Below, in pieces: positions 1-64,000 of a stretch of 64,000 nt of DNA; position 1 is the first letter of the stretch; the number at the start of each line of letters is the position of its first letter. Position numbers and translations under genes: made by a program. Under the pieces are notes generated by a model, which did no database searches, was not told the origin of the DNA, and worked only from the letters and a program-made list of their open reading frames with translations. The DNA is taken from positions 16,481 to 80,480 of the forward strand of contig JAGZIN010000001.1 of NCBI GenBank assembly GCA_018366195.1. The letters are read 5' to 3'. The stretch comes from Butyricicoccus pullicaecorum (GTDB lineage Bacteria > Bacillota > Clostridia > Oscillospirales > Butyricicoccaceae).

Positions 1-234
1 ACCCCAAAAAGTGAGGATATCTCGGTCAATGTTTGCAAGAAGAAGCAGCTCACCAATACCCGTGCATCAGGCTCAGATGATGCGCTGCGTCTCGTTCCGC
101 CCCGTCAGATGTCCATTGAGGCGGCACTGGAATTCCTTGCAGATGATGAATTGCTTGAGGTGACTCCAAATAATCTGCGTATCCGCAAGAAGATTCTGTC
201 CAATCAGCTTCGCATGAAGAAGAATCACGGATAA
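1..234 (+). CDS. typA: Partial CDS: C-terminal end of translational GTPase TypA/BipA (5' end lies outside the window)
   Basis: Frame 1 reads ...[26 protein letters not shown] to a TAA at 232-234, which is the typical BipA C-terminal tail. There is no start codon in the window. Confidence 0.75.
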
Positions 235-303
235 TTGCAGATATTCCGATTGACAGAACAGATTTGATGTAACATCATACATCAGAGAAAGGAAGTATGA
301 ACA

Positions 304-684
304 ATGAAAAAAAAGGTTTTGAACTCTGCATTTGCACCGGCTGCAATCGGCCCGTATTCGCAGGCAATTGAAACAGATGGTTTTATTTTTACCTCTGGTC
401 AGATTCCGATTGACTATAAGACAGGCAAAATTGAAGGCACCACCATTGAGGAGCAGGCGGAGCAGGTGATGCAGAATCTCAAGCATGTGCTGGCAGAAGG
501 CGGCGTTGGTATGGACCGCGTGATTAAGACAACCTGTTATCTGGCTGACCTTGCGGATTTTGCTGCATTTAATGAAGTATATGGAAAATATTTTCCAGAA
601 TCCGCACCGGCACGTTCCTGCTTTGCGGTTGCAGGTCTGCCGATGGGCGCAAAGCTCGAGGTAGAGTGTGTTGCAGTGAAGTAA
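304..684 (+). CDS. ridA: RidA/YjgF family reactive-intermediate (enamine/imine) deaminase
   Basis: The 126-aa ORF has the canonical RidA pattern (AIGPYSQA...GQIP...CYLADLADFAAFNEVY). AGGAAG lies upstream of the ATG. Confidence 0.9.
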   Translation: MKKKVLNSAFAPAAIGPYSQAIETDGFIFTSGQIPIDYKTGKIEGTTIEEQAEQVMQNLKHVLAEGGVGMDRVIKTTCYLADLADFAAFNEVYGKYFPESAPARSCFAVAGLPMGAKLEVECVAVK

Positions 685-736
685 ATGAAGATATGAGAAA
701 AGCGGCTGACCCATTTCGGGGTCAGCCGCTTTGGTA

Positions 737-1570
737 TTATCCAGCAATGACTGCATCTGAGAATCCGTCCGTTAGATGACCAGAAACAAGAATCACGTGT
801 CCCCAGAAGAGGTCATCGTCATCATAATAAAGTTCAAATGCACCATCTTGTGAACAAATAGAAATTTCACGAATCGAGATACGTGCTGCAAATTCGTCTT
901 CTGTAATGTCGGAGCTATCCTCAGCCTCGTCGTCTTGCCAGTCATTGGCACATTCTGTTAATACAGATGCAGCAAATCGACGTGCCTTTTGATCCCAGTC
1001 GGTGTCGTCTGTCAGCAAGCTTTGCAAGGTGTTTCGGGCAGCATCTGCTGTTTGCGATGCGTCTGCTTCAAGATATATGAGACAGTCCTTGCCTGCCCAT
1101 TTGCCTTCACCGCAGAATAGATGGAGTGATTTATCCAGCACCAGTGGGGAGCACCCGCAGACTTCCAACAGCACAGGCGTTTGATATGCGGTAAGCAGCT
1201 GCGTGAGCTGAGGGTCTTGACAATCACGTTCCAAAACTTCGACAACACAAAGAGATCTGCCTTGTGGAAGCTGTGATGTGGGCAGAGATTCCCGCACCCG
1301 CAGACGATAAATGGAAAGGCTTTGCAAATCAAAGATTTGCTCTTTGGTTTGCCGTTCCGTTTCGGTGAGCTGCCAGCAAAGCTGACAGGCATCTGTGCAA
1401 AGCTGTCCGCTGCTCAGGTCGATGATGCCGAGTGTGGGAAAGGTCATCTCCCATAATGTGCTGCTGCCGGCTCTGCCACAGCCACCATATTCTTGTGTCA
1501 GCGCGAGGATTTCTTTGGATTCCGGCGAAAATCGAGAAAAAAATAAGGCGCGTTCCTGTTGCTCTCCCAT
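737..1570 (-). CDS. Hypothetical acidic protein (unknown family), co-oriented with the DUF4364 gene
   Basis: 277-aa ORF with GC-rich third positions and Cys pairs. I recognise no family. Its start lies 7 nt downstream of the DUF4364 stop. Confidence 0.4.
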   Translation of the reverse strand: MGEQQERALFFSRFSPESKEILALTQEYGGCGRAGSSTLWEMTFPTLGIIDLSSGQLCTDACQLCWQLTETERQTKEQIFDLQSLSIYRLRVRESLPTSQLPQGRSLCVVEVLERDCQDPQLTQLLTAYQTPVLLEVCGCSPLVLDKSLHLFCGEGKWAGKDCLIYLEADASQTADAARNTLQSLLTDDTDWDQKARRFAASVLTECANDWQDDEAEDSSDITEDEFAARISIREISICSQDGAFELYYDDDDLFWGHVILVSGHLTDGFSDAVIAG

Positions 1571-1576
1571 GAGGAT

Positions 1577-2119
1577 TCAGTTTCCTTTCGTGTCATAATC
1601 GTTGGTCATGGCGTGCAGAATCGTTTGATAAATTTCTTCTGCATGCGCTCGGAATGTTTTTTCCAGCAGAGAAGCCTGCTCAGCGCTTGCAGCGTGCAGC
1701 TCAAGAGAAAAGACTTCGTCAATGCCCATCTGGACTAAAAAATCATGCGTATGCTGTTGCTCGGTATGGGTGAGAATCACAGCATCGCGATGTGCCTGCC
1801 GCACAACGCGCAGTGCGGAGCGCTGTGCAGATTCTCGAACGGTGTAGGGCAGACGGTGATGGAAGGCGGCAAGTGCTTCATGCCCCTTGTCGCTGATGGT
1901 ATAGGTGGTATCCAGACAAGGGTCTGCAATGGAGAGATGACCGGTTTCTACCAGCTCATCAAACGCCTCCTTGAATTCAAACCAGCCAAATCCATCATCA
2001 CACCATGTACAGACATCAAGCAGAATTTCAAAGGTTGCAGGCTCTGGCAGATAACACAATGCATATAGAATGAGGAATTTAATATCTTCTTTGGTTTTGA
2101 TAAATCCATAACGTGCCAT
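1577..2119 (-). CDS. DUF4364 family protein
   Basis: The N-terminus MARYGFIKTKEDIKFLILYAL is the signature of the clostridial DUF4364 family. 180 aa. Confidence 0.65.
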   Translation of the reverse strand: MARYGFIKTKEDIKFLILYALCYLPEPATFEILLDVCTWCDDGFGWFEFKEAFDELVETGHLSIADPCLDTTYTISDKGHEALAAFHHRLPYTVRESAQRSALRVVRQAHRDAVILTHTEQQHTHDFLVQMGIDEVFSLELHAASAEQASLLEKTFRAHAEEIYQTILHAMTNDYDTKGN

Positions 2120-2294
2120 GGACTCCCTCCTCGTTTTGGGAATGATATACGCTTATAGTATAGCACGTTTTTGGGAGCAGGGGAACGGGCAGACTTACAA
2201 AAAATAGGTGCAGAAAAAACGGTTGCAAACAGACGTTTGTGTATGCTATGATGAATAATAGATATCAAATAGACGGAATAGGGAGAAGAATGTT

Positions 2295-2930
2295 ATGATT
2301 ACGATAGAGCCGGCAGATTCATCAGACGCAAAAGAAATGCTTGCAATTTATCGCTATTATGTTACAGATACAACGGTTTCCAGCGAGTATGAACCGCCTT
2401 CCCTAGAGGTGTTTCAAGAACGGATTCGAACCTATACTGCAAAGCTTCCATGGCTGATTTGCCGACTGAATGGCAAAGCGGTGGGGTATGGCTATGCTTC
2501 TCCCCATCGCTCACGTGCAGGATATCAATGGTCTGTGGAAACCTCAATTTATGTTGCACCGGAATTTCAGCGACATGGGATTGCGGGAGCCTTGTATCGT
2601 TCCTTGTTTTCGCTCTTGGTACGGCAGGGGTATTATAATATTTTTGTGGGGATTACCTCTCCCAATGAGAAAAGCATTAAATTCCATACTGCAATGGGAT
2701 TCGTGATTTCAGGCGCATACCAAAATAGTATGTATAAATTTGGAGCATGGAGAGATGTTATCTGGATGGCAAAGAGTCTGCGTCCGCATGAGGTGGCGCC
2801 GGTGCCAACAGTACCCTTTCCTGAAATTGCACAGGAGGCACAGACGGAGGCTGTGCTGCTGTCACAAGCGCAGACGGTAAAACCATTTGACATGGGAGCG
2901 GGGTGCGAAGATGACAAGAAAACAGGCTGA
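2295..2930 (+). CDS. GNAT family N-acetyltransferase (phosphinothricin-acetyltransferase-like)
   Basis: Acetyl-CoA binding motifs are present (VAPEFQRHGIAGALYRSLF...GFVISG). The C-terminal 45 aa are low complexity. Confidence 0.8.
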   Translation: MITIEPADSSDAKEMLAIYRYYVTDTTVSSEYEPPSLEVFQERIRTYTAKLPWLICRLNGKAVGYGYASPHRSRAGYQWSVETSIYVAPEFQRHGIAGALYRSLFSLLVRQGYYNIFVGITSPNEKSIKFHTAMGFVISGAYQNSMYKFGAWRDVIWMAKSLRPHEVAPVPTVPFPEIAQEAQTEAVLLSQAQTVKPFDMGAGCEDDKKTG

Positions 2931-3630
2931 ACAGGCGCGCTTAGATGCAGCAGAGCATGAAGACCATCGCTCTCGTATGCGTGCCCGTATGGTGCGGCAG
3001 GGTTTTGACAGCTTGGAGCCGCATGAAGCGCTGGAGGTGCTCTTGTATTATGTCGTGCCGCGGCGAGATGTCAATCCGCTGGCACACCGGCTGCTGCGTA
3101 CCTTTGGCGGATATCATCGTGTTTTTGAAGCGACCATCGAAGAGTTGAAAAAGGTAGATGGTGTAGGAGATAAGGTAGCACTCTATTTATATACATTGGG
3201 TGCGCATGAGAGACGGTGCGACCATAGCAGGGTGGTGCAAAATGGGAAAACCTTACAGCTCAATACCATTGCCCGTATGGCGGATTATTTGCGGCCGCAG
3301 TTTAAGGGGCTTCGGGAGGAAGCATCGGTTCTGCTTTGTCTGGACGCGTCAAGACGTCCCATTAGCTGTGATGTTTTGGGTGTGGGTTCGGTCAATACAA
3401 GCGAAGTGAGTATTCAGAAAATCAATGCGCTTGCTGTGCGGCATCATGCAGCGGTCACGGTGCTGGCGCACAACCACCCGCGTGGTGCAGCAATCCCATC
3501 ACAGGAGGATATTGAGACAACCTTACAATTGCGTGTCCTGCTTTCTGGTGTTGGTGTGGAGCTGATTGAGCATTTGATTTTTGGAGAGCACGATTTTGTA
3601 TCCCTTGCAGAAAGCGGATTTTTTGGATAG
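2911..3630 (+). CDS. radC: RadC-like JAB domain protein (UPF0758)
   Basis: Has the HNHPRG (HNHPSG-type) JAMM motif and a helix-hairpin-helix N-terminal region. The start is uncertain (2887, 2911 or 2977); 2911 has the better RBS. Confidence 0.75.
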   Translation: MTRKQAEQARLDAAEHEDHRSRMRARMVRQGFDSLEPHEALEVLLYYVVPRRDVNPLAHRLLRTFGGYHRVFEATIEELKKVDGVGDKVALYLYTLGAHERRCDHSRVVQNGKTLQLNTIARMADYLRPQFKGLREEASVLLCLDASRRPISCDVLGVGSVNTSEVSIQKINALAVRHHAAVTVLAHNHPRGAAIPSQEDIETTLQLRVLLSGVGVELIEHLIFGEHDFVSLAESGFFG

Positions 3631-3656
3631 CAGACGGAGATCAGGAGGTGTGACTG

Positions 3657-5615
3657 ATGCCTAAATTTCAGATAGTGAGTGCGTATCAGATGGCGGGAGA
3701 TCAGCCCGCAGCGGTAGAGGCATTGTCCGCGGGCGTGGAAAACGGACTGACAGAGCAGACTCTGCTTGGGGTTACGGGTTCCGGAAAAACCTTCACCATG
3801 GCGAATATCATTGAAAAAACCCAGCGCCCTACACTGGTGCTGGCACATAATAAAACCTTGGCGGCACAGCTTTGTTCAGAACTGCGTGAATTTTTTCCCA
3901 ATAATGCAGTTGAATTTTTTGTGAGTTATTATGACTATTATCAGCCGGAAGCCTATATTGCATCGACGGATACCTATATTGAAAAGGATTCAGCAATCAA
4001 TGATGAAATTGACCGGCTGCGCCACTCGGCAACGAGCGCACTCTTTGAGCGGGAAGATGTGATTATTGTGGCATCTGTTTCCTGTATCTACTCCCTCGGC
4101 GACCCGATTGATTATAAGAATATGGTGATTTCTCTGCGCCCGGGTATGGAGAAAAATCGTGATGATTTCCTGCGTAAGCTCATTGAAATTCAATATGAGC
4201 GTAATGATGTTGCATTTGAGCGCAATCGCTTTCGCGTGCGTGGTGACGTTGTGGAAATTTGGCCTGCCTATGCAGAGAGTCTGGCGTTCCGTGTGGAATT
4301 TTTTGGAGATGAAATTGATAGATTGTGTGAAATCAATCCATTGACCGGAGTCCCAATCCGTGATGTGCAGCATGTTGCGATTTATCCCGCAAGCCATTAT
4401 GTCACGACAAAAGAAAAGCTGGAGCGTGCGATTCATGTGCTGGAGGAGGAGCTTGACGAGCGGGTGAAATGGTTTGAAGCGCACGGCAAGCTGGTGGAGG
4501 CACAGCGCATTGCACAGCGTACACGATATGATATTGAAATGATGCAGGAAATTGGATTTTGCAGCGGCATTGAAAATTATTCTCGTGTGATTTCCGGACG
4601 TGCGCCGGGTTCAGCACCCTGTACGCTGCTCGACTACTTCCCGAAGGATTTCCTGCTGATTGTAGATGAGAGTCATGTTACCTTGCCGCAGGTACGTGCC
4701 ATGTATCACGGCGATTTTGCGCGTAAAACAAGCCTGATTGAGAATGGCTTCCGTCTGCCCTCTGCGCTGGACAACCGTCCGTTGAACTTTGAGGAGTTCA
4801 ATGCACGCATCAATCAGGTCATTTATGTCTCTGCAACACCGGGAGATTATGAGAAGGAGCGTTCCGGTCAGATTGTGGAACAGGTCATTCGCCCAACCGG
4901 ATTGTTGGACCCGTTGATTGAGGTGCGTCCGGTAGAGGGGCAAATTGATGATTTGTTGAGCGAAATCCATACGGTGACAGCGCGTGGAGAACGTGTGCTG
5001 GTAACAACCCTGACAAAGAAAATGGCAGAGGATTTGACCAGTTATCTGGAAAATGTAGGTGTGCGGGTGCGCTATCTGCACCATGATGTCAAGACCATTG
5101 AGAGAATGGAGCTGATTCGGGATTTGCGCCTTGGATTGTATGACGTTCTGGTAGGCATCAACCTGCTGCGGGAGGGATTGGATTTGCCCGAGGTATCTCG
5201 AGTCGCTATTTTAGATGCAGATAAGGAGGGGTTCCTGCGCTCGGAAACCTCACTCATTCAGACAATTGGCAGAGCAGCGCGCAATGCGGACGGGCGCGTG
5301 GTGATGTATGCAGATACCATGACCAAATCTATGCGATGTGCGATTGATGAGACAGCACGTCGCCGTGAAAAGCAGATGGCATTCAATGCGGCGCATGGCA
5401 TCATACCCAGAACAATACAAAAAAATGTGCATGAAATCATTGAAATCTCGAGTGAGAGCCGGACACCGAAGAAAAAGCGCATGAGCAAGAGTGAACGGAA
5501 TGTCGAGATTGCACGGCTGACCCGACAAATGAAGGAGGCTGCAAAGCTGCTTGAGTTTGAGCTGGCAGCACAATTGCGTGATGAGATTCAGACACTCCAA
5601 AGCGGCATGGAATAA
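3657..5615 (+). CDS. uvrB: Excinuclease ABC subunit B
   Basis: Has the GVTGSGKTF Walker A motif, helicase motifs and the C-terminal UvrB/UvrC interaction helix ([13 protein letters not shown]). Confidence 0.97.
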
Positions 5616-5651
5616 AGAGAGACGATGTGGAGCATCATGGAGGACAAGAGA

Positions 5652-6464
5652 ATGAAGAAAGTTTATGCAATGTATTGGAGTGCCACCGGAACAACGAAAA
5701 AAGTGGTGTCTGCAATTGCGCAGACCTTGGCAAAGCTTGCAGAGCGACCCTGTGAAATCATAGATTTTACCCAACCGGCTGCACGTGAGTCGGCGCCTTG
5801 TTTTGCAGAACAGGATATTGTGGTTTTTGGCACGCCAGTCTATGCAGGGCGCGTGCCAAATGTGCTGCTCAAATATTTGCAGACCATACAGGGGAGTGGT
5901 GCGTATGCAGTGCCTGTGGTTTTGTTCGGCAATCGTAATTTTGATGATGGGCTGATTGAGCTGCGAAATCTGCTCGAAGCAGATGGCTTCCATACAATAG
6001 CGGGCGGAGCTTTTGTGGGAGAGCATGCATTTTCCAAAACGCTGGGTGTGGGCAGACCGGACGCGGCAGATTTACAGGAGGCACAGGAGTTTGCACATGC
6101 AATCTGGAGCGCCATGCAGCAGGGTGCGTATCATACACCGGTGCAGGTGGCAGGCCATGACCCGATTCGTCCTTACTATACGCCAAGAGATCGAGCGGGC
6201 AATCCCATCAATATCCTCAAGGTGAAGCCGAAAACGCATGAGGCGCTTTGCGATGGCTGCGGAGTCTGTGTGCGGGTCTGTCCGATGGGTTCGATTGATG
6301 CCGAAAATCCATCTTTGGTTCCGGGGATTTGTATTAAATGCTGTGCATGCGTTAAGAAATGCCCAACTGGGGCAAAATATTATGATGATGCAGGATATCT
6401 GTATCATAAGGAGGAATTGGAGCTTGCGTATGAGCGCCGCGCATCAAACGCGACCTTTGTGTAA
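5652..6464 (+). CDS. EFR1-family ferredoxin: flavodoxin-like domain fused to two 4Fe-4S cluster motifs
   Basis: The N-terminal half is a flavodoxin fold (YWSATGTTKK). The C-terminal half has CDGCGVCVRVCP and CIKCCACVKKCP. The RBS GGAGGA precedes the ATG at 5652. Confidence 0.8.
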   Translation: MKKVYAMYWSATGTTKKVVSAIAQTLAKLAERPCEIIDFTQPAARESAPCFAEQDIVVFGTPVYAGRVPNVLLKYLQTIQGSGAYAVPVVLFGNRNFDDGLIELRNLLEADGFHTIAGGAFVGEHAFSKTLGVGRPDAADLQEAQEFAHAIWSAMQQGAYHTPVQVAGHDPIRPYYTPRDRAGNPINILKVKPKTHEALCDGCGVCVRVCPMGSIDAENPSLVPGICIKCCACVKKCPTGAKYYDDAGYLYHKEELELAYERRASNATFV

Positions 6465-6492
6465 GCCCTTGAATTTATCGAAAGGATTCTAA

Positions 6493-9336
6493 ATGCAAGA
6501 TCAAATTCATATTAAGGGAGCCAGAGAGCATAATCTCAAAAACATTGACTTGACCATTCCGCGGGATAAGCTGGTGGTGTTCACAGGCTTGTCCGGCTCC
6601 GGAAAATCTTCTTTGGCATTTGATACCATTTATGCGGAGGGGCAACGGCGTTATGTAGAGTCGCTGTCTTCCTATGCGCGTCAGTTTTTGGGACAGATGG
6701 AAAAACCAGATGTCGATTATATTGAGGGGCTTTCGCCGGCAATTTCAATCGACCAGAAAACGACCTCGAAAAATCCACGCTCTACGGTGGGCACAGTGAC
6801 CGAGATTTACGATTATTTGCGTCTGTTGTGGGCGCGTATCGGAACACCGCACTGTCCAAAATGTGGAAAGGAAATCCATCAGCAGACAATCGACCAAATT
6901 ATTGACCAGCTGATGGGCTTACCGGAGGGAACCAAGTTACAGGTCTTAGCTCCTGTTGTGCGGCAGCGCAAGGGGGAGCATGTGAAGGTGCTGAAAGATG
7001 CCCAAAAGTCCGGCTATGTGCGTGTGCGCGTGGACGGGAATCTGTATGACCTTTCCGAAGAAATCAAGCTTGAAAAAAATAAAAAACATTCGATAGAGAT
7101 TGTGGTTGACCGTGTGGTGGTTCGCGCAGATGCACGTTCTCGCTTGACGGATTCAGTGGAAGCTGCGTCTGCACTTTCCGGCGGTCTGGTGCTGGCAGAT
7201 GTGATTGGGGGAGAGGTTCTCACCTTTTCTCAAAATTATGCCTGCGAGGATTGCAATATTTCAATTGAAGAGTTGACACCGCGCATGTTTTCGTTTAATA
7301 ACCCTTACGGTGCGTGTCCGACCTGTACAGGGCTTGGCGTACAGATGAAAATTGACCCTGACCGAATCATTCCAAACCCAAACCTGTCGATTGCAGGAGG
7401 TGCCATTCATGCTTCTGGGTGGTCCAATGCCGAGTCGGGAAGTATTTCGCGAATGTACTATGATGCCTTGGGAGCACGGTACGGCTTTACACTCGACACC
7501 CCCATTTGCGATTTTTCCGAAGAAGCACGAGAAGCGCTGCTTTATGGAACCAAGGGAGAGCCGCTGGACATTCAGGTGAAACGCTTTTCAGGCGCTTCGA
7601 TGAGCCAGCCCTTTGAAGGAATCATCAACAATCTCGAGCGTCGGTATCGTGAAACCAGCAGTGATTATATGCGGGCTGAAATTGAGGATTGTATGAGTGC
7701 AATCCCCTGTCAGGATTGCGGAGGACAGCGCCTGAAGAAAGAAATTTTGGCTGTCACCGTGGGCGGCAGGAATATTGCAGAATATTGTGCGCTTTCGGTC
7801 ACCAAGGCACTGGATTTTATGCGGGATTTGGAGCTGAATGAAATGCAGCATAAAATTGGTGACCGTGTTATTAAGGAAATTCTGGACCGATTGGGCTTTT
7901 TGCAGTCAGTTGGTTTGGAATATCTCACGCTGTCACGTGCCTCTGGTACGCTGTCGGGCGGAGAAAGCCAGCGAATTCGTCTTGCCACACAAATTGGTTC
8001 TTCTCTTATGGGGGTACTGTATATTTTGGACGAACCGTCCATTGGTCTGCATCAGCGTGATAATGACAAACTGCTTGATACACTCAAGCAGCTGCGCGAT
8101 GTTGGCAATACCCTGATTGTGGTGGAACATGATGAGGATACGATGTATGCTGCCGACCATATTGTAGATATTGGACCCGGAGCAGGTGTGCACGGTGGGG
8201 AAATTATTTTTCAGGGCACTGTGGAAGATATGTGCAAGGCGGAAAGGTCGATTACAGGCGCCTACTTATCGGGACGGCGTTTTATTCCGATTCCAGAGAT
8301 TCGGCGCAAGGGAAGCGGAAAATGGCTTTCTGTGTACGGTGCGGCAGTGCACAACCTCAAGCATACAGATTTTTCCATTCCGCTTGGAACACTGACGTGT
8401 GTGACAGGCGTTTCCGGCTCAGGAAAGTCTTCGTTTGTCAATGAGATTTTGTATAAAAAACTGGCATCAGAGCTCAATGGTGCCAAAACACGTGCAGGTG
8501 CATTTGACAGCATCAAGGGAATGGAATACCTCGATAAGGTCATTGATATTGACCAGTCTCCCATTGGACGCACTCCGCGCTCCAATCCCGCAACGTATAC
8601 AGGTGTATTTCATGATATTCGAGAACTGTTTGCTGCCACACAGGACGCAAAGATGCGTGGTTATGGTCCGGGACGCTTTTCCTTTAATGTAAAGGGCGGA
8701 CGATGCGAGGCGTGTGCAGGAGATGGACTGCTCAAAATCGAAATGCACTTTTTGCCGGATATTTATGTGCCCTGTGATGTGTGCAAGGGCAAGCGATATA
8801 ACAAGGAAACGCTGGAAGTGCGCTATAAGGGGAAGAACATCTATGAAGTACTGGATATGACCGTAGATGAAGCGCTTCTGTTCTTTGAAAATGTGCCCAA
8901 GATTGCACGCCGCCTGCAAACCTTGCAGGAGGTTGGACTGGGATATATCAAGCTGGGACAGTCCTCCACCACGTTGTCGGGAGGTGAGGCGCAGCGTGCC
9001 AAGTTGGCAGCCGAGCTTTCCAAGCGCGGAACTGGTAAAACAATTTATATTTTGGACGAGCCAACAACAGGATTGCACATTGCAGATGTACATCGTCTGG
9101 TTGATGTACTGCAAAAGCTGGTGGATACTGGAAACACGGTTGTTGTTATTGAACACAATCTAGATGTCATCAAAACTGCGGATTATATCATTGATTTGGG
9201 ACCGGAAGGCGGAGATGGAGGCGGAACAGTTGTCGTCGCAGGCACACCGGAGGAGGTCGCGGACTGTGAGGCTTCCTATACCGGAAGGTATCTCAAAAAG
9301 GTACTGGAGCGCACGCAAAAGCTGCAAGAAGAATAA
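6493..9336 (+). CDS. uvrA: Excinuclease ABC subunit A
   Basis: 947 aa with two ABC ATPase modules ([18 protein letters not shown]) and zinc-finger Cys clusters. Confidence 0.97.
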
Positions 9337-9342
9337 GCACCG

Positions 9343-9380
9343 GAAAGACCCTTTCTATTTGGAGAAGGGGTCTTTTTGCT
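9343..9380 (+). terminator. Rho-independent terminator after uvrA
   Basis: The stem AAAGACCC / GGGTCTTT is followed by TTTTT. Confidence 0.7.
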
Positions 9381-9710
9381 GAGCATCGAAGAAGATATTT
9401 TCACAGATTCAAAATAGTGTTAGAATAGAGAAAAAGCAATCGAGATACATAGGAGACGATACGAAAAAACAAGGGGAGATTGAGTGGGGTGATGCTATGG
9501 AGTGGAACCATTACATGGATACATATCTTTTTACAGATCATGTTCATACTATCATTTTTGCTATTCTCTGCTATATATGGTTATTCTCTGCTGCGGTATT
9601 GTACACTGCACATCTGTATGCTATGATACATACAGATTCTTTCGAAAGAACAAAAGCAAACATCATTTGACATTTCAGAAGGACGTTAAAAGATTTGATG
9701 TATCATACAT

Positions 9711-10280
9711 GTGCAGAGGAGGGAGTGGGCATTGGATTCGTGGAAAAGCGAAGCAGAAAGGAAGATTGTTTTGGAGACACGTTGGAAGCTGTTTGGTTCC
9801 GGTATTCTGGGATATGTTTTACTCGCAATGATTGGTTTTGCTGTTCTGACAAAACCATTTCTTTCTTTTGAAATGGTAAAATACACGAGTATCACGATTC
9901 CGCTCAATGCAATGATTTTGTTTGCGGGTGCGATTGCGATTGGCAGCTGGATTGCAAAAAAGCAGCCGTGCACGGGAGACGTTTTGGATAAAGGATTGTC
10001 AGGAATATCGCTGGGTCAATTTATTTGGGTTCGTTATGGATTCCCGCTTGTGGTTGCTATGGTATTGTGGGGGATTTATCTCTTGAATCCACAAATAAAT
10101 TGGGATATTTCTTTTTGGATTTATCCAGATACTGCTTATGATGCACCGGTATGGAAGCAATTTATCATTTATCAGGTGATTTCGTTTGAGTCTGTTACAG
10201 CTTGGCTTTTGGGTTACCTGACTTATGTGATTCAGAAAAGTAAAAAAGAGTATCGCTATTGTGCGCAAAAAAGCGTATGA
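9711..10280 (+). CDS. Hypothetical polytopic membrane protein in a low-GC patch (start uncertain)
   Basis: About four hydrophobic segments and AT-rich codon usage unlike its neighbours. I recognise no family. Confidence 0.35.
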   Translation: MQRREWALDSWKSEAERKIVLETRWKLFGSGILGYVLLAMIGFAVLTKPFLSFEMVKYTSITIPLNAMILFAGAIAIGSWIAKKQPCTGDVLDKGLSGISLGQFIWVRYGFPLVVAMVLWGIYLLNPQINWDISFWIYPDTAYDAPVWKQFIIYQVISFESVTAWLLGYLTYVIQKSKKEYRYCAQKSV

Positions 10281-10519
10281 TTGTTTGATGTCCCGAATAT
10301 AGTTAGGGGATTTCAGTGCGCTGTGTTCGGTGCATGAATCCATATCAGGCAAGAGCATCGAAATTTGAAAGGCACAAATCAGGATCGGAAAATAAATTCA
10401 GGGCAGGTAGCCGTTTGCACGCTACCTGTCCTTGTTTTTATGGCGACAAAAGAAATGTTGAGATTTTGTGTGTTTTCTGCTATGATAAATTTGAATAAGA
10501 ATACTTCGAGGGAGTTACC

Positions 10520-12598
10520 ATGAAAATGAAACGATGGGTGACCGCTGCGCCCGATTTGGATAAAGTACGGTCGCTGGCACATGCCTGCGGGCTGACCCCG
10601 CTCGCTGCTGCTGCATTGTGCGCACGGGGACTTGATACGCCGGAGCAGGCAAGCGCCTTTCTGGAAACCGACCCTGCCTGCCTGTACGACCCGTTTTTGC
10701 TGCCGGATATGGACAAAGCTGTGCAGGTTGTTCGCAATGCAGTGGAACAAGGAAAACAAATTATCGTTTTTGGAGACTATGATGTAGATGGTGTGACATC
10801 AACCTGTGTCCTGACCCGTATGCTGCACGCATTGGGTGCAAATGTGCGGCACTATATTCCCGATCGCCTGCGTGAAGGCTATGGACTGAGCATTTCTGCA
10901 ATGGACCATCTTGCAGCAGAGGGGGCACAGCTCATTATTACAGTGGATTCTGGCGTGTCGGCATTTGAAGAAATCGCACATGCCCGTATGCTTGGCATAG
11001 ATGTGGTGGTAACCGACCATCATGAATGTCGGGAGGAGCTGCCAGATGCCAATGCGGTGGTCAATCCCAAGCGCATGGACAGCAAATATCCATTTCCGGA
11101 ACTTGCCGGTGTAGGGGTTGCGTTTAAGCTCGCTTGTGCGCTTGCAGGGGAAGGACAGCACCATGCTGTTTTGGAGCAGTATGCCGATTTGGTTGCGCTC
11201 GGAACCGTGGCAGATGTCATGCCATTGCGCGGAGAAAACCGCATCATTGTGGCGGCAGGATTGCGCCGTATGGCAGAGACCAGCAATGTGGGACTTTCTA
11301 TGCTGCTGCGGGAGTCCGGACAATACGGCAAAAAGCTGACCGCTTCGGTTATCAGCTTTATCCTTGCACCACGTATTAACGCTGCCGGACGGCTCGGACA
11401 TGTGGATATGGCAGCAGAGCTTTTCCTCACCGATGACCCAAGGCGTGCACAGATGCTTGCGGCTGCGCTGTGTGAACAGAACAAGCAGCGGCAGGAGGAG
11501 GAAAATGATATCCTGCATCAGGCGCTGCAAAAGCTCCGCCATGAATATGACCCGCTGGAGGATCAAATGATTATACTAGCGGGAGAGCACTGGCATCATG
11601 GTGTCATTGGAATCGTATGTTCACGCCTGTGTGACCGCTATGCGTGCCCGACCGTACTCATTGCACTGGAAGATGGTGTCGGGAAGGGGTCGGGACGCTC
11701 CGTGAAAGGCTTTCACCTTTATGATGCGCTCTGCAATAGTGCGCCCCTTCTGGAACGCTTTGGCGGACATGAGCTTGCAGCTGGTCTGACCATTCGGGAA
11801 GAAAATATTCCGGCGTTTAAGCAGGAAATGGCAGCTTGGGCAAAGGAACATGTTAATCCTGCCGATTTGGTTCCGGTTTTGCATATTGACTGTCCCATCA
11901 CACCTGAACTCATTACAACAGAGACCATTTTGGGACTGGACGTTTTGGAGCCGTTTGGAATGGGCAATCCACAACCGGTTTTCTCTATGAATGATTTGCT
12001 TGTGGAGGAAATCACCCCCATTTCTTCAGACCGGCATGTCCGCCTGACGCTCTCAAAGAACGGCACGTTATATACTGCAATGCTGTTTGGGATTGGACAG
12101 GGCGGCTGTGGATTTGCGCAGGGAAATTATGTAGATGCTGCATTCTGTCTGGAGGTCAACGAGTATCGCGGAAGAAAAAATGTGCAGCTTGTCATTCGAG
12201 ATATCAAGCTGAGCACCTGCGAGGTGCTGGCAGACCAGAAGCTGCTGAATCTATATCACCATTTTATGTCAGATGGTGCGCTGACTGCCCGAGAGGCAAG
12301 TGTTTTGCTGCCTGACCGAAAGGATTTGGTTGCCGTGTGGAGGCATATCATCAGCCGTAGTGAAGATGGCCGGCTGACTGTACCAGATGGCGCGTTATCC
12401 CGCAGAGTTTCGTGGGAGAGCCGCCGAGAAATCAATATTGGAAAGCTGTTTGTCTGTTTAGATGTATTTAGTGAAAGTCAGCTGCTGAGCTATCATTTTC
12501 GGGAAGGACAGCTTAATATTCGATTAAAACATATTGAGGGCAAGGCTGATATTTCAAAATCAGTTGTTCTCAAAACCTTACAGTCCATGAGCAAATAG
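10520..12598 (+). CDS. recJ: Single-stranded-DNA-specific exonuclease RecJ
   Basis: Has DHH and DHHA1 motifs (VFGDYDVDGVTS, TVDSG, VTDHH). Confidence 0.95.
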   Translation: MKMKRWVTAAPDLDKVRSLAHACGLTPLAAAALCARGLDTPEQASAFLETDPACLYDPFLLPDMDKAVQVVRNAVEQGKQIIVFGDYDVDGVTSTCVLTRMLHALGANVRHYIPDRLREGYGLSISAMDHLAAEGAQLIITVDSGVSAFEEIAHARMLGIDVVVTDHHECREELPDANAVVNPKRMDSKYPFPELAGVGVAFKLACALAGEGQHHAVLEQYADLVALGTVADVMPLRGENRIIVAAGLRRMAETSNVGLSMLLRESGQYGKKLTASVISFILAPRINAAGRLGHVDMAAELFLTDDPRRAQMLAAALCEQNKQRQEEENDILHQALQKLRHEYDPLEDQMIILAGEHWHHGVIGIVCSRLCDRYACPTVLIALEDGVGKGSGRSVKGFHLYDALCNSAPLLERFGGHELAAGLTIREENIPAFKQEMAAWAKEHVNPADLVPVLHIDCPITPELITTETILGLDVLEPFGMGNPQPVFSMNDLLVEEITPISSDRHVRLTLSKNGTLYTAMLFGIGQGGCGFAQGNYVDAAFCLEVNEYRGRKNVQLVIRDIKLSTCEVLADQKLLNLYHHFMSDGALTAREASVLLPDRKDLVAVWRHIISRSEDGRLTVPDGALSRRVSWESRREINIGKLFVCLDVFSESQLLSYHFREGQLNIRLKHIEGKADISKSVVLKTLQSMSK

Positions 12599-12643
12599 AA
12601 CGGACGGTAAGGTGTGATTTGAGGCAAAGGAAGTGTCAAGGTT

Positions 12644-14857
12644 ATGAGCGCTCCGATGAAAAATAATATAGAGTTTTTACTCGAACGCATAAAAAAGCAG
12701 AATGCGTCAGCAAATCTGAAAAAGATTCGCGCAGCGTATGAGTGCGCTGCGGCGGCGCATGAGGGGCAGAAACGACGCAATGGAGAACCCTATATCATTC
12801 ATCCGGTTGCAGTTGCAAAAATCATTGCAGAAATGGGATTGGATACTGATTCAATTTGTGCGGGGCTTTTGCATGACTGTATTGAGGATACAGCGTTTGG
12901 ATATCGTGAAATCGAAAATAAATTCGGAACTTCGGTCGCGGAACTGGTAGATGGCGTGACCCGATTGGGCATGCTCCGTTATTCCAAGGAGCAGGAACAG
13001 TTTGAAGATTTGCGCAAGATGTTTATGGCAATGGCAAAGGATATCCGTGTCATTCTCATTAAGTTGGCAGACCGCCTGCATAATGCGCGTACCTTCCAGT
13101 ATCTGCCTGAGAGAAAGCAGCGCGATAAGGCGCTGGAGACCATGGAAATTTATGCGCCGATTGCGCATCGCTTGGGTATGAGCCGAATCAAATGCGAGCT
13201 GGAGGATTTGTGCTTACAGGTTCTCGACCCGATTGGGTATCAGGAAATCGTAGATGGGCTGGAAAAGGAATCTGAGCGATATGATGAATTTTTAGACCAT
13301 ATCAAGGAACGCATTGCGTCGAAACTGGACGAAGCGCGAATTGCACATGATATCTCTGCGCGGGTCAAGCATATCTATTCGATTTATCGCAAAATGTACG
13401 CACAGCATAAAACGATGAATGAAATTTATGATATTTGTGCCGTGCGCGTGATTGTAGAGAATGTGGCAGATTGCTACAATGTACTAGGCTATGTGCATGA
13501 TTTGTATAAGCCGATTCCCGGTCGCTTTAAGGACTATATTTCCACGCCAAAGCCCAATGGCTACCAGTCTTTGCATACAACGGTCATCGGACGGGAGGGA
13601 ATTCCGTTTGAAATCCAGATTCGTACCGAAGAAATGCATAAAATGGCAGAATATGGCGTTGCAGCACACTGGAAATACAAGCAGGGGCTGGACCGTGTGG
13701 GCAATGAGGAAGCGTTCTCATGGATTCGTCAGTTTTTGGAAGCGCAGCAGGATACTGAGGCAGAGGATTTTATTAAGGCAATCAAGGTAGACCTCTTTGC
13801 AGATGAGGTATTCGTCTTTACGCCCAAGGGGGACGTTATCAATATGCCGGCAGGTGCAACCCCGATTGACATGGCGTACGCAATCCATTCTGCTGTTGGA
13901 AACCGTATGGTGGGCGCAAAGGTCAATGGACGCATTGTACAAATTGACAGCCATCTGAAAAACGGCGATATTGTTGAGATTTTGACCAGTAAGGAAGCGC
14001 ATGGTCCAAGCCGTGACTGGATTAAGATTGTACGCACGACAGAGGCGCGCAATAAAATCAAACAGTGGTTTAAGAAGGAATGTCGTGAGGAGAATATCAT
14101 CAAGGGCAAGGAGGACCTCGATAGAGAGCTGCGTGCAAATCTGCTGTATAATGGCTTCTATGACAGCGAAGAAGTGATTCAAAATACACTCAATAAATTC
14201 AGCTATCAGAATATAGATGAGATGTATGCGGCAATTGGATATGGCGGCATTACCTTGACCAAGGTTATCAACAAGGTCAAGGACGAGGTCGGACGCTTGC
14301 GCCGCGCCACAGAGCGAGCCGAAAAGGCGGAGCAGTTGGCGGCACAGCAGCAGCCACAGCCCGAGAAAAAGAGCAAGCGCAGCCAGTCAGGGGTCATCGT
14401 AGAGGGCATTGATAACTGCCTTGTAAAGTTTGCCCGCTGCTGTACACCAATTCCCGGAGATGATATCATTGGATTTATTACACGTGGCTATGGCGTTTCC
14501 ATTCATCGGCGTGATTGTGTAAATGTGCGTGTCAATGAGGAGGATCAGGACCGCAGCCGCTGGGTCAACTGCTGGTGGGACGAGGAACTGCTGGAGCGGA
14601 ATAATAAATTCTCGACAGCATTACAAATTTCTACACACAGCCGGACAGGGGTTTTGGCAGAAATTATGGTGCTTCTGGCACAGTCTAAGGTCAATATACG
14701 TGACCTTACGGCACGAGACTTGGAGGACGGCTATGGAGTTATCAATGCGGTCATTGATGTCACTGGTGTGCGTCAGCTCAAGCACATTATGACTCGCCTG
14801 AAAAATACAAAGGGTGTTATGGACGTAACACGTCTTGCAAACGATAGCAATCATTAA
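12644..14857 (+). CDS. relA: Bifunctional (p)ppGpp synthetase/hydrolase RelA/SpoT
   Basis: Has an HD hydrolase domain (HPVAVAKI...LHDCIED), a RelA_SpoT synthetase domain, and TGS and ACT C-terminal domains. Confidence 0.95.
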   Translation: MSAPMKNNIEFLLERIKKQNASANLKKIRAAYECAAAAHEGQKRRNGEPYIIHPVAVAKIIAEMGLDTDSICAGLLHDCIEDTAFGYREIENKFGTSVAELVDGVTRLGMLRYSKEQEQFEDLRKMFMAMAKDIRVILIKLADRLHNARTFQYLPERKQRDKALETMEIYAPIAHRLGMSRIKCELEDLCLQVLDPIGYQEIVDGLEKESERYDEFLDHIKERIASKLDEARIAHDISARVKHIYSIYRKMYAQHKTMNEIYDICAVRVIVENVADCYNVLGYVHDLYKPIPGRFKDYISTPKPNGYQSLHTTVIGREGIPFEIQIRTEEMHKMAEYGVAAHWKYKQGLDRVGNEEAFSWIRQFLEAQQDTEAEDFIKAIKVDLFADEVFVFTPKGDVINMPAGATPIDMAYAIHSAVGNRMVGAKVNGRIVQIDSHLKNGDIVEILTSKEAHGPSRDWIKIVRTTEARNKIKQWFKKECREENIIKGKEDLDRELRANLLYNGFYDSEEVIQNTLNKFSYQNIDEMYAAIGYGGITLTKVINKVKDEVGRLRRATERAEKAEQLAAQQQPQPEKKSKRSQSGVIVEGIDNCLVKFARCCTPIPGDDIIGFITRGYGVSIHRRDCVNVRVNEEDQDRSRWVNCWWDEELLERNNKFSTALQISTHSRTGVLAEIMVLLAQSKVNIRDLTARDLEDGYGVINAVIDVTGVRQLKHIMTRLKNTKGVMDVTRLANDSNH

Positions 14858-14872
14858 GAGGAGGCACAGATT

Positions 14873-15325
14873 GTGCGAGCTTTGATTCAGCGCGTAAAGC
14901 ATGCGGCAGTCACCATTGATGGTGTGATGCAGGGGCAAATCGAACAAGGTATTTTGATTTTGCTTGGTATCTGTGAGGGAGATACGGTACAGGATTCAGA
15001 TTATTTGGCGGATAAATGCACGGGACTGCGTATCTTTACAGATGAAAATGATAAAATGAATTTATCCTGTGCAGATATTGGCGGTCAGCTGCTGATTGTC
15101 TCGCAGTTTACGTTATATGGGGACTGCAAAAAGGGAAAACGCCCGAATTTCATGCGGGCGGCACGTCCCGAGACGGCAATTCCACTCTATGAACGATTCG
15201 TTGCCCAGTGCCGGACAAGCGGTCTGTCGGTGCAAACCGGTGTGTTTGGGGCAGATATGCAGGTTTCGCTCGTGAATGATGGACCGGTTACAATTTGGCT
15301 GGATACTGCGGAAATGCGTGGATAA
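14873..15325 (+). CDS. dtd: D-aminoacyl-tRNA deacylase
   Basis: 150 aa with the SQFTLYGD motif. GTG start. Confidence 0.93.
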   Translation: MRALIQRVKHAAVTIDGVMQGQIEQGILILLGICEGDTVQDSDYLADKCTGLRIFTDENDKMNLSCADIGGQLLIVSQFTLYGDCKKGKRPNFMRAARPETAIPLYERFVAQCRTSGLSVQTGVFGADMQVSLVNDGPVTIWLDTAEMRG

Positions 15326-15340
15326 ACCAATAATAGGAGA

Positions 15341-15994
15341 ATGAATATGAAAATTTTACAGATGTGTGTCGGAATGTTTGCAACAAACTGCTATATTGTA
15401 TTCGACGAGGACACAAAGGAGGGCGCTGTGATTGACCCGGGTGCCAATGCAGAGGGAATTTTACAGGCGGCTGAACAGGCACAGGTAAAGCTTACATGGG
15501 TGCTCTTGACCCATGGACATTTTGACCATATCCTTGCTGTTCGGGACATACAAAAGGCAACTGGTGCAAAGCTTGCCATTCACAAGGACGAGCTTTGGCT
15601 GCTGAAGAAGGAAATACTGGAAGGCTCCATTCAGACTTTTGGTCTGTCGCGCCGTGATGATTATGAGGAGCTTACCCCCGACCTTTTGGCAGAGGAAGGC
15701 ACAGAGATTGCAATTGGAAATTTGACGGCGACCTATCTGCATACTCCGGGACATACCCCCGGCTCCAGCTGTATTCGGGTTGGAGATGTATTATTTACCG
15801 GGGATACCCTGTTCCGTCATGAATGTGGACGGTGCGACTTGGAAGGCGGAGACTTCGGAAAAATGCTCAAATCGCTCAAGCGCCTGAGTGAGATTCGCGA
15901 AAACCTGCATGTTTTGCCGGGACATGAGGGGGCATCTACGCTGGACGAGGAACGCCGTATGAATCCTTATATCCGTCAGGCGGTTGGAAAATGA
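15341..15994 (+). CDS. MBL-fold metallo-hydrolase (glyoxalase II-like)
   Basis: Has the HGHFDH metal-binding motif. Confidence 0.85.
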   Translation: MNMKILQMCVGMFATNCYIVFDEDTKEGAVIDPGANAEGILQAAEQAQVKLTWVLLTHGHFDHILAVRDIQKATGAKLAIHKDELWLLKKEILEGSIQTFGLSRRDDYEELTPDLLAEEGTEIAIGNLTATYLHTPGHTPGSSCIRVGDVLFTGDTLFRHECGRCDLEGGDFGKMLKSLKRLSEIRENLHVLPGHEGASTLDEERRMNPYIRQAVGK

Positions 15995-17466
15995 ATTATG
16001 TATTGACGGGGCATGATTTGAAGCATGCGGCAGAAGAAATGCTGCTGCAGCTTTTGCCAAGTGCGCTGCTCCACCGGCAGGACGATGATGGACAGACGGA
16101 TTTCTGCCATTCTGTGCTGGAGGAGGACAGAGATACCGTAACCGTTTTGACCCGTACAAGACTTTCCGGCACAACAAGAACCAGTACACGCACCGGAAAA
16201 ATCACAGGACAGGCTGAAATGGCGCGTAAGCGCACGGTTTCGGAGCTTGTGAAGCTGGGGATTTATGATACGGTTGCACCTGCCCTGGAGGTACCGCCGG
16301 CATGGGGAGCGCTGACGGGGGTTCGCCCGGCGAAGTTTGTGCGTTCTCTGCTGGACCGTGGTCTGACACGCGGGCAGGTTGCAGAGCAGTTTCGGACACG
16401 GTACTTTGTTTCTCCGGAGCGCACAGCGCTTGCTGTGCGCTGTGCAGCCTACGCACAGGAAGCGGTGAACAGTTTGCAGGAGAAAGAGGTATCGCTTTAT
16501 ATCGGTATCCCGTTTTGCCCGTCACGCTGTACGTATTGTTCCTTTGTATCAAGCTCGATTGAACGGTCAGCAGATTTGATTGCACCCTATTTAGATGCGC
16601 TGTATGCTGAACTTGCAGATACAGGTGCGTTACTGCGCGAACTGGGCAATAAGGTCACTTCTGTTTATATAGGCGGAGGAACGCCGACAACGCTCTCTGC
16701 TGACCAACTGTCACGCCTGATGGAACAGGCAGCAAAAGTGATGGATTTTTCAGCCCTGCGTGAATATACTGTAGAGGCAGGACGTCCAGACACCATTACG
16801 CCGGAAAAGCTGCATGCCATTCGTGCCGGCGGCGCTGACCGAGTTTCCATCAATCCACAGACCATGAATGATGCAGTGCTGAAGCAAATTGGACGCAGAC
16901 ACAGCGCAGAGCAAGTGATTCGTGCGTATGAGCAGGCGAGAGAAGCCGGATTTCCGGTCATCAATATGGATATCATTGCAGGGCTTTCGGGCGATACACC
17001 AGAATCCTTTGCCGAAACGATTGCACGCATTTTAGAACTTGCCCCGCAAAATATCACGGTGCACACGCTGGCAATTAAGCGCGGTGCCGATTTGTCAGAC
17101 CGTGCTGCCAATGCTGCCCAGCATGACTGTGTGGCAAAGATGCTGGACTGTGTGCAGCAGCAGCTGCCAAAGGCGGGCTATGGACCGTACTATCTCTACC
17201 GGCAGAAGTTTTCGGCGGGCGGCTTTGAAAATGTTGGGTGGTGCAAGCCGGAAACGGAGAGTTTTTATAACATTGCAATGATGGAGGAAATCCAGACGAT
17301 TCTGTCCTGTGGTGCAGGCGGGGTATCCAAACGAGTAGAACTGCAAAGCGGCAGGATTACACGGTTCAATGCACCAAAATATCCACAGGAATATCTGGGT
17401 GCTGCTGTAAGGATTGATACCGGAAAACGTCATTTGCTCCAAGAAAAGGGGGAAGCTTTATGCTGA
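15991..17466 (+). CDS. hemZ: Radical SAM coproporphyrinogen dehydrogenase-like protein (HemN/HemZ family)
   Basis: Has the CPSRCTYCSF radical SAM cluster motif and a HemN-like C-terminal domain. Confidence 0.8.
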   Translation: MNYVLTGHDLKHAAEEMLLQLLPSALLHRQDDDGQTDFCHSVLEEDRDTVTVLTRTRLSGTTRTSTRTGKITGQAEMARKRTVSELVKLGIYDTVAPALEVPPAWGALTGVRPAKFVRSLLDRGLTRGQVAEQFRTRYFVSPERTALAVRCAAYAQEAVNSLQEKEVSLYIGIPFCPSRCTYCSFVSSSIERSADLIAPYLDALYAELADTGALLRELGNKVTSVYIGGGTPTTLSADQLSRLMEQAAKVMDFSALREYTVEAGRPDTITPEKLHAIRAGGADRVSINPQTMNDAVLKQIGRRHSAEQVIRAYEQAREAGFPVINMDIIAGLSGDTPESFAETIARILELAPQNITVHTLAIKRGADLSDRAANAAQHDCVAKMLDCVQQQLPKAGYGPYYLYRQKFSAGGFENVGWCKPETESFYNIAMMEEIQTILSCGAGGVSKRVELQSGRITRFNAPKYPQEYLGAAVRIDTGKRHLLQEKGEALC

Positions 17467-18383
17467 AAACATACGATTTGGCAACCATGAACCAGCGTGC
17501 AAAGCTGGACCCGGCAGGGTATATTGCAGAATGTGAGGCGGCATATCTCGGACAGATTGAGGATACGGCGGAGCTGCTTGCGGAACGGCTTGCAGACCGA
17601 CCGATTCTTTTGCTCAATGGACCGTCCTCGGCTGGAAAAACAACGACAGCCGATCGCCTGTGCCGTGCGATTGAACGTCAGGGGATTCGCAGCCGCCGTA
17701 TTTCCATGGACGACTACTATTTGAGCCGTGATACCTATTCTATGCCGTACGATGAGGAAAATGATGTGGTAGACTTGGAGTCGCCACTGTGTATGGATTT
17801 AGAGCTTTTGAGTACACATTTGCATAAGCTGTCCAAGGGAGAAGAAATTTTAGTGCCGCATTTTGATTTTGCGAGCGGGAAACAGACACAAGATGTCACG
17901 CCCATGCGCTTGAATCAAGATGAAATCGTTATCATTGAGGGAATCCATTCACTCAATGACGTGATTACAGGCGGCTTGGAGGAGCTTGCAAGCTGCGTCT
18001 ATCTGTCTCTGGAGGCACAGGTTACCTATGAGGGCGGACGGTTTACCCCTGAAGTGCTGCGTTTTGCCCGCCGTGCAATGCGTGATTCCAAGTTCCGCAG
18101 TGCGTCGGTTGCGGATACCATTCGCCAGTGGCTGTCCATTCGCCGCGGAGAGCGTCTGTATATCGCGCCCTATCGTCATCATGCAGAATTTACCATAGAT
18201 ACCTACCTGCCCTATGAGAGCAATATTCTGTATCCGGCTTTGCGCGAGACATTGGACACGCATGCGGAGGAGCTTGCAAAGGCAGATTTGCTGGCTGCCC
18301 GCAGAGCAGCAGATTTGTTTGAGCCCATTGCGTATGAGAATTATATGCCGGACGCTTCGGTGCTGCATGAGTTTATCGGGTGA
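17460..18383 (+). CDS. Uridine-kinase-like P-loop nucleoside kinase
   Basis: Has Walker A (GPSSAGKTT) and a Udk-like ISMDDYY motif. Confidence 0.6.
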   Translation: MLKTYDLATMNQRAKLDPAGYIAECEAAYLGQIEDTAELLAERLADRPILLLNGPSSAGKTTTADRLCRAIERQGIRSRRISMDDYYLSRDTYSMPYDEENDVVDLESPLCMDLELLSTHLHKLSKGEEILVPHFDFASGKQTQDVTPMRLNQDEIVIIEGIHSLNDVITGGLEELASCVYLSLEAQVTYEGGRFTPEVLRFARRAMRDSKFRSASVADTIRQWLSIRRGERLYIAPYRHHAEFTIDTYLPYESNILYPALRETLDTHAEELAKADLLAARRAADLFEPIAYENYMPDASVLHEFIG

Positions 18384-18438
18384 GCGAGGGACACTGGGAA
18401 CATCATGAGAGATGTGCAAAAATAAGGAGAGGTCTAAA

Positions 18439-18831
18439 ATGGATCACAATGTTTCGATGATTTTGGAAAAAATCAAGGTTGTTGCAGAGCAAACGCGAAC
18501 AGCAACTGTTCGCGCGGTCGATCAGGCAGGGCGCAAGGCGAATGAAATGGCACAGGCAACCCGTCTGAATCTGCAAATCTTTGACCGCAATACCGAATGT
18601 GAAGTGCTGTACAAGGAAATCGGAAAGGTTATTTATGATATCCATCAGGGCACAGAGACATCGGAAGATATCATTGAAGAGAAGCTGCTGGCGCTCGATG
18701 CGCTGCATACAGAGCTTGATGCACTGCGCACGGAGCTTGCGTCCCTCAAAACGGTATGTATCTGTCCGCATTGCGGAAGACAGTGCAGCCGTGAGGACGC
18801 TTACTGTGCAGGCTGCGGCAAGCCGCTGTGA
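18439..18831 (+). CDS. Hypothetical coiled-coil protein with a C-terminal zinc ribbon
   Basis: AAGGAGAG RBS. The C-terminus has CPHCGRQC...CAGCGKPL. Confidence 0.5.
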   Translation: MDHNVSMILEKIKVVAEQTRTATVRAVDQAGRKANEMAQATRLNLQIFDRNTECEVLYKEIGKVIYDIHQGTETSEDIIEEKLLALDALHTELDALRTELASLKTVCICPHCGRQCSREDAYCAGCGKPL

Positions 18832-18864
18832 TAGGCAAAATTTTACTGGAAAGGTCGTGCAAAT

Positions 18865-20454
18865 TTGCCACAGCAATACAATAAAAAACAGACATTTTTA
18901 CAGGGTGCGATGATTCTGCTGGTTGCCAATTTATTGGTTAAGGTAATCGGTGCGCTGTTTAAGATACCGCTCCAGCATCTGCTGCTTGATGAGGGCATGG
19001 GTGTATTCAATGTGGCGTATCAGTTCTATACTGCCATGTTTGTGATTTCAACTGCTGGTGTTCCGGTTGCGTTGTCCAAGATGGTTTCCGAGTCCTATAC
19101 ACTGGGACGCAATCGGGAAATTCGTTCCATAATCCGCATTGCAGGACTGGTATTTATCACGCTGGGGGCACTGTGCTCCGGATTTCTGTATTTCGGTGCA
19201 GGCTGGCTGGGAGAAATCATTCAAAACCCCGCAGCGGTTCTGGCAATGAAGGCAGTTGCACCTTCTGTATTCTTTGTCGCCTGTATTTCGGTTGTGCGCG
19301 GCTATTATCAGGGCAGGTCCAATATGATGCCAACAGCACTCAGTCAGCTGGTTGAGGCGCTGGGAAAGCTGTTTTTAGGACTCGGATTTGCGGCGTTTGG
19401 CATGTATAAGGGCTTTTCGCTTGAGGTTTGCACCGCACTTGCGATTTTAGGCATTACCATTGGCGAGGGCGTTGCAGCAGTGGGTATTTGGGTCTATTAT
19501 CTGCGCGACCCAGCGCGTCACGCACGAGGCGCAAGCCGTGAATACCGCGGCAGCAGACAGCTTGTGCATAATTTGCTGTGGCTGGTCATTCCCATTACGC
19601 TCACCAATTCGGTGACCAGTTTGACAACCCTTGTGGATACGACCATGGTCGTTTCCCGCTTACAGTCGATTGGATATTCTCTGAAGGAAGCCAATGAACT
19701 GTTTGGTATGTATAATGGCAAGGCATTTACCATGTACAACCTGCCGCAGACCCTTATCGCTGCGCTTGCGATTTCCATTGTGCCTGCGATTGCAGGAGCA
19801 ATGGCGCAAAAGAACAGCGAGCTGACTGCAAAAAATTTAGGCTCTGCGATGCGGATTGCCATGCTGATTGCTCTGCCTGCCGGAACCGGATACTTTATTT
19901 TGTCAGAGCCGATTATTGATATGCTCTTTGCAGGAGACCCGCACGTTGGAGCCGCTTGCCTGCGCGTTTTGGCGTTTGCGATTCCGTTTGTTGCACTGGT
20001 CAGTCTGACAAATGCAGTTTTGCAGGCAGCAGGGCATGTGCGGGTACCTGTGATTTCCATGCTGGTGGGTGGTGTCATCAAGGTGATTGTCAACTATACG
20101 CTGGTGGGTATGCCGGAGATTCATATTTATGGAGCACCATTTGGCACAGTGGTTTGCTATGCGTTTATTACAGTCGTAAACCTCGTGATTCTGCGCAGGC
20201 ATGTGAAGCTGCCCGGTCTGGATAAGCTGTTTTTCCGTCCGATGGCTGCTTGTCTGGGCATGGGAGCAGGTGCGTATATCACCTATCGTCTGCTGTCCGG
20301 ATTGCTGGGCAATACAATTGGAGTGGCGGCTGCAATCTGTGCAGCAGGCGCGATTTATTTGGTGCTGCTTTTGGCGCTTGGCGCGCTGGAAAAAGATGAT
20401 GTCCTGATGATGCCAAAGGGAGAAAAGCTGGTTCGCCTTTTGCATTTGAAATAG
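18865..20454 (+). CDS. MOP-superfamily flippase, SpoVB/YabM-like (polysaccharide biosynthesis protein)
   Basis: About 14 transmembrane segments and a SpoVB-like N-terminus. It sits in the yabM position upstream of mazG. The start could instead be the TTG at 18865 or the ATG at 18910. Confidence 0.8.
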   Translation: MPQQYNKKQTFLQGAMILLVANLLVKVIGALFKIPLQHLLLDEGMGVFNVAYQFYTAMFVISTAGVPVALSKMVSESYTLGRNREIRSIIRIAGLVFITLGALCSGFLYFGAGWLGEIIQNPAAVLAMKAVAPSVFFVACISVVRGYYQGRSNMMPTALSQLVEALGKLFLGLGFAAFGMYKGFSLEVCTALAILGITIGEGVAAVGIWVYYLRDPARHARGASREYRGSRQLVHNLLWLVIPITLTNSVTSLTTLVDTTMVVSRLQSIGYSLKEANELFGMYNGKAFTMYNLPQTLIAALAISIVPAIAGAMAQKNSELTAKNLGSAMRIAMLIALPAGTGYFILSEPIIDMLFAGDPHVGAACLRVLAFAIPFVALVSLTNAVLQAAGHVRVPVISMLVGGVIKVIVNYTLVGMPEIHIYGAPFGTVVCYAFITVVNLVILRRHVKLPGLDKLFFRPMAACLGMGAGAYITYRLLSGLLGNTIGVAAAICAAGAIYLVLLLALGALEKDDVLMMPKGEKLVRLLHLK

Positions 20455-20528
20455 TGGCGGCTGCAATCCCACTGGCTTGAGACAATGGGGAGTTCATGTA
20501 GGAGAAAAAATACGGAAAAGGAAAAATC

Positions 20529-21341
20529 ATGGTTGATTTTACATTCAAAGAACGATACACTTACGAAGATTTGCTTGAAATCATGCGTATTCTGCGCAGT
20601 CCGGAGGGCTGTGTATGGGATAGAGAACAGGACCATAAGTCCATTCGCCGCAGTTTCATTGAGGAGACGTATGAAGCGGTGGAGGCAATTGATAACGATG
20701 ATTCGGTTCTGCTGCAGGAGGAACTGGGAGACGTTTTGCTGCAAGTTGTGTTCCATGCACAGATTGAGACAGAGGCAGGACGCTTTACAATGGCTGATGT
20801 TGCAGACGGGATTTGCAAGAAAATGGTTTATCGGCACCCACATGTATTTGGAACAGCAGAGGTGCAGACTGCTGATGATGTGCTGCAAAACTGGGACGCG
20901 CTCAAGCAAAAGGAAAAACATCAAAATACCGTGACAGACACGCTGGAAAGTGTTGCACGCAGTTTGCCCGGACTGATTCGAGCAGAGAAGGTGCAGCACA
21001 AGGCGGCAAAGGTTGGATTTGATTGGGACAATTTGCACGCGGCGTTGGAAAAGGTGCGTGAGGAAACCGAGGAGGTGGCACGTGCAGCAGACGGAGATGG
21101 GAATTTGTCCGAGGAACTGGGGGATTTGCTGTTTGCGGCTGTAAACGTGGCACGCTTTGCGCATACCGATCCGGAACAGGCAATCCAAGCCGCAACGGAC
21201 AAGTTTGTGCGCCGTTTTTCCAAAATAGAGCAGGCGGCGCAGCAGGCTGGAAAATCACTGAGCGATATGAGTCTTGCAGAAATGGACGCTTTATGGGACA
21301 TGGTCAAGGCACAGGAAAATGAGGCAGAATCGCATGAATAA
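20529..21341 (+). CDS. mazG: Nucleoside triphosphate pyrophosphohydrolase MazG
   Basis: Has tandem MazG EExxE/D motifs (EETYEAVEAID and EELGDLLFAAV). Confidence 0.9.
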   Translation: MVDFTFKERYTYEDLLEIMRILRSPEGCVWDREQDHKSIRRSFIEETYEAVEAIDNDDSVLLQEELGDVLLQVVFHAQIETEAGRFTMADVADGICKKMVYRHPHVFGTAEVQTADDVLQNWDALKQKEKHQNTVTDTLESVARSLPGLIRAEKVQHKAAKVGFDWDNLHAALEKVREETEEVARAADGDGNLSEELGDLLFAAVNVARFAHTDPEQAIQAATDKFVRRFSKIEQAAQQAGKSLSDMSLAEMDALWDMVKAQENEAESHE

Positions 21342-21618
21342 AGCAGAGTTGATTACCTGTGTGGCAGAGCGAACGAGACTGACCAAAAAGGATACGGAAA
21401 AGACCATCAATGTCATGTTGGATATCCTGTCCGAGCGGCTGACAGAAGGAGATAAGGTCAATCTTGCAGGCTTTGGAGCGTTTGAGACGAGAATGCGTGC
21501 GCCGCGAACATGCCGCAATATCCATACCGGAGAGCCAATTGAGGTCAGCGCAGCAAGAGCCCCTGTATTCAAGCCGGCAAAATCACTCAAGGAGCGAATA
21601 GAAAATGCGTTTAGATAA
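21334..21618 (+). CDS. hup: DNA-binding protein HU
   Basis: MNKAELI...GFGAFETRMRAPRTCRNIHTGEPIEV is the HU beta-arm. It overlaps the mazG stop by 8 nt. Confidence 0.92.
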   Translation: MNKAELITCVAERTRLTKKDTEKTINVMLDILSERLTEGDKVNLAGFGAFETRMRAPRTCRNIHTGEPIEVSAARAPVFKPAKSLKERIENAFR

Positions 21619-21847
21619 ATTTTTGAAGGTTTCGCGCCTCATCAAGCGCAGAACGGTTGCCAACGATGCCTGTGATGGAGAGCGAATATCGGTCAATGGC
21701 AGACAGGCAAAGGCATCTTATCAGGTAAAGGTTGGCGATGTGATTGAGATTGCATTTGGTCAGCGTACCATGAAGGTGGAGGTGCTCAATGTGGCAGAGC
21801 ATGTAAAAAAAGACGATGCAGCCGGACTGTATCGTGAAATTCTATAA
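21605..21847 (+). CDS. yabO: S4-domain RNA-binding protein (YabO/Hsp15-like)
   Basis: MRLDKFLKVSRLIKRR is an S4 fold. Confidence 0.85.
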   Translation: MRLDKFLKVSRLIKRRTVANDACDGERISVNGRQAKASYQVKVGDVIEIAFGQRTMKVEVLNVAEHVKKDDAAGLYREIL

Positions 21848-21988
21848 ATCCGCATGTCGAAGCCGCTTGGTGTGCGAAAGAAATGAGCAGATTCCCGACA
21901 GAGGAGGCAGCAGCCCTTTCTGTCGGGAATTTGTTTGCATAAGTTGGTCTGCCTGCACATAAAGTGAAAACAAAAGGAGGAATTTCGA

Positions 21989-22261
21989 ATGTCCCATGAT
22001 GAACGCGCTTTGTCGCACACGCTTACGCTGACGAGCCGGCATGCGCTGGCCGTTTCTGGTGTCACTGATGTATCGGCTTTTGACGAGAACACAATTGCAA
22101 TGGAGACCAATATGGGTACGCTTACCGTTCGGGGAGAAAATCTGCATGTGGAAAAGCTCACGCTTGACCAAGGAGAGTTGACCCTGACCGGAGAAATTCA
22201 GGCATTGGAATATGATGATATGGCGGCGCAGGGCGGATTTTTCAGCCGCCTGTTCCGATGA
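21989..22261 (+). CDS. yabP: Sporulation protein YabP
   Basis: About 90 aa with the LTLTSR...LTVRGENLHVEKL pattern typical of YabP. Confidence 0.85.
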   Translation: MSHDERALSHTLTLTSRHALAVSGVTDVSAFDENTIAMETNMGTLTVRGENLHVEKLTLDQGELTLTGEIQALEYDDMAAQGGFFSRLFR

Positions 22262-22713
22262 TTGCGCTGTATCAGCCGCTGGCTGTCACAATGCACTATT
22301 TCTTGCAGGCAGTCCTGTTGGGGCTGTGCCTTGGGGTTTTTTATGACGTGCTGTCGGGAGTCCGTATGGCGTATCCCGGGCATCGCTGGACCCGATGGGG
22401 GTTGGATAGTGTTTTTGGGGTCACGGCACTGGTTGTATATTTTATCTTTACAGTGACTTTGGCGGCAGGACAGGTGCGCGGATTTCTGATTGCAGGAATG
22501 GCAGGCGGAGCTGTATTTTGTCACTTCGCTGTTGGGGGGCTGATTTGTGCAGCGAGCTGCAAGCTGTTACAATTACTGGCATGGATTGTTGGTATGCTGC
22601 ATCGTTTCATACAAATGCTATGGCATTTCATACAGATGGGGAGCGGTTTATTTCAAAAAAACTTGAAAAAGATTTGCAAAAAGACTTCCATTTCTGGAAA
22701 AAAGACGCTATAA
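22258..22713 (+). CDS. yabQ: Spore cortex biosynthesis membrane protein YabQ
   Basis: Translationally coupled to yabP. Has the hydrophobic YabQ pattern (FLQAVLLGLCLGVFYDV). Confidence 0.8.
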   Translation: MIALYQPLAVTMHYFLQAVLLGLCLGVFYDVLSGVRMAYPGHRWTRWGLDSVFGVTALVVYFIFTVTLAAGQVRGFLIAGMAGGAVFCHFAVGGLICAASCKLLQLLAWIVGMLHRFIQMLWHFIQMGSGLFQKNLKKICKKTSISGKKTL

Positions 22714-22762
22714 TATACTACATATATCGTTATTTGTGTGCAATCATCAAGGAGGGGATACC

Positions 22763-23083
22763 GTGCCGCAAAGAAAAAGCAAACGGAAACCGCCTTCCGA
22801 AAAGCAGGTAAAAAAACGCAATCGTGTTATTTTTCGAATTATACTGATTTGCCTTGCATTTTATGGTGTCATTTCCGTGGTACAGCTTCAAAAGCAAATT
22901 GCTCAGAAGGAAGCCGAGGTCAGCCAGATGCAGACAAGAATCCAGCAGCAGACCGAAAACAATGACGCATTGAGAGAACAGGTGGAAAAAGGCCTCACAG
23001 ATGAACAAATTGCGGCGATTGCCCGCGAACAGGGCTATATCATGCCATCTGAGCGCGTTTTTGCAGATTCTTCCAGCAAATAA
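22763..23083 (+). CDS. divIC: Septum formation initiator (DivIC/FtsB family)
   Basis: Basic N-terminus, one transmembrane segment and a coiled coil. The GTG start at 22763 follows AAGGAGGGG. Confidence 0.75.
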   Translation: MPQRKSKRKPPSEKQVKKRNRVIFRIILICLAFYGVISVVQLQKQIAQKEAEVSQMQTRIQQQTENNDALREQVEKGLTDEQIAAIAREQGYIMPSERVFADSSSK

Positions 23084-23146
23084 TGGTGTAATCCCAACGC
23101 GGGATAATGCGAATTTCTCACAATACGGAGGACAAAACAAGAGGGT

Positions 23147-23614
23147 ATGGGTTTGGTCGTAGGAGCAGTTCTGGAAGGAAAAGTCACCGGCATTACCAAG
23201 TTCGGTGCGTTTGTATCTTTGCCAGAGGGAAAGTCTGGTATGGTTCACATTTCGGAAGTAGCGAATTCTTTTGTCAGCGACATTAAGGAGTTTTTGAAAG
23301 AAGGCGATACGGTCCGTGTGAAGGTAATCAATGTAGACGATGCAGGACGAATCAACCTGTCGATTAAGCGCGCACAGGAAAATAGTCAGCAGTCTGCTGT
23401 ACGCACGGGCGGTACAGAACAGCGCCGTGCACCGCGTCCGCGTACAGGACAGTTCCAAGGCGGTGGGCGCACCGCACAGAGTAAGCAGCCACGCGACCCG
23501 GCAACCATGACTTTTGAAGATAAGCTCAAAATGTTTATGGCTGACAGCGAAAGCCGTATGGCCGATATCCGTCATAATACAGACCGCAAGAGCGGTTCGC
23601 GCCGCCGTAAATAA
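23147..23614 (+). CDS. yabR: S1 RNA-binding domain protein (YabR-like)
   Basis: An S1 fold (GKVTGITKFGAFVSLPEGKSGMVHISEV) followed by a basic tail. Confidence 0.85.
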   Translation: MGLVVGAVLEGKVTGITKFGAFVSLPEGKSGMVHISEVANSFVSDIKEFLKEGDTVRVKVINVDDAGRINLSIKRAQENSQQSAVRTGGTEQRRAPRPRTGQFQGGGRTAQSKQPRDPATMTFEDKLKMFMADSESRMADIRHNTDRKSGSRRRK

Positions 23615-23650
23615 CCGCTGCGCCTCTGTTCTTCCGCGCATTTCGCCAGG

Positions 23651-23680
23651 GCGTTTGCTCTGGCGTTTTTGTATGTATAA
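23651..23680 (+). terminator. Rho-independent terminator after yabR
   Basis: CGCCAG ggcgtttgct CTGGCG followed by TTTTT. Confidence 0.6.
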
Positions 23681-23835
23681 AAAAATTGCGTCCTTGTGAA
23701 AGGACGCATAAGTTAGGATTGTGGGGATAAAGATATGAACGGTGCACGGTGATCACTCTGACCACCGTCATAATAATATCATCTTATAAAAGTTTTGTCA
23801 ACAACAAAAAATGTCGATTTTTGGAAGGTTACTAC

Positions 23836-25035
23836 ATGAAAAAAATACTCATTTATAATGCCTATCTAATGCCGATGAAGTCAGCAGATATCGCTTGCGG
23901 CTTTCTTTCCGCAGAGGACGGCAAGATTACAGGGCTGGGAGATATGACAGCTTGTCCTGCGCATGAGGAATTTGACTTCTGTGTAGACGCACAGGGAGGG
24001 TTTGTACTGCCCGGACTGATTGATGCACATACCCATTTGGGGCTTTATGAGGACAGCTTGGGTTTTGAAGGCGCCGATGGAAACGAGGATACCGATCCGA
24101 CAACACCGCATCTGCGAGTCCTTGATGCAATCAATCCAACAGAACATGCTTTTGCAGAGGCACGTGCCGCAGGCGTTACCTGCTGTGCTGTGAGTCCAGG
24201 GTCCGCGAATCCGATGGGAGGACAGATTGCAGTCATTAAAACCTATGGACATTGGATTGACCGTATGCTTGTCAAGGCACCTGCCGCAATGAAATGGGCA
24301 CTCGGAGAAAACCCAAAGACTGTATACCATGATAAAGATGAAACTCCTGTCACACGTATGGCAACAGCGGCGATTCTTCGAGAGGCTCTGAAAAAAGCAG
24401 GGGAATATGCAGCACGCTGCCAAAAAGCAGAAGAAGGCTCTGAGGAGGAAATGCCAGAGTTTGAAATGAAATATGATGCACTGCGTCCCTTGATGCAGCG
24501 GGAGATTCCTGCGCATATTCACGCCCACCGGACAGATGATATTTTTACGGGGCTGCGTATCTGTAAGGAGTTCGGACTGCGTCCGGTGATTGTACACGGA
24601 ACCAGTGCTCACAAGATTGCACAGGAGCTTTCCGAGCTTGCGGTTCCAGTTTTGAGCGGTCCGTTTTTGACCGATCGCTCCAAACCGGAACTGCATGATT
24701 TGACCGAACGTTCTCCGGGGATTTTATCTCGGGCAGGAGTGACGGTTGCGATTACAACAGACCACCCGGAAATTCCCGTAAAATATCTCATGCACTGTGC
24801 ACAGGTCGCCGCAGAGCATGGAATGGACGAGAGAGAAGCTTTGCGCGCAATCACTTGCTATCCGGCGGAAATTCTGGGGCTTGGAGACCGGATTGGAAGC
24901 CTTCAGACCGGCATGGACGCGGATTTTGTTTTATTTTCAGCGCACCCGTTTGCATTCCGTGCTCGTCCGCTGCTGACGGTATGCGACGGACAGATTGTGT
25001 TTGAGCAGGAGATGTGGAAGGAGGAGCGTACATGA
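23836..25035 (+). CDS. Amidohydrolase family protein (metal-dependent hydrolase)
   Basis: Has the HxH motif (IDAHTHLG) and an Asp near the C-terminus. The stop overlaps the next start (ATGA). Confidence 0.8.
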   Translation: MKKILIYNAYLMPMKSADIACGFLSAEDGKITGLGDMTACPAHEEFDFCVDAQGGFVLPGLIDAHTHLGLYEDSLGFEGADGNEDTDPTTPHLRVLDAINPTEHAFAEARAAGVTCCAVSPGSANPMGGQIAVIKTYGHWIDRMLVKAPAAMKWALGENPKTVYHDKDETPVTRMATAAILREALKKAGEYAARCQKAEEGSEEEMPEFEMKYDALRPLMQREIPAHIHAHRTDDIFTGLRICKEFGLRPVIVHGTSAHKIAQELSELAVPVLSGPFLTDRSKPELHDLTERSPGILSRAGVTVAITTDHPEIPVKYLMHCAQVAAEHGMDEREALRAITCYPAEILGLGDRIGSLQTGMDADFVLFSAHPFAFRARPLLTVCDGQIVFEQEMWKEERT

Positions 25036-25874
25036 GAGAAATCCGTACAGAAGAAATCACGGCGTTGGTGCGTCAATTATGTATAGAGGCAAATCATACC
25101 CTGCCAAAGGATATCCAGCAGGCGTTTGAAACGGGGAAGGAACAAGAGCAGTCCCCGCTTGGGCAGATGATTTTTGACGAGATGATTCGCAACTGTCAGC
25201 TGGCATGCACCGAGCAGGTGCCAATTTGTCAGGATACCGGGACGGCTGTCATTTTTGCAGAGATTGGTCAGGACGTGCATGTGGTAGGCGGCGCCTTTGA
25301 GGACGCCGTAAATGAAGGAGTACGGCAGGGCTATCAGGAAGGGTATTTGAGAAAATCCATTGTACGAGACCCGCTGCGCCGCGTCAATACGGAGGACAAC
25401 ACACCCGCAATCTTGCATGTCAGCTTGGTACCGGGAGAGCAGATACAAATCATTGTTGCGCCAAAGGGCGGCGGCAGTGAAAACATGAGTGCGCTGAAAA
25501 TGTTTACTCCAGCGGCATCTAAAGAACAGCTCATCGCTTATATTGCAGATACAGTCGTGCAGGCTGGTTCTAACCCCTGTCCGCCTGTGATTATCGGAGT
25601 CGGATTGGGCGGCACAGCAGATAAGGCGTGTGTGCTGGCAAAGCAGGCTCTGCTGCGCCCTGTGGACGAACAGAATACCGATTCATTTTATGCGGAGATG
25701 GAATCCGAAATCGTAGCGCGTGTGAACCGGTCGGGCGTGGGACCGCAGGGACTTGGCGGTACGGTCACTGCGTTATCCTGTGCGATTTTGCCATACCCAA
25801 CGCATATTGCGAGCTTGCCCTGTGCGATTTCTATTGGCTGCCATATCACACGTCATGCACAGGGGATTCTGTAA
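25032..25874 (+). CDS. Fe-S hydro-lyase alpha subunit (class I fumarate hydratase / tartrate dehydratase alpha type)
   Basis: Has CQDTGTAV and other FumA/TtdA N-terminal-domain motifs. No beta-subunit gene follows. Confidence 0.8.
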   Translation: MREIRTEEITALVRQLCIEANHTLPKDIQQAFETGKEQEQSPLGQMIFDEMIRNCQLACTEQVPICQDTGTAVIFAEIGQDVHVVGGAFEDAVNEGVRQGYQEGYLRKSIVRDPLRRVNTEDNTPAILHVSLVPGEQIQIIVAPKGGGSENMSALKMFTPAASKEQLIAYIADTVVQAGSNPCPPVIIGVGLGGTADKACVLAKQALLRPVDEQNTDSFYAEMESEIVARVNRSGVGPQGLGGTVTALSCAILPYPTHIASLPCAISIGCHITRHAQGIL

Positions 25875-25939
25875 CCCGATGAATGGACTGCCATTGCTTC
25901 TGGTGGGTTGATGAATTTTATATAAATTTCATAAATCAC

Positions 25940-25968
25940 TTGTAATTTCAGAGGGAAAGCAGTATAAT
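25940..25968 (+). promoter_or_regulatory. Sigma-A type promoter for hpf
   Basis: TTGTAA, 17 nt spacer, TATAAT, located 70 nt upstream of the hpf ATG. Confidence 0.6.
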
Positions 25969-26039
25969 ATGTACAAGCAATTCCACTATAATTGCATAAG
26001 ATTTTGGGGTTCCCCAAACCCCTGATAGGAGATGATGTT

Positions 26040-26561
26040 ATGAAGTTCACCATCGTCGAAAGGAAAATGAAAATTTCCGATGACCTCCGTGACTATGCGA
26101 TGAAAAAGGTCGAAAAGCTGGATCGTTACTTTAATACAGATTCAGAATCAATCCTGACTTTTTCTGAGTTGAAAGGACGCCAGACAGTTGAGCTCACTGT
26201 CAAACAAGGGGCTTTGGTGGTTCGTGCGGAGGAAACGACGACCGATATGTTTGCATCGGTGGACGGCGCGATCAATCGCATCGAGCGTCAAATCCGCAAG
26301 AATAAAACACGCCTTGAAAAGCGCCTGCGTCAGGGTGCCTTTGAAAAATCTGCGGCACATGCAGCAGAGCTGGAAGAACCCTTCGAAGTGGTTCGTCATA
26401 AGCGTTTTGAAGTTGAGGCCATGACGGTAGAGGAAGCGATTCTGCAAATGAATCTGCTCGATCACCATTTCTTCTTTTTCAAGAATGCTGACGCCGGCGA
26501 CAATTATGCGGTACTCTATAAACGTGCAAGCGGTGGTTATGGGCTGATTGAGGGCGATTGA
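26040..26561 (+). CDS. hpf: Ribosome hibernation promoting factor (long form)
   Basis: MKFTIVERKMKISDDLRDYAMKKVEKLDRYF plus the C-terminal dimerisation domain. Confidence 0.92.
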   Translation: MKFTIVERKMKISDDLRDYAMKKVEKLDRYFNTDSESILTFSELKGRQTVELTVKQGALVVRAEETTTDMFASVDGAINRIERQIRKNKTRLEKRLRQGAFEKSAAHAAELEEPFEVVRHKRFEVEAMTVEEAILQMNLLDHHFFFFKNADAGDNYAVLYKRASGGYGLIEGD

Positions 26562-26619
26562 TATTGGTTTTGTCATCTGCTTGACACTTGTGTGTCATTC
26601 CAAAACGTGATATAATAAG

Positions 26620-26655
26620 CGGGCGAGCGGAGAAATTTTCCGCCCGCCCGTTTTT
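26620..26655 (+). terminator. Rho-independent terminator after hpf
   Basis: A GC-rich interrupted stem (GCGGGCGAGCGG / CCGCCCGCCCG) followed by TTTTT. Confidence 0.75.
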
Positions 26656-26698
26656 GTATCATGAATCAGAAGTGATTATTGTAATCCCAAAAGGAGAG

Positions 26699-27547
26699 AT
26701 GCTTATGCTGGAAACTGCCGCATTGCTGCTGGCTTTGAGCGTTGGGACAAATGCCTCACCGGCTGCACCGATGGATAGCCCGACAGCTTTTGTTGATACA
26801 GTCAATGGAGTGACAGAGGGCTTAACTCCCTATGAAGCACCAGTGCCGGACGCAGAGCCGCCAAAGCCCGAGCCGAAACCGGAGCCAAAGCCCGAGCCAA
26901 AACCCGAGCCGCAGCCCAAGCCGGAAACACCGAGCAAGCCAGCGGCGCCCCCGCAGAAGCCTTGGGTCAATCCCTATGGGCAGACATTGGGTTCCTCTAC
27001 CACCTCTTTTGCACGCAGCAACCGTAACCGAAGCAATAACATTGAGCTTGCCACTAAGGCATGCAATGGTTATATTGTAAAGCCCGGTGAAACCTTTTCC
27101 TTCAATACTGTGGTGGGAAAGCGTACCAAAGAACGCGGTTATAAAGAGGCGGGTGTTTACAGCAATGGGCAGACCGACACCGGAATAGGCGGAGGCATTT
27201 GTCAGGTATCCTCTACCTTGTTCAACGCCGCCTTGGAATCCAATATGGTGATTACAGCACGCCGTGCACATAGCTTGCCGGTGAGCTATCTGCCAAGGGG
27301 ACGCGACGCAGCTGTTTCTTGGGGTGGTCCGGAATTTAAGTTTAAGAATCCACATAAATTTCCGGTCATGATTGGTACATACTATGACAAGGGCGGAAAA
27401 CTCACAATGTCCATTTTGGGTCCGGCAGATGCAAAAATGACCAAGCCCAAAATCAAGGTCACAGAAAAGGCTGGTGTCTATACCTTGACCCGTTCCGTGG
27501 GCGGGGAGGTCAATTATACCACAAGCAGTACCTATGGAAAACACTGA
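26699..27547 (+). CDS. VanW family protein with signal peptide and Pro/Glu/Lys-rich linker
   Basis: Has the VanW core (GYIVKPGETFSFNTVVGKRTKERGYKEAGVY). The ATG at 26699 follows AAGGAGAG. Confidence 0.8.
   Translation: MLMLETAALLLALSVGTNASPAAPMDSPTAFVDTVNGVTEGLTPYEAPVPDAEPPKPEPKPEPKPEPKPEPQPKPETPSKPAAPPQKPWVNPYGQTLGSSTTSFARSNRNRSNNIELATKACNGYIVKPGETFSFNTVVGKRTKERGYKEAGVYSNGQTDTGIGGGICQVSSTLFNAALESNMVITARRAHSLPVSYLPRGRDAAVSWGGPEFKFKNPHKFPVMIGTYYDKGGKLTMSILGPADAKMTKPKIKVTEKAGVYTLTRSVGGEVNYTTSSTYGKH
26856..26930 (+). repeat. Tandem 12-nt repeats encoding a (PEPK)n linker inside the VanW gene
   Basis: ccgaaaccggag / ccaaagcccgag / ccaaaacccgag / ccgcagcccaag, translating to EPKPEPKPEPKPEPQPKPE. 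Confidence 0.8.
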
Positions 27548-27573
27548 TTTTCTGTAAATCATAAAGATTTCAT

Positions 27574-27606
27574 AGCAAAAGCGCGCTGAAATAAGCGCGC
27601 TTTTGT
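27574..27606. terminator. Bidirectional rho-independent terminator
   Basis: AAAAGCGCGC tgaaataa GCGCGCTTTT, between the convergent VanW gene and a small minus-strand ORF. Confidence 0.75.
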
Positions 27607-27613
27607 ATACGAT

Positions 27614-27772
27614 TTAATCTCGGCTCTGCATGAAGTGCTCTGCACAGCGCCGCATATCCTGCTCGGTGTGAAATACAACACCAGACTGCATGATGCTTTC
27701 CTGTACATTTTTGGGCAGTGTGCGGAAGTATCGTCCAAGGTCGCTGTCGAATGCTTCATATCCGATTTGCAT
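27614..27772 (-). CDS. Hypothetical 52-aa protein
   Basis: MQIGYEAFDSDLGRYF...; RBS GAGGTGA 7 nt upstream. I recognise no family. Confidence 0.35.
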   Translation of the reverse strand: MQIGYEAFDSDLGRYFRTLPKNVQESIMQSGVVFHTEQDMRRCAEHFMQSRD

Positions 27773-27869
27773 AATGATCACCTCTGTGAGCAGTATGCCC
27801 GACTTTGGGAATGGTAATACGATATATTGATAAAAATGCTGCAATTTGAATGATTCGAAGGAGATATTT

Positions 27870-28760
27870 ATGGGACTTTGCGATATACAAGATATCAAGG
27901 CGATTTTAGGCAGACATGGATTTCATTTCTCCAAATCTTTGGGGCAGAACTTTCTGACTGAACAATGGGTTCCTGACCAGATTGCCCAGTCATGCGGGGC
28001 AGATGCAGCTTCCTGTGTATTGGAGGTGGGTCCAGGTATGGGCTGCCTGACCGTTGAGCTTGCGAAGCGCGCGGAAAAGGTGGTTTCCGTCGAAATCGAC
28101 CGCACACTGTTTCCAGTGCTTTCGGAAACCCTTGCGGATTGCTCCAATACTGAGGTTGTAGAGGGAGATGTGCTCAAGACAGATATCAAGTCTTTGTGTG
28201 AACAGAAGTTCTCCGGACGGACTGTTTATGCATGTGCCAATTTGCCCTACTATATTACAACGCCTGCAATTGCTGCCCTGTTGGACAGCGGGGCGTTTGC
28301 AGGTATTACCGTCATGGTACAGAAGGAGGTGGCAGAGCGTATCTGTGCGCCCGCCGGAACAGGAGATGCCTCTGCGTTCTCCATCTACGTTCAGTACCAT
28401 GCAAAAGCGGAATACCTGTTTGAGGTTCCCCGCGACTGCTTCATGCCACAGCCAAAGGTGGATTCTGCGGTCATTCGTCTCACACCACTGCCGGAGCCGG
28501 CGGTCGTTGTTTCCAATGAGAAATTGTTTTTTGATATTGTGCATGCTGCATTCAATCAGCGCAGAAAGACCCTTGTGAATGCGATGGGTTCTTTTTTGGG
28601 AAGCAGGCTCGATAAGGAGACGCTTACAAAGCTGGTGACAGACTGCGGATTGGACGCGAGAATACGGGGAGAGCGGTTGACACTTTCCGACTATGCAAAG
28701 CTGACTGATGCAGTCGATGGACATCTGCATCAAGACGGACTAGACACCAAGCAGCAGTAA
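27870..28760 (+). CDS. rsmA: 16S rRNA (adenine1518/1519-N6)-dimethyltransferase
   Basis: Has KSLGQNFL and the VLEVGPGMGCLT SAM-binding motif. Confidence 0.93.
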   Translation: MGLCDIQDIKAILGRHGFHFSKSLGQNFLTEQWVPDQIAQSCGADAASCVLEVGPGMGCLTVELAKRAEKVVSVEIDRTLFPVLSETLADCSNTEVVEGDVLKTDIKSLCEQKFSGRTVYACANLPYYITTPAIAALLDSGAFAGITVMVQKEVAERICAPAGTGDASAFSIYVQYHAKAEYLFEVPRDCFMPQPKVDSAVIRLTPLPEPAVVVSNEKLFFDIVHAAFNQRRKTLVNAMGSFLGSRLDKETLTKLVTDCGLDARIRGERLTLSDYAKLTDAVDGHLHQDGLDTKQQ

Positions 28761-28997
28761 TACGCCAATGATAATGAGCAAATCGGTATCCACGATACTG
28801 CCATCAGAGAGCAAAAACCAAATCACAGCAAAGGCAATGAGAGTGTTCATATCCAGTTTGAGGCTTCCGAGCTTGCTGGACAGAAGCTGAGCAAAGCCGC
28901 CGCCTTGTATGGTGGCGGCTGTTTTTTGCACTTCAGGTGTGGAAATATTCGGAGAAATCGCAGTTTGATTCATATCCTCCACATACTCATTGTACAT
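28740..28997 (-). CDS. Hypothetical small membrane protein
   Basis: 85 aa with one or two C-terminal transmembrane segments. Overlaps the rsmA 3' end convergently. Confidence 0.35.
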   Translation of the reverse strand: MYNEYVEDMNQTAISPNISTPEVQKTAATIQGGGFAQLLSSKLGSLKLDMNTLIAFAVIWFLLSDGSIVDTDLLIIIGVLLLLGV

Positions 28998-29355
28998 AGT
29001 CCCTGTCCTCCTTAGGTGTATTCATGAGAGCGGTTGCCATGCGTGCAAGCGATACCAGACGCATTCCGTGGTCGATTTGTTGTGCCGCTGTTTCGCTGAT
29101 AAAGGGTTTGATGGCGTTGAGCAGGGCGCGTTTTTGCGGATCGACAGCGTTTTGTCCGCCCTGTGCAATGCGGCTCAGGAGCGGCATTGCACGCTGCATG
29201 AGATCGGCAGAGGGATCATAGTCTGTATTCTGTGCGGTCGAGGCGGTTTCTTGACCTTGCACATTGTCGCTGCCCAGCAAAGCGCTGACTGCTCCCAACG
29301 CCTGTTCCAGTGCCTTGGGGTCGTTGAGCAGTGCAGAAATTCCGCTTGTATCCAT
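28987..29355 (-). CDS. Hypothetical Ala/Gln-rich protein
   Basis: 122 aa; appears paralogous to the next ORF. Confidence 0.35.
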   Translation of the reverse strand: MDTSGISALLNDPKALEQALGAVSALLGSDNVQGQETASTAQNTDYDPSADLMQRAMPLLSRIAQGGQNAVDPQKRALLNAIKPFISETAAQQIDHGMRLVSLARMATALMNTPKEDRDYVQ

Positions 29356-29361
29356 TGTGCC

Positions 29362-29664
29362 TTATCTCCCTTCCGAGAATGATTGCCCCAACATGGAACG
29401 CAGACGTGCAGCAAGAGCTGCGCCCTCTGGCGTGCGCAAAATTTCCTGTATCGCCTGCCGTGCAGCAGCCTGATCCCCACGCCCTGCCGCCTGTGCTGCC
29501 TGTGCAATGCGTGATTCCGTTTGCGAACTGATGCCCTGTGACAGTGATTTTCCTTCACTGCTCTGCAAAAATTGCAGCACTCCATGGAAACGGGAATCAT
29601 TTTGCAGATTCAACTGGTTTAGAATTCGTTCAAGCTCAGTCATTGTATGTTCCTCCCTGCGCAA
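29362..29664 (-). CDS. Hypothetical Ala/Gln-rich protein
   Basis: 100 aa; appears paralogous to the preceding ORF. Confidence 0.35.
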   Translation of the reverse strand: MRREEHTMTELERILNQLNLQNDSRFHGVLQFLQSSEGKSLSQGISSQTESRIAQAAQAAGRGDQAAARQAIQEILRTPEGAALAARLRSMLGQSFSEGR

Positions 29665-29777
29665 AATCTTTCAATATCAGTCTATGCAGACGCTCGCAAA
29701 AATGTGCAGAAAGACTTTACAGTTTCTTGAAAATCGTGTATAGTGTAGCGTAGATTGTGGAGACAGGAGGGAGCCGT

Positions 29778-30311
29778 ATGCGTGTGCTGGTGTGCTCGGA
29801 CTCTCATGGGCGGCTGCTCGATTTGTATGATGCAGTGGAGCGGGAGATGCCAGATGCAGTTATTCATTTAGGTGATTATTATGGAGATGCGTGTGAGCTG
29901 CGGCACAGCTATCCCGATTTGCCGGTTTATGCAGTGGCAGGGAATAATGATTGGGGCTGTGATGCTTCGTGGAGTCAGGTGATTACCTTGGAGGGCGTCC
30001 GCATTTATCTGACACATGGACATCAGGAAGGCGTATCCTTTTCTTCCTGCGGGCATCTAATGCGGCGCGCGCAGGAAAATGCCTGTCAGCTTGGTTTATT
30101 TGGACATACCCATATTGTGTATCAGGAGAGACAGGCAGGGGTGATGCTCCTCAATCCGGGCTCTATCAGTCTGCCGCGGCAGGGAGTCGCGTCCTATGCG
30201 ATGCTGTCCTTAAAGGCTGGACAAATTGCGGCAGCCGAGCTGCGCGATACAGAGGGGAACCTGTGGGATTCAGAAAAGAGAAGGAAACAAAAAAGAATAG
30301 GGTGGTTGTAA
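29778..30311 (+). CDS. YfcE/MJ0936-family metallophosphoesterase
   Basis: Has VCSDSHG, GDYYGD, GNND and GHTH motifs. Confidence 0.85.
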   Translation: MRVLVCSDSHGRLLDLYDAVEREMPDAVIHLGDYYGDACELRHSYPDLPVYAVAGNNDWGCDASWSQVITLEGVRIYLTHGHQEGVSFSSCGHLMRRAQENACQLGLFGHTHIVYQERQAGVMLLNPGSISLPRQGVASYAMLSLKAGQIAAAELRDTEGNLWDSEKRRKQKRIGWL

Positions 30312-30315
30312 CAAA

Positions 30316-31140
30316 ATGCTTTTGACCATTGATGTGGGGAATACCAATACGGTATTTGGCTTGTATGAAGGAACAGAAATGCGTGGTTCATTCCGTATTT
30401 CAACCAATGCGTCTTCGACTTCGGACGAAATCGGTATGATGATTATGCAGTACTACCATTTTCGCGGCTATGATGCCAAGGATACCGAGGCGGTTATCAT
30501 TGCCTCAGTTGTGCCGCCGGTCATGTATTCGCTGACGAATGCGATTCGCAAATACTGTGGAATCAATCCGGTGATTGTCGGAGAAGATGTTGATGTAGGC
30601 ATGGAAAATCGCTATATCAATCCCCGTGAGGTCGGCATAGACCGTTTGGTCAATGCGGTTGCTGCAACGAAGAAATATGGTGCACCGCTCATTATTGTCG
30701 ACATTGGCACAGCAATTACCTTCGACTGCATCGACAGAGAGGGCGCTTATGTCGGTGGTGCCATTTTCCCCGGCATCAAGATTGCGATGGAAGCTTTATT
30801 TATGAAGGCCTCTAAGCTGCCGCGTGTCGATATTGTGCGTACAGAAACTGCGATTGGACGCACAACCGTACATTCCATGCAATCTGGAGCAGTGCGCGGG
30901 TATGTTGGCGCACTGACTGGTATTATTTCGGATATGAAACAGGAGCTTGCAGATGAGGTGCAGGTGATTGCAACAGGCGGTATGGGACGCATGATGGCAG
31001 AGCACTGCACATTGATTGATGCGGTGGAGCCGAACTTGACACTGGAGGGCTTGCGCCAAATTTATGAACAGAATAAGCAATTTTTTGAGGATCGCAGATT
31101 TGCAGGCTGTGGTGTAGTGGAAGCAACCGAGGAAGGATAA
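30316..31140 (+). CDS. coaX: Type III pantothenate kinase (copy 1)
   Basis: Has IDVGNTNT, GIDR and DIGTAITFD motifs. Confidence 0.9.
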   Translation: MLLTIDVGNTNTVFGLYEGTEMRGSFRISTNASSTSDEIGMMIMQYYHFRGYDAKDTEAVIIASVVPPVMYSLTNAIRKYCGINPVIVGEDVDVGMENRYINPREVGIDRLVNAVAATKKYGAPLIIVDIGTAITFDCIDREGAYVGGAIFPGIKIAMEALFMKASKLPRVDIVRTETAIGRTTVHSMQSGAVRGYVGALTGIISDMKQELADEVQVIATGGMGRMMAEHCTLIDAVEPNLTLEGLRQIYEQNKQFFEDRRFAGCGVVEATEEG

Positions 31141-31150
31141 GCATAAGGCA

Positions 31151-31190
31151 GGGAAAGCATGGTGTTTTTATACTATGCTTTCTTTTTTTG
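31151..31190 (+). terminator. Rho-independent terminator after coaX
   Basis: GAAAGCAT...ATGCTTTC followed by TTTTTTT. Confidence 0.7.
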
Positions 31191-31515
31191 AATGTTGGGG
31201 TATTTCAGATATACGGAACTCAAAGTAAGCTTTGGACAGAGGTGGGGAGCGGTGCCGGAATCCATGCAATATATAGTGGAAAGTGCTTGCGAAAAACGCC
31301 GGATTCTGTAGAAAAAGAGACAAGCTATGCTGGGGAAATCTCCAAAAAAAAGGCGTTTGTACGTTTAAGAAACGTATAAAATGACAAAATTGTAAAAAGT
31401 ATATGAATCATAGTTGCATTTCAGGTTAAATATGCAATAATCATAGTAGAAGAACTGATACCAGCTCTGCACAGTACAGTTGTGCAGGACGTGAAAAGCC
31501 AAGGAGGAAGAAGGC

Positions 31516-32766
31516 ATGTTGCTGAATGACGCGATGAATTTAGTAAGCAAGTTTGATCCTGAAGTGGGAGCGATGATCCGTCGGGAATATGATCGGCAGG
31601 TATGCAACATTGAGCTGATTGCATCAGAAAATATTGTCAGCGAGGCAGTGCTCGCAGCAATGGGCTCGGTGCTGACGAACAAATATGCGGAGGGTTATCC
31701 AGGCAAGCGCTATTATGGTGGCTGTGAATATGTGGACGAGGTAGAAAACCTTGCTATTTCGCGTATTTGTAAGTTATTTGGTGCACAATATGCAAATGTG
31801 CAGCCGCATTCGGGTGCACAGGCCAATATGGCAGTCTATCAGGCCTTGTGCCAGCCGGGGGATACGGTGCTGGGCATGAGTCTGGACAATGGCGGTCACC
31901 TGACCCATGGTTCTCCGGTCAATCAGTCTGGTTTGCTTTATCGAATCATTCCGTATGGCGTAGATGATGAAGGTCAAATCGACTATGAGGCATTGCGTGT
32001 TTTGGCTGAAAAGGAAAAGCCGCGCATGATTATTGCAGGTGCTTCGGCTTATCCGCGGGCAATTGATTTTGAAAAGTTTGCAGAGATTGCGCACAGCGTT
32101 GGTGCATATCTTTTCGTGGACATGGCACATATTGCGGGTCTCGTAGCAGCGGGGCTGCATCAAAATCCGGTTCCTTTTGCAGATGTGGTCACAACAACGA
32201 CGCATAAAACACTGCGCGGTCCACGCGGCGGTGTGATTTTGACAAACAATGAAGAAATTGCCAAGAAGGTCAATAAGGCTATCTTCCCCGGAACACAGGG
32301 CGGACCTCTGATGCACATTATTGCAGCAAAGGCAGTTTGCTTTGGTGAGGCATTGCAGCCGGAGTTTAAGGCATATCAGATTCGGGTGCGCAATAATGCA
32401 CGTGTGCTGGCACAGGCGCTCCAAAAGGAAGGCTTTGACTTGGTTTCAGGCGGTACAGACAACCATCTGGCACTCATTGATTTGCGTAAGGCTGGTGTAA
32501 CTGGCAAGGAGCTGCAGCGCCGTCTTGATGAAGTGCATATCACTGCCAATAAGAATGCGATTCCGAATGACCCGCAGGGTCCGTTTATCACATCGGGTAT
32601 GCGCGTCGGTACACCGGCGGTGACAACCCGTGGCTTTGGCGAACCGGAAATGGTGCGCATTGCACAGTTTATCTGGCAGACTGCAACCGATTTTGATGCG
32701 AAAGCAGACGAAATCCGTGAAAGTGTACGCGAGATGGTCGCACAGTTCCCGATTTATCGCGTATAA
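31516..32766 (+). CDS. glyA: Serine hydroxymethyltransferase
   Basis: 416 aa with the SHMT PLP-lysine region ([14 protein letters not shown]). Confidence 0.97.
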
Positions 32767-32841
32767 AAATAACTGCATCAAATCATGATGCAATTTGTCG
32801 ATGTTCATGCAGGAAACAGCATCGGCTTGGCAACGAAAAGC

Positions 32842-32888
32842 AAAGCGGCACCGGACAGGACAATACTTCTGTTGGGTGCCGCTTTTTG
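32842..32888 (+). terminator. Rho-independent terminator after glyA
   Basis: AGCGGCACC...GGTGCCGCT followed by TTTTT. Confidence 0.6.
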
Positions 32889-33141
32889 GCGGACAATTGG
32901 AATAGACAAGATACGAGAGAATCAGAGCTGGTTCGGGAACATAGGATAGAAAAGCATTGCTTTGGAAATCAGAAAAAACATGGTGATGTTTCTAGCAAAA
33001 AATGGTTATTTATTGATGTACTCGACAAAGGGACTTGCACCAAAAACAGGAAGGTAGTAAACTAGAACCATAAGCAAACCAGAATGGTTGTGCTAGGTAA
33101 AGAGAAGTAAAATCAGTAAAACAAGATGAGGTGTATTTCAT

Positions 33142-34470
33142 ATGTCTATGGAATTGAAGCTGACAGGACTCAAAGATTTTGTTCGCCCGTGGGAGCTATC
33201 CTGTATGGCACCGCTGGTTGAGACCTCCACACAGATGCTGGAGAATAAAACAGCTGCTGGAAACGATTTTTTGGGTTGGGTAGATTTGCCCAATGATTAT
33301 GACAAGGAGGAGTTTGCGCGAATCGAAAAGGCCGCTCAGAAGATTCAGGGCAATAGCGAAGTTCTGATTGTCATTGGAATCGGCGGTTCTTATCTGGGTG
33401 CCCGTGCAGCAATCGAGTTTGTAAAGGGTCAGTTCTATAATGGGGTTCGTCCAGATGGAATCCCTGAAATCTACTTTGTGGGCAACAATATTTCTTCGGG
33501 CTATCTGTCTGATATCATTCGCATCATTGGTGACCGTGATTTTTCGGTCAATGTCATTTCCAAGTCAGGTAAGACAACCGAGCCTGCGATTGCTTTCCGT
33601 GTATTTAAGAAGATGGTAGAAGAAAAGTATGGCAAGGCTGGTGCAAAGGAGCGTATCTTTGCAACGACAGATAAGGCGCAGGGTGCGCTCAAGGGGCTTG
33701 CAGATGCAGAAGGATATGAGACCTTTGTAGTTCCGGACGATGTTGGCGGACGTTTCTCGGTGCTGACCGCGGTGGGATTGCTGCCAATGGCGGTTGCAGG
33801 GTTGGACCTTGGACAGGTTATGAAGGGTGCACAGGACGCGCTGCGTGACTTTAAGGAAAAAGACAACATCTGTGCACAGTATGCGGCGCTGCGTAATATC
33901 TTATACCGCAAGGGCAAGCAGACCGAGATTCTGGTCAATTATGAGCCTTCTCTCGTCATGCTGGGTGAATGGTTCAAGCAGCTGTTTGCAGAGTCTGAGG
34001 GCAAGGATCATAAGGGTATTTTTCCGGTATCTGCGAATTTCTCAACCGACCTGCATTCGATTGGTCAGTTCATTCAGGACGGCACCCGTAATCTGTTTGA
34101 AACCGTTGTCTGGGTGCGTGAGCAAAAGCAAGATTTGTTCATTGAAGCAGACGGAGAGGACCTCGATGGTCTGAACTACCTGTCCGGCAAGAGTGTACAA
34201 TTTGTAAATTCTAAGGCATACGCCGGCACATTGCTCGCACACTGCGACGGTGGTACGCCCAATATCGTGCTCGAAATCGACCGCAATGATGAATACCATC
34301 TGGGTTATCTGATGTATTTCTTTGAAAAGGCTTGTGGTATTTCGGGATACCTTCTGGGCATCAATCCGTTTGACCAGCCGGGCGTAGAGGCATACAAGAA
34401 GAATATGTTCGCATTGCTAGGCAAACCTGGATTTGAAAAAGAAAAGGAAGCCTTGGAAGCAAGACTTTAA
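33142..34470 (+). CDS. pgi: Glucose-6-phosphate isomerase
   Basis: 442 aa with bacterial PGI motifs ([16 protein letters not shown]). Confidence 0.95.
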
Positions 34471-34482
34471 GCGTTGTGTTCA

Positions 34483-34521
34483 TGCAGACAGGGCGATGTT
34501 TCGCCCTTGTCTGCTTTTTTC
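34483..34521 (+). terminator. Rho-independent terminator after pgi
   Basis: GCAGACAGGGCG atgtt CGCCCTTGTCTGC followed by TTTTTT. Confidence 0.8.
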
Positions 34522-34545
34522 ATCGTGTGTTTGAGGGGAGGCGTC

Positions 34546-35364
34546 ATGATGGACAATCAGGAAATCCGTGCAAAGGCGAGAATGTTGTATCAAAAACATT
34601 TTGGATTTGTATTGCTGCTTGGATTTTGCAGCGGTGGAATCTCGAATTTAATCTGCAATTTTGCCGATTATTGGTTCCCGAAGGACTGGGGTGGAATTGT
34701 GATGCTGCTGTTGTTTTCGTTTGTCTGCATACCGCTCACGGTGGGAGCAGTTGCCTGCATGGAGGCATTATGGCTGAAGGACGACTGTACGCTTGACAGT
34801 CTGCTTTACTTTTATGCACCGCTGTCTCGTTTGGGAAGCAGCCTGCTGCTGGAGCTGCTTCCAACACTGTTCCTGCTCCTGCTCATCGTACCCGGAGGAC
34901 GACTCTATTTGTCGGGCAATATACCGATATGGGGGATTTTGCTGCTGTTGATTTTTCTTTTTTGGTTTTGTTTGCGTCTGCAAATGGCGATGATGCTGTT
35001 TGCAAGCGGAAGGGAAAAATCAGCCTTGTCTGCGCTTTGTATCTCCTACCAGAAGATGCGCGGAAGAATGTGGGACTTGCTGAGCATGATGGTGGTTCTC
35101 ATACTTCCGATGCTTCTTGTCATGTTTGTAATGCAGATGTATATACAGATATATGGAATCAACCTATTTGTGCTGCTCCTAGGTGGCTTGTTCCAGCTCT
35201 TGTATCTGCCATACAGCACGCTTGCTGAGCAGGGTTGGGTGCTGGAACGTCTGAAGGACGGTGAGCAGCCACAGGAGTCGGAAAATAAGCGGAATCAGGA
35301 GCCTTTTTTGAGCGAACGCAAAAAAGAGGTCAAGCCATCTTCGGACAAAATGAGACAGCAATAA
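34546..35364 (+). CDS. DUF975-like polytopic membrane protein
   Basis: The N-terminus EIRAKARMLYQKHFGFVLLLGF resembles the DUF975 pattern. Has several transmembrane segments. The start follows the pgi terminator and the RBS GAGGGGAGG. Confidence 0.45.
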   Translation: MMDNQEIRAKARMLYQKHFGFVLLLGFCSGGISNLICNFADYWFPKDWGGIVMLLLFSFVCIPLTVGAVACMEALWLKDDCTLDSLLYFYAPLSRLGSSLLLELLPTLFLLLLIVPGGRLYLSGNIPIWGILLLLIFLFWFCLRLQMAMMLFASGREKSALSALCISYQKMRGRMWDLLSMMVVLILPMLLVMFVMQMYIQIYGINLFVLLLGGLFQLLYLPYSTLAEQGWVLERLKDGEQPQESENKRNQEPFLSERKKEVKPSSDKMRQQ

Positions 35365-35444
35365 GTGGTAGATTTTTCTTGTCAAAATGCACCCATACAG
35401 GTATAATGAGATATGACATATCCTGCCGGAGGTGAGAAAATCGT

Positions 35445-36227
35445 ATGCTGATTGCGCTGGATATTGGAAATAACCATATCACAATTGGGGGCTTCGAGGA
35501 GGAGCATATCCGCTTTGTTGCCGCGATTGCAACCAACCCAAAACAGACGGGGGCGGAATATGCGTGCCTCATGCAAAATGTCCTGGCACTCTATCACGCA
35601 GACCAGACACCCATTACAGGTGCTGCAATCTGTTCGGTTGTGCCGGGCATGGCAGATATCCTGCATCAAGCAGCAAACTTTTTGACCGATGGCTTGATTT
35701 TAGAGGTTGGGGCTGGTGTAAAAACAGGACTCAATATCAAAATTGCAGAGCCGCGTACACTGGGAACCGACCGCGTCGTGACCGCGGTCTATGCCAGCCA
35801 TACCTATCCCATGCCCTGTGTGATTGTGGACCTTGGAACTGCGACGACGTATACCGTGCTGGACAAAACAGGTGCGCTGGTTGGCTCTGCCATTGCGGCA
35901 GGGGTACGCTTGTCGCTGTCTGCGCTTAATGAGCACACCGCACAGCTTCCCACCGTCGGACTTTCTGACGTTCCGCCATGCGTATTGGGAAAGAGCACCG
36001 CAGAAGCACTTTGCATCGGAGCGGTTTATGGCACGGCAGCGATGATTGATGGTATGGTCAGCCGATATGAGGAGGCACTGGGCACAGCGCCGACAGTGGT
36101 TCTGACCGGCGGTATGGCAGATACCATTCGTCCGTATTTACGAACCCATATCATTCACGAGCCAACACTGGCTTTGCGCGGACTGGCAGACATCTGGCAT
36201 CGAAATCAAGGCAGGACTGTCAAATAA
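35445..36227 (+). CDS. coaX: Type III pantothenate kinase (copy 2)
   Basis: Has DIGNNHITIG, GTDR and DLGTATTYT motifs. It lies next to the ECF S-component gene. Confidence 0.85.
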   Translation: MLIALDIGNNHITIGGFEEEHIRFVAAIATNPKQTGAEYACLMQNVLALYHADQTPITGAAICSVVPGMADILHQAANFLTDGLILEVGAGVKTGLNIKIAEPRTLGTDRVVTAVYASHTYPMPCVIVDLGTATTYTVLDKTGALVGSAIAAGVRLSLSALNEHTAQLPTVGLSDVPPCVLGKSTAEALCIGAVYGTAAMIDGMVSRYEEALGTAPTVVLTGGMADTIRPYLRTHIIHEPTLALRGLADIWHRNQGRTVK

Positions 36228-36272
36228 AATTGCGCTGTACCCATAGGGACGGCAGCAGGAGGTAAATGAAAT

Positions 36273-36908
36273 ATGGAAAAGAAAATGGATGTGCGCCTGC
36301 TCTCGCAGATGGCACTGCTCACGGCACTCATGCTCGTTATGGCGTTCACGCCGCTGGGCTATATCCCGCTCCCCTTTATGAATGCGACCACGATGCATAT
36401 TCCGGTCATTATTGGCGCATGTCTGTTGGGTCCTAAAATGGGTGGAATCTTAGGCGGTTTGTTTGGCATGACCAGTGTGCTCAAGGCAACCATAACCCCA
36501 AATCTGACATCATTTGTGTTTACTCCTTTTTACAGCTTTAGTCCGGATTTTCATGGAAGCTGGACGAGTCTGATTGTGGCAATTGTGCCGCGTATTCTGA
36601 TTGGTGTTGTGGCAGGATTGGTATTTCAGGGAGTGTGCAGGCTTGTGCGCAATGAAACGGTTTCGCTGGCGATTGCAGGCTTTGTCGGTTCTCTGGTCAA
36701 TACCATCGGTGTGATGGGGCTCATCTATTTGTTGTTTGGAGAACAGTATGCGGCAGCAGGTGGAACAAGCCCAGAACTGCTTTTAGGCGTCATTATCGGC
36801 GTAGTTGGCATGAATGGTGTGCCGGAAGCTATCATTGCGGCTGTTTTGACAGCGGCAGTTTGCAAAGCTTTGCTTGCGGTGACACGCAGAAGCATGACGC
36901 GGGCGTAA
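36273..36908 (+). CDS. ECF transporter S component, candidate pantothenate-specific (PanT-like)
   Basis: Six transmembrane segments, Gly-rich. AGGAGGT RBS. Confidence 0.7.
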   Translation: MEKKMDVRLLSQMALLTALMLVMAFTPLGYIPLPFMNATTMHIPVIIGACLLGPKMGGILGGLFGMTSVLKATITPNLTSFVFTPFYSFSPDFHGSWTSLIVAIVPRILIGVVAGLVFQGVCRLVRNETVSLAIAGFVGSLVNTIGVMGLIYLLFGEQYAAAGGTSPELLLGVIIGVVGMNGVPEAIIAAVLTAAVCKALLAVTRRSMTRA

Positions 36909-36929
36909 TCCATAAATTAAATCAATTGG

Positions 36930-36960
36930 GCTGTCCTTTGGGACAGCCCTTTCTTGTTTT
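36930..36960 (+). terminator. Rho-independent terminator
   Basis: GGGCTGTCC tttg GGACAGCCC followed by TTTCTTGTTTT. Confidence 0.7.
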
Positions 36961-36975
36961 GGGAGGAAGATGAGT

Positions 36976-37935
36976 ATGCGAGAAATTGGAATTTTAGAGG
37001 TTGGTGGATTTCAGGTCGGACAAGCACAGAACTTGGAAGCTGCAACCGGATTGACTGTGATTTTGTGTGACAGATGTTCGCCCTGCGGGGTGGATATTCG
37101 GGGCGGCGGACCGGCTTCAAGGGAGACACCGCTATTGGACCCTCGGGCAGCCTCCACGGGAATTCATGCGCTGGTGCTTTCAGGGGGGTCTGCCTTTGGT
37201 TTAGATGCGGCAGGTGGTGTGATGCGTTATCTGGAGGAACGGGAGATTGGATTTGATGTTGGTGTGACCAAGGTGCCGCTTGTGTGTCAGTCCTGCGTAT
37301 TCGATTTGGCGATTGGTCGGAAGGAGATTCGACCAGATGCACAGATGGCGTATGCGGCATGTGAGGCGGCATCTCGCACGTATATGCAGGAGGGCTGTGT
37401 TGGTGTTGGTACGGGCTGTACGGTGGGAAAGTGCTGCGGTGCAGAGTTTGCAATGAAGAGCGGCGTTGGCAGCTATGCGGTGGAGGTCGGAGATATGCGG
37501 GTCGGTGCAATCGTGGGTGTCAATGCCATGGGTGATGTATTTGATGTAGACACCGGAGAGCAGATTGCCGGATTGCGCACAGCCGATGGAACGGGGCTGC
37601 GTGCCAGTGAAGCGGAACTCTATCGACAGATGGAACAGGGACAAACGGTGACCAATACCACCATTGGCGCAATTGTGACCAATGTGAAGTTGGATAAGGC
37701 GCAGATGGGAAAGGTAGCAGCAATGGCGCATAATGGTTTTGCAAGAACGATTCGTCCGGTGCACACCTCTATGGACGGGGATAGTATTTATGCGCTATCG
37801 GTAGGCGATGCAGAAGGCAGTCCGGACGCGGTGGGAACACTGGCAGCCTATGTGATGGGCAAAGCAGTGAACCGTGCAGTATATACTGCGCATACGATGT
37901 GTGGACTTCCGGCTGCATGTGATTTGATGAAATGA
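36976..37935 (+). CDS. P1/S58 family peptidase (DmpA-type L-aminopeptidase/D-esterase)
   Basis: Has GFQVGQA and the self-cleaving GxS/T region. The ATG at 36976 has better RBS spacing than the one at 36970. Confidence 0.75.
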   Translation: MREIGILEVGGFQVGQAQNLEAATGLTVILCDRCSPCGVDIRGGGPASRETPLLDPRAASTGIHALVLSGGSAFGLDAAGGVMRYLEEREIGFDVGVTKVPLVCQSCVFDLAIGRKEIRPDAQMAYAACEAASRTYMQEGCVGVGTGCTVGKCCGAEFAMKSGVGSYAVEVGDMRVGAIVGVNAMGDVFDVDTGEQIAGLRTADGTGLRASEAELYRQMEQGQTVTNTTIGAIVTNVKLDKAQMGKVAAMAHNGFARTIRPVHTSMDGDSIYALSVGDAEGSPDAVGTLAAYVMGKAVNRAVYTAHTMCGLPAACDLMK

Positions 37936-37955
37936 AAAGGAGCGCTTACGAAAAG

Positions 37956-38861
37956 TTATCGTAAGCGCTCTGCTGTGTCAGGAAAGCCAAACACCTGCAT
38001 ATCGGAGGGAAGTGGTGCAGTGAAAAACAGGGGCTGTCCGGTAACAGGCTGCCGCAGGGTCAAGGTATGTGCGTGCAGTGCATGGCGGCTGATTTTGGAA
38101 AAATCAGGGTAATAGAGAAAATCACCGGGCAGAGGGTGCCCAATGTGTGAAAAGTGTACGCGGATTTGGTGTGTGCGTCCGGTTTCCAGCCAAACCCGTG
38201 CAAGAGAATATCCGTTCTTTGTATCAAGGCGTACATAGTGTGTGATGGCGCTGGCTCCGTCGGTGCGCACAATCCGCCGAATCACAGAATCCTCTGCGCG
38301 TCCAATTGGAGCCTGAATGGTGCCGCGTTCCGGAAGTTGACCAGTACAGACTGCAAGATAGGTGTGATACAGAATTTTGTGAGATGCCTGTGCGGTGAGC
38401 AGTCCGGCTGAGAGTGCATTTTTGGCAAGCACAATCAAACCCGAAGTATTCTTGTCCAGCCGTCCAATCGCACGGAAAACAAAAGGCTGATTCCGTTTTG
38501 CGTAAAGAGCGGCAAGTCCATTGGCGATTGTATTTTCTCGATTTTGCGGAGAGGGGTGGACGGCAATGCCGGCGGGTTTGTTGACAACAAAGAAATCTTC
38601 ATCTTCATACAGGATTTGTAAAGGAATGTCTGCCTGCGGAATGGTATCGCTGCAATCGGTTTCCGGCAGACAGATGCGCAGCGTTCCGCATGCGGGCAGA
38701 CGGTCAATGGTGCGGACGGGAATCCCGTCAATGCAGATACCGCTGCTTGTGTTTTTGAGTTCGACCAGTATCCGGTGGGAAACGCCCTGCCTCCGTAAAA
38801 AACGCTCCACCGTCGTACCTGCCTGAGAAGCTTCCCAGTGATAAGTTATAATTCGTTCCAT
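37956..38861 (-). CDS. RluA-family pseudouridine synthase
   Basis: Has an S4-like N-terminus and the catalytic HRLDKNTSGL motif. Confidence 0.85.
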   Translation of the reverse strand: MERIITYHWEASQAGTTVERFLRRQGVSHRILVELKNTSSGICIDGIPVRTIDRLPACGTLRICLPETDCSDTIPQADIPLQILYEDEDFFVVNKPAGIAVHPSPQNRENTIANGLAALYAKRNQPFVFRAIGRLDKNTSGLIVLAKNALSAGLLTAQASHKILYHTYLAVCTGQLPERGTIQAPIGRAEDSVIRRIVRTDGASAITHYVRLDTKNGYSLARVWLETGRTHQIRVHFSHIGHPLPGDFLYYPDFSKISRHALHAHTLTLRQPVTGQPLFFTAPLPSDMQVFGFPDTAERLR

Positions 38862-38951
38862 AGATAATATATTATAGGATTTTAGATTGTATCGCAAGCA
38901 AAAACAAGATATAATAATGAATAGAAATTTATCATCAAAGGAGAATTTGCC

Positions 38952-40019
38952 GTGCATGAATTAGAACATCAGATGCTGGGTGCATCTATGCGCAGTAAAA
39001 TTGAACAATTGATGGCGATTCCAATGGTCACCGGCTTTGAACGAGCACAGTCTATGAAGGTTCGTGATTTGTTTGCGCCGCTCTGTGATGAAATTGAGGT
39101 CGATCGTTTTGGCAATGTGATAGGCGTGCTCCGTTCCGGAAAGCCGCAGGCAAAGACCCTGCTGCTCGATGCGCACATTGACCAGATTGGTTTTGTGGTA
39201 ACAGAAGTGCTGGACAATGGATTTTTGCGCTTTCGGTCCGTAGGCGGTGTAGACCCGCGTATGCTGCTGGGAGCTGAGGTGACTATTGGTGCACCGAATG
39301 AATCGCTGTATGGTATCGTCAGCTGTCTGCCTCCGCATTTGCTGGGGGCAGGAGAAGCGGATAAGGCGCTGCCGATTCACAAAATGTGCATTGATACGGG
39401 TTTGCTTGATGCAAAGTCTGTTATCCCAATTGGCACACCAATCTGGTTTCCGGCAGATGCAGCGCACATGCCGCAAATTTCCAAAGACGCCATTACAGGT
39501 CCCAGTCTGGACGACCGCGCAGGTGCAGCTGCCATTGCTTACGCACTGGAAAAATTGCGCAAGGTAGATTTGGACGTTGATATTGCAGTGCTGCTGTCTG
39601 TGCAGGAGGAGGTTACCTCGTTGGGTGCAACCATTGGAACCTTCCGGATTCGTCCTGACTATGCCATTGCAGTTGATGTCAGCCACGCCAAGACCCCAGA
39701 TGCCCCGAACGAGTTTGAATATGGAGGCGGTGTCATTATCGGTATGGGTCCGAATATGAATCGCGCGCTGACACGCGCACTGATTCGCACTGCAAAGGCA
39801 GAGGACATGTCCTATCAGATTGAGGTGATGGAGGGCAACAGCGGAACCAATGCGTGGGAGATGCAAATTGTGGCAGGCGGTACCGCACAGGCACTTTTGT
39901 CGATTCCGCTGCGCTATATGCACACACCCATTGAAACCATTCAGTTGTCCGACGCACAATCGGTCGGCGATTTGATTTACCATTTTGTAAGACAGTTTGA
40001 CGGGGAGGTGCGTCTCTAA
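38952..40019 (+). CDS. M42 family (TET/FrvX-like) metallopeptidase, copy 1
   Basis: Has the M42 fold motifs (AHIDQIGF, DDRAG). GTG start. Confidence 0.85.
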   Translation: MHELEHQMLGASMRSKIEQLMAIPMVTGFERAQSMKVRDLFAPLCDEIEVDRFGNVIGVLRSGKPQAKTLLLDAHIDQIGFVVTEVLDNGFLRFRSVGGVDPRMLLGAEVTIGAPNESLYGIVSCLPPHLLGAGEADKALPIHKMCIDTGLLDAKSVIPIGTPIWFPADAAHMPQISKDAITGPSLDDRAGAAAIAYALEKLRKVDLDVDIAVLLSVQEEVTSLGATIGTFRIRPDYAIAVDVSHAKTPDAPNEFEYGGGVIIGMGPNMNRALTRALIRTAKAEDMSYQIEVMEGNSGTNAWEMQIVAGGTAQALLSIPLRYMHTPIETIQLSDAQSVGDLIYHFVRQFDGEVRL

Positions 40020-41083
40020 TGTATCAGGAAGAATATCAGGAGCTGCTCTCACTGACGCGCACGCTCTGTGCAATGTTTGGTCCGTCTGGTTATGAAGATG
40101 AGGTCAGGGAGTTTATTTTGCAGGCAGCCATGCCCTATGCAGACCAAATCGAAACCGATGCGATGGGAAATCTTATGGTATTGCGCAAAGGAAAGAAGCG
40201 AACCGAACGTCCCGTTATGGTCTGTGCGCATATGGACGAGGTCGGTGTCATTGCCAAGCGCTTTACGGAGGAGGGAATGGTCAAGTTCGGCTTCATCGGC
40301 GGCGTAGACCCTCGTGTCGTGATTGGAAAACGGGTTCAGTTCCGAACCGAAGCAGGGGAAACTGTGGAAGGTGTGATTGGATTTAAGGCGGTTCATCTCA
40401 CCACGCCTGCCGAGCGCAGTCAGGCACCAAAAATCAAAGACCTCTATATTGATATTGGCTGTACCAGCAAGGAACAGGCAGAGAAAAAATTGTCACTTGG
40501 CGATTACGGAACATTTGCACCGGAGATTGTGGCATTTGGAGATGGGTTCCTCAAGGCAAAGGCACTTGATGACCGTTTGGGCTGTGCGGTGATGCTGATG
40601 CTGATGCGCAGACAACCGGAAGTGGATACTTGGTTTAGCTTCCATGTGCAGGAGGAGCCGGGGCTGCGTGGTGCGGGAAGCACGACATTTTTGATTCGTC
40701 CGGCATTTTGTCTGGTTGTGGAAGGAACAACAGCGGCAGACCTTGCAGAGGCACCGGAGCACAAGCAGGTATGTGCACTCCGAAAGGGAGCGGTGCTGCC
40801 GTTTATGGATAACCGTACCATATATGATGCAGCACTGTTTGAAATGCTGCGCGATGCCTGCGAAGCGCGGGGAATCCCGTGGCAAACCAAGCAGATGATT
40901 GCAGGCGGTACAGATGCTGGTCAAATTCATAAGTCGATTGACGGTGTGCGGTCGGTGGGCGTTGCGGCACCGCTGCGTTATATCCATTCCCCGTCCTCTG
41001 TGGCGGCAGAGAGCGATATCATTGCGGTCTATCGTACCGCACAGGCATTTTTAGAGGAAATCGGAGGAGACGCAAATGTCTAA
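40019..41083 (+). CDS. M42 family metallopeptidase, copy 2
   Basis: Has the AHMDEVG...DDRLGC pattern. Translationally coupled to copy 1. Confidence 0.85.
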   Translation: MYQEEYQELLSLTRTLCAMFGPSGYEDEVREFILQAAMPYADQIETDAMGNLMVLRKGKKRTERPVMVCAHMDEVGVIAKRFTEEGMVKFGFIGGVDPRVVIGKRVQFRTEAGETVEGVIGFKAVHLTTPAERSQAPKIKDLYIDIGCTSKEQAEKKLSLGDYGTFAPEIVAFGDGFLKAKALDDRLGCAVMLMLMRRQPEVDTWFSFHVQEEPGLRGAGSTTFLIRPAFCLVVEGTTAADLAEAPEHKQVCALRKGAVLPFMDNRTIYDAALFEMLRDACEARGIPWQTKQMIAGGTDAGQIHKSIDGVRSVGVAAPLRYIHSPSSVAAESDIIAVYRTAQAFLEEIGGDANV

Positions 41084-42083
41084 GGTTTTTGAATATTACA
41101 GCAAGGTAGGCGGTGCATTCGGACCGTCCGGACGGGAAGATGATGTGCGCGAGGTGATTGGTGCACTGGCAGCAGATTACTGTGATGAGATTCAGACAGA
41201 TACACTTGGCAATCTAATTTGCCACAAAAAGGGTGCTGGTGAGAATCGCAAGAAGCTTCTGTTTGCGGCGCACATGGATACCCTTGGTGTGGTTGCAACC
41301 TGTATTGATGAAAAGGGCTTTGTACGTTTTTCTCAGGTTGGCGGCTTATCCTGGACCGACCTTATCAACATTCAGGTGAAATTTGCAAATGGCACGCATG
41401 GTGTGATTTCGTTTGAGGAAAAGACACCATGGAAGGATATGAATCTTTCCCATTTGTTCATTGATGTGGGTGCGCGCAATCGTGAAAGTGCCAAGGTAAG
41501 GGTCGGTGATTTTGGCGTGTTCTCTGCACCAACCTTTGAGCAGGACGGTGTTTTGTGCGGTCCGTATTTGGATAACCGAATTGGTTGTGTGGCACTTCTT
41601 ATGGCAATGGAGCAGCTGCCCGAAACGGTTGAGGACGATTTATACTTTGTATTTACCGTACAGGAGGAGGTTGGTCTGCGTGGTGCAGGACCGGCAGCCT
41701 TTGCAATCGAACCGGATATTGTGGTTGCAGTTGATGTGACAGACACAGGAGATTTGCCAGAGCATAAGTATCCGATGGATTGCCACATGGGAGAGGGTCC
41801 TGCAATCAAAATCATGGATTCCTCTGTGATTTGCAGTCCGGAAGTTGTGCATGCTCTGGACGAAACCGCAGCAAAGCTGGACATGCAGGTTCAGCATGAA
41901 GTCCTGCAATTTGGCGGAACAGATACCTCCATGCTGCAAAAAACTGCAATGGGAGCATTGGCAGGTGCGGTGTCCATTCCAACGCGCTATATTCATTCTC
42001 CAAGTGAGATGTGCAGCACACAAGATGTTGCACAGGCGGCAAAGCTGATTGCAGCATTTGCGGCACAGAAGCATGAAGGCTAA
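41076..42083 (+). CDS. M42 family metallopeptidase, copy 3
   Basis: Has the AHMDTLGV...DNRIGC pattern. Overlaps copy 2. Confidence 0.85.
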   Translation: MSKVFEYYSKVGGAFGPSGREDDVREVIGALAADYCDEIQTDTLGNLICHKKGAGENRKKLLFAAHMDTLGVVATCIDEKGFVRFSQVGGLSWTDLINIQVKFANGTHGVISFEEKTPWKDMNLSHLFIDVGARNRESAKVRVGDFGVFSAPTFEQDGVLCGPYLDNRIGCVALLMAMEQLPETVEDDLYFVFTVQEEVGLRGAGPAAFAIEPDIVVAVDVTDTGDLPEHKYPMDCHMGEGPAIKIMDSSVICSPEVVHALDETAAKLDMQVQHEVLQFGGTDTSMLQKTAMGALAGAVSIPTRYIHSPSEMCSTQDVAQAAKLIAAFAAQKHEG

Positions 42084-42117
42084 GAAGCAGATAGCTGTTT
42101 TCAACGCTTGCTTAAAA

Positions 42118-42160
42118 AATACCGAGCCGGTTTCCGCGGAAACTGGCTCGGTATTTTAGG
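42118..42160. terminator. Bidirectional terminator between the M42 array and the NCS2 permease
   Basis: TACCGAGCCGGTTTC cgcg GAAACTGGCTCGGTA flanked by A and T runs. Confidence 0.75.
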
Positions 42161-42252
42161 TTGGGTGTAAGCATTAAATTCTGTCAAAATTTACGGTTGG
42201 TAAGGGATATTTGACGCGGAACAATGTGTATCATGGAAAAGCAGATGAAAAA

Positions 42253-43575
42253 TCATTTGTTTTTGGGAAGCGTCATGTTCAGCACGATTGCAACCAGCGT
42301 TGTAAGCACAACCGGAGAGGAGCCGAACACAGTCGTGACCCATGCGGGAAAACCGCCAAGGGCACCTTGTACCTGTGTGATTCCGGTGCCAATGGCAACC
42401 GCCAAACCAACCACTGCGCTGGAACGCATGGAAAAACCGTCCGAGGTAATCATACGGATTCCAGTCATTGTAATCGTTGCAAATACAGAAATGGTTGCAC
42501 CGCCAATGACACTTTGCGGAATGGTAGTCAGAATCGAAGAAAATTTGGGGACAAATCCGGCAATGGCAAGTACGATTGCGGCAAAAGCAAAGACCGAACG
42601 ATTGATGACACGATTGATGGTTACAATACCAACATTCTGGCTATAAGATGCAGTCGGCAGCCCCCCAAAGAGTGCACCAACAACACTTATGACACCTTGT
42701 CCGATAATCCCGCCGGAAAGTTCTCTGTCTGTGGGGATACGGTCCATACCGCCCATGGTTGTGGAGCTGAGGTCGCCGATGGTTTGTACAGCGTTTACGA
42801 GATAGACAATGGCGAGAGAGATGCAGGCGCTGATTTCAAATTTCAAGCCAAAGTGCATGGGAGCAGGGAAATTGAACCAGCCGGAGGAGCCAACAGCAGA
42901 GAAATCAACCATGCCAAGCGCAAATGCGACGATGTAACCAACAATCATACCAAAGAGAATGGCACCCAGTTTGAAAACACCCTTGCAAAAATGGCTGAGA
43001 ATGGTCACTACAATGAGTGTGATGATGGCAACCAGCCAATTTTTGGGGGAACCAAAGCTCTCTGAGCCGGCACCGCCCGCCATATACTTGATTGCAGTTG
43101 GATAAAGCGATAATCCAATGGTGAAAATAACGGTTCCGGTAATAAGCGGAGGAAAAAGCACACGAATCTGCTTGACAAAGATACCAAATAGAATGGCAAT
43201 GATGCCTCCAACAACTTCTGCACCCAAAATTGTAGGGAGGTCAAATTGTCCGCCAATGGCTAACAGGGTCGGCACATAGGCGAAGCTGATGCCCATGATG
43301 ACAGGCAAGCGGGAGCCAATGCGTCCGAATATTGGAAATAGCTGCAAAAGCGTGGCGAGTGCTGTGACAAGGAGAGAGACTTGAATGAAAAGGGTACGGT
43401 CATTGCCTTGGATATTACAGGTATTGGCAACCAGAATAGATGGAGTTACAATCCCGACAATTGCAGCAACGACGTGCTGTAATCCCAATGGAATCATCTG
43501 TTTTGCTGCGGGAATCCCTTCATATTGAAAGAGAACCGTGGGGTCAATGGGTTTGGTTTTGCTCATAATAGCCAC
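42253..43575 (-). CDS. NCS2-family nucleobase:cation symporter (uracil/xanthine permease)
   Basis: 440 aa, about 12 transmembrane segments, with the NCS2 motifs. Confidence 0.9.
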   Translation of the reverse strand: MAIMSKTKPIDPTVLFQYEGIPAAKQMIPLGLQHVVAAIVGIVTPSILVANTCNIQGNDRTLFIQVSLLVTALATLLQLFPIFGRIGSRLPVIMGISFAYVPTLLAIGGQFDLPTILGAEVVGGIIAILFGIFVKQIRVLFPPLITGTVIFTIGLSLYPTAIKYMAGGAGSESFGSPKNWLVAIITLIVVTILSHFCKGVFKLGAILFGMIVGYIVAFALGMVDFSAVGSSGWFNFPAPMHFGLKFEISACISLAIVYLVNAVQTIGDLSSTTMGGMDRIPTDRELSGGIIGQGVISVVGALFGGLPTASYSQNVGIVTINRVINRSVFAFAAIVLAIAGFVPKFSSILTTIPQSVIGGATISVFATITMTGIRMITSDGFSMRSSAVVGLAVAIGTGITQVQGALGGFPAWVTTVFGSSPVVLTTLVAIVLNMTLPKNK

Positions 43576-43800
43576 CTCTTTACAAAAATTGTTTTCGATG
43601 TAAAAACGCTTACATCAATGTCAGATACATTAAATATACAAGAAAGTGCACAAGGTTACAAGAAAAACTGTGAATCCATCAAAGACTGTCCGATTCGATT
43701 CGAAGGAGTGATGAAAGGCGCAAAATGATGTTTTACGGTGAAATGATAGAGGATTTGTAAAATTATCTGATGTAATCTTGAAAAAAGCGACCTGCTTTTC

Positions 43801-43829
43801 TTGTGAAAAAGGTGCCTTTGTGGTAAAAT
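43801..43829 (+). promoter_or_regulatory. Sigma-A promoter with extended -10 for the Sel1-repeat gene
   Basis: TTGTGA, 17 nt spacer, TGgTAAAAT. Confidence 0.55.
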
Positions 43830-43877
43830 GATAAACAGAAGCGGATTTTGCTTTCCGCTATGAGGAGGACGAAAAAA

Positions 43878-46565
43878 ATGATATGGCCCTTTGGTAATTC
43901 GGAAGAAAGAAAACAAAAAAAACGCATGAAACAAGCCAAGGTGCTTTTTGAAGATGCGCTCGATGCAGTAGAAGCGCAGGCGTATGAGAAAGCGATTGAC
44001 CTGCTGGAGCAGGCAAAAGAATTGGGACATGAGGAGGCAGAAGCCAAAATTGCAGAAATTCGGGCAATGTTCGAGCCGGTGGAAGAAAAAGCCGCAGAGT
44101 CGGAATATTCACAGTATACATTGACGATTCCGGAAGAAGAGGCAAATGCGCTTTATGAAAAGGGGATTGCAGCACGTGAACGCGGGGATTATAGTACCGC
44201 TTTGCAGGCGTTGGGCGATGCGGCGAAGGGTGGACTGCCAGAAGCAATCTTTGAGTTTGGACAGCTGTTCTTTGCGGGAAAGGGAGTCGAGCGCTCCTTA
44301 CAACGCAGCTTTGATTGTGCCGTTTCTGCAGCAAAGCTGGGCTATCCCCGCGCAATGTTGTTCATTGCCACGCTGTATATCAAGGGTTTGGGATTTGAAC
44401 CCAATGGAGAAAAGGCAGCAGAATGGCTGCAAAAGGCAGCCGATTTGGGAGATGCTTCTGCACAGTTCAATCTGGCACTTCTTTACAGCAAGGGTGACTT
44501 GATTGCCCGTGATTTTGATAAGGCTTTGCCGCTGGCAAGGGCAGCCGCAGAGCAGGGACATGAAAAAGCGCAGCAGCTCATTGATAATTTGCAGGAGAGC
44601 GAACGCGATGAGTGGATGACACAGGGTGTGGAAGCCTATAAAAAGGGCGATTTTCAAAATGCCGCATTCCTGTTTCGGCAGGCAGCAGGTGCCGGTTCGG
44701 CAGCTGCCGCCTTTAATTTGGGCTTATGCTATGAAAACGGAGAAGGGGTTCGAAAGGATTACCAGAAGGCGCTGCGCTGGTATACCAAGGGGGCAGAGCT
44801 GGGACATGCACGTGCACAGTGCTCCGCAGGTGTGCTGTGTGAAAATGGCGGAGAAGGTGAATTTGAACCACGTCCAGAGCAGGCGTTTGACTGGTACCAA
44901 AAGTCCGCGCAGCAGGGCAATGCCCGTGCACAGCTTCTGCTTGCCTCTGCATATCGCCGTGGGTTCGGCTGTGAGCAGAATCCGGTGACAGCGGTACATT
45001 GGTACACGGCGGCAGCCGAGCAGGGCTATGCACAGGCACAGTATGAGCTGGGACTGTGGTATTTGGAACGTGCACGCGACCTCAATGCCGAAATGCAGTC
45101 CGAGATGCTGAGCCGTGCACGGACATGGCTGGAAAAGTCTGCTGAGCAGGGCGTAGAAACAGCGAGAAAGATGCTGGCTGATCTCATTCGTATGCAGGGC
45201 GGTGGAAAAGAGCGCTTTGTAGAAGCCGTGGAAGCCGAAAAGGCAGGCAATCACCAAAAGGCACGAGAGCTTTATGAGCAGTGTGCAGAGGAGGGCATTG
45301 CAGAGGCAACGGCGGCGCTGGGACAGTACTATGAAAAAGGTGAGGGAGATGTAGCTGTCGACCCTCAGAAGGCGGTTGAATGGTATACAAAGGCAGCTGA
45401 ACAGGGCAGTACCCGTGCCATGCTGTTTTTGGGTATGGCAAATGAAACCGGAATGTGCATGGAAAAGGATTTGCCAAAGGCAATTTCTTATTATAGAAAG
45501 GCGGCAGAGGCAGGCAACGCCCGCGCCATGATTCTTTTGGGTGTCGCCTACGAGGAAGGCAAGACCGTAGAAAAGAATATGGAAACCGCAATGGACTGGT
45601 ATCGCAGGGCGTATGAGCAGGGCGAAAATCAGGGCGCGATGTATCTGGGCATGGCTTACCGAGACGCAGAGGGCGACTTGGGAGATTTGGAGAAGGCAGA
45701 TGAGCTGCTGCGTCCTCTTGCAGAGGGCGGCAATGCCAATGCAATGCGCGAAATGGCGCTTTTGGAGTGGAGAAAAACGCAAGGTATGCGGGAGCCGGAA
45801 CCGGTAGTTGCTTGTCTGGAAAAGGCATGTCAGTGGGCAGATAAGGCAAAAGAAGCAGGAGATAAGCGAGCAGAAGCACTCCTCAAGACCTTGGAAACAC
45901 GCAGAGATACTGTGCGTGGTGCAACTCCCGAGGGGCTTTTGTATAGCGGTATGCGCTTGCTTGATGGTGATGGTGTGGAGCAGGACGAAAAGGCTGCCCT
46001 GCGCATGCTCGAAATTTCTGCAAACAGCGGCAACGGTGCAGCAGCAGGTGTGCTGGGACTTTGCTATGCAAAGGGCGAGCATGTACAGCAAGATGACGAA
46101 CAGGCACGCAAATGGTTCGAGCAGGGTGTTGCACATGAAAATCCGGAATCTATGATGAATCTTGCCTATATGTATGTAAATGGCATTGGAGGACAGACCG
46201 ATTTGAAACGGGCAGCTGAGTTGTATGAACAGGCTGCAAAGGCTGGTTTTGCGCCTGCCGGCTTCCATTTGGCACAGATGTATCACACGGGGCAGGGTGT
46301 ACAAAAGGATTTGACAAAGGAATTTGAGTGGGCACTCAAATCAGCTGAGGCGGGACATGTGCCGGCGCAGTATCATGTTGGTGCGCTTTACTGGAACGGA
46401 GAGGGCGTTGCACGCAATCTGGTAGAGGCGAAAAGCTGGATAATGCAGGCAGCTGAGGGTGGCTCACAGCCTGCAAAGGTGATGCTTTCTAAGATTGCAG
46501 AGCTGGAAGCAGAGAGAGACCGGAAGCAAAGAGAAGAAGCAGAGTCAGAAGACCCAGCTGAATAA
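43878..46565 (+). CDS. Sel1-like (SLR/TPR) repeat protein, about 25 tandem repeats, no signal peptide
   Basis: Has reiterated 36-aa units of the form A-x(2)-[WY]-x(3)-AAEQG-x-AxAQxxLG-xxY-xxG-GV-x-D. The RBS is GAGGAGGA. Confidence 0.85.
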   Translation: MIWPFGNSEERKQKKRMKQAKVLFEDALDAVEAQAYEKAIDLLEQAKELGHEEAEAKIAEIRAMFEPVEEKAAESEYSQYTLTIPEEEANALYEKGIAARERGDYSTALQALGDAAKGGLPEAIFEFGQLFFAGKGVERSLQRSFDCAVSAAKLGYPRAMLFIATLYIKGLGFEPNGEKAAEWLQKAADLGDASAQFNLALLYSKGDLIARDFDKALPLARAAAEQGHEKAQQLIDNLQESERDEWMTQGVEAYKKGDFQNAAFLFRQAAGAGSAAAAFNLGLCYENGEGVRKDYQKALRWYTKGAELGHARAQCSAGVLCENGGEGEFEPRPEQAFDWYQKSAQQGNARAQLLLASAYRRGFGCEQNPVTAVHWYTAAAEQGYAQAQYELGLWYLERARDLNAEMQSEMLSRARTWLEKSAEQGVETARKMLADLIRMQGGGKERFVEAVEAEKAGNHQKARELYEQCAEEGIAEATAALGQYYEKGEGDVAVDPQKAVEWYTKAAEQGSTRAMLFLGMANETGMCMEKDLPKAISYYRKAAEAGNARAMILLGVAYEEGKTVEKNMETAMDWYRRAYEQGENQGAMYLGMAYRDAEGDLGDLEKADELLRPLAEGGNANAMREMALLEWRKTQGMREPEPVVACLEKACQWADKAKEAGDKRAEALLKTLETRRDTVRGATPEGLLYSGMRLLDGDGVEQDEKAALRMLEISANSGNGAAAGVLGLCYAKGEHVQQDDEQARKWFEQGVAHENPESMMNLAYMYVNGIGGQTDLKRAAELYEQAAKAGFAPAGFHLAQMYHTGQGVQKDLTKEFEWALKSAEAGHVPAQYHVGALYWNGEGVARNLVEAKSWIMQAAEGGSQPAKVMLSKIAELEAERDRKQREEAESEDPAE

Positions 46566-46567
46566 GA

Positions 46568-46595
46568 AAAAATCCGCCGAAAGGCGGATTTTTTT
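46568..46595 (+). terminator. Rho-independent terminator
   Basis: AATCCGCC gaaa GGCGGATT followed by TTTTTTT. Confidence 0.85.
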
Positions 46596-46646
46596 CTTTT
46601 GGAAATGTAGTTTTTGTGCAATCAATTATCAAAGAGTAAACGGTAG

Positions 46647-46675
46647 TTGCTTTTCTTTGGTGAGAATGATACAAT
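46647..46675 (+). promoter_or_regulatory. Candidate sigma-A promoter for the ModE-like/selD operon
   Basis: TTGCTT, 17 nt spacer, TGaTACAAT. Confidence 0.45.
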
Positions 46676-46736
46676 GAAAAAATGTATAGGAGAATAAAAA
46701 CCGAAATTCTTATCAAGATACAGTGGAGATTACGGT

Positions 46737-47147
46737 ATGCTGCAAGATAGAATGATGGATACAAAATCTGATATGACAAAGTCAAACAGGACAACAGGGG
46801 GGAACAAGTCGATTGCGGTGCATACAACATTGCGCCTAACCTATGGAGAGGAAAAGGTATTTGGTCCCGGGCTTGCCCAGCTGTTGGAGGGAATTCTGGA
46901 GCATGGCTCTTTGCGCCGCAGTGCGGCGGAGATGAATATGAGTTACAATAAGGCTTGGAAAATTATAAAAAACAGCGAGGCACAGTGGGGACAGACGCTG
47001 ATTGAACGGAAAGTTGGCGGTGTACACGGCGGCGGTGCCGTTTTAACCGCCTTTGGTCAATCGATTTTGAAAAAATATCGCGCGTTTGAACAGCAGGCAG
47101 AAATTGCACTTTGTACGCTGGTGCAGGAATATTTTGGGGAGGTGTGA
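46737..47147 (+). CDS. ModE-N-terminal-like winged HTH regulator (no TOBE domains)
   Basis: The pattern LRRSAAEMNMSYNKAWKII...GGVHGGGAVLTAFGQSIL matches the ModE molybdate-regulator N-terminal domain. Confidence 0.65.
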   Translation: MLQDRMMDTKSDMTKSNRTTGGNKSIAVHTTLRLTYGEEKVFGPGLAQLLEGILEHGSLRRSAAEMNMSYNKAWKIIKNSEAQWGQTLIERKVGGVHGGGAVLTAFGQSILKKYRAFEQQAEIALCTLVQEYFGEV

Positions 47148-47150
47148 GTG

Positions 47151-48173
47151 ATGGAATCCATTCCGTTTTGTCGTGGCGGCGGCTGTACGGCAAAGCTTGG
47201 TCCAGCGGCATTGGAACGGGTGCTGTCGCACTTGCCGCGTCCAACCGATTCAAAGCTGTTGATTGGAACAGAATCCAGTGATGATGCTGCCGTGTATCAG
47301 CTGACAGAGGATTTGGCAATTGTACAGACCTTGGATTTTTTTCCACCCATGGTGGAGAACCCTTATATTTTTGGACAGATTGCGGCTGCCAATGCGCTGA
47401 GCGATGTTTATGCAATGGGAGGCAAGGTGAGAACGGCGCTCAATATTGTATGCTTTCCGGAGCAGATGGATTTGAATATTTTAGGGGAGATTTTGAAGGG
47501 CGGCAATGAAAAGGTCATGGAAGCAGGTGGGTCGCTCGTGGGCGGACACTCAATTGCAGATAGTGAGGTGAAATATGGGCTGTCTGTCACGGGGATTGTG
47601 AATCCAGCACACATACGTGCCAATCATACGGGGAAGGTTGGAGATGCTCTCGTTTTGACCAAACCCTTGGGGGTGGGGCTTGTGTGTACGGCGGCGCGTA
47701 TGGGGGCGGCTTCTGCACAGGCAATGGAGCTTGCGGTGCGTTCTATGGTGACGCTCAATCAAGCAGCGGCGGAACTCGCAGACCGGTATCCGGTACATGC
47801 CTGTACCGATGTGACCGGATTTGGACTTGTGGGGCATTTGCATGAAATGCTGCGCGCGGACTTGTCCGCACGAATCTATATGCACAGGCTGCCAAAAATT
47901 CCGGAAGCGCTCCTCTATGCGCAGGAATTTTATCTGACCGCGGCGGCACAACGAAACCGAAATTTTGCGCAGGGACGGATTCAGATGCGTGGACTGTCTT
48001 TTGCGGAAGAGGAACTCTTGTTTGACCCGCAGACCTCTGGTGGACTGCTCTTTGCCATAGATGCGGACTATGCAGATGAATTTGTAAAAGAGCTGGAAGC
48101 CGAGGGATTACCTTGTGCAAGGATTGGAGCACTGATTCCGCGCATGGCTGTGGAAATCATCGTAGATGCCTAA
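47151..48173 (+). CDS. selD: Selenide, water dikinase (selenophosphate synthetase), Cys-type
   Basis: Has the RGGGCTAK active-site loop with Cys (no in-frame TGA) and an AIR-synthase-like fold. Confidence 0.9.
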
Positions 48174-48216
48174 AAATAGAGTATATTTGCTGGTAGAAGG
48201 AAATAAGGAGAATACA

Positions 48217-48864
48217 ATGGCAATAATTGTAGATGCACGTGGAAAGCTGTGTCCGGAGCCTATCATCGAGACGAAAAAAGCAATTCAGGAACAGGGTGTC
48301 CCTGTCATCACCATGGTGGATAATGAAATTGCAAGACAGAATGTGGAAAAAATGGCGCAGCAGATGGGGTTCTATGCGGAATCCAGTGAGATAGAAGGCG
48401 GATTTCGTATTTTGATTCAATCGGTCAGCAGCGATGTCTTGTCTGCTGTCATGGGGGACGCTGCAAAAGCACTGGAGCAGCATTTACCAGCGCTGGAGCC
48501 GGTCGCGTTTGCGCCGCAGAGTGCCATGGGAAAGACCGTTGTGGTTCTTTCCTCCAACTGCATGGGAACTGGAGATGATGCGTTGGGTGCAGCTCTGATG
48601 AAAGGATTTGTCTATGCGCTGACACAGCTTGATACCGCACCTGATACAGTTCTTCTGTATAATGGTGGTGCAAAGCTTTCTGCGGAGGGGGCAGACACCG
48701 TCGAAGACCTCAAGGTCTTGCAGGAAAATGGTGCGGAGATTTTAACCTGTGGAACCTGTCTGAGTCACTATGGGTTGACAGATGCGTTGGCAGTGGGCTC
48801 GGTCACCAATATGTATACCATTGCTGAGACTTTGATGGAGGCAGGGAAGGTGATTCGTCCATGA
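48217..48864 (+). CDS. yedF: YedF selenium-metabolism protein (TusA-like plus DsrE-like domains)
   Basis: Has the CPEP TusA motif. AAGGAG RBS. Confidence 0.75.
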   Translation: MAIIVDARGKLCPEPIIETKKAIQEQGVPVITMVDNEIARQNVEKMAQQMGFYAESSEIEGGFRILIQSVSSDVLSAVMGDAAKALEQHLPALEPVAFAPQSAMGKTVVVLSSNCMGTGDDALGAALMKGFVYALTQLDTAPDTVLLYNGGAKLSAEGADTVEDLKVLQENGAEILTCGTCLSHYGLTDALAVGSVTNMYTIAETLMEAGKVIRP

Positions 48865-49694
48865 TTCCATGGGTTGCAGTGCGCGGAGCAGGAGATTTGG
48901 CAACAGGGACGATTGTGCGTCTGGTCAATTGCGGCTTTCGTGTCCTTGCAATGGAGTGTGAGCAGCCATCTGCAATCCGCCGTCAGGTCGCTTTGTCCGA
49001 AGCAGTATATGATGGAACCGCTGTGGTGGAGGGAGTTGCCTGCCGCCGAATTTCTCAGGTGTCACAGGCAGATGCTGTCTGGCATAACGGGGAAGTCCCC
49101 TTGCTCGTAGATACGAAGGCAGCCTGTATTTCAGACCTTGCACCAGCGGTTGTGATAGATGCAATTTTGGCAAAGCGTAATTTGGGAACCTGTCGTGATA
49201 TGGCACCGATTACCATTGGGCTGGGTCCGGGATTTACGGCGGGACAAGATGTAGATGCCGTCATTGAAACCATGCGCGGACACAATTTGGGACGAGTTCT
49301 ATATACCGGAACGGCATTGCCCAATACTGGGATACCGGGGCTGATTGGCGGATATGGTGCAGAGCGTGTGATACATGCGCCGGCAGATGGTGCACTGCGA
49401 TGCGCACAAGAGGAAAATGGTATGCCGATTGAGATTGGCAGCACGGTACAGCGCGGACAAATCATTGCCTATGTGGGAGATACCCCAATTGCTGCAACCT
49501 TGGACGGCGTTCTGCGCGGACTCATTCGTACCGGTTATCCGGTGACAAAAGGGCTGAAAATCGCAGACATTGACCCAAGAATCGAGCAAAAGAAAAACTG
49601 TAACACAATATCAGATAAGGCACGCAGTATTGCGGGCGGTGTAGTTGAAGCCATGCTATGGCTTGCAAAGCAAAGGGGGCTCACGCTATCGTGA
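48861..49694 (+). CDS. yqeB: Selenium-dependent molybdenum hydroxylase system protein, YqeB family
   Basis: The size and the context between yedF and the csd-like gene fit YqeB. I assigned the family from memory of the TIGR03309-type pattern. Confidence 0.6.
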   Translation: MIPWVAVRGAGDLATGTIVRLVNCGFRVLAMECEQPSAIRRQVALSEAVYDGTAVVEGVACRRISQVSQADAVWHNGEVPLLVDTKAACISDLAPAVVIDAILAKRNLGTCRDMAPITIGLGPGFTAGQDVDAVIETMRGHNLGRVLYTGTALPNTGIPGLIGGYGAERVIHAPADGALRCAQEENGMPIEIGSTVQRGQIIAYVGDTPIAATLDGVLRGLIRTGYPVTKGLKIADIDPRIEQKKNCNTISDKARSIAGGVVEAMLWLAKQRGLTLS

Positions 49695-50821
49695 TTTATT
49701 TTGATGCAGCAGCGACTTCTTTTTTGAAGCCGGATACCGTACAGTCAGCGATGAAAGAAGCGCTTGAGACAATGAGTTCAGTTGGACGTGGGGCATATCC
49801 GCCGGCGCTTGCAGCGGCGCGTACCGTTCTGCACTGTCGGGAGCAGCTTGCAAATTTATTTGGATTATCTGACCCTGCACGGGTTTGCTTTACACAGAAT
49901 GCCACAGAAGCACTCAACACAGCAATTTTTGGTTTGCTCAATCCGGAAGACCATATTATTACAACAGCAATGGAACATAATTCGGTGCTGCGTCCGCTCT
50001 ACTATCTGGAGGAAATGGGAGCACAGCTCACAATTTTGCCGACCGATGCACAGGGAGGAATTGACCTGCGCGATTTTGAAACCGCATTGCGTCCCAATAC
50101 CAAAGCGGTTGTCTGTACCCATGCGTCCAATGTGACTGGAAATGTGCTGGATTTGGAGCGGATTGGTGCCTTTTGCCGCGGACACGGACTGTTATTTGTG
50201 GTAGATGCTGCCCAGTCGGCAGGTACGCTGGAAATTGATATGGTATGGCAGGGGATTTCGGTTCTGTGCTTCAGCGGACACAAGGGATTGTTTGGACCGC
50301 AAGGAACAGGCGGGCTTTGTGTGGCACCAGAGGTGTTTGTCCGTCCGCTCAAGGTGGGAGGCAGTGGAATCGACAGCTTTGACAGATATCAGCCGTTTGA
50401 ATATCCGGAAGCTTTGGAAGCAGGCACACTCAACGTGCATGGCATCGCAGGTTTATCTGCGGGATTGGAGTTTATTCATCGTGTTGGATTGTATGCGATT
50501 CATGAGCGGGAGAATATGCTGGCGCAGCGGTTTTATACAGGGATTTCAGGATTGTCTGGCGTGACGATTTATGGAGATTGGAATACGCCACTTCGTACCG
50601 CAATTGTCGCCATGAATATAGAGGGAGAGGACGCTGACGTGGTGTCAGATGTGCTTGCCGAGCGGTATGGAATCTGCACGCGGGCGGGTGCGCATTGTGC
50701 CCCTCTGATGCACGATGCGCTGGGTACCGATAGCTTAGTACGCTTTTCGTTCTCTTATTTCAACACAGAAGACGAAGTGGATACCGCCATTGGTGCGGTG
50801 CGGGAGCTGGCGGGAGCATAA
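49692..50821 (+). CDS. Class V aminotransferase, cysteine desulfurase/selenocysteine-lyase-like
   Basis: Has MIYFDAAATSF and the PLP-Lys SGHKGLFGPQG motif. The GTG start overlaps the yqeB stop. Confidence 0.8.
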
Positions 50822-50825
50822 TGTC

Positions 50826-51065
50826 ATGCTGAGAAAGAAGGAAGCGCGTGTTGTCATCACGTTTCGTACAACGACCGCAGCCATGCAAACCGAAGCCTTA
50901 GCGCAGGAAAGGAAGCTGTCCGGACGGCTGATTCCTGTACCGCGTGAAATCACGGCGGGCTGTGGACTGGCGTGGAGTGCACCGCCAGAGCAGAGAGCCG
51001 ATTGGCAAAGGCTGCTTATGCAGAAGGGAATTGCCGTACAGGATATCTATGAGCTTGTCATTTAA
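50826..51065 (+). CDS. DUF3343 domain protein (putative Se/S carrier)
   Basis: 79 aa with ITF.TT.AM and LIPVPREITAGCGLAW motifs. Confidence 0.65.
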   Translation: MLRKKEARVVITFRTTTAAMQTEALAQERKLSGRLIPVPREITAGCGLAWSAPPEQRADWQRLLMQKGIAVQDIYELVI

Positions 51066-51096
51066 GGATTCTGAAGCAGTGAGGGGGAGGCGCTTG

Positions 51097-51663
51097 ATGA
51101 CAGCGATTGTGATGGCGGCAGGGCTGTCAACTCGTATGGGTGCCGACAAGCTGACCTTGCCTTTGGAGGGAAAACCCGTCTTTGTGCATATCCTGTCCCG
51201 TGTCTGTGCGCTCCCCTTTGCAGAACGGTTGGTTGTAACCAATCAGGCGCAAATTGCGCAGTATGCGGTGCAGCATGGATTTCGGGTGGTTCCATCGCCG
51301 AATGCTGCGTTGGGGATGGGATATTCGGTGGCAGCGGGTGCGCGGGCTGTGCGTGCAGATGTGCAGGGAATCATGTTTTTGAATGCAGACCAGCCCTTTA
51401 TCTCCCGGGAAATGATAGAAAATCTATGGAGTCTGTTCTTAGAAAAGAATCAAATCATGGTTCCCTATGTCAAAGAAAAGCCAAGCAGTCCTTGTATTTT
51501 CCCGATTCGATTCCGTCAGGAGCTGGAAGCGTTGACTGGAGAACAGGGAGGAAAGCAGGTGTATCGGAAGCATTTGGACGAAACCTGCTTTGTCCCACAA
51601 CAAAGTGCAGAGTTGTTTGCGGATTTGGATTGTCCGTCAGATTATCTTCCCTACCAACAATAA
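51097..51663 (+). CDS. MocA/YgfJ-like nucleotidyltransferase (molybdenum cofactor cytidylyltransferase family)
   Basis: Has the MAAGLSTRMG..DK NTP-transferase motif. Confidence 0.7.
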   Translation: MTAIVMAAGLSTRMGADKLTLPLEGKPVFVHILSRVCALPFAERLVVTNQAQIAQYAVQHGFRVVPSPNAALGMGYSVAAGARAVRADVQGIMFLNADQPFISREMIENLWSLFLEKNQIMVPYVKEKPSSPCIFPIRFRQELEALTGEQGGKQVYRKHLDETCFVPQQSAELFADLDCPSDYLPYQQ

Positions 51664-51690
51664 AAAAGGACGCTTTGGCGTCCTTTTTTT
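51663..51690. terminator. Bidirectional terminator
   Basis: AAAAAAGGACGC tttg GCGTCCTTTTTTT. Confidence 0.85.
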
Positions 51691-51755
51691 GAGGTTATGA
51701 AGGAAAGTGCTGGGTACAGATATCTGTTCCGGTACGAATGTTGCAAAAGAGCTGA

Positions 51756-52439
51756 TTATAGCGCAGATAATGGAGCGGGCAGACCATCTTTTTGCAGACT
51801 GGCAAAGACGCAATGCAGATGCTGGAAGGAAGAAGCGAGGGAAGAAGCATACGCCTGCGGACAAGCATCGCATTGATTAAGCAAGATAGTCAGCCGTTCG
51901 GCAGGCATTTTGCTGGCAAGGATTGCGTCCTCGATACAGATACGAATGATTTGCGCATCTACGGGACGGTCTGGTGTCTGGCTCCATTCGGGGTGCAGTG
52001 TGTAGCGATGCACACATTCGGATATCGGGCGACCGAGCGCAGATAAGCCTACAACAATGATACCGTGTGTGGTATGCGGAAGAATGACCGGTTCGCTCTG
52101 TGTATGCAGCTTGAGCGGCATACGCCTTGCCCCATCTGCTTCATAGAAGATGTAGTCTGCATACTGCTCTGCAAGGGAAAGCAGGTCTGGAGATAGCGCA
52201 GACAGCTTTTTCCCATCTTGTGTTCCTGCACAGGTGATACCGGAACAGGATAATGCAGCACGAAGCGTCTCAGCCTGCGGGTCGATACACAGGCGCTCCA
52301 CATCAGGCGGGAAAAACGGCAGAATATGTGTGGTTGTGGTAACGAGCACATGCTTTGTGCGGTGATGCTCGGAAAGCATACGGAGCAGAGTGGTTTTTCC
52401 GCCTGCTCCGATGATAGCGACTTTTCGGATTGCGGACAT
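51756..52439 (-). CDS. yqeC: Selenium-dependent hydroxylase accessory protein, YqeC family
   Basis: The N-terminus MSAIRKVAIIGAGGKTTLL is a P-loop. GGAGGA RBS. Confidence 0.7.
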   Translation of the reverse strand: MSAIRKVAIIGAGGKTTLLRMLSEHHRTKHVLVTTTTHILPFFPPDVERLCIDPQAETLRAALSCSGITCAGTQDGKKLSALSPDLLSLAEQYADYIFYEADGARRMPLKLHTQSEPVILPHTTHGIIVVGLSALGRPISECVHRYTLHPEWSQTPDRPVDAQIIRICIEDAILASKMPAERLTILLNQCDACPQAYASSLASSFQHLHCVFASLQKDGLPAPLSAL

Positions 52440-52534
52440 GATGAATTCCTCCGAAATATAGAAGATTTTGGCGAAAAGAGTTGACAAGCCCACTGCACAG
52501 TCCGTATACTGAGAGAAGAGCAGGGGGGAGCGTC

Positions 52535-53344
52535 GTGGAAGAAAATCAGGAGAATGTGCGAAAAAAGAACCATTCTGCGCACAAAAAACGTCTGACAAAG
52601 GTGCAGAAAAGACGGATTTTACGTCGCCGCAGGCTGAAGATTGCGCTTGGGATTGCCGCAGTTTTCGCACTTTGTGTGGTTGGAATCTATACCACAAGGG
52701 AAACAAAAGAGCAGATTGTCAGTGCCCATCAGCTGCATACTTTTGGCTGGAACGCACCAATTTCCCATCAGCAGGTGGACGAGCTGAATCGGCTTCTGGA
52801 GCAATATCAGATTACTTCAAAAGCAAGCCTGACGATGTTTTTTGCAACCGTAGCAAGCGAAACCGATTGCGGCAGGCTGGTTCTGGAAACCGGTGGTGAT
52901 GCACATTATACAGAGCATGGTTATCGGGCAGAGGAGCGCGGTGCCGGTTATCTCCAAATCACGCACCGTCCCAAGCAGCTGGAATTTCTGAAGGCAGTAA
53001 AAGATTCCTTTCACGGCGCAGATACGGCGACCTATATTGCAGAAAATTATCCATGGGAATCTGCCTGCTGGATATGGAGTGAGGGAAAAACGTCTCCCGC
53101 TCCCAATCCCAATGAATATGCCAAAACACGCGGAAATACACCAGAGGTATTCCTTGCAACACAGTATGGAATCAATGGCTGGACCATTTCAGATGAAGCA
53201 CTGGGAAAAATTGTACAGGGAGCAGACTATACCGTCAGTGAGGACGGGAAAATGGTTACAGTAGATGGAACGTCTGCACCACTGCCGAAAAACTGGACAC
53301 AAAGGCTGGAATGGTATCAAAAAGCCAACCGTATCTGGGGATAA
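52535..53344 (+). CDS. Membrane-anchored GH19-like (lysozyme/chitinase-like, COG3179-type) protein
   Basis: Has a basic N-terminus and one transmembrane segment, then FFATVASETDCG...LETGG...GAGYLQIT, which resembles the GH19 'AQ.SHESGG ... GRG.IQLT' core. It has its own promoter, TTGACA-18-TATACT, at 52481-52510. Confidence 0.45.
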   Translation: MEENQENVRKKNHSAHKKRLTKVQKRRILRRRRLKIALGIAAVFALCVVGIYTTRETKEQIVSAHQLHTFGWNAPISHQQVDELNRLLEQYQITSKASLTMFFATVASETDCGRLVLETGGDAHYTEHGYRAEERGAGYLQITHRPKQLEFLKAVKDSFHGADTATYIAENYPWESACWIWSEGKTSPAPNPNEYAKTRGNTPEVFLATQYGINGWTISDEALGKIVQGADYTVSEDGKMVTVDGTSAPLPKNWTQRLEWYQKANRIWG

Positions 53345-53378
53345 AAAAACCGTCTTTTTCTGAAAAGACGGTTTTTTC
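53343..53378. terminator. Bidirectional terminator
   Basis: AAAAAAACCGTCTTTT ctg AAAAGACGGTTTTTT. Confidence 0.85.
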
Positions 53379-53382
53379 TGTT

Positions 53383-53721
53383 TTACGTTTCGGGCAAGAG
53401 CCAGCCGTCATCTTCGTCCCAGCCAAGAAGCACATCTCCAAGGGAAACATACCAGGTTGCATCTTCCAAAATACGGCAGATATCGGTCAGGCAGCATGTC
53501 CAGTATATATAAGATTCGGTATCATGCTCCGGCAAGTTGATGGTGCCGGAAAAAATGATTTCCGGTGTGCTGGGGTCATAGGAATACACAGTGAATGCGT
53601 CAGCTGCATCGCGGTATTCAAAATCGGACTGGTACCGTGCAATCACGATATCAATAGCCGCCGCCTCGTCCTCAGACAATGGCTCGGCGCGGAAGGCACG
53701 GTAGGACAGCACTATGGACAT
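53383..53721 (-). CDS. Hypothetical acidic 112-aa protein
   Basis: AAGGAG RBS. I recognise no family. Confidence 0.35.
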   Translation of the reverse strand: MSIVLSYRAFRAEPLSEDEAAAIDIVIARYQSDFEYRDAADAFTVYSYDPSTPEIIFSGTINLPEHDTESYIYWTCCLTDICRILEDATWYVSLGDVLLGWDEDDGWLLPET

Positions 53722-54051
53722 GGGTTTTGATGGCTCCTTTCGGTGAAACAAAAATACAAAAAGTGGTCTCGCTGTCAGCAAGCTAAGCTTACATATCATT
53801 TCCTATTATACAGAGGTTACAGAGAAATGTCAAAGAGTTTTCAAAAGCTAGAAAGAAAAATAGAATACAGCAGAGATGCAGAGCCATCAGGGTAATATAC
53901 ACTCTTTTCCTTGAAATATTGGGGTTCTATGGGGGATAGTATAACAGATTTTATAGAGATGTCAAGGAAATCGGTAATTTTATGCAAGTATGCGCGGGGG
54001 ACTTGGAACACAGAAAAACAGACCGCTGGAATGCGGTCTGTTGTAATAGAT

Positions 54052-54867
54052 TTAGGAATTGGAGGTCACGGAGGTGATGGTGGGGGTTCGCATGGATTCA
54101 TAAATTTTAATGGTTGGTGCAAGCCATACAGAGCCAGTGCCGCGATATACATTGACAAGCCCTTCTCCGCTGACAGCAGAGCCAATGAGTGTTTTGGCGC
54201 TTCGCTCAACGGTGAAGTCAAGGTTTGCAGAGCGCAGAATGGCAAAGTTTCCATCTACCTTCAGGGTATCATTTTGCAGTTCGATGATATCAATTTCGCT
54301 CATGGGAACAGAGGATTCCAGAATAATAATACCGGGGCCGGTCAGTTCCGTTTGAAACAGACTTTCTCCGCCCAGTGCAGCCGAAGAAATTGTGCGCTGG
54401 GAAACTGCACGGACGCCAACGCTGCCTTGTGCACAGTAGAACATGCCGTCATCTACGATGATGCGTTCATTGGGCGCAAGCTCCAACACAAGAAAGTGCT
54501 GAAAAGAAGGCTCTAAGACCAGCATACCGGTTCCCGTATATTCGGGCTGTGCCATCTGCTCACCAGTGACCGCGCCGCGAAGCATGCGTCCAATTGCATT
54601 GCCTGCCGTAACGCCGCTGACCATTTGTAGATTCCCTTGGAAATAACTCATGGCTCCCCGCTCGATGGTAACCTTTTCATTGTTCAGATATAAGGCAACC
54701 TGACGCGGACGGATATGTTGCTGCTCCATGAAATAGACATCTTGCGCCATATAAGGATTGGTCAGACCACATAGCTTTTCATATTCCAACACTTCAACAC
54801 GCAGTCCGCCGCTTTCAAATTCTTCCAGAACACGGACGTTTTCACGGGTACCAATTGCTTTTCGCAT
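54052..54867 (-). CDS. AIM24/DUF124 family protein
   Basis: Full-length match to the AIM24 pattern (GGESLFQTELTGPGIIILESS). Confidence 0.85.
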   Translation of the reverse strand: MRKAIGTRENVRVLEEFESGGLRVEVLEYEKLCGLTNPYMAQDVYFMEQQHIRPRQVALYLNNEKVTIERGAMSYFQGNLQMVSGVTAGNAIGRMLRGAVTGEQMAQPEYTGTGMLVLEPSFQHFLVLELAPNERIIVDDGMFYCAQGSVGVRAVSQRTISSAALGGESLFQTELTGPGIIILESSVPMSEIDIIELQNDTLKVDGNFAILRSANLDFTVERSAKTLIGSAVSGEGLVNVYRGTGSVWLAPTIKIYESMRTPTITSVTSNS

Positions 54868-54887
54868 AAATATATTCTCCTTTTTTC

Positions 54888-56297
54888 TTATTGGGGTAAG
54901 AAACCATGTGCAAATTGCCGAATGATTTCATAGGATACTGCAAGATTCAGGTTTTGTCCCTCGGTAAACCCTGATGTGACAATACCAATTAAAAAACCGT
55001 AACGGTCTAAAAGTGCACCACCGGAGCTGCCCGGTGCAGCAGGTGCGGTAAACTGAATCATTTTCGTGTGCTGAAACTGTCGGAAGCCGGAAATGATGCC
55101 GTCAGAGACGGAGTTAAACAGTCCCAGCGGACTGCCAATGGCAAAAACAGACTGCCCCCGTGCAAGGTCAGCGCCTTGATAGAGGGGGATTGGCTTTCCG
55201 TGACAGTCCGGAAGCCGCAGCAAAGCAAGGTCAAAGTCAGGGTGGTATTTCAGCAGCTCGTTGGTCGTGAAAACTGCATCGCTGTTTTCCAGATGGACGG
55301 CATAGGCATCGCCGCCCGCTACGACATGGAAATTGGTTAGAATGATACCGCCCGGGGCGAGCAGCACGCCGGAGCCGGAGGACTTTGGACTTCCGTTTGC
55401 ATCTAAGACCTCAATCATAACAACAGAGGAGGCAAAGCCTGCCAATGTTTCATAATCCAATGGGGCGTGCGCTGTACCAGCAGAGGGGGTTACGGGGGCG
55501 CGGGATACCACAGGATTTGCAGACCGCGTTGACGTCATCGTTTCCGGTCTGGACGCAGATGCCGCAGGGCGGCGGGGATGCTGTGGAATATGTAAGATTT
55601 GCCGCTTTGAAGCAATCGACGTCTGCGGTGCGGACGGCTGTGCGGGTATCGTTGGGGCAAGCCGGTGCAGCAGCGCTTGTGCGCAGTCTGGAGAGCTGGG
55701 CAGACCTTTTATTGCAGCCGCTTGCGGAAAGAGCGCCTGTGTTCCGGCTGGACGCAATACTGCAATATCGCAGCCCAAATGAAGCAGAACAGAGCATACG
55801 AGACGGATTGCTGCATCGGGTTCCCCAATCCAGATACATTTCGGAAAAACAGAAGACGAAGCGGGAAACAGAAGGGGAAGTATGGTGTCCAGTATACAGA
55901 GCAGCTGTGCAGTTTGCGCTTGGCGATTTGGCAATTCTATTTTATCCAGCGCTTGATGCAGTGCTGTATGAAGCTGTGAAGGAGAAAGAAGTGCAGATAC
56001 CTCGGGGAGTGAGAGGTTTGTATCACCTGCAAGCAGGCGCTGTGCCGCAGAGGTGAAGTGTGCCGTGCGCTCCTGTGGCGGAAGTATGTGTGCACCCATG
56101 CAGACAATACAGTGATTGCCTGTGCGGGCGCATGCACTGGAAAGTGTTTCGGCAAGCGTGTCTGGTGATTCCGGCAAACCAAGCCATTCTAAGAAATATA
56201 CGTCCTTGCAGGTATCGTGTATGCGTCCGCGGATATTTAAGAATGCAGGCAGCTGGGAAATTTGCATGGGATTTAAGCGAATGGAGAAAGTTGTCAT
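54888..56297 (-). CDS. Two-domain protein: YceG-N-terminal-like domain, Pro/Gln/Ser-rich linker, C-terminal trypsin-like (S1/DegP-type) serine protease
   Basis: The C-terminus has the His region TNFHVV, the Asp region DLALL and the catalytic-Ser region GSSGGAL. The N-terminal 230 aa align with the N-terminus of the ORF at 59857-62256 (PKCIWIGEP...LGCDIAVLRPAG vs PRILYDGDL...AGCDILLIEPAG). The ORF track's 5' extension to 56543 is low-GC and non-coding-like. Confidence 0.7.
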   Translation of the reverse strand: MTTFSIRLNPMQISQLPAFLNIRGRIHDTCKDVYFLEWLGLPESPDTLAETLSSACARTGNHCIVCMGAHILPPQERTAHFTSAAQRLLAGDTNLSLPEVSALLSPSQLHTALHQALDKIELPNRQAQTAQLLCILDTILPLLFPASSSVFPKCIWIGEPDAAIRLVCSVLLHLGCDIAVLRPAGTQALFPQAAAIKGLPSSPDCAQALLHRLAPTIPAQPSAPQTSIASKRQILHIPQHPRRPAASASRPETMTSTRSANPVVSRAPVTPSAGTAHAPLDYETLAGFASSVVMIEVLDANGSPKSSGSGVLLAPGGIILTNFHVVAGGDAYAVHLENSDAVFTTNELLKYHPDFDLALLRLPDCHGKPIPLYQGADLARGQSVFAIGSPLGLFNSVSDGIISGFRQFQHTKMIQFTAPAAPGSSGGALLDRYGFLIGIVTSGFTEGQNLNLAVSYEIIRQFAHGFLPQ

Positions 56298-56570
56298 AAG
56301 TGGGTCCTCGGTGTTGAGATTTGTCACTATTATAACACAGGTTGAAAAAAGAGAACAGAGGGGGAGCGGAAAATCAAGGCGAAAAATCAAGAAAGGTAAA
56401 ATAACAGTAAAATTTAGAAGTTTAGATTTGCAAAGAAAACGATATCTGTGATATGATAAATACAAAGCATCTATTTTTGTTGGATTTCTCCATGCAATCC
56501 TTTTTGCCGTTTTGCATGGACTTTCAGTCTGTACCGGTACCAAGATGCGAGAAAGAAGGAGAAGTTAGAT

Positions 56571-57533
56571 ATGTCACAATCGGTCTCCCCTTATGCGGTC
56601 GGGGCGCTGCTGTATACACCGGCAAATCGTGAAAATATTGCGCAGAGTGTGATAGCAGGACGTTTTGATACACCTTATTCCCTTGCACTGTGCTTGGAGG
56701 ACAGTATCTGTGATGAGGCAGTTCCGGCAGCGGAATGTCAGGTGATACAGACGCTTGAGCAGATTGCACAGGCAAAGGAGGATTTTTACAAGCCGATGAT
56801 TTTTGTTCGGGTACGTACACCGGAGCAAATTGGACGGCTCTATGCACAGATGGGGCAAGGAACCAAGGTGCTGACCGGCTTTATTGCGCCCAAATGTACG
56901 GCAGATAATCTTCCGGCATATTTGGCGCAGGTGAACACGCTTCGTGTGCATGACAACCTATATCTGATGCCGATTCTGGAAAGTGTTGATTTGGCAGAGC
57001 CGGATACAAGACAGATACAACTGAGAAAAATCAAAGAAATCTTAGATGCCAATCGGGACTGTATCCTGAATGTACGGGTCGGAGGCAATGATTTTTGCCA
57101 TATTTTTGGCTTGCGCCGTCATACCTCGGAAACGATTCATGATATTCGCTGTGTTGACCGGATTTTGAGTGATATCATTACATACTTTTCGCGCGATTAT
57201 GTGGTGTCCGGTCCGGTTTGGGAATATTTTGATGACCCCGAGGGCGCATGGAAAGCAGGACTGCTGCGAGAGGCACAAATGGGGGCACTCAACGGCTTTA
57301 TCGGAAAAACCGTGATTCACCCCAATCAAATTGCAGTGGTCAATCAGGTGCTTCAGGTCAGTGCGGAGGATTATGCAGATGCGCGTGTGATTTTAGAGAT
57401 GTCAGAAAACTCGGATTTTTTAGTTTCTAAAAGTGCTCGCGGCGGAAGAATGAACGAATATAAGACACACACCAAATGGGCACATAAGATTTGTACCCTT
57501 GCAGAAATTTATGGAGTACGGCATGAAGCTTGA
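56571..57533 (+). CDS. HpcH/HpaI aldolase / citrate-lyase-beta (CitE)-like C-C lyase
   Basis: Has the CitE-like LYTPANR motif and the TIM-barrel lyase pattern. Confidence 0.8.
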   Translation: MSQSVSPYAVGALLYTPANRENIAQSVIAGRFDTPYSLALCLEDSICDEAVPAAECQVIQTLEQIAQAKEDFYKPMIFVRVRTPEQIGRLYAQMGQGTKVLTGFIAPKCTADNLPAYLAQVNTLRVHDNLYLMPILESVDLAEPDTRQIQLRKIKEILDANRDCILNVRVGGNDFCHIFGLRRHTSETIHDIRCVDRILSDIITYFSRDYVVSGPVWEYFDDPEGAWKAGLLREAQMGALNGFIGKTVIHPNQIAVVNQVLQVSAEDYADARVILEMSENSDFLVSKSARGGRMNEYKTHTKWAHKICTLAEIYGVRHEA

Positions 57534-58659
57534 CAGAAAACAGCTTGTGCGCACGGCCGTGCGTGAAAATAATACCAAAAGACCGTATTTGCTGGTCAAT
57601 CCTTCTCAGGGAAAGCATGTTCCCGTCGCGCCACACACTGCCTTGCAGCTTTTTTCGGCGCTTGCGGAACAGGTGCAGGAGCAGGTGGGAACCACTGCGC
57701 CTGTGCTCATCATTGCATTTGCAGAGACAGCGACCGCGATTGGTGCGGCAGTTGCCGCAAAGCTCCGCAATCCGACCGTTTTCATGCAGACCACGCGAGA
57801 AGTCACAGACCCAAATCCTTATTTATGTTTTTCGGAAACGCACAGCCATGCAGCGGAACAATATATGACAAGAGACGGACTGGGACCAGCGCTTCGATGG
57901 GCAGAGCATGTGGTTTTTGTAGAAGATGAGGTCACAACGGGCAATACCATTTTGCACCTGATGAATGTGCTGAATGAACAGTATGAAACACAACAGGTGA
58001 CGTTTGGTGTTGCCTCAATCCTGAACGGCATGACAGAGGAATCCAGAGAGCGTTATGCAGCACGCGGGATTTGGACAAGATACCTTTTGCATACAGATAA
58101 TGCAGCGATGGAACGTATGCTGGAACAATATAACTGTCAGGGAGACAAATATCCGGTGTGTACTGCTTATGCGCAGGCGCCGGATATCGTGGAGATTTGG
58201 GGTATGCCGAATATCCGCTCCTGTGCGTGGCGGGCAGATGCGTATCAGCAGGCGTGTGCAGCATTGGCACAGACGATTTGTAATACCGTTCCGACAGATG
58301 CCCAAAATATTTTGGTACTTGGAACAGAGGAGTGCATGTACCCTGGCTTGTGGGCAGGATATCAACTGGAACAGCGGGGGTATACTGTGAGATTTCATGC
58401 AACCACACGCAGCCCAATCCAGCCGAGCACAGAGCCGGACTATCCGCTGCACAGCCGTTACACGCTGCAAAGCCTATATGACAGCAATCGTGTGACTTAT
58501 ATCTATGACCTTACAGCGTATGACTATATCTGCATTGTGACCGATGCACCGGAACCACAGAAAAATGGGCTTTCCAGTTTGCTGTCTGCATTGGAACAGG
58601 CTGGAAATACCAGAATGACAGTGTTTCATTGGAAGTCAGAATATTGGAGGTCAATATGA
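57523..58659 (+). CDS. Phosphoribosyltransferase-domain protein (Ter-cluster associated)
   Basis: Has the VVFVEDEVTTGNT PRPP-binding motif. Confidence 0.8.
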   Translation: MKLDRKQLVRTAVRENNTKRPYLLVNPSQGKHVPVAPHTALQLFSALAEQVQEQVGTTAPVLIIAFAETATAIGAAVAAKLRNPTVFMQTTREVTDPNPYLCFSETHSHAAEQYMTRDGLGPALRWAEHVVFVEDEVTTGNTILHLMNVLNEQYETQQVTFGVASILNGMTEESRERYAARGIWTRYLLHTDNAAMERMLEQYNCQGDKYPVCTAYAQAPDIVEIWGMPNIRSCAWRADAYQQACAALAQTICNTVPTDAQNILVLGTEECMYPGLWAGYQLEQRGYTVRFHATTRSPIQPSTEPDYPLHSRYTLQSLYDSNRVTYIYDLTAYDYICIVTDAPEPQKNGLSSLLSALEQAGNTRMTVFHWKSEYWRSI

Positions 58660-59705
58660 ACAGTAGCTATCGTACCGAAGATGTGATCTTACTTTTGAAA
58701 GATATTACAGGGCAGGTGGAGCCGATGTCCACCCAAGAACGGGAAAAACAGATTCAAGCAGGGATATCCTATTGCGAAATGCTCCCAAGAGAATATGTAC
58801 CCAGCCCGAATTATTTGGAGGCCTATCAGCAGGCACTGCGCAATGAAACCGACCGTACAGCTGCGGCAGTCCGTACCTGTGCAGAGCGTATTTATCAGGA
58901 TAAGGGAAACAAAGTTGTTTTGGTATCGTTGGCACGAGCGGGTGTGCCGATTGGTATTTTGCTCAAGTGGTATTTGCGCAGACGATATGGCATAGAAGTA
59001 CCGCATTATGGAATTTCCATCATTCGGGGACGCGGCATCGACCACAATGCAATGCGTGTGCTATTGGAACAACACGCACCGGAGAGCTTGCAGTTTGTAG
59101 ACGGCTGGATTGGAAAAGGTGCGATTTTAACCGAGTTACAGCGCGAGCTTGCTGGATATTCGGGGGTCAGTGCACAGCTTGCTGTTTTATCCGACCCGGC
59201 TGGTCTGACAGACCTGTGCGGAACCCATGAAGATTTTCTGATTCCAAGCTCCTGCCTCAATTGTACGGTATCTGGTCTCATCAGCCGCACCTTCCTGCGC
59301 AGGGATATCATTGGCGTATCGGATTTTCACGGCGCTGCCTATTATGGAGAGCTTGCAGCACAGGATCGTTCCTATGAATTTTTAGATGCGATTGCAGCAC
59401 GCTTTGAGAACGCTCCCAAACTGCCGGAGATTTCGCTGATACAGAGCGGACTGGAGGAAACAGAGCAAATCGCAAGGCACTTTGGAATCGAAGATATCAA
59501 TTTGGTAAAGCCGGGAATCGGTGAGGCGACACGTGTGCTGCTGCGCCGCCTGCCATGGAAAATGCTTGTGCGGGAGGATATGCAGCAGGATCCTGCTTTG
59601 GCACATCTTTATCAGCTTGCACGGGAAAAGGGGGTTGCGGTGGAACCGTATCCGCTGCAAAATTACAAGGCATGCGGAATCATTCAGCAGCTGCGAGATG
59701 TATAA
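58656..59705 (+). CDS. StiP-family (PELOTA/PRTase-like) protein
   Basis: The ATG overlaps the preceding stop (ATATGA). My assignment to the StiP family is from memory of TerD-associated clusters, at moderate confidence. Confidence 0.6.
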   Translation: MNSSYRTEDVILLLKDITGQVEPMSTQEREKQIQAGISYCEMLPREYVPSPNYLEAYQQALRNETDRTAAAVRTCAERIYQDKGNKVVLVSLARAGVPIGILLKWYLRRRYGIEVPHYGISIIRGRGIDHNAMRVLLEQHAPESLQFVDGWIGKGAILTELQRELAGYSGVSAQLAVLSDPAGLTDLCGTHEDFLIPSSCLNCTVSGLISRTFLRRDIIGVSDFHGAAYYGELAAQDRSYEFLDAIAARFENAPKLPEISLIQSGLEETEQIARHFGIEDINLVKPGIGEATRVLLRRLPWKMLVREDMQQDPALAHLYQLAREKGVAVEPYPLQNYKACGIIQQLRDV

Positions 59706-59856
59706 GAATATTGTCAAATATTTACAAACTGTAAACATTTGAAATGCCCCCATGCCATGTATTGAAAAACGACGATAAAAATGATAAAGTGATAGTATCA
59801 TTTGACATGTTACTGAATGAAAGTGAAATCATAGGGTAAGGTCAGGGGCTTAGATT

Positions 59857-62256
59857 ATGCAAACACGATTGCAGTTAACAAAATTTGATGATTTTTGGAA
59901 ACCTTTGAGTGCGCGGCAGCCAGCGGGAGTTTATTTTTGCAGGATTGCCGGATATGGTCCAGACCTTGTGCACTTTTTGGAACAGGCGATGCAGAAACGC
60001 ACACAAATGCCAATGCGCATCACCGGAAAGCTGCAAAATCCGAATGGCAACCAGCTGAGTTATTTACAGAGTGTGTTGGGGGACACGTTTCAATGTGACA
60101 CAGCTTTTTTTGAAGCACAGCTTGTAAAGTGGCTGCCGCGTTTGAACCAGACACAGCGCACCCAAATTGCAGAGGCAATCGGTCAGGTGCTTGAAACACA
60201 GCGCGCACAGGGGAAAAACGATAATATGCTGCGCAATGCGTATATAAAGTTTATGTGCTGGCTGTATTATCGCTTTGAACAGCTCCTGCATCTGTTGGGG
60301 AAAGACCCGCTGCCGCGTATCTTATATGATGGGGATTTAAGCAGTCATGAGTTTCAGTTGTTTTGTATTCTGGCTCGGGCAGGCTGTGACATTCTGCTGA
60401 TTGAACCGGCAGGAGATGCGCAGTATCAAAAGCTTGACCCGCAGAATCAACAGTCTGCGCTGTGTGCATGGGCGGGACATGCACCCTTTCCACCTGATTT
60501 TTCGTTGGAGCAGATGGTAAAGACCTATCGTCCGCCTGCACAGAGTTCGCGTCCGGCTGAGACACCCGCCCGTCCCCAAACCGTGCAGCCGTCTCCACGT
60601 CCGGCGGCGCCGATTCGCACACAACAGACGGCGAACCCACAGTCGGCAGATACACGGCAGAGAGCGCAGCCGCAAAGACAGCGCACACCAGCAGAGCTGT
60701 TTCCAGATGCACCTGTGATTGCGCCGAATACATGGCTTTCCGGAAACCTGCCAGCCGATTCCCTGAAGGAGCCTGCCAGCCGCGGAGAGAATGACGACTA
60801 TATCTATACCATGTTTGTTCGTATATTGGGTGTGGAGGACAAATCTTCTTATGAACGGGATTTGTTTTTGTGGCGAAAAAAATTGGAGGATACGGGAAGG
60901 CATGTGACCGTTTTGGAGGAGTTTTCCCTGCCAACGCCAGAGGAAACCGCGAGGGTTGCACGCAGCAATGCGCAAAGTGGTGCACAGGTCATCTCCAGTC
61001 TGCTGCCGATGCTCCAGCCAACGGCAAACCATCGGCTAGATGCTGCGGTCGGCCGTGCATTTGTGGAGATTTTGACCGAGCTGGACAGGGAACATGAGCC
61101 TCCCATGCGCATCAAGAACAAAGGTGTGTATCTCGTATGCTGGTTTAATCGTTATTTTCGATTGCTTTTTGAGGGATACAGTGCAGGAAAGCTGCCAATA
61201 TTGTTTTATTTTGGCCTTTGCCATACCGCCTTTGAAGCCTTATTCCTTCGTTTTCTGGCAAAGCTTCCCATTGATGTGCTGGAAATTTATCCAGAGCAGC
61301 CAGAGCCTTGCTGCCTTTCGGACAAGCTGTTATTTGAGCGCATCTATCCAAATACCATGCACGTAGCACATTTTCCGGAGTCTGCCGATGCCGTTTCCTA
61401 TCAGACAGCAGCCTACCATGCAGAGCAGGAGCTGACGGAAACCCTATATCAGGATTCAGGTTTGTACCGTGCGCATCAATATCAAAAGGCTGCGGCGGTT
61501 TCGCTGCAAACCATGTGCGAGGAAATTTTTATTTTATGGGATAAAGAGGCGCTGTATCGCCCGGGCTTTGAGGTTGTAGATGATACGGTACTGGTACCCG
61601 TTTTGACTGCAAAGGTCAGCGGTGTAAAAAATCGGGACACCAGTGCTTATTGGTCGCAGGTCAAGCGCATGGTAAATACAGATACCATTTGCATGACACG
61701 CCTGCCTTATATGCAGCCAGTCGAGGATACGCGTCTCAATCCGGTATCCTTTATTAAGAATAGAAAGCTGCAAAGAGAGGCACTGAAAAACAGTCCTGCC
61801 TATCCTTATGGGCTGCTTCGCTCGGAGGTACAGGATTTCCTGTTGGACAAGGTGCAAATGCTGTTGGATTCTGGATTGATTCGAGGCACCTTTTCCCAGG
61901 GAATGGAATATAAGATTTTATCGGTTGCCATGAATCTGCCCAAGGAAATCGTTCGCATATTGCAGAAGGCGGATTTTACACAGGCTGTTCCCAAAGTCGC
62001 TGTTGTGGCAACAGGAGAACAGTCCTGCAGCTTGGAGGACAGTATCCTTCTGGCACTTTTGCACAATGCCTGTTTTGATGTCGTGCTGTTCGTGCCAACC
62101 GGATATCAAATCATCGAGAAGTATTATACAGAGCCATTTTTTACCGAGCATCAGGCGGGCGAATATCTGTATGATTTGCAGCCGCCTTACCTGTCTGCGT
62201 CCTCACCCAGCGGTGAGGGGATTTTGAGTCGATTCTTTAGGAGGGGTCACACATGA
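59857..62256 (+). CDS. YceG-like protein (B. subtilis yceG homolog in TerD/TelA operons)
   Basis: 799 aa. It lies immediately upstream of telA and terD, as in the yceCDEFGH operon. Its N-terminal domain is shared with the protease fusion at 54888-56297. Confidence 0.7.
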   Translation: MQTRLQLTKFDDFWKPLSARQPAGVYFCRIAGYGPDLVHFLEQAMQKRTQMPMRITGKLQNPNGNQLSYLQSVLGDTFQCDTAFFEAQLVKWLPRLNQTQRTQIAEAIGQVLETQRAQGKNDNMLRNAYIKFMCWLYYRFEQLLHLLGKDPLPRILYDGDLSSHEFQLFCILARAGCDILLIEPAGDAQYQKLDPQNQQSALCAWAGHAPFPPDFSLEQMVKTYRPPAQSSRPAETPARPQTVQPSPRPAAPIRTQQTANPQSADTRQRAQPQRQRTPAELFPDAPVIAPNTWLSGNLPADSLKEPASRGENDDYIYTMFVRILGVEDKSSYERDLFLWRKKLEDTGRHVTVLEEFSLPTPEETARVARSNAQSGAQVISSLLPMLQPTANHRLDAAVGRAFVEILTELDREHEPPMRIKNKGVYLVCWFNRYFRLLFEGYSAGKLPILFYFGLCHTAFEALFLRFLAKLPIDVLEIYPEQPEPCCLSDKLLFERIYPNTMHVAHFPESADAVSYQTAAYHAEQELTETLYQDSGLYRAHQYQKAAAVSLQTMCEEIFILWDKEALYRPGFEVVDDTVLVPVLTAKVSGVKNRDTSAYWSQVKRMVNTDTICMTRLPYMQPVEDTRLNPVSFIKNRKLQREALKNSPAYPYGLLRSEVQDFLLDKVQMLLDSGLIRGTFSQGMEYKILSVAMNLPKEIVRILQKADFTQAVPKVAVVATGEQSCSLEDSILLALLHNACFDVVLFVPTGYQIIEKYYTEPFFTEHQAGEYLYDLQPPYLSASSPSGEGILSRFFRRGHT

Positions 62257-63380
62257 GTATTCATTTTGGTTCTCGTCCACCAGAGCCTGCGGTGCAGGCT
62301 GAGATGACAACAGAGATTGTACCATACAACATTCAAGATGACCGCGAGCAGATGACCAAGCAGCTCACCGGCACCAAGGAGGTCGATGATATCGCAAGCA
62401 CCATTGAGGTGTACAATTTGGAAACGATTGTCGGCTTTGGCGGAGAGGTCGCCGGAGAAATTGCAAAATGCTCCGATGCGGTGCTGAGCGGCATGAATAT
62501 GAGCCAAATTGATGATTCGGGTGCAATGCTCAATGCACTGAGCAAAATTATGGATAAATTCGACATTGATGAGATTCGGGACGATCCCGGTTTCTTTGGA
62601 CGATTGTTTTCCAATATGCGCAAGCAGCTGGACAAGATTCTGGATAAATACCGCACCATGGGCGATGAGGTGGATAAGATTTTCGTGCAGCTCAAGCAGT
62701 ATGAATCGGAAATCAAGGAATCCAACCGTAAGCTGGAGCAGATGTTTGAGACCAATGTGAATTATTATCATGAACTGGTAAAATATATTTTGGCAGGCGA
62801 ACAGGGCTGTCAGGAAATTGCTGCATACATAGAACAGCGGCGCGGCGATTTGCAGCAAACCGGTGACCAGTCCATTCAGTTTGAGCTGCAAACGCTGGAG
62901 CAGGCACAGATGATGCTGGAGCAGCGCACACACGACCTGCGCATTGCAGAAAATGTTGCGATGCAGTCCATTCCGATGCTCAAAACGATGCAGTTTGCCA
63001 ATATGAATCTGGTTCGAAAAATCAATTCTGCCTTTATTATCACGCTGCCTGTCTTTAAGCAGGCATTGGCACAGGCGATTTTGCTCAAGCGGCAGCGTAT
63101 TCAAGCAGAAGCGATGAGCGCATTAGATGAAAAGACCAATGAAATGCTGCTGCGCAATGCACAGAATACAGCGGAGCAGTCTCGTGTGACCGCACAGCTT
63201 GCATCGGGCAGCTCGGTTAAAATCGAGACGCTGGAGCAGACTTGGAAAACCATTGTGCAGGGCATTGCAGACACACGCAAGATTCAAGATGATGCACGGC
63301 ATCAGAGAGAACAGGATACCGAGCGTCTGCGTGCGATTCAGGGTGAATTTGAACAGATGATGCGCGGCGGACAGGCTTAA
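62253..63380 (+). CDS. telA: Toxic anion resistance protein TelA (YceH/KlaA family)
   Basis: 375 aa coiled-coil with the TelA pattern. Translationally coupled (ATGA overlap) to the YceG-like gene. Confidence 0.85.
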
Positions 63381-63421
63381 CGGTTCGCTGTCCAATCTGT
63401 CATAAAAAAGGAGAGATAATT

Positions 63422-64000
63422 ATGCCAATCAGCTTGCAAAAAGGACAGAAAGTAGACTTAACCAAGGGAAATCCAAGTCTTCGACATGTGCTTGTCGGTT
63501 TGGGCTGGGACGTCAATAAATATGATGGCGGCTTCGACTTTGACCTTGATGCCAGTGCTTTTCTGCTCGGTGCGAATGGACAGACTCCGGATACAGATGC
63601 CTTTGTATTTTATGGGAATCTCAAACATTCGTCAGGCTCTGTGGAGCACATGGGAGATAACCTGACCGGTGAAGGGGACGGCGATGATGAGCAGATTGTA
63701 GTGGACTTGTCTGCCATTCCGCAGAATATAGAAAAAATCGCCTTTACCGTGACCATTTACGAGGCGGAAAAGCGCCGTCAGAACTTTGGACAGGTTGCAA
63801 ATGCCTATATCCGCATTGTGGACAGCGATACCAATCAGGAGCTGATCCGCTATGATTTGGGTGAGGATTTCTCGATTGAAACCGCAATCGTTGTCGGTGA
63901 AATTTACAGACACAATGGCGAATGGAAGTTTAATGCAGTTGGCTCTGGATTCCAAGGCGGACTTGCAGCGCTTTGTGCCAATTACGGAATCGAAACCTGC
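63422..64000 (+). CDS. terD: TerD-family tellurium-resistance/stress protein (3' end may run past the window)
   Basis: [13 protein letters not shown]...GLGWDVN...[10 protein letters not shown]...[15 protein letters not shown] is the TerD Ca-binding fold. AAGGAGAG RBS. Confidence 0.85.

Follow-up and report, generated by a model that had tools for sequence, protein, structure and literature searches.

The window, by which we mean the whole 64,000-nucleotide stretch of Butyricicoccus pullicaecorum DNA that was analysed, carries eight genes between positions 54052 and 64000, all of which gave strong scores against profile hidden Markov models (HMMs); each of the families assigned to them in an earlier note, made from the sequence, passed this test. 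Six are read from the plus strand: a C-C_Bond_Lyase of the HpcH/CitE superfamily (56571-57533, 320 aa; PF15617, 5e-100), a PRTase_2 protein with a TRSP domain (57523-58659, 378 aa; PF15609, 3.1e-42; PF12500, 4.5e-21), StiP with PELOTA_1 (58656-59705, 349 aa; PF11202, 4e-100; PF15608, 5.8e-31), a YceG family protein (59857-62256, 799 aa; YceG_bac, 5.6e-89), a TelA (YceH-type) toxic-anion-resistance protein (62253-63380, 375 aa; PF05816, 5.2e-100) and the first of three tandem TerD paralogues (63422-64000; PF02342, 8.4e-88), of which all 193 codons lie inside the window and the stop codon alone falls past its end. The minus strand encodes an S1C (HtrA-like) serine protease (54888-56297, 469 aa; Trypsin_2, 2.6e-27) and an AIM24/DUF124 family protein (54052-54867, 271 aa; PF01987, 3.2e-40), and a divergent control region (56298-56570), estimated earlier at about 270 bp and measured here at 273 bp, lies between the two sets. 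The Pfam families used here are those named for the Ter-associated 'biosynthetic module' neighbourhood, reportedly predicted by Anantharaman, Iyer and Aravind (2012, Mol Biosyst 8:3142), a kind of neighbourhood known since that year. The locus thus reads as a C-C lyase, PRTase_2-TRSP and StiP-PELOTA module joined to YceG-TelA-TerD; its form is the Firmicute 'biosynthetic module + YceG/TelA + three TerD', without TerC, and we are nearly certain that it represents a chromosomal copy of a Ter stress-response system in a gut Butyricicoccus. Such a system was predicted previously and is routinely annotated (PGAP, UniRef); the under-discussed aspect is the TerC-less form with a Ca2+ pump, AIM24 and a protease.

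Three junctions among the plus-strand genes are coupled as tightly as had been proposed: the lyase and PRTase_2 genes overlap by 11 nt, and an ATGA is common to the PRTase_2 stop and StiP start and, likewise, to the YceG stop and TelA start. The 151-bp gap before YceG (59706-59856) holds a promoter-like site, TTGAAA-17-TAAAGT with an upstream TG (59762-59790), which is likely the start of a second transcription unit; a terminator-like site was not found in this gap, and transcription may read through it. Because of this site, and because in Lachnospiraceae a lyase gene in the opposite orientation sits between PRTase_2-StiP and the YceG-TelA-TerD block, the six co-directional genes are probably transcribed as two units. 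These two observations, together with the occurrence of PRTase_2-StiP pairs that have no Ter genes within 10 kb (e.g. loci L023, L066, L085 and L086), are also what would be expected of two unrelated neighbours, namely a small-molecule pathway (lyase, PRTases and HAD, making for example a modified nucleoside or cofactor) and a TerD/TelA/YceG/Ca2+-pump envelope module. We regard such a chance adjacency as very unlikely, as the enzymes accompany TerD paralogues in Clostridia, in Bacillus 'cluster 2' and on enterobacterial plasmids, three very distant settings with differing gene orders, and linkage that persists through rearrangement is a classical sign of a functional tie.

The strength of the linkage was gauged in loci from 45 GTDB species, each at least 20 kb long. 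PRTase_2 was present in all 45 and adjoined StiP in every one, the lyase in 40, YceG and TelA in 37 each, any TerD in 33 and the protease in 30. The P-type ATPase encoded past the window edge was found in 24, with at least three more (L046, L051 and L067) cut by the locus end. HAD was found in 15 loci, a response regulator in seven and a histidine kinase in six; the two-component system is lineage-specific. Both HAD and AIM24 were found in a minority of these loci, in part because they were searched for by tblastn with single queries. The linkage is kept across Butyricicoccus, Lachnospiraceae, Acutalibacteraceae, Intestinibacillus, Fusibacter and Alkaliphilus, so that a test for non-conservation, suggested by the earlier note as a challenge to its proposal, came out negative; since it recurs in dozens of species, it is far beyond chance. 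The protease and AIM24 each accompany the cluster in further lineages as well, and the same four enzymes (lyase, PRTase_2, StiP and HAD) are encoded next to terZABCDE on over 2,500 enterobacterial plasmids and also in Bacillus cluster 2.

By its sequence classification, the lyase is a Ter-specific TIM-barrel C-C lyase; its sole match to CLYBL, malyl-CoA lyase, RipC and CitE is the C-terminal GKxxIHPNQI motif, and it shares 32% identity with the lyase of a Klebsiella ter plasmid. A PRPP-loop-like motif, VFVEDEVTTGNT, can be read directly from the PRTase_2 sequence. StiP, which has more than 7,000 homologues, consists of a PRTase-like N-terminal part fused to the PELOTA_1 domain, and its residues V148-D149-G150-W151 and G153-K154-G155-A156-I157 are invariant, with I152 almost so. 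StiP has no solved structure, and its PELOTA part gave only weak L7Ae matches. Two points count against the mechanism that we propose below: comparing the profiles of StiP and PRTase_2 gave no significant match, and the StiP protein of Acinetobacter baylyi has been reported to be a protease, not a transferase, that is required for tellurite resistance (Reichert 2013, as cited in PMC11994780). The same source cites work covering yceGH of Bacillus anthracis. Apart from these papers on StiP and yceGH, the earlier statement that no biochemical work is known is nearly right for the enzymes: no enzymology of the module was found, and searches for the lyase, StiP and TelA families and, by fold, for YceG returned no product, substrate or solved structure.

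In the divergent operon, a mechanically called protease reading frame of 551 aa (TTG 56543) was rejected as too long, and the start was placed at ATG 56297 because of the gene calls on six near-identical contigs and the full-length homologues of 447-546 aa. The protein comprises a YceG-type module (residues ~34-188) and a trypsin-fold domain (~282-462), with a disordered Pro-rich linker (~216-274) between them. The catalytic triad, H324, D356 and S424/S425, is invariant across 35 homologues, and the AF2 model of the protein has a pLDDT of 81.8. The YceG_bac match on the N-terminal domain was sub-threshold in the HMM search, and profile-profile comparison of the domain with the YceG family gave an hhalign probability of 98.4% (E 4e-15); judged from this comparison it is a true YceG module, which upholds the proposed 'YceG-N::protease' fusion. 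Many homologues carry precomputed PF14266 and PF13365 annotations, the UniRef name of one begins "Component of 'biosynthet", and in Lachnospiraceae loci the protease gene is directly upstream of YceG. The trypsin fold and invariant His-Asp-Ser triad are shared with the S1C proteases HtrA, DegP and DegS; however, every NCBIfam score is far under the family cut-off, and, unlike those enzymes, the locus protease lacks a PDZ domain, an N-terminal signal peptide and a membrane anchor and begins with a YceG-type module. Lacking signal peptide and anchor, and with this N-terminus, it is therefore probably cytoplasmic.

AIM24, the second gene of the operon, starts 20 nt past the protease stop and has a terminator-like hairpin 3' of it (54042-54017). 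Its relatives (at least 64% identity) were found in 39 metagenome loci, most of which also hold Ter-cluster genes; none were seen in flanks of up to 10 kb at L107, L112 and L113. Inside Ter clusters AIM24 occurs in three arrangements, two in metagenomes and the third on Alkaliphilus pB6464, and its only solved relatives are the structural-genomics hypotheticals 1pg6 and 1yox. Consensus scanning of the control region located an extended -10, TGTTATAAT (minus-strand reading, ~56325-56337), on the protease-AIM24 side, with the -10 block conserved in an intergenic alignment from 22 loci, and a promoter-like TTGCAA-18-TATGAT with an upstream TG (56428-56457) for the lyase operon. The region has no Rfam match, and folding of its leader gave no significant signal (z = -1.05).

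The YceG protein has a first module (~1-225), a disordered Pro/Gln-rich linker (228-273), a second module (~285-500) and a C-terminal region (~540-780); no solved relative of TelA was found by sequence. Past the window edge, the near-identical contigs of L001-L006 (L002 is 99.5% identical to the window across 9,949 bases) encode TerD2, TerD3, a PMCA-type Ca2+ ATPase, an HAD-IIB-like phosphatase, an OmpR-type response regulator and a histidine kinase. The partners anticipated there by the earlier note were thus found in part, as two more TerD and the HAD are present, whereas ATP-grasp, TerY/vWA and the kinase and phosphatase are replaced by the ATPase and the two-component system. All three TerD proteins retain GDNLTG[EA]G[DE]GDDE, the established Ca2+ site in TerD of Klebsiella. 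Against TIGR01517 (cut-off 507) the ATPase reaches 587.9 bits; it carries DKTGT, PEGL and GDGVND, and among solved structures ACA8 and Listeria LMCA1 are closest to it; its predicted specificity, from HMM classification, is Ca2+ export.

The G+C content is flat over the entire window (0.48-0.52) and the window contains no tRNA genes, so the term 'island' used for the locus earlier has no support from these features. Its surroundings are of a metabolic rather than defence type, with SelD-like, TusA/DsrE, class-V aminotransferase, MobA-like transferase and YqeC genes immediately upstream. These selenium-utilisation genes, and the derivation of the names and phenotypes of TerD, TelA, YceGH and StiP from tellurite resistance (PMC11994780), might suggest that the system serves chiefly to detoxify tellurite or selenite oxyanions. 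We consider this improbable: a reductase, a methyltransferase and an oxyanion transporter are all absent, Ter systems are pleiotropic, tellurite is presumably too rare to account for conservation in gut anaerobes, and the selenium genes adjoin the cluster in the closest relatives only. YqeC adjoins it in L001-L006, genes of unknown function between the YqeC side and the cluster are retained in L001-L010 only, and the flanking genes differ in L011-L015 and in every Lachnospiraceae locus. The same surroundings bear on a dedicated anti-phage or abortive-infection role, with a nucleotide-like second messenger made by the PRTase module upon infection, YceG modules as its sensors and the trypsin-like protease (perhaps also a Ca2+ flux) as effector. 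Classical ter operons are established to block phages and colicins (summarised in PMC7824862), Ter modules including PRTase and HAD occur on jumbo phages, TerD genes and a Ca2+ P-type ATPase are both found on gut jumbo phages (PMC12880540), validated defence systems repeatedly contain TerB and PRTase domains (bioRxiv 10.1101/2025.09.30.679545), and the protease domain here resembles the protease of the PADLOC 'RT-Protease_XI' models (2e-12). Nevertheless, this is the one PADLOC match among the eight proteins, and it reflects only a generic trypsin fold. Composition is ordinary, no integrase or tRNA signal was found at the Ter locus, and the system, unlike mobile defence islands, is spread over many Clostridial species and rare on Firmicutes mobile elements (StiP matched three phage records and YceG five plasmids); a defence role is thus unlikely.

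The explanation that we favour, with some reserve, is a TerC-less Ter system with a putative Ca2+/PRPP-metabolite mechanism. Envelope damage or ion stress would alter cytoplasmic divalent cations, most likely Ca2+, and the TerD paralogues, positioned beneath the membrane alongside TelA and YceG, would read the change; the P-type ATPase may fill the place held elsewhere by TerC and export the cation. The enzyme module could carry out PRPP-dependent ribosylation of a small acceptor made or trimmed by the lyase, after which the HAD would remove the 5'-phosphate to give a nucleoside-like product, either a signal or a protectant. A partner- or ligand-binding element is best sought in the YceG modules of YceG and the protease, which may link the system to proteolysis; AIM24 would then be a co-factor or a substrate. 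Among the parts of this scheme, a functional tie to Ca2+ or divalent cations is putative, with the chances roughly even, a PRPP-derived small molecule is an equally balanced proposal, and gating of the protease by its YceG module is a speculative and rather doubtful one.

Three known systems resemble the locus. Beside terZABCDE on the Klebsiella plasmid NZ_CP125176 lie homologues of the PRTase_2, HAD, StiP and C-C lyase (24-36% identity) in the same neighbourhood, in keeping with the earlier assignment to the Ter-linked biosynthetic type, and the TerD proteins here are 54-59% identical to Klebsiella TerD/TerE. However, the ATP-grasp, TerC, TerB, TerA/TerZ, vWA TerY/TerF, TerY-C, PP2C, kinase, DUF4236 and CopG partners of that system are absent at the locus (for ATP-grasp, in this lineage), which has YceG, TelA, the Ca2+ P-type ATPase, the YceG-module protease and AIM24 instead, and is chromosomal, whereas the Klebsiella-type system is on a conjugative plasmid. 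Bacillus cluster 2 (B. altitudinis, B. pumilus and B. atrophaeus; PMC11994780) likewise groups three TerD with an HpcH-type lyase, PRTase, StiP, HAD, YceG and YceH/TelA, the lyase/PRTase/StiP/HAD/YceG/YceH cluster being described for B. altitudinis, and the B. subtilis yceC-H operon falls within the envelope-stress regulons of sigma W, M and B (PMC3498285). In Bacillus, TerC (YceF) is present, with TerB also in strain 3W19, whereas the locus has a PMCA-type ATPase and neither; neither the protease nor AIM24 is listed for Bacillus, and Bacillus-type YceG genes on plasmids align to residues 320-775 only, the first module being an N-terminal addition in Clostridial YceG. The Alkaliphilus sp. B6464 megaplasmid pB6464 (NZ_CP058558) carries a co-directional run of lyase, PRTase, StiP, HAD, TerD, TerD, AIM24 and cation P-type ATPase genes; it differs in that YceG, TelA and the protease are not within 11 kb, and identities are low (lyase 36%, StiP 44%, ATPase 33%), its AIM24, between TerD and the ATPase, being too divergent for tblastn. 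This run independently supports counting AIM24 and the pump among the components of the Clostridial form.

ORF listing, translation and HMM scans recovered every gene that the earlier note had named at the Ter locus. The minus strand carries a 469-residue serine protease (54888-56297; Trypsin_2, E = 2.6e-27) and, 20 nt downstream of it, an AIM24 protein (54052-54867; PF01987, 3e-40). The plus strand carries a Ter-type TIM-barrel C-C lyase covering the whole length of its profile (56571-57533; PF15617, 5e-100), a PRTase_2 protein with a TRSP domain (57523-58659; PF15609, 3.1e-42, scoring 144.7 against a cut-off of 28.8 bits; PF12500, 4.5e-21), a StiP protein with a PELOTA_1 domain (58656-59705; PF11202, 4e-100; PF15608, 5.8e-31), a 799-residue YceG protein (59857-62256; PF14266, 5.6e-89), TelA (62253-63380; PF05816, 5.2e-100) and TerD (63422-64000; 8e-88). 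The three tight junctions described from the sequence alone consist of one 11-nt overlap and two ATGA overlaps, and at one of the latter the four bases are shared by YceG and the TelA-family, YceH-type gene that follows it. The protease is predicted to start at ATG 56297, because gene predictions for six near-identical contigs support this start, as do the lengths of full-length homologues; the mechanical 551-aa ORF is too long. The divergent control region measures 273 bp and contains a conserved back-to-back promoter pair, and a further promoter-like site (59762-59790) lies within the gap between StiP and YceG; the positions of these promoters are consistent with separate units for the enzyme genes and for the YceG block, as in Lachnospiraceae. 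A riboswitch or leader RNA was rejected, as neither the control region nor the StiP-YceG gap gave a relevant Rfam match at E <= 1 and the leader folds no better than its shuffles (z = -1.05). The locus was also rejected as a genomic island, as its G+C content is flat and tRNA genes are absent.

The locus was followed past the window edge on public contigs, many of which carry an identical TelA protein sequence. Six were fetched; between one of these (L002) and the window there are 47 differences over 9,949 positions. On the plus strand the fetched contigs continue with two further TerD genes, an 879-residue P-type ATPase, a HAD-IIB-like phosphatase of 253 residues (L002 15780-16541, ~3.6 kb beyond the edge), an OmpR-type response regulator and a histidine kinase. 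HAD-IIB-type matches of the HAD protein stay under the family cut-offs, and it shares 24% identity with the HAD-like gene of the Klebsiella module (IncHI1B plasmid NZ_CP125176). The ATPase scores 587.9 bits against TIGR01517 (PMCA-type Ca2+ pump), for which the curated equivalog cut-off is 507.05 bits, contains the motifs DKTGT, PEGL and GDGVND at residues 339, 296 and 617, and has plant ACA8 (8qmp) and Listeria LMCA1 (6zhf) as its closest solved chains; we predict that it is a PMCA-type Ca2+-translocating P-type ATPase. All three tandem TerD paralogues retain the acidic motif GDNLTG[EA]G[DE]GDDE, which forms the Ca2+ sites in Klebsiella TerD. Additional TerD genes and a HAD gene were thus found where the earlier note had suspected that missing partners might lie, and the ATP-grasp, TerY/vWA, kinase and phosphatase genes expected with them were not found by contig inspection or homology searches. 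No ATP-grasp homologue was detected in the window or in L001-L015 (the near-identical contigs and related loci), and Klebsiella TerC and TerB (tblastn) as well as TerY, TerY-C, vWA, PP2C and kinase queries gave no match in the 64-kb window or 119 related loci, where TerA and TerF queries matched TerD domains only. The histidine kinase is followed by a 376-residue Lys/Glu-rich coiled-coil protein (L002 18471-19601, ~6.7 kb past the window end), which has no family match and is kept in the closest relatives only.

To place these genes in a wider setting, 17 reference proteins were mapped on 80 GTDB species loci found with the StiP profile, and components were counted in the 45 loci that hold at least 20 kb. 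PRTase_2 is present in all 45, the lyase in 40, YceG and TelA in 37 each, any TerD in 33, the protease in 30, the P-type ATPase in 24 (plus at least three, L046, L051 and L067, where it is cut off at the locus end), HAD in 15 and AIM24 in six. Among named relatives, Butyricicoccus pullicaecorum MAGs are the closest (90% identity in StiP), and strain DSM 23266 of this species also has the locus (L012). Both the parts of the locus and their conservation are matters of direct observation. Enzyme genes are linked to TerD in 33 of the 45 long loci and also in Alkaliphilus, Klebsiella and Bacillus, and this conserved linkage, together with the family matches, supports the original interpretation as a Ter-linked enzyme neighbourhood. 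The reading that the locus consists of two unrelated units that are merely adjacent is less well supported. Lachnospiraceae loci are usually ordered PRTase_2, StiP, lyase (opposite strand), protease, YceG, TelA, three TerD and ATPase, and as the protease there directly precedes YceG it is a regular member of the cluster. The two-component system was rejected as a core part, as the response regulator occurs in only 7 and the histidine kinase in only 6 of the 45 long loci. An ATP-grasp homologue, 25% identical to the ATP-grasp protein of the Klebsiella ter plasmid, follows StiP in six loci only (L046, L064, L067, L074, L077 and L081, mostly from Lachnospiraceae or related Clostridia; at ~11070-11993 in L046 and L074), and five-gene and reduced enzyme modules therefore both occur within Clostridia. 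By its gene content, the module of the window is of the reduced, ATP-grasp-less kind described in PMC11994780.

A metagenome scan with the window AIM24 protein found 39 loci at 64-90% identity, most of which also hold Ter-cluster genes. In three of them (L107, L112 and L113) flanks of up to 10 kb contain no Ter genes, and in a few others the sequence is too short for linkage to be judged. The gene before AIM24 is that of the protease in the Butyricicoccus type and that of the lyase in a second lineage. In the Alkaliphilus megaplasmid pB6464, a PGAP-annotated run reads lyase, PRTase, StiP, HAD, TerD, TerD, AIM24 and cation P-type ATPase; this AIM24 protein is too divergent for tblastn with the window query, and a relative of it is present in locus L060. 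Because three gene orders are seen in distant lineages, AIM24 and the pump are credible candidates for parts of the Clostridial form. Two genes without a family match lie between YqeC and AIM24 in the window (52481-53344, plus strand; 53383-53799, minus strand). One encodes a 269-residue protein with a basic N-terminus and a single hydrophobic segment, and the other an acidic protein of 112 residues, with 90-100% conservation among Butyricicoccus loci, whose gene also adjoins AIM24 in the metagenome locus L122.

Directly upstream of the Ter locus is a selenium-utilisation-type gene set (46737-52706) that includes a LysR-HTH fragment, a SelD-like AIRS protein (47148-48173), a TusA/DsrE YedF-like protein (48166-48864) followed by a gene of no stated family, a class-V aminotransferase or cysteine-desulfurase-like protein (49658-50821), a MobA-like NTP transferase (50944-51663) and YqeC (51756-52706, minus strand). 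A functional tie between these genes and the Ter locus was rejected, as their adjacency is kept in close relatives only. Nearby, positions 43848-46565 encode a 905-residue protein with at least 10 Sel1 repeats (PF08238, 3e-103). In phage data, a 15-kb contig from human faeces that is listed without annotation as 'Bacteriophage sp.' (MT836648.1) encodes at 7238-8284 a StiP protein 60% identical to that of the window; the record represents either a Ter module carried by a phage or bacterial sequence deposited under a phage label. Several terD genes are reported from gut 'Jug' jumbo phages, together with a Ca2+ P-type ATPase that is highly transcribed (PMC12880540); that paper draws no connection between the two, and Clostridial chromosomes hold both functions in one cluster.

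The N-terminal domain of the protease aligns with the middle YceG module (hhalign probability 98.4%, E = 4e-15), bearing out the YceG-N::protease fusion proposed earlier. PF14266 and PF13365 occur together in many protease homologues, one of which has a UniRef name that starts "Component of 'biosynthet...". A phmmer search with the N-module against 1.8 billion representatives gave 12 matches, of which nine begin at residue 1-8 of the target protein and six are 434-540 residues long, five of these being protease-family homologues; the remaining matches, of 67-362 residues, are probably fragments, and no other architecture for the module is evident among the 12. Across 35 homologues the catalytic triad (H324, D356, S424/S425) is invariant, and K153, G175 and D177 are the sole invariant residues of the N-terminal domain. 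The triad is shared with HtrA/DegP, whereas the C-terminal PDZ domain and the export signal of those enzymes are lacking and NCBIfam scores fall far under cut-offs: the HMM scan gave no PDZ match, the AlphaFold2 model terminates at the protease domain, and no N-terminal hydrophobic segment or export signal was found, so that the enzyme, unlike HtrA, is probably cytoplasmic. In AlphaFold2 models built from alignments, mean pLDDT is 81.8 (protease) and 79.2 (YceG). The YceG model contains two similar alpha/beta modules separated by a disordered Pro/Gln-rich linker, then a C-terminal region, and gave no convincing structural match. Bacillus-type YceG genes on plasmids align to residues 320-775 only, and module 1 is therefore an addition. 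Each YceG module and the protease N-domain contain a motif pair, PK-x4-G ... GCD(I/V)-hydrophobic-x-P, which may mark a common functional site. As a modelling lead, the YceG module could be degenerate and P-loop-like, possibly binding a ligand or a partner.

From these parts, the most likely working scheme is one in which the TerD paralogues, with TelA and YceG at the inner membrane face, would act as a divalent-cation sensor, the P-type ATPase would take the role that TerC has elsewhere and export Ca2+, possibly Mn2+, the enzyme module would make a nucleoside-like molecule from PRPP and a small acceptor, and the YceG modules would link the enzyme and sensor system to the protease and AIM24. 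A dedicated anti-phage role is less well supported; as a known defence system the locus was rejected, since the PADLOC match is limited to the generic trypsin domain, and PADLOC gave no match to the TerY-P triad (vWA TerY, PP2C and Ser/Thr kinase). Less well supported too is a chalcogen detoxification system; the StiP protein of Acinetobacter baylyi is reported, in work cited in PMC11994780, to be a protease required for tellurite resistance. Carried furthest, the cation-sensing scheme makes the TerC-less Clostridial locus a Ca2+-centred alarm circuit, in which a membrane breach would let Ca2+ enter, the three Ca2+-binding TerD paralogues would sense it, the PRTase/lyase/HAD module would make a nucleoside-like messenger, the degenerate P-loop-like YceG modules, on the YceG scaffold and on the cytoplasmic protease, would bind the messenger and thereby activate the protease, with AIM24 as substrate or co-factor, and the PMCA-type pump would reset the signal. 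We consider it unlikely that all five steps hold jointly. If true, the circuit would supply a sensor-messenger-effector logic for Ter systems and account for the TerD genes and Ca2+ pump in gut jumbo phages. In PLSDB alone, over 2,500 enterobacterial plasmids carry Ter systems, which also occur in a very large number of Firmicutes, and the function and small molecule of these systems have been a question since a 2012 prediction. The TerC-less form adds no new kind of system; it is compact, widespread in gut Clostridia, and also includes the YceG-module protease and AIM24. Its sole integral-membrane partner is a Ca2+-type pump, which sharpens the divalent-cation hypothesis for Ter. The four-enzyme set without ATP-grasp is usable for heterologous expression and metabolite discovery, and both the Ter-calcium link and the metabolite hunt become directly testable in this form.

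This kind of system has already been predicted and is routinely annotated. The PRPP-derived nucleoside-like product goes back to a model put forward by Anantharaman, Iyer and Aravind (2012) and relayed in PMC7824862 and PMC11994780, and the experimental work traced through the latter comprises only A. baylyi StiP, Bacillus anthracis yceGH and B. altitudinis proteomics. For none of the lyase, StiP and TelA families did literature and structure searches return a report of a product, enzyme assay or solved structure. Nothing relevant was found in the literature searched on a TerD/Ca2+-ATPase operon or under the Pfam family names, and there is no discussion there of a Clostridial form that lacks TerC and combines a Ca2+ pump with AIM24 and a YceG-module protease. 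Comparison of StiP with PRTase_2 (hhalign, 99 and 93 sequences) gave a non-significant probability of 4%, and their likeness appears to remain at the level of motifs only. Bacillus altitudinis and relatives carry terB, three terD genes, terC, lyase, PRTase, StiP, HAD, yceG and yceH (PMC11994780), and the B. subtilis yceC-H operon is under the envelope-stress sigma factors W, M and B (PMC3498285). The window locus lacks the TerC homologue YceF of yceCDEFGH, whereas the YceG-TelA/YceH pair is shared. It also lacks the TerC and TerB of classical terZABCDEF, but shares with that system several TerD paralogues, three in tandem, at 54-59% identity to Klebsiella terD/terE. In PLSDB, members of the lyase family occur on 2,521 plasmids, almost all of them enterobacterial. 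On the IncHI1B plasmid of Klebsiella, terZABCDE and a vWA gene are divergent from an ATP-grasp, PRTase, HAD-like, StiP and lyase block that is followed by TerY-type vWA genes, TerD, TerY-C, PP2C and kinase. This plasmid carries homologues of all four enzymes of the window locus.
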